Below, one piece after another: positions 1 to 64,000 of a stretch of 64,000 nucleotides of DNA (within the stretch, counting starts at the first letter, position 1; every line of letters starts with the position of its first letter). The stretch is from Diadema antillarum (lineage: Eukaryota). The stretch covers positions 496,001-560,000 of the forward strand of contig NW_027271914.1 of NCBI RefSeq assembly GCF_040938485.1. The letters run 5' to 3'. The translations under genes were made by a program, and so were the position numbers. Below the pieces are notes generated by a model. The model was not told the DNA's origin. It did no database searches and was given only the letters and a program-made list of their open reading frames with translations.

Positions 1-382
1 GACGGGGAGTTTACACTGTGGCATGAGGGAAGCGTCTGTATCTCCACGGAAATATTGTACAGTCTGCAAAATTTGTCGTAAAAAATGAGAACAGGTATGG
101 GCTGTCCATAACATAAAGGGGAACGGCAACAATGAGATTTCAGCTCGATGGAGCACAGGGCAAAGTGAGGGCACTGTTTTTAAATGCAATAACCTTTCCT
201 TTCCTTCATCAGAAATATGCTAAATTTACATATCTGTTGCGAGTAGTCCGATTTATCGCTTACCCGTATAAATTCTCATTTTATTGTAGAAGTCCTAAAT
301 GCCTAGTCCCTCAGCTAGTATAAAACAAAGGGCTCAGATATTATATCATATCATAGTTATAAGTCCATAGATGAAAGTGCTG

Positions 383-770
383 TTAAAGGGATCGTATAGT
401 TTTGGTTGGGACTTAACTTACGGGTTTTATCATTTTTTGGTGAGATAGTAAGAAACCTCATGAAATATGAAAGAGCATGTAATTCCAAGAGGGATTCAAT
501 GTTTATTTGATGAAAATTGGTTTTGAAATGGCCGAGATATCCAAAACAGAGCGATCCTAATAAAGTGTGGGACCCACATTTTATTACGATCGTTTTGTTT
601 TACTTTGTTTTTGGATGTTTCAGCTATTCCAAACCCGATTTTTATCAAATAAACTTTGAATTCCTCTTAAAATGGTATGCTCTGTACTATTTCATAAGTG
701 TTTTCTTGGTATCTCGCAAAAAAGTTAAAGCCCGGTTTTCATCTCCACCAATACTGTACCATCCCTTTAA
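383..770. mobile_element. Non-autonomous TTAA-flanked DNA element (Kolobok-like MITE), family copy 1
   Basis: Starts TTAA-AGGGATCGTATAGT and ends ACTGTACCATCCCT-TTAA (imperfect TIR plus TTAA TSD). The internal sequence recurs at 27106-27478 and 57010-57203. Superfamily inferred from the TTAA TSD and RR...YY termini. Confidence 0.7.
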
Positions 771-1137
771 CCTGATTTGTGTTACATACTGCACAGATAC
801 ACAAGCAATTGATAACATCTCCTGTTCAGTCATCAGAATGAACCACCTTGTTATATTATAATGAAAATCATGAATGCCATTGTGGTGTGCATGGTGTTTA
901 CAACTTAATCAGGGTACCATTAAAATTGAAGAGCTACTCGAATTATTACAGACGTCCGGTCTGGATGGCATCCGTAAAACAGCTGTGTCATGCTACATGT
1001 ACCTGTGGGTATAGCCAACAGTACACAATGAAGATTAAGAGATAATGAGCATAGGTTGGTGTGAAGGGTGAATACTTGTATACGCCTCAGCCCCTGCTCT
1101 TGCATAAGCTTTACTTATATTCGATAAACCACTGTAT

Positions 1138-1627
1138 AGGCGTTTTCACATCAGCCCGATAAAAATCCAAGCTCGAGATATTTTTCGCGATTGCGAATTA
1201 GCGCACTATTTCATTTCTTATTCACATCAGCCTGAAGAGAAGTAGCTTGAAATTTTTTCAAGCTAAGTCGACAGCTGAACGTGTGCAAACAGCATCAGTA
1301 ATGTGTGCACTTTCAAAAATTTCTCATGCTTTGTGTGCAGTTTGCCTCAATCGATCGGGTCACACATGCTAGGCATGATGGGATGCATTGCGCTAATTTC
1401 TTGAGGCGCTTTCACATTATCATATAGCGCGCTAGTTCGCCAATTATCCCGCTATTTCAGAAATTTCCCGAGTTGGACTTGAGAAATTTTCTCGACTAGA
1501 GTGATAGAATTAGTTTGCTAATTTGTGTTCACATTATCAAATAGCGCGCTATTTCGTGATCAGGTTAATTTCCCAAGTCAGAAAATAGCGCGCTATTTCA
1601 AAACATCGGGCTGATGTGAAAACGCCT
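1138..1627. mobile_element. MITE with 23-bp perfect terminal inverted repeats
   Basis: AGGCGTTTTCACATCAGCCCGAT at 1138-1160 and its exact reverse complement at 1605-1627. Internal ATAGCGCGCTAT and TTCACAT repeats. Confidence 0.75.
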
Positions 1628-1807
1628 TGTGACTATTAAACGTCTGGCAGTTTCTACTCATTTTACGTATATTTCATTCACATTGTGCATCCATACGGTG
1701 TATCTTCATGATAGATCTGTATAGAAGACTGGTGTATGAAAGTCATACGAGTCGCACACTCGCAACTTTCTTTCATGATCTCAGATGTTATAGACCGTCT
1801 GTATTTT

Positions 1808-2010
1808 ACTGTAAAGCATATTTTGGCCGCATGAAATATCCATGAAATGGATGGAGCCAACAGCCTTAACACGGCATGAAATTTTGGCTAAGTGCCTCTG
1901 GCATTTTATGCATAGTAGTGTAGACAATAAACTTTCATGTGCATTTGAATTTCGCGAATCTTGGCTCTCACGAAATTAGAATGCACGCAAATATTTCTTG
2001 TTTTACAGTA
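1808..2010. mobile_element. TA-CTGT...ACAG-TA MITE family (CGCGAAA-rich), copy
   Basis: TACTGTAAA...TTTACAGTA termini with internal TTTCGCGA motifs. Related copies at about 7484-7727, 10015-10228, 34720-34910, 44947-45183, 46283-46495, 56560-56675 and 60476-60684. Confidence 0.65.
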
Positions 2011-2554
2011 AGTATGCATCACAGAAAGATAACCCCTCATGACAAAGGATTTTCATTAAACTTTGTTGGCCAATACTGTGCTGTTCTGCTGGTACGGTGC
2101 TATTGAGATTTTATGTAGGCAGTGAAAGTCTATGACTGGCAGGTTTTGAAACATGTTTGGTATTGAGAATCTTTAAAAAAAAGAAGGAAAAAGAATAACT
2201 ACCACAGTGTAGGTGTCTCGATCTATCAAATTGTCATCCCTCGAAATTTGTGACGAGCAGTTAATGTGATATTTCTTATTTGGCCTCAAATAGGCAGGAA
2301 GAATTATTAAAGGCCGATGTGAATATTTATGTGCCATCATGACTTTCACTTAAAAAAAAAAAAAGAAGCACAGCTAGACAATAACATCCTGATTGAAAGG
2401 CATGAAAATGTTGCAGGTATTAAAGATGTCATGTACGGGCGGGGTGGTGAAGTGAGCAACTTGTACAATTTTTGTATGATTGGCACATGCCAGTCATTAT
2501 TCAATGACAACAAACTTAACACTCTACCAGCTTATGAATGCTGGCGTCATGTGC

Positions 2555-2589
<35 letters not shown>

Positions 2590-3342
2590 GGGTGGTGATA
2601 GTGTGACAGAAATGAAGGATGCCATACTTTATGGATGACTATTTTTATGAACACTTCAGGTGGTGTAAACATGCTTTGACTGGATGTTATCGGCTAGCAG
2701 TCTGCAAATTGTTTACAAAAAATAAATAAATATGCTGGTTTCCACGAGGGGAAATTGATCTCCTCTTTGAGCATTAATATTGTTTATTTTTCTTCCTGTA
2801 CGATATCCCATTAAGGGGTCTACACAGTACTTGTGATGAGATCAACAAACTGATCCATCTTATTTGTGTTGCCTCACTAAACTTTTACTCAAACAATAAT
2901 CGCTGGTACATATTGTGGTCTTTTTTTTCTTTTGATGCAGCAGTGATAAATAGTTAAAAAGATTACATCCACTCAAAATAGTTACTCTTTTGAAATTACT
3001 GATAATAAAAGGGACACATACACTCCAGCTTTGTACAATAATGATGTAATGTGGAGTCCATCATCTTAATTCTTATCTACAATGCCACTGTTTGTCTGAT
3101 TCTTTACTTCATTCAAGTGCCTGATGGCAGAGTATTGGCAGTGTCCCTGGTGCTCATGCAAATCAATAGGACATCCGTTACCTCTTCATTTCCACTTTGT
3201 GTGATGTTCAGTTGTGCAATATGAAACACGTCTTTAATTGCTGAAGGTAACAAATACTGCTGTGAATGACAAGATTTCATGTTCCTGTGCTTCACATAGA
3301 TGAATTACCACATCTGTTCGCTGCTATTTTTTTGATCGACAG

Positions 3343-6300
3343 AATGAAATTCAGCTCATGCTTAACATGGGTGTGGATCCGTCCCGCATCATCTTTGCCA
3401 ATCCCTGCAAGCAGCGGTCGCATCTCAAGTTCGCTGCCACCAACAGCGTATCCCTCATGACCTTTGACAATGAGGCTGAGCTCCACAAGATCAAGAAGAT
3501 CTACCCAGAAGCAAAGTGAGTCACTACCACCACATACATGTACTTGCCAACTGTCCCTTATTAATTGGGACTGTCCCTATTTCCATCCCAGTAAAAGAGA
3601 GAAAATTTTTAATCATGTGTCCGTATTTTTTGTGGAAATGTGGGGGTGTTAATGTGCTGGAAATTTAGGAATGTCCCTATTTTGAAAGATATTCTCCTCA
3701 TTTGTCCATATTTCTTAGGTTTCAGGGTTGGCAGGTATGCCACCAGCATTTCAGTTGTGATTGGAGGATGGTGTTTGACCTTTATAGAAAAGGGATATCC
3801 TTATTGCCATGCTGACTAATAGCCTCTGAGCCTGTGAAATTAAAAAGTAAGGATATTCTGTATGTAGTCAGTTTCTTTGTTTATAAAAGAAAGGGGACCT
3901 ACATGTAAATTTTAACTGCATGTTTATTTAAGCTGAATTTAAGCTGAATTATGTATTCATTTTGGAGCAAGCGCCATGAGCGCCTGACTTGGCGGATACC
4001 GGCGCTATACAAGACTTCATCATCTTCATCATCATGATCATGTTATTAAAAAGACAGTTTTTTTTTCATACTAAGTGTACTCCATATCTTAAATTTTCTT
4101 TTAGTTTTTTCCCTTCATTTCAAGGCAGATAGGACAAACCATGTTACTTTTGTTCTGAGAAATGTCTGTGAATCCTGTTGGTGTATAGAAGGCATAGTAG
4201 GCAGTAGAACAGTCAAAACCATAAGAGTCAAAGCCTTAGTGGTCATGATGTCAAACCATGTAGTGGAATAACGGAACAGTTGCGAATAGTTTTAAACTAT
4301 ATGGACTAATCAGCGTGATCATGTCGGCATTAATGCTGTTTGTTCTGCGTGCAACATTTCCTGTGAGTCATGTGATGGCACAGCTGCATCCTGCCACTTC
4401 TTCACAAATTTCCTCTCAATTTGTTGGAAAATAACAGTAATTCCTTACTCTGAAAAAAAAAATAGGGAAGATAATTGGTGTAGCATGAGTTTTATTGTTT
4501 CCTTCACAAGATTTGATAGCAACAGGACTAGTCTTCTCCTACCATGTGATAGAAATGTGGTCGTGCATATCTTTTACTTAAAAGCAGTGGTAGGCTAGTA
4601 GAGATATGAGTTGAGAAATTACCCCTGCCCTTTTCAAGAAGAATCTGTCAGTTTAACATCAAGCCGTTCACCAAATACTCAGTATTACTATGTAGCCCTT
4701 GTGCTCAGGGGTCAAAGAATCCCCATTTTATACTTGTATCATATTACTACTTTGCAAGACTAAGGCACATAGGACAGTTGATATGCAACATGCAAAAGCC
4801 AAAGGGGTGACCAAAAGAAACTATGCCATTTTTGGCATCCTTCTCCCCCCTCCAATCCGTGATGAAAGCTTACTGTATAAAAACAGTCAAGATTTTATGA
4901 CATTACAAGTCCATATTTGGAGGTGCATTCAACAGTCTCCATGATATTGTAGTAGACCGCATGATCACAGAAATATTTTAATGCAGGCCTGTTTGAATGT
5001 CTGGACAAGCACATTCTAAAGCTTCTCTGATTGTGAAATTATTTTTTCCTCTTGGGATGCGAGTGCATACTCTCCTGCTCAGCATTCGAACAGACTTGTT
5101 GTAGTTACAAGGTCTGTATATTTACTGTATTCTGTCTAGACTGATTTTTCGTCGCAAAAATAGTTTGGGTCATTCACTTCATGGAATTAAGCCTGCAGCA
5201 TGCATTTACACTTGTCCATAGAGCTAGTATCGATGTGAATTCCACCTGGCTTCATTCACATCCCGCCCTATTGATAGGTGTACTTAAGGATGTTCTAATG
5301 TTACATTTTTGACCCCCTGTAGGCTTGTGCTCCGCATTCTGACCGACGACTCCACAGCCCAGTGCCAGCTGGGACTCAAGTTTGGCTGTCATCCCCGCCA
5401 CGCCCCCGCCCTCCTCCGCATCGCTCAGGATCTCGAGCTCAACGTCGTCGGCGTCAGGTGAGTGGCATCTCTCTCTGAAGTATTTTCCGTCATCACGCCG
5501 ATCTTCTTATAATGTCTATTCTCATTGCCGTTCATTTGCCATGTCATATTCTACCATATTTATGAGTGCTATTACCTTTAAGGTCAGGAAATTTGATGAA
5601 AAAAAAAATGCAGATTATTTGATATGAATGGTACTCTTTCTCTTTGAGAGAACATATTTGCATTTCACTTATTTATTTCTGTACCTAATTGGTGCTCGCA
5701 CACATGTCTTCATGGTTAGGAGAGGAGGAATCTCATTCATCACAGCAAATAGTTTAACTGGTATTACAACAGGTCATGTCAAGCATGCATAAGTTTCTTC
5801 ACAAATGTGCGTGATGGAGAAACATCGTGTAATAGCTTTTGACAGTACAAAGAACGTTTCTTGGAACAAATTCCGTGGTAAAGATTGACGCTCATAAAAG
5901 ATATTTACACAGTGCATCTGATAGCTATGATGACTAATTCACTTGCCGCTCTGAAATGCCTCGTTTGCATGTGTGGTCGAGAAGTGTAAAAACCTGGTTT
6001 TTCTGAGCTATCGTTATGAATTAGATTGATGGTGTATGCTGCACAAAATGCCTTCTGTGAAAAAAAAGGACTAATTTCCCGAGTTTGTTTGAGCTGTTAT
6101 CACCTTGACTGGGTTTTGTGTTCGTACCAAATCAAAAAGTTATAAAGATCTACTTGATTGCAAATCGTTTTAAACCAAAATTTCACCATTTTTATTGATG
6201 ATACTGAAGTGTTGGATTTGGCATTTATTATCCTCGGTAGCTTCCACGTCGGTAGTGGATGCCGTGATGCCCTGACCTATCTGGAGTCCATCCGCAATGC

Positions 6301-9300
6301 TCGCGAGATCTTTGACTTCGCCGCCGACCTTGGCTACAACATGAGCCTCCTGGACATCGGAGGGGGATTCCCCGGGCAAGCCTCGGCACCCATCACATTC
6401 GAAGAGGTAAGACTGATGTGAAGACTAACTTATATTTTCAAATACAGTGGAATTAATTGTATCTGTTTTTAAGGAAATGTGTGCATTGCAAAAAAGTATT
6501 CTGTAACAGGCCAAATCTATCAAGACTTGAACAAGCAAGATCAGTTTGTCAACCTGTTGTTTGTTGGAACTAGAAATTCATGTACTACTAGGTTAACTGT
6601 GTGAAATATCACTATTCAAGGAAGCAGTTGGTCAGTTTGTACCCAAAAGCATATTACCCATGTGACAAGCAGTTGGTAGACTGCATCTGAAAATTAAAAG
6701 AAGTTCAAATATCTAAAATGCATGAAGGTATAAACATTGGCGTTTGTTGATTCTTTGTTCAAAAGGTGCAGTAGCTGTGATGAATGACTCACTTGCCGCT
6801 CTGAAATGCCTCAGTGGTTTTGTGTGGTCAAAAAGTGAAAACCTGGTTTCTCTGAGCTATTGTTACAAGTTGCTGTTGCATGAAGACATTGCCTTGTACA
6901 TTCCATTAAACAGTGACAGAGGTATGTACTGAACTCCTGTGGGGGAGGGGGTATACAGGGAGAATCTTTTCCCCATTGTTACTCTGGATGTTGCTTTCTA
7001 CAGTTGTTGAATGATGCTCATGGCAGTAAATAATTGATATAGCTTATTTGTGGTGGTCAACAGGTGTTAGTGATTTACATAATGTTGAATCTAGCATCAA
7101 TTTGGCAGAGGGCGTCTACAACCTAGAATATAGCCAATGATGGGAGAGCTCATGGCAATCATGTTCATCTTACGTGCATGTATGTAGATGGCATCAGTCA
7201 TCAACAGGGCCCTCGACGAGAGCTTCCCCGTGGGATGCGGGGTCCGTATCATCGCCGAACCGGGCCGCTTCTATGTGGCCTCGGCCGTCACCGTGATGGT
7301 TAATGTCACCACCAAGCGGCTGGTGGCCAGGGACATCCCAACCTACAAGGTTGCTGAGAGCGATGGTAAGTTGAGATTTCTACCTTATAGTTTCGCTCAC
7401 ACTGTGGCTCTCGTATCAGAAATTTCCATTAGTGGGACCACTGTGGTGCTGTCGTCCAAGCTCAGGACTTTAAAGCAAATGAATACTGTATACGCCGAAT
7501 ATTTTGCAAGGTTTTTATTTTCCCAAATTTCGCAAGTCAGGTGCTGTTCGTGAAATTAAAGACACGCAAAGATATTGACTCTGATCCCGATGTGAATGTG
7601 ACGTACGCGTGTACACTTGTTCGCTCAGTACAGGACTCCACGATCACGAATTTAGCCACTCGCGAAATCGTCGGGAATTCTTGATTCGCGAAAATTTAGA
7701 CCCGCAAAATATGTGGCTTATACAGTAAATTGCAGAAAGCTTTTGTATCAGGCCACTCCATTAAAACTTCAACATGCAGGATCATTTTGTTGTAAAACTA
7801 GAAACATTGACCGCATGAAACATTTTTTTTTTTTTTTTTCGTGGCATGATAACTTCCACGAATTGCTACTGGCATTCAATGCTTTATATGGACAAGCACT
7901 TTCACATGCATTTTACTCGCACGAATCTTGGCTCACAAAATTCTAGAAGCAGTCGGTTGATTTGTTCCTAAAGTATTTTACCCATCCGACAAGCAATTTG
8001 ATAGAATACATCTGAAAATTAGGAAGAAGTTCAAGTATCTAAAATGCCAAAGGTAGTACTGAGTAACTATGACGTTTGTTGCTTGTTTGTATAGAAGATG
8101 CAATAGCTATGATGAATGACTCACTTGCCGCTCTGAAATGCCTCGGTGGTTGTGTGTGGTCAAAAAGTGAAAACCTGGTTTCTCTGAGCTATTGTTACAA
8201 GTTGCTTCTTCCTTGCTGTCATCTAAGACTTTGCCTTGTACGTGCCATTAAACAGTGAGGGAAGTATAATACTGAACTCTCATCAGACGATAGGAGTGTT
8301 ACGAGTTATGATTATATTCCACATACTAAGAATGTTGCAATAGGATTGGTCCAGAGCTGATCACGTGATGAAGCGTAGTTTTGCCCATCACATCACATGA
8401 GAAGAAAAGTTCGTTACACTCTATGTTGATAGTCCCTTTTGTTTCGCTGATCTCCACACAGTCCTAATGCAAGATGAGTATGCACGAAATAAAAGCGCAT
8501 TGCACTGTCGACTATCATGTGACCTAGGTCACTTGATAGTACACAGTGCAACGCACCTTCACTTCGGTGCCGCGCAGTGCGCGCAGCAAATTCATTGTTT
8601 TGTCATCTACGCGCACACGTAGCCTAAGCCCTAAGGATACCTAAAGACAGCTAAAACGGTTTCAGATGTGGAATAAAATGGGAATTTCTAGGACCCTAGA
8701 TATGGAATATAAAGCAAATAATCAACTTTTAGTTTCAGGCAATGAGACAAACTATCACTTCCTCGGCGATCTGAATGTGTACGCTATCTTTCCTCAGCTG
8801 CGCTTCGGAAAGAAAGCTACATCCAGACTGCCTCGGAAGTGATAGTTTGTACCATCACCTTCACCAACGTTGATTATTTGCTCACTATCAGTGAGAGAGA
8901 ACAGTGAAGTTTTAGACTTGTGCCCACTTGTATTGCAACAGGGATGTCACCCCATTTGCTGTCCCTGTGTACCCATTCTCTGTGTGTTTGTACCAGACGA
9001 TTGATAGAGCGTATTGATTCTATTATCTATAGACATCGTGGCAAACAGCGTCGCCCCAAGCAAGAAGGACGAGCCAGCCTTCATGTATTATGTCAACGAT
9101 GGCGTCTACGGCTCCTTCAACTGCCTCCTCTTCGACCACGCCTCGGTGGAGCCGGTCCTTCTCAACGTGAGCTTCCTTTTCTCACTCTACTTCCCATTCA
9201 AAAACTAGAAAAGCACTCACAGAGTGCAGACCTCTGCCAAGCAGCTCACTTCCACCCATATACGTGTACACCGAAACTGGCCCAATTTTCCAATAATGAT

Positions 9301-12300
9301 GAAGAACTCTTTCTAGTGTCTCGACTTTAGTTTCTTGCTGTGCCGAGAGTGCGCGTTCATTGTGCATATGCACACCTGAAAGTCGCACAACTTGAATTCC
9401 TTGTTGTTGGCCCTACTTAACAATGATAAAGAATCTATTAAAAAAAAAATCAGAGAAATTCTTGGATCCAGACAGTGATTTGTATCACTACCAAGATTTA
9501 ATCATCTGTTCCCTGTGTCATTATTAATCTTTCCTGTAAGTTTCATTCAAATCTAATTTTCAGCTTTTCAAGTTATTTTGTGAACAGTTGCAAACAGACA
9601 AACGGATGAACAAACTAACACGGCAAAGCATAACCTTCTTGATGGAGTTAATAAAACATTTGAACCTTGTTATGATAAATGCTGCTTGGGACCTGCGGGA
9701 TTTCCTTGTTTTATTGGAAATCTCATTATATCAGGGATTAAACAAAAAAAAAAATATCAAAGAATATGAAAGGAATGGGACCTGTATCATTACCTCATTA
9801 AAACAGGTATACAATGTATCGTTGTGATTTGACTCCACTGTAATTACAAAAGAACAATAGGAACCTCCATGAGAAAGCAGGGGATTCAGCATATTCCCAA
9901 AACTGAGGTGTCTTTTTCAAAAGAGTAAATGTTTCATCATATACACTGTGTCTTATCAAATGTATTGCCTTTGTTTAGCTGTTTTTAGGACAAAACGTAT
10001 GAATTACTAAATGATACTGTAAAAGTGGTTTCTTTCGCGGTGGTTTTATTTTCGTGCTTTTCGCGCTTTGAGGTTGAACCGCGAATTTAACATCACATGA
10101 AAATGTTTTGAACTTGTCGCTTGTACAACGCTATCATTACCGAACGCAAATTTAAACACACGCGAAAAAGTCTGCACCGATGGAAACCGCGAAAGTTTCT
10201 GTACGTGAAAAAAACCACTTTTACAGTAGTGAGATGTGATAGCATGAGTTTGTGACCTCCAAATGCAAAGGACATACCGATAAATAGGATGTTGTATTTC
10301 TGTCTCGACCTCCAGGAGCGCCCGGCAGACACACAGACGTTTTCCACCAGCATCTGGGGTCCGTCCTGCGACGGGATGGATCGCATCATGGAGCACTGCA
10401 TCATGCCTGAGCTCGACGTCGGGGAGTGGCTCGTCTTCCGAGGTACGTCACACTCTCTCTGTCTCCTCCTCCCACTCCATCTCCTCCTCCATCCACCTCC
10501 CTTTGTAGTTAAAGGCCATGTTTAAGTTGACTTGAAATGGTAGTGAAAAAAAATACAAATGGAATTTTATTTTTTCTTCAAACTTGGAAGTAAAATGAGT
10601 GTTATGAAATTTTATTGTTCCACATGTTTTTTACCCAGTTAGGATGATTTTTTTGCAAGCCACATATCGTTGCTGGGGTGACAAGACCTTGTATCTGCAA
10701 TTTTGGTGAAAATTACTTTTCTGGGTTAATGGTCAGATAATCAGTTAAGTGATGTCCTGTCCAAATCCTAGATGTCTTACCCCAAAAATGTAGCCACCAT
10801 AGCATGTCAAAGAAATGTCTATCCCATTGGATACAGTGCTTTGGCTGCCATGTTTTTTTGCTCTCGTGAACATTTGACATTTTGTAGATACGAGGTCTTG
10901 TCGCCCCAGCGACGATATGCAAATTAGCAGATGTGAGGATGTCATTTGTTTGCAACTGCTGTTGCTTTGTGCACAAATATCCTTATTTTTTGTCAATAGA
11001 TTAGCAAATAAAACACTTTTGTTGTCTAAAGTCATCCTTTGCTGGGTTCTTGCAATGCTATGAATATTTAATGTCAAGAGTACAAGACTGTCTTTTTATT
11101 TCTTTTCATTTTCCCGAGTTAATTTAGTTAAAGATAGGGGTGTAGGTCAAGGGGAGACTTAATCACTGTTCTGTGCACATGTTGTTGGCAGTAGTATTGG
11201 TTTTTCTTCGAAAAATGTGAAATGTTACAAAACCAAAAAATCTATTACATCTTGTTCAATAGATCTTGACTACTCTTTCTGATTTGCTTTGTCTATCGAA
11301 GCCAATATGAACATAGGATGGATAGCCGTGTTAAGATATGATTGAGGAAGACCATGCCGAAGAATGAATGCTGCTGCAAGCAATGTCTTCTTCTTCTATT
11401 TTTTTTTCTTTCTGTAAACTGCTTGGTCAATTCAGCAAATTTCCCATCCCCCCTTTTAACAGACATGGGCGCCTACACTCTGTGTGCCAGCTCCGAGTTC
11501 AACGGTTTCAAGAGACCGCGTGGTTACTACGTCATGTCCAACGTTTACCTGTAAGTCAAAGATTCATCGTCCTTGTGCCATGTCTGTATGGATGACATGT
11601 TGTTGTTGTTGGGGTTTTTTTTTTTGGGGGGGGGGTGCAAATCCTGACTGAAGTCCCTAGCAGTATCCAATTTCATGCCCTTTTGAGTGCAAGCAAGCTT
11701 CTCATGAATGGTTTTCGGTCACTCTCTTTCATTTTATTTGGGATTCCTGTGTCAAACATTTATCTATGAGCCTGCTGTTTGCCCTCTTTCATCCCAAACA
11801 TTCTGCATGATTGCTGTCAGCTTGCACTGAAAAAGTTGTTTCTTCAACCTTCTCTAAACCGATGATGTAAGGAGACAAAGCGCTGCCTGTAGGCTTAATC
11901 TTTCAGCCGTTCAACAAGGTGACGACTGTTCACTTGTGTACTAGACACCCTTCAGAGTACAGGGGGCATTTCCGTAGTGTTGAGAGAAATGAGGGAATGG
12001 GCAACAAGGTGTGCTTGCTTCCATGAACATACTTGTATCCCCTCCAGAGTAATTTGACTACAGACTTGCCTTACTTACACACTATGGCGTACCATGGTTT
12101 AGTCTAGTGGGCATTCGTACCCAAGATGCTTAGCCAAGATGTCTTGTAACCCGAGACAATTTCTGTGACATCATTTATTGAATGCATACACACTCTTTGG
12201 TTCTCCAAGAACTAAAGTCCCTTTTATGGTTGATGTAGATTGCCAAGTTGTCACAGCACACACACACACACGAGAGATAGTCCACCGAAGCTGTTGCTTT

Positions 12301-12514
12301 TCACCTTTTGATAATTTTCGAGACAAGTTATTTTGAAAACATTGTTTGCTGCCATTCCAGGCCCATTCTTGAGTACCTGCTGGATGACTGCAAGTCTGTG
12401 CGTGGTGGCCATCTGACTGACGAAGGCTACGCTGCCTGTCTGGCTGGGGACGACACCCTCTTCAAGAGCCCCTACGGCATGAACGACAGCCCCATCATCG
12501 CAGCGAAGATTTGA
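3343..12514 (+). CDS. ODC1: Ornithine decarboxylase (PLP-dependent fold III), 5'-partial in this window
   Basis: Exons 3343-3515, 5323-5457, 6241-6406, 7188-7365, 9033-9166, 10316-10442, 11463-11550 and 12361-12514; all junctions GT-AG with compatible phases. Motifs: IIFANPCK, MTFDNEAEL, LVLRI, KFG, SFHVGSGC (His197), LLDIGGGFPG, IIAEPGRF (Glu274/Arg277), YYVNDGVYGSFNC, FDHA (Asp332), WGPSCDG (Cys360/Asp361), MGAYT, FNGF. The exons carrying PFYAVKCN/Lys69 were not found in 1-3342. Confidence 0.96.
3961..4040 (+). repeat. 3' tail of an L2/CR1-type retroposon (SINE or LINE end) followed by (CAT)n
   Basis: GCGCCATGAGCGCC...GGCGCTATACAAG followed by a simple-repeat tail resembles L2-type 3' ends. 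Recognised by pattern only. Confidence 0.4.
5920..6012 (+). ncRNA. Intronic box C/D snoRNA, copy A
   Basis: 5' stem GATAGC (5920-5925), box C ATGATGA (5927-5933), guide TTCACTTGCCGCT, box D' CTGA (5951-5954), guide AAAACCTGGTTTTT, box D CTGA (6003-6006), 3' stem GCTATC (6007-6012). Sense strand, ODC intron 5458-6240. Confidence 0.85.
6769..6862 (+). ncRNA. Intronic box C/D snoRNA, copy B
   Basis: Stem CAGTAGC/GCTATTG (one G-U pair), box C GTGATGA (6777-6783), guide ACTCACTTGCCGCT, D' CTGA (6801-6804), guide AAAACCTGGTTTCT, D CTGA (6852-6855). ODC intron 6407-7187. Confidence 0.88.
8101..8194 (+). ncRNA. Intronic box C/D snoRNA, copy C
   Basis: Perfect 7-bp stem CAATAGC/GCTATTG, box C ATGATGA (8109-8115), D' CTGA (8133-8136), D CTGA (8184-8187). 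Four differences from copy B over 94 nt. ODC intron 7366-9032. Confidence 0.88.
10663..10919. mobile_element. MITE with ~33-bp imperfect TIRs
   Basis: CATATCGTTGCTGGGGTGACAAGACCTTGTATCT ... AGATACGAGGTCTTGTCGCCCCAGCGACGATATG. Confidence 0.7.
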
Positions 12515-14932
12515 CAGGATCCGATAAAATGACACATGAGGGAACAAACGAGTCCAGCAATTGTGGCCCAATGCCTTCTCAGTTTCATCCACCCTGTTGT
12601 CTATACACATGAAAATAGAACCATGATTATTCCTTTGTTCTCCAAGAATTGATATCCCGCCCACGGGGAAATTTGCTTCTTGTTACCTCGTCAGTTGTAG
12701 TAGACTGGACGTGAACTGTTTGACAGCTCGTAATGTAGAGAACAGTAGTTTCTTTGAAAAACTTGTTTGTTGTATATTACTCCTTTTGTCTGACTCTGTG
12801 ACATATTGGCATTAATTTCTCTAATGATTGGTGATAATGCTGTGTATAAAATGCATTTGTAGGAACTTTGAAGGAGCTCTGGAGTTGATCTAGATTGAGG
12901 TGCCTTTGCTGTATTGGTATCTCTCTTGTTAAAAAAAAAAAATCTTTGAGCCAAGTGGTGGAAGTAAAAGGGCCCATATATTGTGGTTCTTATCTTAGTA
13001 TACCATTAATACACATCACACAGGGTGTTAGTGAATATTATCCACCCGGCAGTAACTTTGGAACAGCCAGAAATACACTGGGCAGAGCAAAGTGTGTTTG
13101 GACTGTTCAAAAGTGATGGAGGGTGGTTGATTTTACTGATGCCCGACAGAGAAATGTGTATTATCTGTTTTATAGAATGATGTCATTTAAATTTTGTGGC
13201 AGCCATTTCTGGAAGATTTCCAGGCCAACACCATCTCCAAGCTAACTGAGCCACACACACAAACAGTTGCAATGAATTTGTAATACACAGGCAGTGCAGA
13301 CGAGTAGTCATTAGTACAAGTCATTAGTATACCAATGCCTGTTGAAGAATAAAGTTGGGTCAGTAGGCAAAAATAAAAAAACAGACAAAAGAACAGACGT
13401 CACATGAAAGCTCTTGGCCAATCATTTGATTACGATCCATATTACCATTTTACAAAGCAGTACGAAAAGAAAAATAAAGCACTTGGCTTAGACAATGTGT
13501 CCTACATCTTATGGAAAACATAAGAAAATAGCCTCTTTCTAAAAAAAAAAAAAATTGTGTCTTCAATTCAGAGGCATCCCACCGAGTTGTATAAATGCAT
13601 TGTATACACACTGATTATGAGGCAGCTGGCTTGTAGAGAAGCACTGTATTACTGTTTATTGCTTCTCGGTATTTAGCACATTTTGGAGGCGGTACGCATG
13701 AAAGTATTATTGAATAGTTTGTACTGAGTATTGTATTAACCATAGCTTTCACGATCATCATTTTTGTCGCGCTATTTCATTTTGGAACCAGCACCTATCG
13801 GACTGTTATTGCATCAACCCCTGGCATGGTTGTATTAGAACTAATGAACTTGTGTCGTGTGTATATAGTACAGTATTAGTGTGTAACGCATATTGCTATT
13901 AATCTACAGTAAGTATGATATAATGAGATGACTCAGTAACTGGTACAGGGCTGCATCATTGGAGTGCAGTGAGGAGTAAAGCTCCCTAACAAAGAACAAT
14001 TATTTATGTGGTTGAAGAATTTACTCAATAATCTGTAGAGAGTTTACCCAAGAAAGAAAGAATCCGTAAGGATTCATTTTTTGTTCATTTTCCCCCATCT
14101 TCCAATGAGGAATACTCCAGAGATACTTGTAACCTTAACTACGTAGGGATGTCATGGGGGTTAGGTTATCGGATGTTCTGTGTGCCGAGTGTGAATGTCT
14201 GTGTATGTATGCTTGTGTGTGCAATGAGGCTAGACATATCATTTGAACCTGAACTACGTAATTTATAGAGTTTTGATTGTAAGAGATGTTCTCTATGGGA
14301 ACCATCAAAACTGGATATTTTAGGCGCTTGCACTAGGGTTGAATTTTGGTTTGCATGCCTTAAAAAAAAAGAAAAAAAAAGTGCCAATGGTTTTATTTTC
14401 CAGGGATTTCTCTTCTGTTCAAGAGCTGAGACTGAAGTTAAATTGTCCTTCACTAAGGCCTGGTGTATGTACATGAGGGTTTTCTGATAAGTTTATAAGT
14501 TTGAATATAATGTAGGTGGGGAAAAATGAACTCTAGAAAAAAAAAAATCTGTGAAGAACCTTTAAAAGGTGTTTCATCAAATCTAGAATTTGTGAAAAAG
14601 AATGGGATCGGGAGATGAGATTTGAACCTTTGAAAGATATACCAAATACTGATGGAACATTTCAGTACATGTACAGTTTGCATTCAAAAGTTGATTTTGC
14701 TGCATCTGTAGATGAATGATAAGACTTTCTTTATTATGCTCATGTGTATTTTACATTAGTATTATGTAGTGTCATATGCATGGATGTCGGTAAAAGAGCT
14801 TATCAGCTGAAAATACAGAATTTGTTTAATCAAAGGCAGGTTATTGTCAATATTATTGATTGGTCTTGTGGGACATTAAAGTTGAATTGTATGAGGTACG
14901 TGTATTTGCAAAAATTGATCATTATTGCGTAA

Positions 14933-14938
14933 AATAAA
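14933..14938 (+). terminator. Probable ODC polyadenylation signal (3'UTR about 2.4 kb)
   Basis: AATAAA at the end of a U-rich, UTR-like stretch, followed by TTTGT/TTTTGT elements. Earlier AATAAA hexamers near 13350-13480 are possible alternative sites. Confidence 0.5.
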
Positions 14939-15065
14939 GGGGTTCATGTCACTAGCATTTGTACGATTGCTTTTGTATACATGTCAAGAATTGTCAGTGA
15001 TGAAAGAAGCTGTAAAAATACTATGATAGTGAGATGGGATCATAGGTCCACAATGTGAGGTACAG

Positions 15066-15135
15066 GTGTGTGTGTGTGTGTGTGTGTGCATGTGTACGTG
15101 CGTGCGTGTGCGTGTGTTTGTGTGTGTTTGTGTAC
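15066..15135. repeat. (GT)n microsatellite
   Basis: Direct reading of the sequence. Confidence 0.9.
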
Positions 15136-16799
15136 ATGTTGGTTATGCAGATTTTGTAGAGACACAGTACCTGAACAAAGTAAACAAATACATGTATATG
15201 GCTGACAGGCCAGTTAATGAATTTGTTTAATATATTCAAGTTTTACAATGTATATACAAAAGTATTAACAGCAATCCCAGAGCCGTGTCACACAAATCAC
15301 TGTACTACACTGTGCTGTGCACAGTGGTTGCAGTTACCATGGTAGCAGTTAGGTGCAAACCAATCAACTCTCAAGTATTAAATTAAATTAAATTAAATTA
15401 AATTCAAATCTGTTTCACATCTCTTTACATTGTTGCCATGGTAACAGTTATTTTATATATACATTGTTCATTCAAACCCCTTTCAACAATTGAAAGATTT
15501 GGGTGTACGGATTAGCTCGGAAGCAATGGTACAGCTAGAGGTGTTACATTCTCAAACACCACAAATTTGAGTCACTTAGTAAATACAGTACAGTGCACTC
15601 TCGTTATAATGAACATGGCAAAAACGAAATTCTCGTTACAACGAAGTAAAAATTCAGGTCTTAAAATTATCATCTCTATATCTTTATGCACTTTAAAATT
15701 CAGGTATAGCTACAATTTCAATATAACGAAAGAAAACCGACGGTGCCGAGGACTACGTTATAAGGGAAATGCACTGTAATGGTCGGTTGCCATGAGTTGT
15801 GATCTAAACTGGTTAGCCTGTGCAGAGGTGCAACATGATAGAAGTTATCGTGCATCTTTCTACGTGTCCAGAGACCAAGTAGTATCAGAATGCTGGAGGC
15901 TTCAACAACATCGGTCACTGAATTGGGAAATTTATTGAATTTGCAAGTTTTACCCTTTTTGTTTTTGTTTTGACGATCGATCTCGACTTGGGACCTTCTC
16001 TCTGAGAAAAGAGTCACATCTACTCTCCCACCATGGAAATCACACATGAAGTTACATATATCATAGAGTATCAACAATTGGAAGTACATGTACTTGCTGT
16101 ACTATATTATGTATAAGCTGTTATTTTCGCGAGGGCTTGCGTTCACAGTTGGATCGCGAATTTAACAACACGCGAAAATGTCGCCATGCGCTACGGTAGT
16201 GGTGCATTTACCATAGCGTGGGTGCCAATTTGCGAAAACAACATCTTGCGAAAGTGTCTGTGACCTCATTTGCAAAAATAACAGCTCATGCAGTACCTCC
16301 TTATCAAAATACATGGTCTTGTAACTGCAATGTTCATACACTAATTGATCCAGATAGATGTTTGAATCTACATTTGGTAGCCTCAGTAGTATCATTAGCT
16401 CTGGAAGAGAGCCAGCATTCTGTTACCATTAACCCCATCAGCTTGTGGGTCTGTAATATCAGGGCGGTGTTCGGGACCTATTTGGCTTTTAAACGCCGTA
16501 ACTTATTTCAGCCATATATAGCGGCCACCATACGGGGGATATCTTTCCTAACCATTGAAATTCGAGTATATGTATTTCGTTCTAAATTTACCGTTGAAAT
16601 ACAGTTTATAATTCAATGAAATGTGATTTTTTTTTCTTCGCCTCCGAATTTTATCTTAGAACGAGCATGATGGCTTCATAGCGTAAAGGAATGTTAGACA
16701 GCCAGTTGTAACGCTTTAGAACCTAGACACGTGTTTCATCCCATTTGCATGGATTACGAACAAAACACCTGTGTTGTCTATTGTCGACCCGACGAGGAT

Positions 16800-16868
16800 G
16801 AACACGGAAATCGAACCTAAGGCCTTCTGATTGTAAATCCAGAGCCTTGACCACTGCACTACTGCACT
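16800..16868 (-). mobile_element. tRNA-derived SINE head (Pol III A/B boxes)
   Basis: Minus strand reads GCAGTAGTGCAGTGGTCAAGG (A box), an anticodon-arm-like CTGGATTTACAATCAG, then GGTTCGATTTCC (B box). There is no acceptor stem, so it is not an intact tRNA. Confidence 0.5.
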
Positions 16869-17157
16869 TCCATACAAGATACATTAGATTCGTTAAAAAG
16901 GAGAGATAAGGTTATAAGTACAGCCTTGAATATGTAACAATAACTATACATAGCTGTAGACGGAAATGCACAATGTTTTGATAAAATCGCAAGAGTGTAT
17001 GTAGATAAATCGACCTCAGATGAACAGTAAAACAGCAAGACTGACTGGTAGATGAATATTAACAACATCGATAGACAGACAGACACGAATGACTAGATGT
17101 ATAGAGATAACACGGCGGGACTATACGAAGTATGGTTTTCTCAAAGCGTCATCATCA

Positions 17158-17497
17158 NNNNNNNNNNNNNNNNNNNNNNNNNNNNNNNNNNNNNNNNNNN
17201 NNNNNNNNNNNNNNNNNNNNNNNNNNNNNNNNNNNNNNNNNNNNNNNNNNNNNNNNNNNNNNNNNNNNNNNNNNNNNNNNNNNNNNNNNNNNNNNNNNNN
17301 NNNNNTAGTATTATTCTTATTATTCTTATTATTTTTATNNNNNNNNNNNNNNNNNNNNNNNNNNNNNNNNNNNNNNNNNNNNNNNNNNNNNNNNNNNNNN
17401 NNNNNNNNNNNNNNNNNNNNNNNNNNNNNNNNNNNNNNNNNNNNNNNNNNNNNNNNNNNNNNNNNNNNNNNNNNNNNNNNNNNNNNNNNNNNNNNNN
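17158..17497. other. N runs (17158-17305 and 17339-17497), flanked by (CAT)n/(TAT)n simple repeats
   Basis: The Ns abut simple repeats. A third run (19252-19422) starts exactly at the P450 exon-4 acceptor AG. This fits hard-masked low-complexity sequence or small gaps. Confidence 0.8.
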
Positions 17498-17664
17498 ACA
17501 TTGCACATGTACATGGGTAAACACAAAACACATTTGATTCAGCACAACAAAAATAAGATAAATTATAACACAGAGACAAAGCACAAATTAATGAGAGAGG
17601 AAAAAAAAAAGCAACCTAGATTGTGACATAGAAAACAGCCTTGTAATGAGTCTTCAGACTAGTA

Positions 17665-19670
17665 CTAGTCCGTCTTCTCGGGGGTAACGTCCCGTTTAAT
17701 CATGAGGACTTTCATCTGGTTGGGGCGGAGAATTTGCCCCGCTATCCATCCTTTGTCCAGAACGTCGGGGCGGTCGCCGGGGGCGAAGTCGACGAGGAAC
17801 CGCTGCATGATTCTGGTGAAGACGATGAACAGCTCATTCTTGGCGAGCTGTTCGCCGATGCACATCCGGGGACCTTGTGTGGATGACGTAAGCAAAGTTA
17901 TGAAAGATGGAGAAGAACAATATTACAGGTTCGCTCTGCGTAGATCATAAGCACGGCCATAAAGGAGGAGCTGAACAGGACAGTACATCTATTTTGCTTT
18001 AGTTTATTATTGTCCCAATTACATTGCATCGTTATTCTGCCATTTTATTGTAAATAGGCCTACGTATCTTATAACGAACTCTTTTTAGAACGAAATGTAT
18101 GTTGTCCAGATAATAGTGGTGGGTGGTCGCGAAGTTCTTGTAAGCGCCGTTTGGAAGGATCCGATGTATAGATAACGCTTAGTTCTAAACATAAACATAA
18201 TATATCTTTTTTTTTCCCGTTTAGCTATCACTTATCTCTTCGTCACTTCAGAGACATAATAGCTTTAGATCTGCGACGCGAACGCTAAGACGACGCAGCC
18301 TCCCGTGTTGAACAATTGAAACAGCTGCCTCGCGCATGTGCAGAACGGTTACAGCTCGTTATTCCGAAGGTTCGTTATTCCGAAGGCTCTTTATTCCTAA
18401 GATTCGTTATTCCGAAGGTTCATTGTTCCGAATTTCATTTTCGGATTAACCAATCTTCGGAATAACGAACCTTCGGAATAACGCCACAAATTTTCGGATT
18501 AACGGACCCTTTTTTCATTTTCGGATTAACGAACCTGTAGGTATAGGGAATTTACGTGGTTCGGATTAAGGACCCTTCGGAATAACGAACCTTCGGAATA
18601 GCGAACCTTCGGAATAACGAACAGCACCCGTGCAGAACACCATTTTAAGCCTAATTAGCGTCGTCATAATATATCTAGCGTTCGCGTCGCAAATCTAAAG
18701 CTCGCTAATAAAATGAGTGTCATAATTTCGTATACCATTTCATGTAAAGACGTGTATAATGCCGTAGGTGTACACACGTGTCACGCATAGCGTTGGCACT
18801 ATACTAAACTAAGATGTATGATTTTCAGTCGAACTTGCCTGACCTATGGATGGATTATCACATCAGTAACTGACAATGTAAGATTATTATCTCTCGAAAC
18901 TGAATATTCCCCGCAGAAAACAACATTACCTATATCCTTCATCCTCTATGCAAGCGATTACTTTACTCGAAACTTCACAAATCTCTTCCCATTTTACCCT
19001 GAAAAAAAAAATGAGAGGAATTAACAACATTCAGTTGTTGTTACTAACAATCATAAGCAACTCTCTAGAGCTTTCGACTATAATCGAGGCCTGTGACCTA
19101 CCGACGCCGAACGGGAGGAAGGCCGGCGGATCGCGGATGACTTTCGTACGGTCGCCGGACAGAAACCGGTGTGGGTTGAACAGCTCTGGGTCATGCCAAT
19201 GGTCCGGGTCGTGGTGACAGAACATGACATTGCCGAGCAGGATGGAACCCTNNNNNNNNNNNNNNNNNNNNNNNNNNNNNNNNNNNNNNNNNNNNNNNNN
19301 NNNNNNNNNNNNNNNNNNNNNNNNNNNNNNNNNNNNNNNNNNNNNNNNNNNNNNNNNNNNNNNNNNNNNNNNNNNNNNNNNNNNNNNNNNNNNNNNNNNN
19401 NNNNNNNNNNNNNNNNNNNNNNTTGTCACTGCCATTAGCTAATGGCAATGTCATCCCCCCTGCCTTGTACTGGAGGTAATTCAAATGCTCTTTTACATGC
19501 TTGATGTAGAAAAATGACTTTTACTAAGATACTTGCACACGATACAAATACACGTACGTATGTTTGCTATTAAGGGTTTCCTCCCCGGCACAGTATTGAA
19601 GAAGGAAACAAATCTACGCAAAATAAATTGATGAAGTTATTAATAGATGAGCTGACAGACATATACGTAG

Positions 19671-19702
<32 letters not shown>

Positions 19703-22700
19703 CGGAACAAGAAATAAATTATGACTAACAATATCCTTGACATAATAACTGCCCCGTCTTCAAGTTAGAGTCTCATATAAGATATAAGGCAATGTCAATG
19801 TCCCATCAGTGACACAGAGTTTATTGATATCGAAATCACACTAAATTTTGGATGAACTAACATGGAGATTGCTAATTATACTCGGCCGGGATTACACCTA
19901 CAAGTCGCAGTATTTTTGATTACCTTCGGGATAGTGTAGTCTCGCAGTACAGCCGTTTCAGATGCAGAATGCGGCACTGCTAGTGGTCCCACGGGCCTCA
20001 ATCGGAGTACTTCCATGATAGTTGCTCGAGTGAACGGCATAGCCTTTTGGTCCTGAAGACTGGGTTTTCGTCCGGCCAGAATCAGGTCTATCTCTTCCTG
20101 AACCTGTCAATATAAATGAGGTCATCGTAATGTTCCATCATCACCTTATGCTATAGTTGTATGGTAAGGAAATTTGTCTAATATCTAATGGTTAGCAGGC
20201 CTTAAATGACACTAACATTTTTTTTTCTGGTGCCCCTGTTCGGACCACTGAAATCTTTGAATTTGATATTTTGGTGGTCCCAAAAAGAGAAATGTAGTGG
20301 CCTGAAATAAAAAGGAATATAACCATTGCTAACATTTATTTTTGAATTTTAGCTGTCCGATTGGGCCACTAGAAGGCAAACTTTTTGGGAATTTGGTGGC
20401 CAGACACAGAAGTGGTGGCCCTTGGCCCCCGGCCACCGGGACACTGCTAATATCGAGCCCTGGTTAGTATACACGTGTGTATTCATGTGCATGTTCTTGG
20501 GTGTGATTGGAATGAAGTTGAAGTTTATCATCTATCTATATTTACATGTTTACATGGCATAAAACATATTATGACAAAAGACACAATCATGCATGAATAC
20601 AGGATAAAAGATACAAGAAAATGGCATGAATGCTAATCAAGTCCGATACCTGTGTGATATGCTTTAAAGCTTCCGCTATGGAAGCATTAGATGCTATATG
20701 TAAAAGGGAAACAAAAACATCTGAAGGGTTCATGGACAATTAGGATAAACCGTCTATTGCCTACAAACATACGCACAACTCACTCAGAAAAATAGGTTCA
20801 ACTTTGCAGACCATTGACACACCGGGAGCACCTTTACAGGTGCAACTTTGCATCTTTTAGACCAGAACTGTGACACTGGTTTGAAAGGTGCAAAGCTGCC
20901 CCTTACAGATGCTCCAAAGGTGACAATGGTAAAGCTGCAATTTTCTCAGAGTGCGGGAGATTCGAACAAGGGACATCGTCACTGATAATCCTTGGTCTTA
21001 TCCACTGAGCTACAACAGCTACAACCCAACTCCTCCCCCCCCCCCACCCGTAGATCCACCATGCACTGCTTTAAAGGCCACCCAAGGGAGACGACAAAGT
21101 GGCCGTTACAGACAGTTGGCCGCCATCAGACAGGGTCATTAACATGATTTTTCGGGGGTGGGGTGTTTAGTATAGTCGTATACTGCAGGTGGCCGCTTAG
21201 GCAGGTCGTGACTGTAAATGATGTGTTTACCGTGGTAGGATAATTTGCTGAACCCCTTCAATGTGCTATTGTAGCCGGCGTATACACACCTGTTTCTGCA
21301 CCTGCTGATGGTGAGCCATAATTAACACGGCCCAACACAAGGTATTGGACGTGGTGTCAGTCCCGGCCAACATGACGTCGTACAACACTCGCCAAATATC
21401 TTCCGTTGGAATCTGCCTCCTCTCCGGGAGGCTTGCCCCCTCCTTCTCCTCATCCGAGGAAGCGATGATTCGCTCGATGATGGTACTGCCCTCACCGTTG
21501 CTTGCAGTCGCATCCAGTCGTTTCTCCACGGCCGTGGTCATGGTCCGTTTCATCACCTCGTAAGCCTTCCTCATCGGCCTCGTGCTGGGCAGTAAGTACA
21601 GGAAAGGCAGATACCGTATTCTGTCCGTTAAAGCGGTCGACAACGAGTGTCCCATGATCGTATCGATGGCATCGATTATTTCGAGTAACTTGGGGTCCTC
21701 GTACTCCAGTCGGTGGCCGTAAGCCAAGGCGTAGATGATGTTGGCTACGGACTGCGTGATCTTGTTGCGCGGGTCGCAGGAGATGGGACCAAAGTTGGCG
21801 AGCTCGTCGATGAGTTGATCGGCCTCGAGGCTGATGATGCTCTCCATCCGTCGTCCCCAGGAGCCAACGTTCTTGAGACACGGGCCAACCACCCGACGAG
21901 TGGTCTTCCACGACTGGGCGTGACTTCCAAGCAGTCGATGAGCTTTTTTATCGGTTACCATGGTGATAATCAATACGACAAGAAAAATACACATAGGCCT
22001 AAATCAACAACATGACACGTGCTGTAATCTAATCGAATCTATTTTAGTAACCTAAACTTTTGCGTCATCGTGTTAATGGTGAAAACGACAAAAATATGAC
22101 AGATCAGCGTATCAATTAAGTGTATATCACATCACACGTATTGCTACTTTTTCTAATCTAATCTAATCTAATCTAATCTAATCTAATCTAATCTAATCTA
22201 ATCTAATCTAATCCTTAGCAGGACTTGGTACAATGAAATACCATAATGATATTAAACAAAACAGTGTTTTCATAATGTGATTGACTGCATGCATAATAAT
22301 GATAGGCATCACGTTACAGTTAATGGGTACTATTTTCGTCAGAGCGCATGGTCGTGCATGCATTATCAGTAGAAATCAGTGTTACGCGTTATACTAAACC
22401 AATAACATGTTGTGTATGTTTGTCATTGATTATGCCTTCTAAGCTAAAACTATGCATTACAAACTGACCAATAAGCTCCTGCGTAATCGTCGGTAAAAAA
22501 AAATAAAAAGAAAGAAATCATTCTTGGATTTATTACAGTTATTGTGTGCATGTAACCTTATAGTGCTTTCGAAATCATTGCATTGAATTCATAACAGCAT
22601 AACAATAGTGCACGGCGCTGATCATAAACAACCACAGCAGTGTCAATATATAGGCCCTACATGTAAAAGAGAGAGGGATATATATATATCTCAAATGAAA

Positions 22701-23191
22701 GTATAGATAACTCGAATTACGTCTTTGTATGAATTTCATGTCCTCATGATCCACAGATCAGTTTTATTAGTGACAAACTGGCTATGGCGCTCTAATCAAG
22801 GGAACAAACCATTGCGTCCGCCGTACATGCACTCGTACATGGCTGGGCCCCTCCTGTCATTGAAGACATCTTTCTTCTTGATAAAAGCCTCCTGGATGAT
22901 CTCGGGGTCGTTCAGGACAACGACGAAATCTCGGCCTTTTCGGAAGCTGAAGATCTTTCCGAATTCCTTGGCGAGTTGTGCGAAGAGTTCGTCATGCCTT
23001 TCCCCTCCGGGCGAACGACGAAGAAGCCCTGCAAATAATTTGAGCTGCAGAAACCACGGACCAGGAGGTAGGCGAAAGCATAGTTGAAGTTCTCTCACGA
23101 TCACGAAGACGGCGACGGCAATGATAAAACTAAGCAGCAGCTTTGTCAGGTCGCTTAGATTCCATGAGTCAACGGTGACCGTGAGAGCCAT
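17665..23191 (-). CDS. Cytochrome P450, CYP2 clan (microsomal), about 523 aa
   Basis: Exons (minus) 23191-22810, 21942-21290, 20103-19924, 19249-19102 and 17873-17665; phases 1/0/0/1 are compatible. N-terminal TM helix plus LPPGP; C-helix WKTTRR; I-helix AGTDTT; K-helix EVLR; PHRF (PERF); heme motif FGVGPRMCIG spans exons 4-5. An alternative in-frame ATG lies at 23203. The exon-2 acceptor is atypical (see findings). Subfamily cannot be assigned by eye. Confidence 0.93.
18261..18702. mobile_element. MITE with ~27-bp TIRs that hosts a nested insertion
   Basis: AGCTTTAGATCTGCGACGCGAACGCTA ... TAGCGTTCGCGTCGCAAATCTAAAGCT. Confidence 0.75.
18347..18629. mobile_element. Foldback/Mutator-like element made of 16-bp TTCGGAATAACGAACC units, with 9-bp TSD
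   Basis: Direct repeat GTGCAGAAC at 18338-18346 and 18630-18638. The left arm carries GTTATTCCGAAGGTTC units and the right arm carries their reverse complement. Confidence 0.75.
19668..19701. repeat. (TAGA)n microsatellite
   Basis: Direct reading of the sequence. Confidence 0.9.
22152..22213. repeat. (TCTAA)n pentanucleotide microsatellite
   Basis: Direct reading of the sequence. Confidence 0.9.
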
Positions 23192-24453
23192 TGCAAAATA
23201 CATGTCGTCGTCCTTATACAACGACAACGAGAATATAATCTTGGTTATGGTAGCAGACGTCTCAAAAACAAAATGTTAAGTCTTCTTCTCTTTTTTTTTT
23301 CAGAAAGAAATTGTATCCCACCAAACAAAAAGCTGCTTAATTCTAAATATGTCTCTCTCTGAATGTTGTCAGGAATAGTGTTTGATGAACGCGAAACCTG
23401 CTTACGATGCAAGCAAAGCAAACTTCACTGTGGTGAATTAGCGGAGGCAGAATGTCATCTATAGTTATTGTGACGTCCTCCAACAAAAGCAGACAATGAG
23501 AGGATAATGTTAAACAGCCAAGAATGATTCTGCCATCATGGCCATATAATCTTTGAAAATACTGTGAACAATGTCTGTTTCTGTTTTTGCATACGTTCAC
23601 TTTTCCTGTTTACTTCATGTTCACGGCAATCAGCACGGCCACGGAAAATGAACCAGACAAAGGCCGCAACTTCCGTTACTTAATTAATATAAAGAAGTAC
23701 AAGATATATGATGACACAGCAACATCAAAAACAACATCTAAATGTCATGACTGTGTACTGTGGATGTGTCTAACATGATTCAAATAAAAAGAGTTTGCAC
23801 GATCACTGAATTCGTGTACAAAGTCATGCGTTTCTTTGGATGAATGCAGAGATCAAACGAATCCTAGGACTATAGGAATAGTCCCACCAATCATCCGTGC
23901 GAGGTTTTTACTGCTTTGTATTGCTTCTGTTCTCAACATCGAACATAGAGATATCGATGATCATACGTGGGTATTGGTGTAATGGGTATGCCAGTATTCC
24001 CACTAATCGGTCTTCTGGACAGTATCATCCTAGAAAGTGTATAAAGCTGCATGTGATACCTCTTTTTTTATTGTTATTATTCTATATCCTGACCATTCCC
24101 GGCTGAATCAAGAGATCGCCTTGTTTCGTCGTGAATTGTTTTCACAATAACTGTGCAGTCACTGATTGTGATTTGTAATATAATTTTCTCATATTTTTCG
24201 CACACTGTTTCAGAGTAAGCGTGAGCAGTAACGGCAGACGACATGTGTGTCTCACCATTAAGCAGCGTTACATGATATGGATGTCCACGAGAGTTCACTT
24301 TGTCATTTTGTGACACGAAGTTCGTCATGTTTTTGAGGTTTGCTTCATTGGTATTTATTCGAAGGAGCATGCATTTGAGTATGAAAAGTCGTAGATATAT
24401 AACATATCGCTCTCTTTTGTCTTACTTTCACGTGTCTTTCTTTACATGTTTGA

Positions 24454-37000: not shown

Positions 37001-40000
37001 CGCACCCCTTGATTTAATGTGAGGACTCAAAAAAGGTAAAATAGGTCAACCGAGTCAATCTTGAGTTTTTCATATTTTCTGAAAGAGCTATCCTTCTACA
37101 TTATTCTTTAGTTTAGGATCATAACATGAATGGGAAAGTGTGTTTTCAGCAGTTTTCCTACAGCTCTTTTTTGGGGGGAGAGTAGAATGATCAGATAGGT
37201 CTTAGAGGCCCCCTTTCATTTTTTGAAATCCTTTACACTCCCTTCACTTTCAAGTCTAATAACTTTTGAAAGGATTATGCAACTGCTTTGGAAGTTGGTG
37301 GTAATCATGGACAGACTGTGTTTATAGAGCATGCTAAATTTCAGCTTGATCTGATAATCCCTTCATTATTGTTGCTACAGTGGTTTACATCCTGTGTTTT
37401 GTCTCTTTCGTCGCACAGCTACCACGGCTTGATAAAGATTAAGTGCTTGAATAGACCCTGTACTTCACAGCCTCTTTTCTCAGTTCACACTTTTCCAGAG
37501 TGTGTGCTTTCTTTCCAGTATTTCGATAGGTTAGGGAAATCTATTTGAATTGAGTTATACAACATTTTAAAGCCTAGAGTCTGCTCTCTCAGAATCTGCC
37601 CTAAACTAAAAGTCCATGTCTGGCGACTTTTTGTTGGTTTTGTGATGCAGGGTCACATATATAGTATTTTGTGAAGTGGTTGCGTTCGTGATTTCACACA
37701 ATTGTCCATTTCTAATTCTCTCTGGCCTACGTATGGCTTGCAGAGATTCGCTTTTGGACTAAATCAAACTTTCCACCAAGATGACAAAGCATGCCCTTGG
37801 GGTCACGTTTTGCTCCAAGGGCTTGTTATTTTTGGTGAACACGCCTTTGTGTTAGGCATTGATGTTTATCATTCCTAATTAATGCATAATGGATGTGGAC
37901 AGTATAACTTACAAACTGTCTGAGGTATCCCAGTGAAACTTGGCAAATGTTTGTATGAGTGGACAAAGTTGTGCCTATCAACTTTTGGGTGCATATGGTC
38001 AAGGTCAAATGTCAAGGTCAAATTTGTGAACTGTCACTGTTACCCCAATATCTATGCTATGCCAGAAAATATTTCCTTGATACTTAGTGTATGTGCGATG
38101 TATTACCAATTAAAGATTCTCTAGGGAAAGTTTTGGGCCATAGGGTCAATGGTCAAGTAAAAATTCTAAAATTTCCATACCTCGGAAATGGCTCAACCTC
38201 ACTTGTTTAGAGACCTACCAACCTAATAATTGTGTGATGTAACGTACTATGTGTGCTGTTTGTACAGTTAATAATGAGTGTGTGTAATTTCGTAAAATAA
38301 TAATACTCTCCATGCATTATGCTACACAACTTAATCCACTTGAAAAAAAAAGGGGGGGGGGGCAACCTCAACCTCATGGGTTATCCAGTCATTACTGTAA
38401 TCCAAAATACACAAATGAAGAAAATAATGTATTGAATACAAAATATCACATTGAGAAGGTTGTGCAAATACAGTATCCTAACCACATGAGTATTGAGAAT
38501 TTCACTGTGTCACAAAAAGTGCGTCAGAATTGCACAAAATATAATCCATCATGTATCCTTTTATATGGATTCAAACCACATTGGATCACTGGGGGCCTGG
38601 TGCATAAAATTTTTAACCCGAGAAAACTCGGGTTATTTTTGACAGAGCTTTTTCCTGTGTGAAAGTCAATGGGAGAATCATGCTAACGCGAGTTTTCAGT
38701 TGTAACCTGGGTTCTTCTCTGGTAAAAAGTTTGATGCAACAGGCCCAGGGACTGCCCATTTTGGCTTCAATATTTTAATATAGTCGCGAAACAGAATATG
38801 GTCGCAGTGAGTTTTAAGATTTTTGTTATCGTCTAACTACATTGTAAGTGTGCAGCTTACAATTGTAGCTACCAACTGCAACTGTGTGTTATTGTACTGA
38901 GTGACGACATCAAGTGCTGGAGCCAATGTCGACACTACCCGTATTCCACTGCGGTTCATATTCATGTGAGTGATGTGATATATATTCGAAAATGTATGAT
39001 TTTGGCACATTGTCATGCAGCTCAGGGAATTTGAAACAGCCACTTGGATACGGAACTGCATTGGCGCCCGAGATGGGGTCATCGGTTGAGTAATCTATCA
39101 TGTTTTGTTCAACAAGGTTCACCGTGGAGGGGCAGAAGGAGCTCTGTACTATTCTGGACGTTGAGAAGAAGGGTACCAAGGACAAGATGATGGAGAGATT
39201 GATGGAGTTCTGCTTAAACCCGCAGCCTTCGGGAAGGAAGCCACCGGAAAAAGGTAGACATTCTAGAGGACTGGATATGCCATTTAATTCTGTTCAGTTA
39301 TTTAGAGCAAATTCTTAGAATATTCTCATTGTGTTCATGGAATGAGGCATTGCTATTCATAGAGTATTAGAATGAGATAAAGAAATGGCATCGCATCCAT
39401 TACAGTCATTCAGTCATTTTCATTTGCTGCTTTTGTTTTTTGTTTATTTTGCAAGGGGGAGGGGGTGATCAGGAGTCTAAGTGAGATCTTTGTAACTGCA
39501 ATCAATGGTACTTATTTAGTTTTAACATGGTGTGCTGTCTTGCACAACTGTAACAGAATTTTGTGCAGGTTGAGTTGAGATGCTGAAAGTCTCTGGAAAA
39601 TACATAAACCATTACGAAAAATTAAAATTTCTAAGTGACATTTGTACTAGATGTACATTTATATTTGCCTTATCAGATGGCAGTTCCATCCAAATTTTAG
39701 AAGCCCAAAATGCAAATCCGAAATGCTTGTCTGCAGATTGTAATTTTTTGATCTGTGGGGGATTCCTGCCAAGACGTTCAAAACCAATGGAAAGTTTACT
39801 TTTGCCTCATGTTCTCTCAGGGAAGCGTGGAAGGAAGTCTACCAAGCCCAAGAAGAAGACCAAGAAGCCGTCGTCAGGAGGCCCGGGGAGGAAGAAGAAG
39901 AAGGCGACCGCGGCCGGAGGGGACGCCTCGACGGTCAGCGAGGAGGACGAGCTGGACACGACGGCGGAAGACGGCACGGAGGGAGACACCACCGCCGAGA

Positions 40001-43000
40001 GCTTGGACACGAGTGTGGCAGAAGGAGTAAGGATCTACGTCAATCACTGCCTCTGATGGCATAATGACTGATAATAGGGGGAACAGTGAAAGTTTTATTC
40101 TTATAGAACATGTTCACCTTCTTATACAATACATATGGATTAAGTGAATGCAGAAATATTGATAGAACACATCAGTGAAATGAGGAAAATCTGACAATCC
40201 GTTTAAAATTTATGAATTTTTGAAGTTCCTGCACAGTCACTGTTGGATGAGAAGACTTCTACGGCTTGTGATGTCACATGTGTAGAACAGTATAATGAAA
40301 ATATAACGAAAATTGGACATATTCTATCTTTTCTCGCATAATAAAAGAGCACTCAACTTCCCTTTTTCAGAAGTCAGAGAGAATGATATTACCCTTATCA
40401 TATGTCAGGGACAACTCAAGGAAATGTACACTTAAAAAAAAAAAAGAATGAAATTTTGTAAAATTCTGTAGATATTTTCCTTACATCATTCTAGGCATGT
40501 GACATCATACACTGCAGTAGTCTTCTCATCCAGCAGTAGCTTCGCAGATGCTTTAAGAATTCATAACTTTTTAACAGATTGTCCGATTTTCCCCAATCTT
40601 TCACTGATGTTTTCTACTAAAATTGCTGCATTCACCCGATCTATATGTATGTGAAGGTGGACTTGTCCTTTAAAATATCTTATTATTCATTTTGGAGCAA
40701 GAAATATTTACTCCTATTTATACCAGCCATTTCTGAATTATCTTATCTAGGGAGAATGTTCATAGGGCTCTTGATTCTATAATTTTGTATGTTTTTTTTT
40801 TTTTTTGGGGGGGGGGGGGTGAGGGGGTGAGGAGAATTTGAGGCTTTTTTTTTTTTGATTGAGGACTGTGGTAGGCTGGCTCTTGGAGTAAAAGGCTAAC
40901 AGTTGGTTAGCAGGCTGTAAGTAGAAGCCAGTGTAAAGGTAGATATGTGATGTGTGCTTTGCGAATTAGACTCTGCTTGCAAGTATTGGTATTGCGCACT
41001 GTAACAATAAATGTTTTCAAGAAAGGCATACATACCAGCTCGTCATATTCTGCCAATGAGCTCTCAGCTAAAGCCATTTTAGGCAACAACAACAAGAACA
41101 ACAATATTATTTCAGTTTGTGATCTCCACCTACTGTATGGCTTTGCAGACTCGGAAAGAATGACAAACACTGGGTATCCTTGAAAGTGTAAATACCGCAC
41201 ACATACAATTTGTAACTCATCAATGCCAATTTTTCATTCCTTACCCCTCAGGAGTCGCAACCAAAGAAGACCAAATCAAAATCCACCCCAAAGAAGAAGG
41301 AAAAATCAAAGAAGGACACACCCAAGGGCAAGACGAAGACCCCCAAGAAGAAGAAGATGTCCGTCAAGTCGCCCTCCAAACAGGCCAAATCCACCCCCGC
41401 CAAGGCCAAGAAGACACCACAGAAGAGAAAAGATGAGTCGAAGACGCCCCAGAAGAGAAAAGTGGATGAGATTGGTGAGTTGTCAAAATGATTCGATTTT
41501 TGTTTTTTCAATATCTGTTGTAGAAGTCAGCTTGCAGAGGATCTTCAGGATCCACTGACGAAAGGGGTCTCCCATGAGATTGAATTGAAATATTTGTAAC
41601 CTTATTCAGTGACAGTTGCTTTATCATTGACGGCTAACTTCTGAAGTCTTCCAATTAAAGTCAGGTCTTAACCCTTCATTTAACTCACCAACTACCAGTA
41701 ACCACCAGTATGTATTTGCATTTGTGAAATGTTTGTTTTTTATGCCTCCGCCACGAAGTGGTGCCGGAGGCATTATTAAAATTTAGAATTTTGTATGTGT
41801 GTGATTTTTTTTTTTTATAACAATGCATATCATTCTTGTATTGCCCTAATCTGCAATATGAACTCCATAGATATTTCTTATCCATGGATCCTTGCTAAAA
41901 TTATTCAAACTCATGTGACATTTTACGGCTGATTTCAGAAAGCAGATGTTGACATTGTTGGAAACATATCTGGGCTGAAGGATGAATGCAGCTGTGTTAG
42001 AAGTATTGCATTTTCTCAGTACACTGTTGCATGTACAGTGTGTGAAAGATTGCTTTGAGTTTCAAATATGGGTTCTGTCCCGCACATATGACCTGTGGGC
42101 CTGATAAAGATGGAAGTTCTGTGCTAGTTAACATCTTTGGCATGTCAGGGGATAAAGTCCTTCAAGCTGTGAATCTGTCGGTATAAAGTGTCGTTGATTT
42201 TTCTGTTTGTTTGTGTTCTGCAGATGACGGAGACAGTTCAGATGATGAGCCTCTGGTGAAGAAATCCAAGAGCCCCCCTACGGTGAGTATTGTGTGCTTG
42301 ACAACTTCAGTCAACAGTCAAGAGTCATCTTTTGTTGGAGGAAACTGTCAATATCTAAGACTTTGTAATGTTTTTAGGTCATAGAATCGGGTGATGATCA
42401 CACAGTGCTCACTTGTCTTATCTTGCAAAGGCTCTGCGGAAATTAGCAAATACTCATCAAATAAAAGCTAAATGAAATATTTTGCAGCGTGTTTGATTGT
42501 TGAGCAATCGACAAGATACTGACTGAATCTTTTACCACTGGTTGACAAGCAACCAACTAAAACAAACAGACCAAAACAGAGGAACATCTAAAAGAACAGA
42601 AAATCCAGTCCGATGTTGTTATTTTTTGTTTATTTACTTATTTTATTTGTTTTATTTTTATTTATTATTATTTTTTTTTTGTAGATAGAGCAATGAAGAG
42701 TGCAGAATATAAACTGTCAGCAAACAAATACAAGATAAAGTCCAGACAATTGCATATATTTTCAGCTTGAGACCAGAGTGGAAGTAACGCTGTCTGAAGT
42801 CCTTTCAGTATGCACTGTTCCAATGCTCTTTTGACAAAATATCAAGAAATCAAAACAGATTTCATTTCCGACCGTGAATGCGGCAGCATCTTGCTCTGAA
42901 TATCCGGTTGTTTCATTTAATTTGTAAAGGACAAAGAGTTGAGGGAAACGATCCAAAGCATCCTGGACGGAGCCAACCTGGAGGAGGTCACCATGAAGAT

Positions 43001-44095
43001 GGTTTGCCGGAGGGTGTACGACTCCTATCCAGACTTCCCCCTGCAACACAAAAAGGACTTCATCAAATCAACTGTTAGAGAGGTACATTAGCTATTGAAT
43101 ACTTGGAATATAAAAATGACCCAAGTCCAAATTTGGCTACCGTCTTTGGAGGCCCTTTACGAAGTCGTACAAAGATAGATAATCAGTCAAATGAATGTTT
43201 TACATTTAAATTTGTATAAATAACATTTCACTAACTGAAAAAACTGAAGATATTAGGAAATTATTTCACGATTTCTATTTTTTCTCAATTTTCTGTAATG
43301 GACTTGGGTAATTTTTGTATTCAGGTATTCTATTACATAGAACGGGCGGAGAAAATTCTGCATTCTCATTGGTCGAGAGCTGTGTGTTTGATTTTTACTG
43401 GCCGCGCACTTCCTCACTGATGATAGCCAGTTGTAAACTTGTTATCGTGCACTTGTAGCAAGAGTTTGTGCACTAAGTAAGCGTTCACACACTCAGTAAG
43501 AGACGCCTATTGGCTAGCTTACCATGCATCCAGTAAATTTACTGTACATCAAGTAATTACTGGATGCATGTTTTTCGTCTATGGGAAGCCAAAAGGAAAC
43601 GCTTCCAATAGATTTGCCACCAAGATGCATGATTAAAATTTGAATCTCTTGTGTCCCCCCTTGAATAAACAGATGATGCACATGTCTTTTTGTGTGTCAG
43701 TAGGAACAGTGTGTATGTGGTATCAATGGAATTTAGTCCAAACCAAATCTGTAACAATTGTCTGTGGTAATGTAAACCTTACCCATTAGAGTGGTCATCA
43801 TCTTTTAGGAGAGACTGTATTTTGATTGGCATTGTAAGAAGTACAAATTTCATGCTGTCTGTCTGCAATACATTTTATGCCTGAAGTATTAATTTACCCT
43901 GAGCATTGGCGATTGCAGTGTTCTGCTTGTACAAATAAATACACATGTCAGGCTGTGAATGTAAATTGGGTTCTTTTCTTTTTATTGACTTAGCCGATTA
44001 TTCAACATATGTAGTTGATTTATGCGTAGTTGAATGTATCATTGACTCGTGCTTACGCTCTGCCTCGTGCTCCTCCTTTCCAGATCATTTCGTGA
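31096..44095 (+). CDS. DEK: Chromatin protein DEK (pseudo-SAP/SAP domains plus DEK_C), 421 aa
   Basis: Exons 31096-31113, 32774-32903, 33622-33774, 35319-35395, 36834-36931, 39117-39253, 39821-40026, 41252-41474, 42224-42282, 42930-43082 and 44084-44095; 1266 nt total, all GT-AG and in phase. Motifs: acidic N-terminus, GKRDRKKVERL, GRGVKLGDI, LKPLHKFLFGR, FSGFNFEK, LCTILDVEKKGTK (SAP), SSDDEPLVKK...PPT, ANLEEVTMKMVCRRVYDSYP...KKDFIKSTVREIIS*. Confidence 0.95.
31971..32106. mobile_element. PIF/Harbinger-like MITE; a related copy with an internal 69-bp tandem duplication lies at about 60946-61130
   Basis: TIR GGGGGCATTTCATGAAGCATTTTGTC / GACAAAATGCTTCATGGAATGCCCCC. The core GACAAATTTGCTCTCAG...TGCAAGGATTTCA recurs inverted twice at 60976-61044 and 61045-61113. 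Confidence 0.7.
36615..36707. mobile_element. piggyBac-type mini-MITE
   Basis: TTAA-CCCGTTAAGGACG ... CGTCCTAAACGGG-TTAA (TTAA TSD, CCC...GGG termini). Confidence 0.75.
36966..37660. mobile_element. ~700-bp TIR element; second copy at about 54290-54978
   Basis: TIR ATATGTGACCGTGCATCAC / GTGATGCAGGGTCACATAT. Long internal identity with 54290-54978 (e.g. CTAATAACTTTTGAAAGGAT, CTCAGTTCACACTTTTCC). Confidence 0.75.
38593..38746. mobile_element. Harbinger-like MITE
   Basis: TIR GGGCCTGGTGCATAAAA / TTTGATGCAACAGGCCC. Confidence 0.6.
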
Positions 44096-44913
44096 TGACA
44101 GATCGGCGCCCTCACGCACTTCGCACCTGAACAGTCCCCCGGTGACTCTGCACTCTGTCCCTCAGATGGAACTGTGACAGTGAACTGTAACACTGGCGTG
44201 GAACAGTGGACAGGAAAACATAGCACCCCGGCACTGTTCACACTAATTGCTCTTCTCGGGAATGGATGCCTCGATTGTCTGCTTGATCGGGGAAATCATT
44301 TTTGTGCTCTCCCTTCCACTCCTCACTGTGGAACGTTTGTTCTCTGGAAGATCCCACCATGATTTTTTTGCAGACTTTTGAAATTCCATGTGTGTAGATT
44401 ATTTCTTTGTGTCCTATTTTATCAACTTCCACTCCTCGAAAACTTCTCTCGGTATTGTTGAATTTGACTCTCTGTCCCCCATCCTTACTCTGCTTGTCAT
44501 TTTTTTTGCTACGTATTGGACTGTGCCAATTCATGCCAAGAGCGAGATAATGTCTCGTTCCTCTCCTTTGGATGCTGTTTCACAAATACAGCATCTCTTT
44601 GGGCACTTGTCCTGCTGTTTCAACCTCAGTACAGATCCACCGACCGTGAACCGTGAATTACTGATGTGGGTTTAAATTCGTCTGTGTAATCTGTTTATAC
44701 TTTTGATTCTGTCTTGTACGTTTTTTTAGGACACCCTATGGCACAATACAGGTGACAGTACCTCCGTTAATCTTTTGAGAGGACGTACAAGAGTTGAATG
44801 GTGATCCATGTGATATTTAATCATATCTCCTCTATGATGTCCATTCTTTGTCAGCTGATTTGTGGTACCATCCCCCTCCCATGATGTTGTAAATATGAAC
44901 AGAGAGTTGTAAA

Positions 44914-44919
44914 AATAAA
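44914..44919 (+). terminator. DEK proximal polyadenylation signal
   Basis: AATAAA about 820 nt after the stop codon, ending a UTR-like segment. Confidence 0.55.
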
Positions 44920-47565
44920 ACTTGACTGTCTAACACATGCAGGGATTACTGTATATGCCATGTATTTTTGCTAGGTTTTTATTCTCACAAATTTTGAGTG
45001 TCAGATGCTGCTCACGATTTAACAACATGCCAAATTACTGAATCTGATCTCGACGTGAATGCAACGTGCATGCGCACCTTTGTTCGTTCAATACTGTACT
45101 CAACGATCACAAATTTATCCACTCGCGAAATTGTTGGGTAAGTTACGATTCGCAAAATCGCTAAATATATGGTGTATACAGTATGTGTTTCTAGAACTAT
45201 TTGAGAGGAGGAGCAATGCGTGAAAAAACCCCCAAACAAACACTAGAAGAGATATTTTTATTATGGTTGTCTTTCTCTATTGTCGTGTTTGTAACAGTCC
45301 TTCCGCCTCAAAGATTGCATATAAATATTGTAGAATAGACCAGTGTTGAGAGTTTCTTGTACAACATGATACTTCAAATATAACATATCTATTTGCCCTT
45401 GTGCCATCAACTACTCTGACATATTCATCAATTATTACGATGTTGGGTTGAAAAACACTGCCAAGTGACTTATATTGTGACAGGAAATTGTTAGGACAGG
45501 ACTGGTGATTCCACAGCCAGGGAGTGAAAACACACAACTAGTGGAGGGAAGGAAAGAGTTCAAGAAAGGACCTTGATCACTAGCATTGAAAAGGCCATTT
45601 AATATGTGGAGTACATTAAATTCTAAATTCTTCCATGAGTCTTTCATTTTCCTATCAAGTTCAGATGCTCAGAAGGTAACTGGAATAGGGTAGTGTGGAG
45701 CCAAGCTATATTCAGCTCGAGCATGTTGCAAATTCGCCCAATGTGGCGCTCAAAAAGAAAGTCCCATCCACTTGGCAATCAGCCTCTACCCAATTTCATT
45801 GTACTTTGGGAGTTTCATGGGATATCAACTAATAGTCTTTGTTCAGTCTTTAAAACTATCCCCCCCCCCTCCCCCCATTATGGAACGGATTGGAATCCAA
45901 AGAAAATTTGCAGAGTATTTTCAGTTTTGTCCCCTGGGTGGATGGTCAATGCTGAATACTCTGACCCGACATGTAACATGCCTGCCTTTCTTGGGTAACC
46001 TGATCTCTTTATTTGAAAACCCAACGCCACATGTCATATTTGATTTTTAAATAGAAATGACATCACTGTAAGGACTGATAAGAAGAGAGATACTACGTGG
46101 GATGCAAGTTTAAAATCTTTATGCAATACCCATCCTCAAATTGGCAACTCCCAGCAATGTCTGCACTGCGATCACCCTCTATCCAGTAAGGAAAATCTGG
46201 GGATCACGGTTGACCTGTATGGTAATCGTGACAGGGAGACTGTTTAATACCGGATATCTGGACCAAGAGTTCACCCGAGAATATTCTGTAAAACCAGAAA
46301 TTTTTTGTGTGCATTTTAACTTTGTGACCTTGAGAGCCAAGATTCGTGAAATAAAAATGCACATGAAAATTCTTGTCTGCACTGTGTGCATTGAATGGCA
46401 GTGGAAATTTGCAAAAACTTCATGCCGCGAAAAAGGTTGTTGGCTCCAATTCGCAAAAAATTTCATGCTGAGAATATTTCTGGTTTTCCAGTAGTGAAAG
46501 TGATAATCATGTCCAGCAGATATAATCATCTTGTGTGGCACAGTGGGTGGTGAAGTCCTAAAGTGGGAAGGGTGTCGAGTACTGAAGTGTGATATCGTAG
46601 CCATTCGTTGCCATGGAAACTGGTTCTAAAACAACCTCACATAGCCCGAATATAGATCTGTGACAACATCGGTTGCTAAGCCAGTTCCAACCCACTGTCC
46701 GAAGCCGTGTGTAAGGGTATTTCGTGTGGAGCCAGCACTAAGCTGTATCAAAAGACTGTGATATCATCACTTTGGTACTCTGTTGATAGAACGCCCAAAA
46801 GCTGAGAATGACTGTACTGGTGTGATGAATGAAATGTACGTGAGTAAATGATTCCTAATTCCTGTATATAGCGTAAAAAAAAAAAATGTATGTATGTATG
46901 TATTGTGTGTGTAAGATTTTAGTAACTTGTAGTGCTGGTTTTTCAAAGTTGCGGTGCCAAGTGAGAGAAGTCAGCCAATTTATCTTCTGAAAGAGGAACA
47001 GTGTATATATGTTGCTACCACTAGTGTCTTGGAAATTTGCCACAGTTGCAGCAAACATGGAAACACTTGTAAGACTCTTGATAAAAAAATACTTTGTTTT
47101 ACCTTTTTTATGTGATATTTCAGTTGGATCGCAGCACACAGAACTAGGACAGTATACGATTTGGGCTCAATTGGCACTTTTTTTGATAACACATGTAAAA
47201 TGAGGTCTTCAGCATTTGAAAATGCAAAAATGCAAAAGAAAATGCAAAAGAACAAAAAATGTTCGAGACATTCTGATATGATTGTCATGGGCATTTTGAC
47301 TTTTTCTACCACTTTTTTTTTGTTGTTGTTTGTTTTGCCAGAAATATTGCAACCATCTTGCAATGCAAAGTTCCATACAGCCCCATTGAATTAGATTATT
47401 TGATAGCAGGCATGTAGTCTACATGTAATTGAATGTTGGAATGTAAAAACTTCACATCCAACTTACTATAACATCCATGATATACTCAGGAATATTCTCT
47501 CATCGATAACCCTCTTCTTTTTTTCCTCCCACCTTTTCTCTCTCCAAATTGCTCTTTGGTTGCAG

Positions 47566-47658
47566 ATTGTCCAGCTGCAGAGATTTCTATCTCGCACACA
47601 CCGTCTTCTGAAAATTGCACCAGACTCGCGAGAGTCAAAACTTAGTAATTCACGATAA
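47566..47658 (+). CDS. Candidate alternative terminal coding exon of DEK (IVQLQRFLSRTHRLLKIAPDSRESKLSNSR*)
   Basis: A ~45-nt polypyrimidine tract plus TGCAG acceptor, then a phase-0 open frame of 30 codons and TAA. This is compatible with the phase-0 donor at 43082. No transcript evidence. Confidence 0.4.
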   Translation: MVQLQRFLSRTHRLLKIAPDSRESKLSNSR

Positions 47659-48224
47659 CCTTCTCTGCAAAAACTGGAAGTTTTGGAAGTTGAAAGGCTC
47701 TTTTCTTTGGTCGTTTCTGCTTTGAGATAACTGTGTATATAGGAAGGGCAGGTATGGCAGGTAGCAGATATGGAGGCATGCTAATTCACTGAATAAATGT
47801 GCCTTCATCTCGGTCCTAAAGCTAAAACATTGTTCTCTAAAGGGTTGGAGAATCTGTCTTGCATCATTTCATATTTGCTTGCAATATATCGAAAGGGTCC
47901 ACTAAAAAACTTACCTAGCTGATGCGATTTGCCAAGAGGATGAGTTGTTGTGGAGTATTTTGAGATCACAAGTGTAGAATGATTTCGATCGTAGTACACA
48001 ACTTTTATTCCAGAATAGCTTTCCCTGTTCAGTATTGTGGGACTGTAGAACATCACATGACGATCGATCAAGCCTTTGCAATGGCATTTTCCAACAAGCT
48101 GCATGCGATTTACTCTAGCTCGGAAGATTGGTGTGGCTCAATTTGTTATCGACAGTCGATCATGAAAAAATTATGTTGCAACCACTATTGGGCAAGTTCT
48201 GGGATTGTGGACATCTGGTGAACC

Positions 48225-49221
48225 TTTTTATGCCTCCGCAACGAAGTGGCCGGAGGCATTATGTTTTCGGGTCGTCCGTCCGTCCGTCCGTCCGTCCGTC
48301 CGTCCGTCCGTCCGTCCGTCCGTCCCGTTTTGTTTTTGTCGATATCTCAAGAATCGTGTGGTGGTTTTACATCAAACTTGGTATGAGGGTATATCCTTGG
48401 GGGATAATACTTTGTGTGGATTTTAGGGTCACAGGGTCAAAGGTCACAGGTTATTTTGTGAAAAAAATTTGAAATTTCATGTTTTTCTCCATATCTCACA
48501 AATGGTTCAAGGTATCTTCATGGAACTTAGTATATATGCTTGTACCGATGGGCAGTGATTATCTAGGGAAGTTGGGGGTCGTGGGTCAAAGGTCAGGGGT
48601 CAAAGGTCAAGGTCAACTCCTCAAAATATCACTACTTTCCTTATATTTATGCAATGAATGAAGTTGTTTTTTTAAACTTGATGTATACATGTATTACCCA
48701 ATATATATTCTGTGGGAAGTTTCTTGCCAAAAGGTCAAAGGTCAAGTGAAAGTGCTGAATTGCACTTTTTCCTCCATATCTCAAAAGTAACTCAAAGTAT
48801 CATCATGAAACTTACATATTTATGCATGTTCAACCTAACTGTGATTCTCTTTTGAACTGTGAGGTCAAAGGTCAAAGGCCAGGTTTAGATAATGCTATTT
48901 TCCCATTTGATACTGAAATTATAATTTTTCTCAATACCTTGAAAAATCACTCAATGCATAAACTTATAAAAGGGTCAAAGTCAAGTAAAAATCATCAGTT
49001 CCCCAAATACCTGCACTCTGACATTTTAATCATTCATCCAATTGAACCTAGTTCTAGGAAAGTGAACATTCGGCACATTTGTGTCAAACCTGTCATTTTA
49101 ATATTTTGCCAATTGTGTGAAACTGTCATCACACATTGTCAAGACATTGTACTATAGACCTATTAGGAGAACCATGCATTATGGCGGAGGCATATTAGTC
49201 GCCGTAGCGATATATCTAGTT
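48225..49221 (+). mobile_element. Non-autonomous Helentron (HINE/DINE-1-like); 5' fragment also at 41736-41775
   Basis: 5' TTTTT-ATGCCTCCGC sub-terminal repeat with a nearby inverted copy GGAGGCAT, a (GTCC)n microsatellite at about 48272-48325, a 3' GGCGGAGGCATA sub-TIR, a short palindrome GTCGCCGTAGCGAT, and a CTAGTT end. Confidence 0.75.
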
Positions 49222-52200
49222 GGTTAATATCTCGCATTTTCATCATTACACAACTGAAATCTTGTTCTTACAGCATTTTTCCACACATTTCTTATGCATA
49301 TTATGTGTACAGTTTGGAGCGAAAATTGACAGTTCGGCAGGTACATGTATATGAGAATTAGGATCTGTGTTTTGGCTTGAACACTTGGCTGTACTCATGG
49401 GAGCTGATTGCAAACTGCCACACACCTTTGGAATGGGGAGCAAAAAAAAAGAAAAAGAAAAAAAAAAATTGTTGTAGAAGGCTGAGTGGAGTATACCAGT
49501 GAGCACTAGTGTACCATGCCGCTTCAAGTCTGTAGTAACACAGATGCTGTGAAAAACTTGATATGAAGAGACTTGATGTAAGGATCTGAAGTCAACAAAC
49601 TGTCATGATAACACAGACATAATAAAGAGTAATCAGGATGATGTAGTTTCTCTCCACCCCCCTAAATTTTGTGACTTTGTTATAAACTTTTAAAGAAACA
49701 AAATGATTTTTGTAGTCCCAAGGAGCTTGTTGTAAGTGTGAGTTTGTTGTATAACTATTTTTTTTTTTTTTGGTCCTAGTGAAACAAATTCCTGTTTCCT
49801 TTTGTTATTTTGTTTTTTGTTCTTTTATTGTGCTAAAAGCCTCTGAAGAAACAAAATATGACAAAATGGCAAAAATAGGTGTATTTCAGTCCCATGGGTC
49901 TCTTTATACCGAGATTTTTAGCTTAACTGTAGTGTTTTCTTCATGTTATCCTATTGCTCTGGATGACCCATCTGTTATTCAGTATTCCTGTATGTTGCAG
50001 TGTGGGTTTGGCATTACAATGTACTTACATGTCGTGACGTTGCATTTTCTTTTGTTTTTTGTTTTTTGTTTTGCCACCTGCTGTGCCTGGGTGCTTGATA
50101 GTGCCACATTGCCCTACCTGTTACTGAGCAACTGCAGTGTGACGTGTAAATTTTCTCTCTGCAGTTAGCTTTCGCGAGCAGTTTACCTTGCACACGCATC
50201 TGACACAGAGGACCAGTGTGCCCTCAGACGCAGTCCTGGGTCTTCTATGCATAAAAGCATGGCACATACCGATACATACTGCAAGCATACTCCTATGCCA
50301 GGCCGTCTATTGCACCGCAATTTGGTGTAGTGTATTTGGCGTCTAGCTCTTTCAGAAGCATTTTTTCTACCCACCCCTCCCCCCAAGACTTTGCTGTGCA
50401 ACTGTAACAGTTTTGCCAGAAATTGTGCGAATACCAATGTTGCTGCTGCAAAAACATATGCTGCATTGCAGTGTGAGTAGAAGTGTATACCTGGTAGTGT
50501 ATAAGATTAAAGAATGAAAGGTTAAAGAATTAATGTAACAAGACATAGCCCACAAAGTTGGTGTGACATAGTACTAGTGTAGAATGGTTGTTTTTGTTTG
50601 CCAGAAATAGTTCAGAGATGGAAATCTTCTGCTCATTTTTGGGTACCCATGGATCTACTCAAGCAACTTGAATAAAATGAACAGGAATACATGGTCTGGT
50701 TTGATTAAGCTTTTGCTCCATGCGGGAACAAACCTAACCTCTTCCCCCCTCCCCCAAAAAAAAAAGAAAAGAAAAGAAAAAAGAATCAGAAATAAAAGGA
50801 CGAAAATGGACAAAAGAAAACGTATTGCAGCAAGCCTGATGCATTGTAACATCTGCAATGAAAGTACACTAATTGTATGTATATACCCTCTGATTTTGCT
50901 GTCAATTCAGTGAAAGAATAATTTAAAAAATATTCTGAGAAAGATCTGAGGACTCGTGCCAACCATGTGATCTCACTGGCACTCAAGGGTTGTGTTCTGT
51001 GGTGTAGACATTCATTGTACAGATGTATTACAGTATCTTTCATTATCTCTCATTGACGACAAGTGAATATGTATTTGTTTTTATCTGTGACAATGCAAAC
51101 TGCAACGTACATATTGTATGAGACAAAGCTACCATAATCATATCATTTGGAGCTAAAGTGTGTTTTGTGTTCTCGTATATATGTGCTAATCTGCCTCTGT
51201 GGTTTCATGAAATACATGTATACTTCAATGCACGGATACACTTGAAATGAATGTATATTTTGAGAAAGTGTATTTCTGAGAATGTTTCTCTGTCACCGCA
51301 CTCGCGTGGTAAACTTGCATGTAATGTTTCCTACCGTGCCTCTGCTACCCGTTTGAGATATTTGCCAAGTCAGCTCTGAGAAGAAAGCATGGGGAGCTTT
51401 GCTGAGCCTCCCTGATTAACTAGAGGACTGTTATCAACACACCCAATGCTGATATCATACAGATTACTTCATAAAGGCTTGTCTTGCTTTTTTTTTTTCT
51501 CTCTAGATGTAAAGATATACGGCAAAATGGTAGTGCTTTTAGACAGGCCTGCTTTCAGATGCTGCTACCATGTAGGCATTTCTGCTTAAAAAAAAAAAAT
51601 CAAGTCTTCACAATCTAGTAAGTCGAAGATTTAGTTTGTTGGTGAAGCTAGGGTTCCTTATTAAAAAGCCCTCCAATGCAGGGGTGTTTTGGGGCACCCC
51701 ACACCCTAGAACTTACACCATTAGTCCCCAGGTGGGCCCCTAGGGCCACACCTACGATGTGCCCCATTTTCGATTCCAAGAAATGTCCCTTTCGGCTAGC
51801 TCATTTTTTTTGCCTGGCTGTTGGCAGGTGCGTCAAAAAAAAAAAAAAAAAAGAAAAGAAAAAAAAAAGGCTCTGCAATTGAATTCTGTGGCAACTGCAG
51901 GTAGTGGTTGTGTGGATTGTTCAGCACCAGATGTATGCCTTATATCCATTGTTTTCCACAATGTGATACATTTGTGTAGTAAATGTGTTGAGTCATTTCA
52001 CATTTGTTTGTTTGTTTTTCAATGGATGTGTGATGTCCACAGTCTATCACACACTGTTCAGCTTGTGTTCAGAGGCCTGATGATTATTAATTCTCAGGCA
52101 GTCACCACCTCAAAATGCTACCGACATCACATACTATTATGTTGTCTATCATAGTAACTGATTTTAAACAGTTCTGCAACGCCGAGTGCCATTTTCAGTG

Positions 52201-52480
52201 ACCTCTAGCTCATAGTCCTACACATTGTACTTCATGTCACTCTGCTGTATACACAAAACATTTGCTCTTGCAACATTTCAGCTATTATAGCGGCTATTTT
52301 CATTTTTAATAATTTTCATTTTGTGAAGATAATATGGAGACTCCAAGATTGATGAGGGAATATCGGCACGTTGCGCGAGATGTCAGAGAAATACTGGGAC
52401 GTCTTTTTAATTGAAGGTTTGTGTGATGCTGATAATAATGAATGTGAAGTTTTAGTCCTCTTTGTACATTACCTTTTTTT

Positions 52481-52486
52481 AATAAA
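52481..52486 (+). terminator. Distal polyadenylation signal (possible end of a long DEK 3'UTR)
   Basis: TTTGTACAT...AATAAAATAAATTG followed by U/GU-rich TCTGTCTTTTTGTATGTGTTGTTG, a typical 3' end arrangement. Confidence 0.5.
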
Positions 52487-52954
52487 ATAAATTGAAACAA
52501 GTATGGCAGTAAATGCATACTCTGTCTTTTTGTATGTGTTGTTGTTGTTGTTGTTTCTTGATTTTTCCCAAAGGTGAAACCGGAACGTACGTGTACAACC
52601 GTATTAATAACTAAACATTTTGTAATATTTTGTGGGTCAATTTTTTTCTTGAAGCTGTGATTGGGTTTGGATGGTTATTCATCGCCACATATGACAAGGT
52701 TAATTTTTTCCTCTGATAAGGGGTCTCTATGTTTTTGTGTACTTAATATATTACAATAGCTACTAGCTCTCTAAGGAAACTACACTGCTTACCGCCAAGT
52801 TATCTAATGCTTTAGTCTTGTGCAACCTTTACACCATCTACTTGGCATATGAGCAATGGTCTCTCGCCAAATGAGGAAGTAAAATCAGATATACAGAAAT
52901 ATATGCACACATTGGGGCAAAGAGCACTCAACACACAAACAAAGGCAACTTACA

Positions 52955-54290
52955 GTATGTCCCCCAAAATTACCATCAGATTTCCGCATTGATAACTTTC
53001 AATATGATTAAAATGTCTGAATGCTATTTCAGGGTCTAAAAATATAACATCTTGCCTATACATGTACATGCATTTGGCAGAAAACCCCATTCAATTTGGT
53101 TAAGCAGTCACAAAGAAATGTGGATCGTTGTACAGCATGACATGGGTCTGTTTCTTCCAAGTTTAGCAGTAGGATGCTCTTGGAACAGCATATTAATGTG
53201 TGAACTTAATGGACACAACTTGGTATTCCTGACATGCTCTTCAAAGGTCCTCATTTCTATTTGACCACTGAAGCAAATCGGATGGGATTTTCTGCAAGAT
53301 GTGGGTAATAAGTTATGGTTTCATACCCTGAAATTGTATTTGAATTCAGTATTTATACGGTTATCGTTGCGGAGGGTCCCACTGTAATTTTCGTTTTATC
53401 TATTTCTTTATTATCATTTTGGTTTTGTTTTTGTTTTATTTTTGTTTTTGTTTTTGTTTTTGTTTTTGTTTTTTTTGGGGGGGGGGGGGGGACATACAGT
53501 AAAATTCTAGTGCAGGACTTTGGCACTACAAATCTAGCTACAGGGAAATCGTGTTTAACTAGCTTGCTTATGAGGTAGGCCGAGTTTTGCAGTACTGATT
53601 TCTGTTACATTCTATGGGTATTTGGCTGGTCTCTTTCTCAGTACAGTGGAAACTCAATATACAGATCCCAATGAATCTATTCCCTTTGTTTTGTATTGGT
53701 TATCGACTACTGTTATAATAAAATACATGTATCTGACATAAAGAACAAATTGTCTTGGTCCCAAGGATCTTGTTATACCAAGTTTCCACTGTAGATCTAC
53801 AAGGTATTCGTTATGATGAGGTGAAATTGATGACCTTGCCATACAGTATTTCCCCAAAAAAATTACAATCAGATTTTCGCATTGATAACACCCAATATGA
53901 TTTAACCGTCTAAAAGCTACTTCAGGATCTCAAAATATAACATCTTATCTCTATTTTGCAGAAAACCCCATTCAATTTGGTTAAGCAGTCACAGAGAAAT
54001 GTGGATTGTTGTAAAGCATGTCACGAGTCTGATTCTTCCAAGTTTAGCTCTTGGATGCTCTTGGAACTGCATATTAGTGCGTGAACACAATAGACAGAAC
54101 TTGAGGGAAGAGATTCCTGACATGCTCTGCAAAATCCCTCATTTCTCTTTGAGCTCTGAAGCAAATCGAATGGGGTTTTCTGTAAGATGTGGGAAATGAG
54201 TTATAGTTTCATACCCTGAAATTGTATTTGGATTGATTCACTATTTTTAAAGTTATCCTTGCGGAAGGTACCGTTGTAATTTTTTTTTTT
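52955..54290. repeat. Direct duplication of a ~400-bp segment (about 52955-53400 and 53845-54290) separated by a MITE
   Basis: Shared blocks such as GCAGAAAACCCCATTCAATTTGGTTAAGCAGTCACA and TTTCATACCCTGAAATTGTATTTG. Confidence 0.75.
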
Positions 54291-55792
54291 TGTGTCAAAA
54301 CGAACATAAAGTTGCACACACTGATTTTGCGTGAGGACTGAATATATTAAAGTGAAATGGGTCAACCTAGCCGAACTTGACTTTTTCATATTTTCTGAAA
54401 GAGCGGGTCTTCTTTTACATTATGCTAAAATTTGGTATCATAAAACGGGCAGGAAAGTGTGTTTTTTTAGCAGTTTATCTCGAACATTTTTTGGTAGAAT
54501 AGTGTGATTAGGTGTGTCTTTAGAATCCCTTTTTCATTTCTGAAAAACCTTGTCCACACTCTTCACTTTCAACTCTAATAACTTTTGAAAGGATAGTGCT
54601 ACTGCTTTGAAAGTTGGCATTAATTATGGACAGAATGTGTTAATGAGGCATGCTTAATTTCAGTTTAATCTGATAATCCCTTCATTGTTGTTACTCTGGT
54701 GGTTTACTTCCTGTTTTTTGTCCCATTCATCGCACAGCCAGCACGGTTTGGTAAAGATTAAGCGCTTGAATAGACACTGTACTTCAGAGCCTCTTTTCTC
54801 AGTTCACACTTTTCCTGAGTTTGTGCTTTCTTTCCAATATTTAGATAGGTTAGGAAAGTCCATTTGATTTGAGTTACACATCATTTTAAAGCTTAGAGTC
54901 TGCTCTTTCAGAATATGGTCTTAACTAAAAATTCATGTCTGGCAACTTTTTGTTTGTTTTGAGGTGCAGGGTCACATAAGGTATAAGGGTAACCCAGTAT
55001 CTCGGTTGCAATGGACAAATAATAATAGTACAAAAAATGAACAGATAAAATGCAAGAACAAAAAACAACAAAAAAACCAAAACCCAACAAACAAACAAAA
55101 ATGTACACACTCCTTAAAAAATGGCATCAAGACACACATTATCACATTGAATCACTTCACATCAGCCAGTGACAAGCCAAGTTGCCCTCATTTTTTTTTT
55201 CTGATTCCATCACGCATACATTATACAAATCTCCCAAAGACCACTTTGCTCTGCCTCCCGCCCTCAAGTGCATGAACTGAGGCCTCACACCTTGTTGCAT
55301 AAGAAGGATGCAATCAAACATAAGTCAGAAAATCAACCGTAAATCAGGTATCAACCAATCAGATTTGAGTATGCAGAGGCTTGCATTTGATTTTCCGACT
55401 TATGTTTGATCTCAACATTTTTATCAACACAGCCAAGTATATGCAATGTGTTTGGCACACCCGTTACCTCTGCAAATTTGGACCAGCAAGATAACTTCGC
55501 AAGTTGAATTTGTGATTTGAGAAACAGAGCAACGGAATTTAAAATAGGTAGTGTCCCTATTTGAGAGAAAAGCTGGCAGTTTCCCACATTGCTGATGATG
55601 AAAATCGCATTGTATTATGTAAGGCAATACAGTCAACCTTGCCTAAGTCGAATCTATGTGGACTGAAGAAATAGTTTTAACAGAAAATTCAACTTATGGG
55701 GGATTACAATCAATGCAATAATGAATATCAAGAGAAGAGGACTTGAATAAGACCTTCGACTTGGGCGATTATTTGACTTATGCAAGATCGAC

Positions 55793-56365
55793 TTAAAGGC
55801 AGCCGATCGCCATCCCTAATAGTACGTAAACTCCGAACGACCGAAGTTTGTGCATGCAATTGCGCAATGCCAGACTCGGTGCTATATCCATAAACGTGTG
55901 GGACAATGCTACCACTGAGACAAGTGTGTGTGTGTGCGTGTGTGTGTACGCATCATACACAAACATTGTCACCGCGAGCTGCGGTGATTGGAGGAGAGAG
56001 GCCAGAAGACGCTGTGGCGTGTGTGTGTGTGTGTGTATGCATCATACACAAATATTGTCACCGCGAGCTGCGGTGATTGGAGGAGAGAGGTCAGAAGACG
56101 CGTGGCTCTTTTGGCCTCTCTTCATGCGCATGCGCACTGAGAGTATGCGTCCATTCGGAAGCTCTCTTGGCTCGCTGGGACAGCCATTTTGGGTTAGGAG
56201 ATAAGCACAGGGAGCTCTCTTGTAGCCTACCGTTTTTTCGCTGACCCATTGAGCCAGCGCTATTCTTATTCGGGGGTCACTACATTTGATACAGAATGGG
56301 GGAGGTAGCGTGTTGCGTTCGTCTCCGTGCTGCACAAACCACTCGCTACGACTGAGTGTCTTTAA
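55793..56365. mobile_element. Kolobok-like TTAA element with an internal tandem duplication and promoter-like motifs
   Basis: TTAA-AGGCAGCCGATCG ... CGACTGAGTGTCT-TTAA (degenerate TIR). Two copies of (GT)n-CATCATACACAAA...GAAGACGC; TGCGCATGCGCA at about 56125. Confidence 0.5.
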
Positions 56366-56797
56366 GCAAGGTTGACTGCATTTCATCTTTATTTTTTAGT
56401 GTTCTGAATTATGTGCATCAGTCGACTCCTGGGCATATTTATCAACATGGTGCAAAACACAACGTGCTGTAAAAGTAAAAATTGGCGTACAAGTAATTGT
56501 TTGTGCTTAGTCGGGTGAGATGAATTTAGCGTGTTTTTAAATGCAGAATCAAAACGTCAAATAGCGTTACACACAAAAAGCAAAAATATTTGTGTGCTTT
56601 TAGTTCCGCGCTGGTTTTTCTTGTGCAAAATGCATAAAAATTTCTACACCACGAAAATTTTTGACTTTTACAGCATACAGCATTGTTAGCTCTCTTCATC
56701 TTCTCAATCACACATACATCAGTATACACATTTGTAATCAAAACAACTTGAGAGTCAACTGTATTACTTTTTTTGGGTAGGCAGATTTCCAGCCTGC

Positions 56798-56803
56798 TTT
56801 ATT
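56798..56803 (-). terminator. RPS7 polyadenylation signal
   Basis: AATAAA on the minus strand about 52 nt after the stop codon; a short 3'UTR is typical of ribosomal protein genes. Confidence 0.75.
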
Positions 56804-56854
56804 ACACATGTCGTGGTCGTGCCATTTTTCTGTACACTACATTCTCCCCCCTCT

Positions 56855-59800
56855 TCACAGACTGTACTCAGGGAACTCGAACGCCACTTCTTTGCCAGTT
56901 AGCTTCTTGTAGACAGCAGCAAATGTTTCCGTCTGAACAGACATAAAGGCAACAAAAAGACAACAAATTAACAAAAGTGAAATTACAAAAGATATATAAG
57001 ACTGAAAACTTAAAGGGATGGCATAGTCTTGGTTGAGATGACGATTCAGGTTTTTACTTTCAAAACCGATTTTCATCAAACAAACTTTGAATTCCTCTTA
57101 TAATTGTATGCTATTCTAAATTTCAAATAAGTAGTTTATAATTATCTTGCAAAAATGTAAAACCTGAATCCCAATCTCAACCAAAACTATACCATCCCTA
57201 TAAGAAGTACTCACTGGATTACAATGGGGGTCAAAAGATCTGTTTGATATGTTATGAACATACAAGCAAAAGAACAATTGGTCTAGTATCTAATGAATGA
57301 AATCATAGTGCTAACAATCATGCCCCACAAATGAATGGGGAAAAAAACAGTCCTAAAAAAAAAAGAGGAATTGTCCTTTTTAGTCTCTAATAAAGATAAG
57401 GAAAATGTTCTCTTGAAAGATTTTGAGAAAATCTATCCATACCTAAATGAAAACTGAAATGAATGACATTTCATGTCTACAGAAAATGAGGTGTACTGTA
57501 TTAAAGTCTCATTAACCCATATCCGCCGATCTACGGGATATCCCGTAGTTCGCGCAAATGCTGCGAACGCCGATCTGTGGGATAATCCATAGCATAAATG
57601 GCTTGGACGATGATGTCATTTATACAGCTTATTATAGCCTGTGAACTCTATCTCTGATATCCCACAGTCCTTTGCATCACTTCCTGTTACTGATATTTTC
57701 ATTTGGATTTGTATTTGCCTTGGAGGTTTACAGCAGGCTGCTGACAGAATAGGTCTACATCTATGTGAGATCGAACACTGCTGAACGTGTACATATAGGC
57801 CTCCTTTACTATAGTCCCATCCATAGCGTCTATGAGTGCATAGACCAGACTAGTCTGCAGAGCGCAGATCTTTTGAGTTATTATTCAACATTTCTTCATA
57901 TTTGTAAGCATTATACCCCAAGTTATATACCATCGGAAAGCTTACATTATGAAGATTTCAAAATTGATAGTTTTTTTTTTGTATAAAGGCTAGGAATATT
58001 TTTCAACAGTGCTTTCTTTTGAATAAAAGATGTGATTATTCATTATATGTAAATCATACGAAAATACTGAAATCATATGACGTCACATAATTCATGACAT
58101 GATGCTGATTTACATCTAATATGAAAGGCCATCACTTTCTCTTTCAATTGGTATATAGATTTCCATAGTTTTCTTTTCATAAGTGTCAGTGACATCAACT
58201 TGAATTTGAGATGGCACAGTTTAGTGAACGTACATGAAATAGCCTCCGGCAGCAACAGTCTTTAGATTGCATTTACATGACCGGCAGATATAAGTTAAAA
58301 AACTAAATAGAGGTGTGGTGCTCTGGGTTTTCTCACCATAACAAAACATGAGAAAACATGCAAAGACAAAGGGCCGAATGCATAAACGCTAGCAATTGCT
58401 TGTGCTAGCCTTTTACTCGAATCCGTATACATAAAAACATGCAAGCAGAAGCTTTTGCTAGCAAGCACAAGCTATTGCTTGCTGCCCGCAAGCAATTGCT
58501 TAGAGACCAAGCATTTGCTGAAAAACGTATGCATAAAACATACCATTTGCTAGTTCTTGCTAGCAATTGCTTACGATTTTCCAAGCTCTGTAAAATGAGC
58601 TTGAGCTTTTGCTTAACCGGAACGTTCCCTTTTCAGTATCATTTTCATATTTATGAAAGAAAGACCACACTTGTGAAGGAGTGGTATAAATCTACAAGAA
58701 ATTACTCATAAGTAGTGTAAGAAACTTTTTCATTTCAACAACGGGAATGTCCAGTGGTTAGCACGCAAAATGTGATGAAAAACAGGTAGGATGTCTGACT
58801 TCGGTGGAGAGCGAGGAGACCTCTCTCCACGGGCGATCTGGCAGATCCGGGCTGCTGTAAGCTGCAGTGATGGGAATCAGCCAGTAATACGTGTGTGTGT
58901 ATAGATGTGTGTGTAAAACGATGTATGTGTCTGTCTGTGCATTTCATAGCTCTTCTGCTATGTCAGGAAATGTTTCCACACACACATGCCCTTTCAAATA
59001 CATGCTGCCACACTCGCCTTTGTTCTTGTGTTCGCACAGGCGTGACATCCCTTTTGTTGACAACGCAAGCAATTGCTTGTGCGGGGCAAGCAAAAGGTAT
59101 TGGCATAAGCAACAGATTATGCATATGGATTTAAGCAATTGCTTGATCTAGACCTTTTGCTAGACGAGCTTGTGCTTTTGCTTGAAGCAATTGCTTACAA
59201 GCAATTGCTTGTTTTATGCATTCGGCCCAAAGAAAAGGAAAACAAATAAGAGAAAGAAAACACAAACAACCAACAAAGCAAAACACACTGACACTCTCTA
59301 TCTGAGCATGCTAGAATAGTCTAGGCTTTCCAGACCCACCTTGTGCTCGATCTGTGTCTTCTGGCTGACGTCCAGGTGTACCTTGATGTTCCTGCTGCCG
59401 TCCAGCTTGACGTGGATGCGCTTGCCGACGATCTCGGAGGGGAAGACCAGGTCTTCCAAGATGTTGTCGTGGACCATGGTCAGGGTCCTACTCCTGGGCC
59501 GCTTCTGCTTGCTCTTGTTGCGGGACTTCCTGGTCGGCTTGGGGAGGATTCTCCTCTGTGGGGTGGGTGGGGGGGGGGGGTGTGTTCAAAGATTTCAAAC
59601 AAGTTGACAAAGGTTCTATAACAGCTGATATGAACAATCAAATGAGTGAGCTAACGATATAGGCAACTCACATTTGTCTGTTGATAGCGTATTAAAAAAA
59701 ATATCATTTTCTGCTATAAAAGTGTACAAAAAAATTTTCTTCCAGGCTGAATAATTTTGAAACGATGATCAGTCAGATATATCTGGATTTTAGACTGAAG

Positions 59801-61843
59801 CATAATTGCATGTGAATAAAAATGGGGGAAATTTCCAAATTTTGTGTACAAACTATAAAGCAATTCATGAAGCGATGGAATCATCAACTCACTTTTTGCA
59901 CATTCATATTGACTATATAAGAACTGTTTTGTAAAAAATTAGCAAACTTAAAACATTCAGATTGCCGTCCCTGATTTTAATCCAATTTCGATCAAATTTT
60001 CACACTTCTGCTTATCAAAGATTTCTTTCTTTTCAGACTAACTTTAAACTGGTCAAGTATTGTCCTTTAGTGGGATGAGAGAGCCGTATCGCAGAGCAAT
60101 GTTCTTCCAAATATACTTGGCAGTCACTCGTTTATCTGGGTTGTTATCGTTGTTTAAAATAGGAAAAGAAAAGAAGAGAGAGAAAAAAATGGCTTACCTG
60201 GGCAATGAAGAGCACATGCTTGCCGCTGAACTTCTTCTCAAGCTCGCGTACTAGTCTGACCTGAATCTTCTGGAAGGCTTTCAGCTGGGGAACAGGAACA
60301 AGCACGATGACAGCTTTCCTGCTTGCACCTACGTCGAGCTCCTACCAATTGATTGGAGAATGCACCAATGTCAAATTCATTGCAAAAATCTTACAGTTCC
60401 AGGGTATGGTCACCACGCAATGACTGCCGAATTGTACGAATGCCAGTTTCCTCCACAAATTAAATACCCATGGGTTACTGTAAACTCAGAATTTTCGCTG
60501 TACATTAATTTTCATGTATTTCGCGCTATTTCTGGCTAGCTAGCGCAAATTCTAAAACCTGCAAATAATATCTTAACAATTTTCTCTGCACATTTCCGCA
60601 ACGCGAATTCAACAACCTGCGAATATGTTTTTGAGCCACTCAGCGCGAAAAATTAATTGTGCGAAAATATTGAAGTTTACAATACAATAGTATGTTCTTA
60701 CAACACAAAAACACAAGCAAAAACTGAAACACTGATTCACAATTACCTCAATCTCAACTTTTGGTAAGTTCAGTTTTTCTACTTTCACATGCAGAAGGTA
60801 TTGCTATCATCTGTTTTCTTCCTTGTAGTATTGTTGCTCCTGATTATACATTCTTTCCTGACTGGGTGTACAAGAGTTTTCTTCATGAAACTGAAATGTC
60901 TCTGTTTCTACTGCCTCCTCTGGTCAATCTTAAACACATCTGTGCAGCATTTCATGAAACTTGTCCGTCACTGACAACTGTTTAAAGCTATTGAAATCCT
61001 TGCATCTGAGAGCAAATTTGTCTGTGAAAATCACCGACTAAACAAACTGTTTAACGCTATTGAAATCCTTGCACCTGAGAGCAAATTTGTCTGTGAAAAT
61101 CACCGACTAAACACTTGATGAAATGCCCCTCCCCCGGGAGTAACATTCACTGACCTTGGCTCCTGTGATGAAGAGCTCCCTCAGTTGACCCTTGAGTTCT
61201 GAGTTGGATTCCAGCTCAATCAGAGCCTTGGGTGAGAGAGAAATGAGCGAGAATGACAAACTCAAAATATAAGTCAAGAACTTACGCATCTGCAATATGG
61301 TCTACATATCATTTTTTGCTCATCTATATGTACTTATATATTCATAAGTGTATAACAAGTCAAGTTCTACTACAGTAAACAAATGAAACAGAGTCTATGA
61401 ATGGTCTGTCAGAATACATTCCTATCATAACTTGGACTCTACTAACAGCCACTGTAGAAAATTGCAGTTAATTGCTAAGCTTGAATAAAAAAAAATCAAT
61501 GACTGACAATAAGTAAAGTACGTTAGGGATGTCTCTAAACAAAAAATCTTGGGGTTGCTCACTGTCTGCATATGACATAGCTGTAGTGTGTACAGAATAT
61601 AAAGGTATTTGATTGCATGTTACACATTGTACATGAATAGACATCACTGAGTACTAGATGCCCTACTGTTTACATGCTACTGTTACTAGATAACCAAATT
61701 TTCAGTTGAGTATACAATGTAGATCATAGATGTACATGCAGCATCAGAATTCAGATACCCACCTGTGAGACGGACAGTTCAAAGTTGTCAGGGGTTTCCC
61801 CCTGGGGCTTGATCACCTTTGCACTGGCACTGAACACCGCCAT
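56855..61843 (-). CDS. RPS7: 40S ribosomal protein S7 (eS7), 196 aa
   Basis: Exons (minus) 61843-61763, 61226-61155, 60341-60198, 59555-59340 and 56932-56855, all phase 0 and GT-AG. Protein: [13 protein letters not shown]..., [89 protein letters not shown]...[19 protein letters not shown]. Confidence 0.97.
57010..57203. mobile_element. Kolobok-like TTAA MITE, internally deleted family copy 3
   Basis: TTAAAGGGATGGCATAGTCTTGGTTGAGAT ... ATCTCAACCAAAACTATACCATCCCTATAA. Confidence 0.7.
57512..58298. mobile_element. Degenerate piggyBac-like non-autonomous element
   Basis: TTAA-CCCATATCCGCCG ... CGGCAGATATAAG-TTAA (TTAA TSD, imperfect TIR). Confidence 0.5.
58371..59228. mobile_element. PIF/Harbinger-like non-autonomous element with palindromic sub-terminal repeats
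   Basis: Perfect 16-bp TIR GGGCCGAATGCATAAA / TTTATGCATTCGGCCC, 3-bp TSD AAA, and many AAGCAATTGCTT palindromes near both ends. Confidence 0.8.
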
Positions 61844-63214
61844 CTTGACCTCTGTGCAGGGGGGGGGGGGGGAAACATGCCACAAGAGATGCACTTATCT
61901 AATTTATACAGTAACGCAACAGGACAGAAACATACACACATAGATTGGGACAGCAGCATAAATAGATTAGAAGTTAGGAAAAAAATTAAACTGGTGCCAA
62001 TTTCTCACTTTTTGTTGTCAGAATAATGATGTACACATACAGATAAGCTGAAGTTTGTCCTTTAGATAACATTGGTTAGGCATTTGCATGGATTGCAGTG
62101 ACAGTGTGAACCATCAAAAATTTTCAAAATTCATTCACTGTCAGTCATGTCAATAATCATATGATAATAATACTTGTCATCTCCGCACTGTCTGGCTGCA
62201 AGTGCAAGCACGCAATAATACAGGGCAATATAATGACTCGCTAAACCAAGGAGGTTGAAGAGATGGAGTAACAACAGAGTTATTCCCTTTGATCCCATGT
62301 TCGAAGCCGCCGCTCAAAAATATTTGAAGCACGTGCCAAACAGGATCTGCCCCGCAGATACGAAGACAATTGACTCGTGTCTCATTGCATAATCACCAGC
62401 CACTTTCAAAGCAAGATATGTCTTTGTGATGGTAATTACTTTCGCTATCCCTTCTTTAATATAAAAGGTAGGTGGCACATTTACTACAGACATGAGGATG
62501 CGCGAATAGAAATTGAGCAAAAAAAGCTGAAATGAAGATGAAAATTACTCGACTGGGCATACCCGGGCACTAATCTGATATATCTATCAATAAAGAATTA
62601 TACTTGAAGATTATTCCATATTAGTTTCATTTGTGGAAATTAAGCAGAAAAGTGATAAAGCCAGCTTTCCAGGATGGTACAGTTTTAAAAACTTTCACAT
62701 AATACAGTTCTGATTTACACTTTTGCGCAAATTTCTGAACGGAATTGACTTTTGTTTTACATGGTTTATAGATTAAGTGAAATTTCATTTCATTTCATAG
62801 ACAAATAAGCAAAATATGGCCAACATTATGATAATGTTCAAAATGAATCTTCAGATTGCTCAGCAAGACGGCGGCCTGGAACATCCATCATCAAAGCCAA
62901 AAGGCACAAGTGCACCTGTGCTGTGGAATTCTATTGTAGGGGCAAGCATGGTGTCACCGGACACCATGGTATTACCGGACACGCACATTTTTGCGTACTA
63001 ATGACATTCTGTACGCGCGAGACTTCGTAGATTAGCCTCACAGAACTTTGTGTGGACCGAAATCACAAAAAACGCCACATAAAAATGTAAAAACACGAAA
63101 AAATTAACATTTTACCTCAAATTTATAGTTGAGTGACCCACACCTCTTCATAGTTAATATTTATGCATGTTTGAATCATATTTCACGACTGAAATTCTAT
63201 GAAATCCCACTCAC

Positions 63215-63275
63215 ATACAGGAAAAATGCTGAAGATTCCAATACAATAGAACCAAAAGTTCACTGATCGATATCG
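63215..63275 (-). promoter_or_regulatory. Candidate RPS7 non-coding first exon and core promoter
   Basis: Minus strand reads CATTTTTCCTGTAT|GTGAGT (pyrimidine-rich start, strong donor at 63214). A DRE-like GATCGATA lies at 63265-63272, with YY1-like GCCATATTTT (about 62812-62821) and GCCGCCGTCTTG (about 62865-62876) in the downstream intron. It would splice to the acceptor at 61851. An alternative donor exists at 63497. Confidence 0.4.
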
Positions 63276-64000
63276 GAAATTTGTAGCTATCGTCCTCAAA
63301 CGCGAACGATGCGGAATAGTTGTGCGCTAAAGGGGCCCGCAACTCATCACCCGCGCGTGCAGCTCCCATAGACAAAGCACGTAAACTAGAAGTAGAGTCT
63401 AACCAGTTGTCGATTTTCTCACAAGGTTTTATTGCGCGAACTGTTCGAAATGTTCAAGACAGACATTTTACCATAAAATGCGAAATTTGAGCCTCACTTG
63501 CCGATGTTTTCTTTGTCATCCGCTCGGTGAGAATGTGTACGGTGATTTGTGGGATAAATTGTGATTCTGGTGCAAGGATTAGATGCGAAAGATGTCGATT
63601 ATTTCATTGCGAAAATCGTGTCCGGTAATACAATGCGATTTTGCACCGCGCAAAAAGACAACTTTTTGAGAGGGTTATGTTTGAAGCATATTTTTTAAGA
63701 ACTGGAGTGAACAATTGACATTAGTTGGCTGAATTCGTAATTTCCAGGAGTCTGTGAATAAGTGATGTTATTTTTAGCCGAAATTTCATCCTCTGAGTAT
63801 GGAATTCAAAGCCACGAAAAAAAGCGTCCGGTAATTGGATGTACCACCCTACATCAATAGAAATCTGACAACTGTTTGAATAATTACAGCCAGTTGGAAC
63901 TCCATGTATAAAACCTCCTTGGCTAAACGCTGCATGTTTACATGATCCTAAGACAAATTGCTAAGTGCCCTCCCATACTTTCGCGAAAGTAAACAACACA

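Follow-up and report, generated by a model that had tools for sequence, protein, structure and literature searches.

Do the three copies of a ~95-nt unit in the introns of the ODC gene of Diadema antillarum represent genuine box C/D snoRNA genes, and what would such RNAs guide? The unit is present three times in the window (the whole 64-kb stretch of DNA analysed here), each time on the forward strand and sense to ODC. From their sequence, boundaries and pattern of divergence, the copies are very probably real, selected box C/D snoRNA genes.

The host was identified as ODC by matches to Pfam PF02784/PF00278 on every exon flanking the copies. These are coding exons 5 (5323-5457), 6 (6241-6406, carrying the SFHVGSGC and LDIGGGFPG motifs), 7 (7188-7365) and 8 (9033-9166), all on the forward strand. 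Copies A (5919-6013), B (6768-6863) and C (8100-8195) occupy the consecutive coding introns 5 (5458-6240), 6 (6407-7187) and 7 (7366-9032), one per intron. The original prediction had placed three sense-strand copies in three consecutive ODC introns, and both the locations and the host were borne out, the coordinates used here being those of the full-stem spans. The distance from the end of the unit to the 3' splice site was 227 nt for A, 324 nt for B and 837 nt for C. The optimum distance in mammals is ~70-80 nt, and the departure of the 227-837 nt spacing from it counts against the snoRNA reading. The ODC locus is neighboured by a P450 exon, and two U5 snRNA genes were the only matches in the window at the Rfam 15 gathering threshold. 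The Rfam search detected no H/ACA-like match in the urchin ODC gene.

In all three copies, box C (RUGAUGA) lies close to the 5' end and box D (CUGA) close to the 3' end, and a terminal stem of 7-8 bp encloses them; both the individual MFE structures and the consensus fold recovered this stem. In copy A, the 5' stem (5919-5925) is followed by box C ATGATGA (5927-5933), a D' guide (5939-5950), the D' box CTGA (5951-5954), a D guide (5989-6002), box D CTGA (6003-6006) and the 3' stem (6007-6013). The same order was found in copy B (5' stem 6768-6775; box C GTGATGA 6777-6783; D' guide 6789-6800; D' CTGA 6801-6804; D guide 6838-6851; box D CTGA 6852-6855; 3' stem 6856-6863) and in copy C (5' stem 8100-8107; box C ATGATGA 8109-8115; D' guide 8121-8132; D' CTGA 8133-8136; D guide 8170-8183; box D CTGA 8184-8187; 3' stem 8188-8195). 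Box D' was an exact, invariant CUGA, and the best C' candidate was an invariant but degenerate GUGUGGU that fits box C' at four of seven positions, a point against the snoRNA reading. Three stem pairs changed among A, B and C with pairing preserved: pair 1 (A-U, G-U and A-U), the pair next outward (G-C, A-U and A-U, a compensatory change) and a third (U-G, C-G and C-G). Boxes C, D' and D had been foreseen correctly, whereas the predicted stem of 6-7 bp was too short; covariation was likewise confirmed, although the single A-U/G-U/G-C pair first described had merged two neighbouring pairs.

Two elements preceding CTGA had been called near-invariant and proved fully so in all three copies: the 12-nt TCACTTGCCGCT followed by CTGA on the D' side, and AAAACCTGGTTT, separated from CTGA by (C/T)T, on the box D side. 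Further invariant blocks were AAUGCCUC after D', UGUGUGGUC and AAGUG. A profile built from the three copies and run over both strands of the window recovered these three alone (E 1e-27 to 1e-32), with the next-best match at E 0.05. A high-copy repeat would have spoken against the snoRNA reading; in the window there are only these three copies, all sense and all intronic. When the whole window was scanned for RUGAUGA with CUGA 45-140 nt downstream and a terminal stem of 5 bp or more, exactly copies A, B and C were returned. Composition-matched shuffles gave 0.14 matches per 64 kb with a stem of at least 6 bp, and the observed rate was ~20 times that of the shuffles. The features of the three copies support, at the sequence level, their assignment as intron-encoded box C/D snoRNAs.

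Could the boxes nevertheless be retained only through recent duplication, the units being decaying pseudo-snoRNAs or a duplicated intronic repeat? Copies B and C do belong to a larger duplication of ~330 nt on the forward strand (6636-6945 around B, duplicated at 7945-8290 around C). Within this same duplication, however, the unit is 95.7% identical with zero indels, whereas the flanks have fallen to 78% identity with 20 indel columns (Fisher p = 4.7e-5), a contrast that constitutes a signature of purifying selection on the units. Between B and C there are four differences in 94 positions, as in the original prediction: one at a stem pair that is still paired, one at the R of RUGAUGA, and two in the spacer. 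Copy A has 13-16 positions differing from the other paralogs; against C, its unit is 86% identical and its flanks ~42%. Although A lacks any flank similarity, it still has its boxes and its two guides, together with a stem that is compensated. Relic status is therefore very improbable. A different proposal is that the Diadema unit is a strongly diverged member of another snoRNA type hosted by echinoid ODC genes, with its guides replaced. The ODC gene of Lytechinus variegatus contains a SNORD69-like C/D snoRNA in introns 8 and 9 (L126, 12762-12831 and 15814-15889), whose D guide GUUCAAUCCAACC is the SNORD69 consensus guide. The ODC gene of a relative (L001) contains a C/D snoRNA at 563-643 with the variant D guide UUCCAUCCAACA, for which the best Rfam matches were SNORD49 and snoR77Y. 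This type resembles that of Diadema in its ODC host, echinoid source, multiple intronic paralogs and long terminal stem (6-9 bp). Descent from it would fit the location of the L001 copy in the same intron as a Diadema copy, 224 nt from the 3' splice site versus 227 nt for copy A, and the sequence UUGCCG(C)UCUGAA around D', common to both types with a one-base indel. Yet the stems, D guide, spacer and length (70-81 versus 93-96 nt) all differ, and the Lytechinus copies lie in introns 8 and 9 rather than 5-7. Neither the Lytechinus/L001-type profile searched against the window nor the Diadema profile searched against L126 and L001 gave anything at E <=1. Membership in the SNORD69-like type was rejected, as the Diadema unit does not carry GUUCAAUCCAACC and no homology was detectable; common descent with replaced guides appears improbable.

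No snoRNA family was found in the window by the Rfam 15 scan at gathering threshold. In a permissive scan, the best C/D matches were SNORD11B (20.2 bits), snoR113 (19.4), Z30 (18.5) and SNORD103 (16.8), compared with gathering scores of 45-50 bits for these families (36-50 bits over the wider set) and with E >=0.7 throughout. These families have generic boxes C/D and a terminal stem in common with the Diadema unit, but their guides differ. Since the best C/D score lies far under the gathering threshold, the earlier suggestion of an unannotated family is reasonable. When the literature was searched for either guide sequence or for the exact antisense of the 28S loop described below, only PCR primers came up; searches on snoRNAs in ODC introns or molluscs returned nothing relevant except SNORA80B in ODC1. 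Searches for orthologous introns by way of exon-sized ORFs brought up distant relatives only. The unit did not occur in ODC of Lytechinus variegatus, the starfish Patiria miniata, the crinoid Anneissia japonica, the bivalves Tegillarca granosa and Mizuhopecten yessoensis, and two further relatives. The lineage specificity raised as a possibility beforehand is thus supported within ODC by comparison of orthologous sequences. The window itself matches the Diadema antillarum assembly at 100% identity, and this sole matching locus, coming from the same genome, is not independent evidence.

Targets in rRNA were sought in 87 real eukaryotic LSU loci, all of them heterologous to Diadema. With at most one G-U pair allowed, the D' guide had a single recurrent match across these loci, a hairpin loop in the 28S 5' domain paired over 10-13 bp. 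The loop, A(A/G)CGGCGAGUGAA, is conserved and lies ~90 nt from the 28S 5' end in domain I. Where it reads AGCGGCGAGUGAA, the duplex was the best in the whole rDNA contig (-22 to -23 kcal/mol; next best -16 to -20), and the match was reached by 0-2 of 500 shuffled guides. On the commoner loop AACGGCGAGUGAA, guide position 2 is mismatched and the match beyond it spans 10-11 bp, a length of 11 bp being reached by ~3-5% of shuffled guides; pairing failed at 8 bp where the loop is GAGCGAA. In the D' pairing, the fifth guide nucleotide, which marks the site of 2'-O-methylation, faces the second G of CGG. The G predicted to be methylated is the 40th nucleotide in 28S when numbering starts at the first G of GCGGAGGAAAAGAAAC. 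We tentatively regard this conserved loop as the candidate target of the D' guide, at a chance somewhat below even. For the D guide, a convincing rRNA target was not found among the LSU loci searched. The best site for this guide was GGGAAYCRGGUUA, in domain III of 28S, at the cost of 2-5 G-U pairs. A companion claim to the original prediction had both guides acting on adjacent 28S sites; it survives for the D' guide and fails for the D guide, whose pairing with the neighbouring AACCAGG (7 bp, -10.9 kcal/mol) was exceeded by 1-14 better sites in contigs of 1-5 kb. Adjacent targeting was rejected for the D guide, as 7 bp is not above background.

The copies could equally be genuine C/D snoRNAs whose match to the 28S loop is coincidental. 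Such orphan guides might act on another RNA (snRNA, tRNA, mRNA or a pre-rRNA spacer), serve as chaperones without methylation, or be precursors of smaller RNAs. The D guide without a target, pairing with AACCAGG over just 7 bp, favours this interpretation, as does the only modest significance of the D' match if the loop is AACGG. The fly map points the same way, with no 2'-O-methylation in the first ~780 nt of 28S and thus none at the target loop; nor is the loop known to carry one in human or yeast. The invariance of AAUGCCUC, UGUGUGGUC and AAGUG is also without explanation, these blocks having no recurrent rRNA complement for accessory pairing. On the other hand, all 12 nt of the D' element are invariant in paralogs that differ at 13-16 positions elsewhere, and the best conserved complement of this element, in the canonical register, is part of an rRNA loop that is universally conserved. 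No complementarity to either guide was found within the window, including the ODC gene and the two U5 snRNA genes. Weighing these points, we consider coincidence with the 28S loop a serious contender, though one that falls a little short of an even chance.

For the reading of copies A-C as selected snoRNA genes, established snoRNP biology suggests how they would be produced. The RNAs would be made from ODC pre-mRNA, and the 7-8 bp terminal stem would join boxes C and D into a kink-turn that recruits Snu13, Nop58, Nop56 and fibrillarin. Exonucleases would then trim the excised intron to the particle, leaving a predicted RNA of ~85-95 nt. The invariant 12-nt D' element would most likely pair with the 28S loop A(A/G)CGGCGAGUGAA and direct 2'-O-methylation opposite its fifth nucleotide, whereas the conserved element before box D may be an orphan guide. 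The fullest version of this scenario is a diadematoid-specific C/D family, born and triplicated within an existing echinoid snoRNA host and directing 2'-O-methylation of the 28S loop ~90 nt in; as a whole, it is doubtful. If true, the hosted family would differ by urchin lineage (SNORD69-like in Lytechinus) and the modified 28S site would be one that is unmodified in the fly map. It would then be a clean natural example in which a new rRNA modification arose through snoRNA birth and host-gene turnover, and Lytechinus would supply the built-in negative control.

The novelty lies in the family and its predicted rRNA target; the arrangement is the textbook metazoan mode, and the accepted view of snoRNA function is unchanged. 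With this locus, an animal genome whose annotation is poor gains an uncatalogued, putative family of box C/D snoRNAs, and a new methylation site in 28S domain I is predicted in a form that can be tested. As stated in the original prediction, human ODC1 hosts the H/ACA RNA SNORA80B (PMC12884767). The host gene is orthologous to that of Diadema, but SNORA80B is a single-copy H/ACA pseudouridylation guide, whereas the Diadema RNAs are of box C/D type and present in three copies. ODC thus recurs as a snoRNA host, carrying an H/ACA RNA in human and C/D RNAs of two distinct families in sea urchins, and provides a compact case for snoRNA gain, inter-intron duplication and replacement inside one host. 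The U14-like processing snoRNA of Tetrahymena was considered as an analogue and dismissed as having no bearing on the Diadema units. Closer parallels come from vertebrates, where U14 (SNORD14) paralogs occupy introns of hsc70/HSPA8, and from the U18 and U36 paralogs in introns of ribosomal-protein genes. These systems differ from Diadema in host gene and guides and show no Rfam-level similarity to it, but like Diadema they have paralogs of one C/D snoRNA placed one per intron, in sense orientation and in adjacent introns of a growth-related host that is highly expressed, with release via intron processing.

The three sense-strand copies of the original prediction were recovered at 5919-6013 (copy A), 6768-6863 (copy B) and 8100-8195 (copy C) of the forward strand, full terminal stems included, by sequence reading, a repeat finder and alignment. 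A profile HMM built from them and run along both strands of the 64 kb matched only these three (E 1e-27 to 1e-32, against 0.05 for the hit that followed). All copies shared one order of elements. After the 5' strand of the stem and a single unpaired U came box C, which reads GTGATGA in B and ATGATGA in the other two, and then the D' guide, box D' (CTGA), a spacer of ~48 nt, the D guide, box D (CTGA) and the 3' stem strand. The D' guide was the 12-mer TCACTTGCCGCT, invariant in the three copies, the spacer contained the invariant blocks AATGCCTC, TGTGTGGTC and AAGTG, and box D was preceded by the invariant AAAACCTGGTTT and two more bases. A deliberately simple C/D finder returned exactly A, B and C across the whole window, and 0.14 matches per window on composition-matched shuffles.

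The ORF pieces flanking the units matched both Pfam domains of ornithine/DAP/arginine decarboxylases. Exon translations were aligned to a full-length relative and the resulting profile was used for searching; the best match of the window exons was the D. antillarum ODC-like protein (95%, calculated on tblastn segments that include a little intron sequence). The gene comprises 11 coding exons, with coding exons 1-3 lying upstream of the window, and positions 1-15514 were identical to contig JBFRCO010001026.1 of GCA_040938485.1 (100% over 15,514 bases). Based on splice-site contexts, the units occupy coding introns 5 (5458-6240), 6 (6407-7187) and 7 (7366-9032), all on the forward strand, and end 227 nt (A), 324 nt (B) and 837 nt (C) before the 3' splice site. 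Mammalian C/D snoRNAs have an optimum of ~70-80 nt, so the Diadema units lie farther away; their long terminal stems would fit splicing-independent assembly.

The stems of the individual copies are 7-8 bp long, and the consensus fold of the three gave a terminal helix of 8-9 bp. One of its pairs is compensatory, G-C in copy A and A-U in the other two, and two further one-sided changes preserved pairing. Stem covariation was therefore correctly predicted, although two adjacent pairs had originally been fused into one. Copies B and C lie inside a ~330-nt duplication (6636-6945 and 7945-8290) whose segments are purely intronic. Because the exon between them is not itself duplicated, intron-to-intron copying is indicated rather than simple tandem duplication. 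Within this duplication, the flanks showed 78% identity with 20 indel columns, whereas the 94-nt unit retained 95.7% identity with zero indels (Fisher p = 4.7e-5). Of the four differences, one is at a stem position that still pairs (G-U versus A-U), one is at the R of RUGAUGA and two are in the spacer; all four would be harmless for a C/D RNA. Copy A was 83-86% identical to B or C inside the unit, and its flanks had no similarity to theirs (~42% in a forced alignment). Such conservation of the unit above its flanks is evidence of selection. As to a repeat dispersed in both orientations, only A, B and C were present within the 64-kb window, all on the forward strand.

An Rfam comparison had been proposed along with the original prediction, and no family matched the units. 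At gathering thresholds, Rfam 15 returned no snoRNA family in the window, only two U5 snRNA genes located elsewhere in it, and a permissive scan of the unit region yielded generic C/D matches (<=20 bits, E >=0.7), none with a common guide. For calibration, ODC introns of other urchins contain C/D snoRNAs whose guide is also that of a known family, and these scored 24-32 bits. The remainder of the Diadema ODC gene gave no snoRNA-like match. Judged from sequence, A, B and C are very probably real box C/D snoRNA genes, and appear to represent a new family of standard arrangement.

The two U5 spliceosomal snRNA genes are full-length, on the reverse strand at 24459-24577 and 28038-28156 (89 and 92 bits, gathering 40), 3.6 kb apart, and differ mainly at the 3' stem-loop. 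Cytochrome P450 exons occupy ~19000-23300 of the same strand, where a 242-aa ORF (21266-21994) matches P450 clusters. N runs occur at ~17.1-17.5 kb and 19.1-19.4 kb.

Neither guide had a complement within the 64-kb window, ODC and U5 genes included. For rRNA targets, 120 metagenomic loci with the conserved eukaryotic LSU motif GCGGAGGAAAAGAAAC were fetched, and 87 proved to be rDNA. Across these 87, the sole recurrent match of the D' guide with at most one G-U pair was the loop A(A/G)CGGCGAGUGAA, 35 nt downstream of GCGGAGGAAAAGAAAC. Where the loop starts with AG, the duplex spans 13 bp for copy A and 12 bp for B and C, is the best anywhere in the rDNA of those contigs (-22 to -23 kcal/mol) and is equalled by 0-2 of 500 shuffled guides. 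Where it starts with AA, 11 bp (copy A) or 10 bp (B, C) remain after a position-2 mismatch, and ~3-5% of shuffled guides reach 11 bp; loops reading GAGCGAA matched poorly. The fifth-nucleotide rule would place methylation at the second G of CGG in the loop. This 28S loop is not known to be methylated in human or yeast. In a published fly map, the first 28S methylation is Gm789, with none before it. A genuine target would constitute a new methylation site; scored on LSU of other organisms, this assignment is possible, at somewhat less than even chances.

The D guide is a near-palindrome, AAAACC-T-GGTTTT (AAAAACC-T-GGTTTTT in copy A), at 5988-6002 (A), 6838-6851 (B) and 8170-8183 (C) of the forward strand. 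This palindrome could let two snoRNA molecules pair, or may be coincidence. Pairing with a nearby 28S AACCAGG reached just 7 bp, not above background, and the best candidate, a 28S domain III site, required 2-5 G-U pairs. The D guide is treated as a putative orphan guide.

The suspected lineage restriction held in ODC: the unit was absent from the ODC genes of the urchin Lytechinus variegatus (ODC protein identity 74%), the starfish Patiria miniata, the crinoid Anneissia japonica, the bivalves Tegillarca granosa and Mizuhopecten yessoensis, and two further relatives. Among the sampled ODC genes, the family is restricted to Diadema. In the Lytechinus variegatus ODC locus (L126), coding introns 8 and 9 instead contain two copies (12762-12831 and 15814-15889) of a C/D snoRNA of 70-76 nt. 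The D guide of this RNA, GUUCAAUCCAACC, is identical to that of the SNORD69 consensus; the score was 24.4 bits, under the gathering threshold of 37. An intron of the L126 gene also contains a long inverted repeat (4518-4729) with weak plant/insect miRNA-precursor model scores, far below gathering, which looks like a MITE-type hairpin. A C/D snoRNA of the same type lies at 563-643 of a Lytechinus-like urchin contig (L001), in the intron-5 equivalent and 224 nt from the splice site; its D' region weakly matches SNORD49 and snoR77Y (29-32 bits). No homology was detected between this type and the Diadema unit. Human ODC1 hosts the H/ACA RNA SNORA80B (PMC12884767). With snoRNAs in human, Lytechinus and Diadema, ODC recurs as a snoRNA host, with different families in different lineages.

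What the first reader, a model, noticed from the sequence alone, without database searches (positions are those of the whole stretch)
5934..6006. Both snoRNA guides point at adjacent sites near the 5' end of 28S rRNA (helix 11 region)
The rRNA sequence is recalled from the conserved metazoan 28S 5' domain (human ...AGAAACUAACCAGGAUUCCCUCAGUAACGGCGAGUGAAC...), not read from this window. The D' guide UUCACUUGCCG pairs with CGGCGAGUGAA for 10-11 contiguous bp (one G-U), with a mismatch 2 nt from box D'. The +5 rule then predicts 2'-O-methylation of the second G of ACGGCG (about G91, human numbering). The D guide contains CCUGGUU, complementary to AACCAGG about 20 nt upstream; CCUGG-UUUCU also fits AGAAA...CCAGG with a 4-nt bulge. 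The order is antiparallel-colinear, as expected for a double guide on neighbouring sites. I know of no 2'-O-methylation this far 5' in human (first sites around A398/A400) or yeast (A649). Inference: either a lineage-specific modification of the H11 loop, or a chaperone snoRNA for 28S domain I folding, analogous in role to yeast snR190.
Basis: inference. Interest (0 to 1): 0.75.

Follow-up and report, generated by a model that had tools for sequence, protein, structure and literature searches.

The report
Intronic snoRNA aimed at 28S G89
This is one copy of a multi-copy box C/D snoRNA sitting in introns of the ornithine decarboxylase gene. One of its two guides fits the animal's own 28S rRNA very well and predicts a ribose methylation not mapped in the model organisms checked, while the second guide is too weak to call.

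Summary
Window 5934-6006 is the body of a canonical box C/D snoRNA (5920-6012, + strand): perfect C, D' and D boxes and a 6-bp terminal stem. It lies in an intron of an ornithine decarboxylase (ODC) gene. The assembly holds 10 copies. Three lie in consecutive ODC introns here, three in a 94-96% identical ODC locus, and two each at two other places; the one read lies in a TRAP-alpha/SSR1-like gene.

The species' own 28S reads AGCGGCGAGUGAA, not AACGG, so the reported mismatch disappears. The duplex is 13 contiguous bp with one G-U, starting next to box D'. It predicts Gm89, in the GGCGA loop of a small domain I hairpin. It is the best target among rRNAs and U1/U2/U4/U5/U6 for every paralog.

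The D guide claim is weak. It gives only 7 Watson-Crick bp (28S 67-73; 8-9 bp in the SSR1-locus copies, register shifted by 1 nt). As a guide this is no better than chance, though its position next to the D' target is nominally unusual (p about 0.01-0.06).

No expression or methylation data could be obtained. No Nm at this G appears in the fly, plant-centred (with human and yeast columns) or planarian lists read. Verdict: new member of a known kind, modest interest.

The parts
5920..6012 (+). Box C/D snoRNA, copy 1 (93 nt), the subject of the finding
   Evidence: Sequence read. Weak generic C/D matches in Rfam span exactly 5919-6013. C/D architecture scan against shuffles. Ten family copies in the assembly.
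5920..5925 (+). 5' strand of the terminal stem (GAUAGC), pairs with 6007-6012 (GCUAUC)
   Evidence: Among paralogs the outer G-C pair becomes A-U (copy 3) or G.U (copy 2). The SSR1-locus copies have a different but still complementary stem (alignment A2).
5927..5933 (+). Box C (AUGAUGA)
   Evidence: UGAUGA is invariant in all copies.
5938..5950 (+). D' antisense element UUCACUUGCCGCU. It pairs with own 28S nt 85-97, and the 5th nt upstream of D' (C5946) faces G89.
   Evidence: CACUUGCCGCU is invariant in all 10 copies.
5951..5954 (+). Box D' (CUGA)
   Evidence: invariant together with the following AAUGC.
5982..5987 (+). Possible degenerate box C' (AAGUGU here, AAGUGA in the other paralogs); assignment uncertain
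   Evidence: AAGUG is invariant in A2. An alternative C' would be UGUGGU at 5974-5979. Inference only.
5993..5999 (+). Conserved core of the D-side antisense region (CCUGGUU), complementary to 28S nt 67-73 (AACCAGG)
   Evidence: It is the only Watson-Crick match of 7 bp or more to 18S or 28S that all paralogs share. It extends to 8-9 bp in the SSR1-locus copies.
6003..6006 (+). Box D (CUGA)
6770..6861 (+). Paralog copy 2, in the next ODC intron
8102..8193 (+). Paralog copy 3, in the following ODC intron
5323..5457 (+). ODC exon upstream of the host intron (intron 5458-6240, GT..AG)
   Evidence: Splice sites read. Pfam PF02784 profile positions 106-157.
6241..6406 (+). ODC exon downstream of the host intron (SFHVGSGC motif)
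   Evidence: Pfam PF02784 positions 158-216, E 3e-14.
7188..7349 (+). Next ODC exon, between the introns holding copies 2 and 3
   Evidence: Pfam PF02784 positions 217-247.

Best explanation
The stretch is the guide-bearing body of a genuine intronic box C/D snoRNA, made from the spliced-out ODC intron (inferred from position and sense orientation). It belongs to a family with five kinds of copy: three in ODC introns and two beside a TRAP-alpha/SSR1-like exon.

As a fibrillarin snoRNP, its D' antisense element pairs with nt 85-97 of the animal's own 28S rRNA and directs 2'-O-methylation of G89. G89 is the second nucleotide of the GGCGA loop of the small hairpin G86-U94 / C87-G93, which lies inside the 76-80/99-103 stem of domain I.

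The D-side element has no convincing methylation target. Its conserved CCUGGUU core may add accessory pairing to 28S 67-73/75, just upstream on the same strand. That would help dock the snoRNP, but this is not shown.

Shown: the boxes, the stem, the copies, the host genes, the complementarity and its rank. Inferred: expression, snoRNP assembly and the methylation itself.
For: Architecture. Perfect C, D' and D boxes and a 6-bp stem. There are 2 such hits in the window against 0.01 expected.

Family. There are 10 copies in the assembly: the ODC introns here, a 94-96% identical second ODC locus, and two copies each on C627 and C18. The C627 pair lies downstream of an exon matching TRAP-alpha (PDB 8b6l_E, E 3e-8). 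Copies lie on the sense strand of the host wherever the host was read. Boxes and the D' guide are invariant while the spacer and flanks diverge, and the terminal stem shows G-C / G.U / A-U changes.

Target. The own 28S reads AGCGGCGAGUGAA in all five rDNA units checked. The duplex is 13 contiguous bp with one G-U, starting at the nucleotide next to D'. It ranks 1 of 2019 windows of rRNA plus U2, U5 and U6 for every paralog, at -23 to -28.9 kcal/mol. The SSR1-locus copies extend the pairing to 28S 98-101 across a 1-nt bulge. Guide shuffles reach the observed score in 6 of 500 trials for copy 1 and about 20 of 500 for the others. The best duplex of the D' guides with U1, U2, U4, U5 or U6 is only -13 kcal/mol.

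Structure. The Rfam LSU model places G89 in a 5-nt hairpin loop. It also shows that the own G86 replaces the consensus A86, and guide C5949 matches that G.
Against: There is no evidence of expression. The only run holding the snoRNA words gave a contig (5930-6099) that runs on into the intron, so it is not a mature RNA.

There are no methylation data. No orthologue from another species could be read, so covariation between guide and target is untested.

The shuffle p-value is moderate (0.01-0.05) because the guide is GC-rich and the rRNA is GC-rich.

Between the two ODC loci the snoRNA copies (96-99% identical) are not clearly better kept than the introns (94-96%).

No Nm is mapped at this G in fly, plants, planarian, human or yeast, so the site would be lineage-specific.
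Confidence: 0.6

Rival explanations
1. Double methylation guide. D' guides Gm89, and the D element guides a second Nm about 21-25 nt upstream in 28S (A68 in the ODC copies; A64 in the alternative register).
For: AACCAGG (28S 67-73) is the only Watson-Crick match of 7 bp or more to 18S or 28S shared by all paralogs. It grows to 9 and 8 bp in the two SSR1-locus copies through different letters. A match of 7 bp or more within 30 nt of the D' target arises in 1.1-1.6% of guide shuffles for ODC copies (6% for the SSR1-locus copy). ODC copies 2 and 3 also pair 8 bp from position 1 with 28S 60-67 (read).
Against: 7 bp is below what working guides normally show. By RNAduplex the site ranks 14th to 145th of 2019 windows, and best-hit shuffles give p about 0.3. 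The SSR1-locus copies carry one extra U, so position 5 faces A67 rather than A68. In both cases the target sits at the first or second pair of the helix, with positions 1-3 unpaired. The competing registers and rival sites (18S 368-380, 28S about 505 and about 2300) score as well or better.
Confidence: 0.1
2. Placeholder or chaperone snoRNA without methylation, like snR190 in role. The two antisense elements clamp 28S 60-75 and 85-101, on either side of the 5' strand of the 76-80/99-103 stem, and delay folding of this part of domain I.
For: Two conserved complementarities lie on neighbouring stretches. The upstream rRNA segment pairs with the D element and the downstream one with the D' element, so the 9-11-nt linker would end near the C'/D' motif on both sides (geometry inferred). 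The D' duplex covers the whole 86-94 hairpin, and in the SSR1-locus copies also the 3' strand 98-101. No Nm is mapped at this G in any list read.
Against: The D' element is a textbook guide: a perfect CUGA and pairing from position 1 through 13, which is expected to methylate. snR190's domain I site is a different segment that pairs with 5.8S (PMC8536666). The D-side pairing is weak. Nothing here tests function.
Confidence: 0.12
3. A real snoRNA whose 28S match is fortuitous. It would be an orphan, or it would act on another RNA (tRNA, mRNA, a minor snRNA). One version of this is a drifted SNORD103/85-type guide for 18S.
For: The shuffle p is only 0.01-0.05. Rfam aligns the guide CACUUGCC with the SNORD103 consensus guide (16.8 bits). 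The own 18S has GGCAAGU facing guide positions 4-10.
Against: The 18S match is 7 bp with three unpaired positions next to D'. SNORD103 scores far below its gathering score of 45 bits. The 28S duplex is the top hit for all paralogs and lies in a universally conserved core segment. The SSR1-locus copies lengthen it.
Confidence: 0.12
4. Not a functional RNA: decaying snoRNA pseudogenes or a small repeat that happens to keep box-like motifs.
For: No expression data exist. The copies lie 228-800 nt from the 3' splice site rather than the roughly 70-80 nt typical of vertebrates. Copies 2 and 3 share duplicated flanks.
Against: All 10 copies keep the perfect C box, D' guide and D' box, and every copy read keeps a perfect D box and a pairing terminal stem, with compensating changes. 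Copies lie in sense orientation in the two unrelated host genes read.
Confidence: 0.05

Closest known systems
Canonical intronic box C/D methylation-guide snoRNAs (SNORD class; multi-copy families spread over consecutive introns of one host gene)
   Same: C, D', D boxes and a terminal stem. A 12-13-bp antisense element abuts D'. Sense-strand intronic location, with one copy per intron and several paralogs.
   Different: No Rfam family reaches its threshold (best is SNORD11B at 20 bits against 50). The predicted site, 28S G89, is absent from the Nm lists read. The hosts are ODC and a TRAP-alpha/SSR1-like gene. That typical hosts are ribosomal-protein or translation genes is my own knowledge, not tested here.
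SNORD103/SNORD85 (Rfam RF00188)
   Same: The guide shares CACUUGCC directly after box C, and the overall layout aligns end to end.
   Different: It scores 16.8 bits against a gathering score of 45. The letters next to D' differ (GCU here, CCUCA in the consensus). As a result the 18S site pairs only 7 bp while 28S 85-97 pairs 13 bp. A pattern search for a SNORD103-type guide in this genome found one place without stem or Rfam support.
Yeast snR190 (chaperone box C/D snoRNA)
   Different: snR190 bridges H73 (domain V) and a 15-nt domain I sequence that pairs with 5.8S, and its predicted G2395 is not methylated (PMC8536666). Here both elements face one local stem-loop (28S 60-101), the second is only 7-9 bp, and nothing argues against methylation.
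Accessory ('extra') base-pairing of box C/D snoRNAs to pre-rRNA next to the guide duplex (van Nues et al. 2011, EMBO J; cited from my own knowledge, not read here)
   Same: A short conserved complementarity to rRNA close to the methylation target could stabilise docking.
   Different: Here it would use the second (D-side) antisense region rather than a stretch next to the active guide. It is untested.
Unnamed C/D snoRNA on metagenome contig L018:178-255 (-)
   Same: Its guide CACUCGCCGUU|CUGA puts the same G of AACGGCGAGUG at position 5. It has an 8-bp terminal stem and lies in a cluster with other C/D-like hits.
   Different: The guide sits before box D, not D'. The RNA is 78 nt. The organism and its rRNA are unknown. 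It was found by searching for the guide motif, so only its stem and its neighbours are independent observations.

Membership tests
Box C/D snoRNA (2'-O-methylation guide) | Box C (RUGAUGA) near the 5' end and box D (CUGA) near the 3' end | tested here: met
   AUGAUGA at 5927-5933 and CUGA at 6003-6006. The C box is kept in all 10 copies, and box D in every copy read.
Box C/D snoRNA (2'-O-methylation guide) | Short terminal stem bringing C and D together | tested here: met
   GAUAGC/GCUAUC, 6 bp. Paralogs show G-C, G.U and A-U at the outer pair and a different complementary stem in the SSR1-locus copies. The count is 2 against 0.01 expected in shuffles.
Box C/D snoRNA (2'-O-methylation guide) | Internal D' and C' boxes | tested here: inconclusive
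   D' is a perfect CUGA (5951-5954). C' is degenerate, either AAGUGU/AAGUGA or UGUGGU.
Box C/D snoRNA (2'-O-methylation guide) | Antisense element of about 10 bp or more ending next to D or D', with the target facing the 5th nucleotide | tested here: met
   D' element: 13 bp (one G-U) with own 28S 85-97, giving G89. D element: only 7 bp, so not met for that side.
Box C/D snoRNA (2'-O-methylation guide) | Stable processed RNA bound by fibrillarin, NOP56, NOP58 and SNU13; methyl group present at the target | not testable with these tools
   No RNA run holds it. The one contig over it runs on into the intron.
SNORD103/SNORD85 (RF00188) | Score at or above the Rfam gathering threshold (45 bits), with a guide for the 18S site | tested here: not met
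   16.8 bits, E 1.6. The 18S pairing is 7 bp with positions 1-3 unpaired.
snR190-type chaperone snoRNA | Long antisense elements to distant 25S domains (H73, and the 5.8S-pairing segment of domain I), with no methylation at the predicted site | tested here: not met
   Both complementarities lie within 28S 60-101, and none was found to domain V. Lack of methylation is not testable here. The definition is taken from PMC8536666.

The most novel reading that the evidence does not exclude
This lineage has a 2'-O-methylated G in the GGCGA loop of the domain I hairpin (28S G89), a site unmodified in the eukaryotes whose maps were read. It is installed by a snoRNA that docks with both antisense regions on one local stem-loop: 28S 67-75 through the D side and 85-101 through the D' side. 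The snoRNP would therefore also hold the 76-80/99-103 helix open during early pre-60S folding.
Probability: 0.25. Interest if true: 0.5.

Novelty: new member of a known kind. Interest (0 to 1): 0.3.

Why it matters
If Gm89 exists, it adds a lineage-specific modification in the 5' domain of 28S. Among animals, the fly and planarian maps read and the human column of the plant-centred table show none at this G, and plants have only Um44/Um48 nearby. It would also give a simple case for studying how new guide sites arise and spread by intron-to-intron duplication. The paired complementarities around one small stem-loop could serve as a test of accessory pairing or local chaperoning by a modification snoRNP. 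Otherwise it is an ordinary, well-formed snoRNA family that should be annotated in this genome.

Tried and rejected
Rfam. No family reached gathering score at the locus. The best matches were generic C/D hits with E of about 1.

Expression. Both run searches found no RNA holder. Read laying on 5200-8400 showed a low-depth contig, 5930-6099, that continues into the intron. It also showed that a relative about 90% identical ('organism B') holds the locus, but its letters over the snoRNA were not listed, so conservation there could not be read.

Orthologues through the host gene. An ODC exon ORF found only distant exon fragments (65% identity or less). Six ODC loci fetched from them (L014, L015, L038-L041) contain no snoRNA with this guide.

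Metagenome scan for C box plus guide plus CUGA. It gave 16 hits. One is a believable snoRNA (L018). The others inspected look like chance matches: L016 is bacterial by its RNase P and tRNA, and none of the rest shows a box D with a terminal stem.

Literature string searches for the guide letters and for 'Gm88..Gm93' returned only unrelated papers. A search for snoRNA plus ornithine decarboxylase host gene gave nothing relevant by title and abstract.

A SNORD103-type guide in this genome. One pattern hit (L037) has no terminal stem and no Rfam support, so it was dropped.

snRNA targets. U1, U2, U4, U5 and U6 give no duplex better than -13 kcal/mol.

Two genome-search runs for the LSU model failed on the server side. 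rDNA was reached through 5.8S instead.

Full report
**What is at the coordinates**

The + strand of 5920-6012 reads as a textbook box C/D snoRNA:
- stem GAUAGC (5920-5925)
- box C AUGAUGA (5927-5933)
- a 17-nt spacer ending in UUCACUUGCCGCU (5938-5950)
- box D' CUGA (5951-5954)
- a 48-nt middle part
- box D CUGA (6003-6006)
- stem GCUAUC (6007-6012)

The finding's coordinates, 5934-6006, are the part between box C and the end of box D. Rfam has no family for it. At gathering thresholds the window yields only two U5 snRNA genes. With relaxed thresholds, several unrelated C/D families align end to end to 5919-6013 at E of about 1-2, which reflects the generic architecture only.

A simple scan asked for RUGAUGA, then CUGA 55-115 nt on, then a perfect 6-bp flanking stem. 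It finds two places in the 64-kb window (this one and copy 3) against a mean of 0.01 in 200 shuffles.

**Host gene and family**

The element lies in a GT..AG intron (5458-6240) of an ornithine decarboxylase gene on the same strand. The flanking exons are 5323-5457 and 6241-6406. Exons match Pfam PF02784 in consecutive profile segments: 55-106, 106-157, 158-216 and 217-247.

The next two introns carry paralogs at 6770-6861 and 8102-8193.

A pattern for box C plus guide plus D' finds 10 places in the 1.75-Gb assembly:
- the three copies here
- three in a second ODC locus on contig C7, which is 94-96% identical including introns (a haplotig or a recent duplicate)
- two each on contigs C627 and C18

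On C627 the two copies lie downstream of, and on the same strand as, an exon that matches translocon-associated protein subunit alpha (PDB 8b6l_E, E 3e-8). I did not read the flanks of the C18 pair. The family therefore lies in sense orientation in two unrelated host genes. There are five distinct kinds of copy if C7 and C18 are counted as duplicates of the other two loci.

Across these copies the following are invariant: box C, the D' guide CACUUGCCGCU, D' plus the next five letters, a UGUGG and an AAGUG block, and CCUGGUU. Box D is perfect in every copy read. The spacer and flanks diverge (alignments A1 and A2; parsing).

The terminal stem changes in a compensating way. The outer pair is G-C in copy 1, G.U in copy 2 and A-U in copy 3. 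The SSR1-locus copies have a different stem, GUGC/GCAU. This is what a functional snoRNA family looks like.

**The species' own rRNA**

I took a full rDNA unit from this genome through its 5.8S genes:
- 28S = L006:742-4546
- 18S = L005:5105-6920
- 5.8S = L005:7293-7448

The 28S 5' region reads ...GAAACUAACCAGGAUUCCCCCAGUAGCGGCGAGUGAAGUGGGAA.... The five rDNA units checked are identical here. The relevant difference from the recalled sequence is G instead of A at nt 86.

**D' guide**

Against the own 28S, the D' element pairs without interruption from the nucleotide next to box D' for 13 bp. That is 28S 85-97 (AGCGGCGAGUGAA), with one G-U pair (U5944 with G91). The 5th nucleotide upstream of D' (C5946) faces G89.

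Only this copy has the 13th pair; all other copies have 12 bp. The SSR1-locus copies add four more pairs (CCAC with 28S 98-101) across a 1-nt bulge.

By RNAduplex the site ranks first of 2019 windows of 18S, 5.8S, 28S, U2, U5 and U6 for every paralog, at -23 to -28.9 kcal/mol. The best duplex of the D' guides with U1, U2, U4, U5 or U6 is -13 kcal/mol.

Shuffling the guide and asking for an equally good anchored duplex anywhere in the rRNAs, spacers, U2, U5 and U6 succeeds in 6 of 500 trials for copy 1 and about 20 of 500 for the others. The match alone is therefore significant but not overwhelming. Its weight comes from four things together: the rank, the invariance across paralogs, the extension in the SSR1-locus copies, and the location in a universally conserved core segment.

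In the Rfam eukaryotic LSU structure, nt 76-80 pair with 99-103. Inside that stem, nt 86-87 pair with 93-94, leaving the loop G88 G89 C90 G91 A92. G89 is the second loop nucleotide. The consensus has an A86-U94 pair where this species has G86.U94.

**D guide**

The D-side region (…AAAAACCUGGUUUUU|CUGA) pairs with 28S 67-73 (AACCAGG) for 7 Watson-Crick bp. Position 5 faces A68, and positions 1-3 are essentially unpaired.

As a methylation guide this is not distinguishable from chance:
- Anchored-duplex shuffles give p of about 0.3.
- The site ranks 14th to 145th by RNAduplex.
- It falls behind GC-rich stretches at 28S about 505 and about 2300, and behind 18S 368-380.

The SSR1-locus copies have one extra U before box D, so position 5 faces A67 there. 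A conserved methylation site would be expected to keep the register. ODC copies 2 and 3 (UUUCU) have a second register of 8 bp on 28S 60-67. In copy 1 it would need letters of box D itself.

Three observations keep the pairing alive as something other than a guide:
- AACCAGG is the only Watson-Crick match of 7 bp or more to 18S or 28S that all paralogs share.
- The SSR1-locus copies lengthen it to 9 and 8 bp through different letters (AACCAGGAU, AACCAGGA).
- A match of 7 bp or more within 30 nt of the D' target arises in only 1.1-1.6% of shuffles for ODC copies, though in 6% for the SSR1-locus copy. This test was chosen after seeing the data.

I rate accessory docking on 28S 67-75 at roughly even odds, and a real second methylation at about one in ten.

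**What is missing**

No public run on record as RNA holds the locus. The one small run that held the snoRNA's words gave a depth-2 contig, 5930-6099, that continues into the intron. It does not show a processed RNA.

A relative about 90% identical holds the whole locus, but its letters over the snoRNA were not reported. Distant ODC loci (six contigs) carry no such snoRNA. Covariation between guide and target across species therefore remains untested.

**Comparison with what is known**

- In Drosophila the first 28S Nm is Gm789 (PMC11014333, Table 1).
- A table centred on the plant sites, with human, yeast and other columns, lists 25S Cm40, Um44, Um48 and Um144, then Am369, Um378 and Gm399. It has nothing at the equivalent of G89 (PMC11542601, Table 2).
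- The planarian map starts at 28S Um181 among the sites quoted (PMC11649923).

A Gm here would therefore be lineage-specific. Methylation within the first 100 nt of the large-subunit rRNA is not unprecedented, because plants have it.

A metagenome scan for the guide motif turned up one compact C/D snoRNA, L018:178-255 (-). It has an 8-bp stem CAUUGUCA/UGACAAUG and lies in a cluster with three other C/D-like hits. Its box-D guide CACUCGCCGUU places the same G at position 5. This hints that the site may be targeted in another, unknown eukaryote. Only the stem and the neighbours are independent of how I searched.

Here both complementarities face one local stem-loop, and the D' element is a canonical guide. 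The resemblance is in possible role only.

**Verdict**

This is a real, well-formed, unannotated box C/D snoRNA family. Its D' guide very probably targets 28S G89. The 'both guides' framing is only half right. I class it as a new member of a known kind, of modest interest, with a testable side question about local two-point docking.

Noticed in passing
window 24459-24577 (-) and 28038-28156 (-): Two U5 spliceosomal snRNA genes 3.6 kb apart (Rfam RF00020, 89 and 92 bits). They differ in the 3' stem-loop.
   Followed up: no
window 7447-7767, 7875-7981 and 8303-8400: Very high-copy interspersed repeat inside the third ODC intron. Summed contig depth reaches 10^4-10^5 in runs of the related 'organism B', and hundreds of contigs break at 7483 and 7727. 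It is probably a SINE-like element.
   Followed up: no
L034 (G000:C627:1201500-1211400), minus strand; snoRNA copies near + coordinates 4544 and 7323; exon 8821-9006: Two further paralogs of the snoRNA lie downstream of a TRAP-alpha/SSR1-like exon on the same strand. Their D' guide reaches 28S 98-101, and their D-side element pairs 8-9 bp with 28S 67-75. Contig C18 holds a second pair.
   Followed up: partly
L008, L010, L011 (G000:C7:866234-872082): A second ODC locus, 94-96% identical including introns, carries all three snoRNA copies. It is a haplotig or a recent duplicate. Its copy 1 has C instead of U at the 13th guide position, so that pair is not conserved.
   Followed up: partly
L018:178-255 (-), metagenome contig Ga0302161_10017840: A compact 78-nt box C/D snoRNA with an 8-bp terminal stem. 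Its box-D guide CACUCGCCGUU targets the same large-subunit G. It lies in a cluster with C/D-like hits at 332-397, 885-953 and 1573-1649 on the same strand (weak matches to ceN114/SNORD81, SNORD43 and SNORD87).
   Followed up: partly
L006:827 (28S nt 86): This species has G where the Rfam eukaryotic LSU consensus has A. This turns the A-U pair of the small hairpin into G.U, and the snoRNA guide matches the G.
   Followed up: partly
window 5940-5944 and 5982-5986: The invariant AAGUG block after the spacer is complementary to CACUU of the D' guide. It could form a 5-bp internal helix in the free RNA or be part of box C'. This is unresolved.
   Followed up: no
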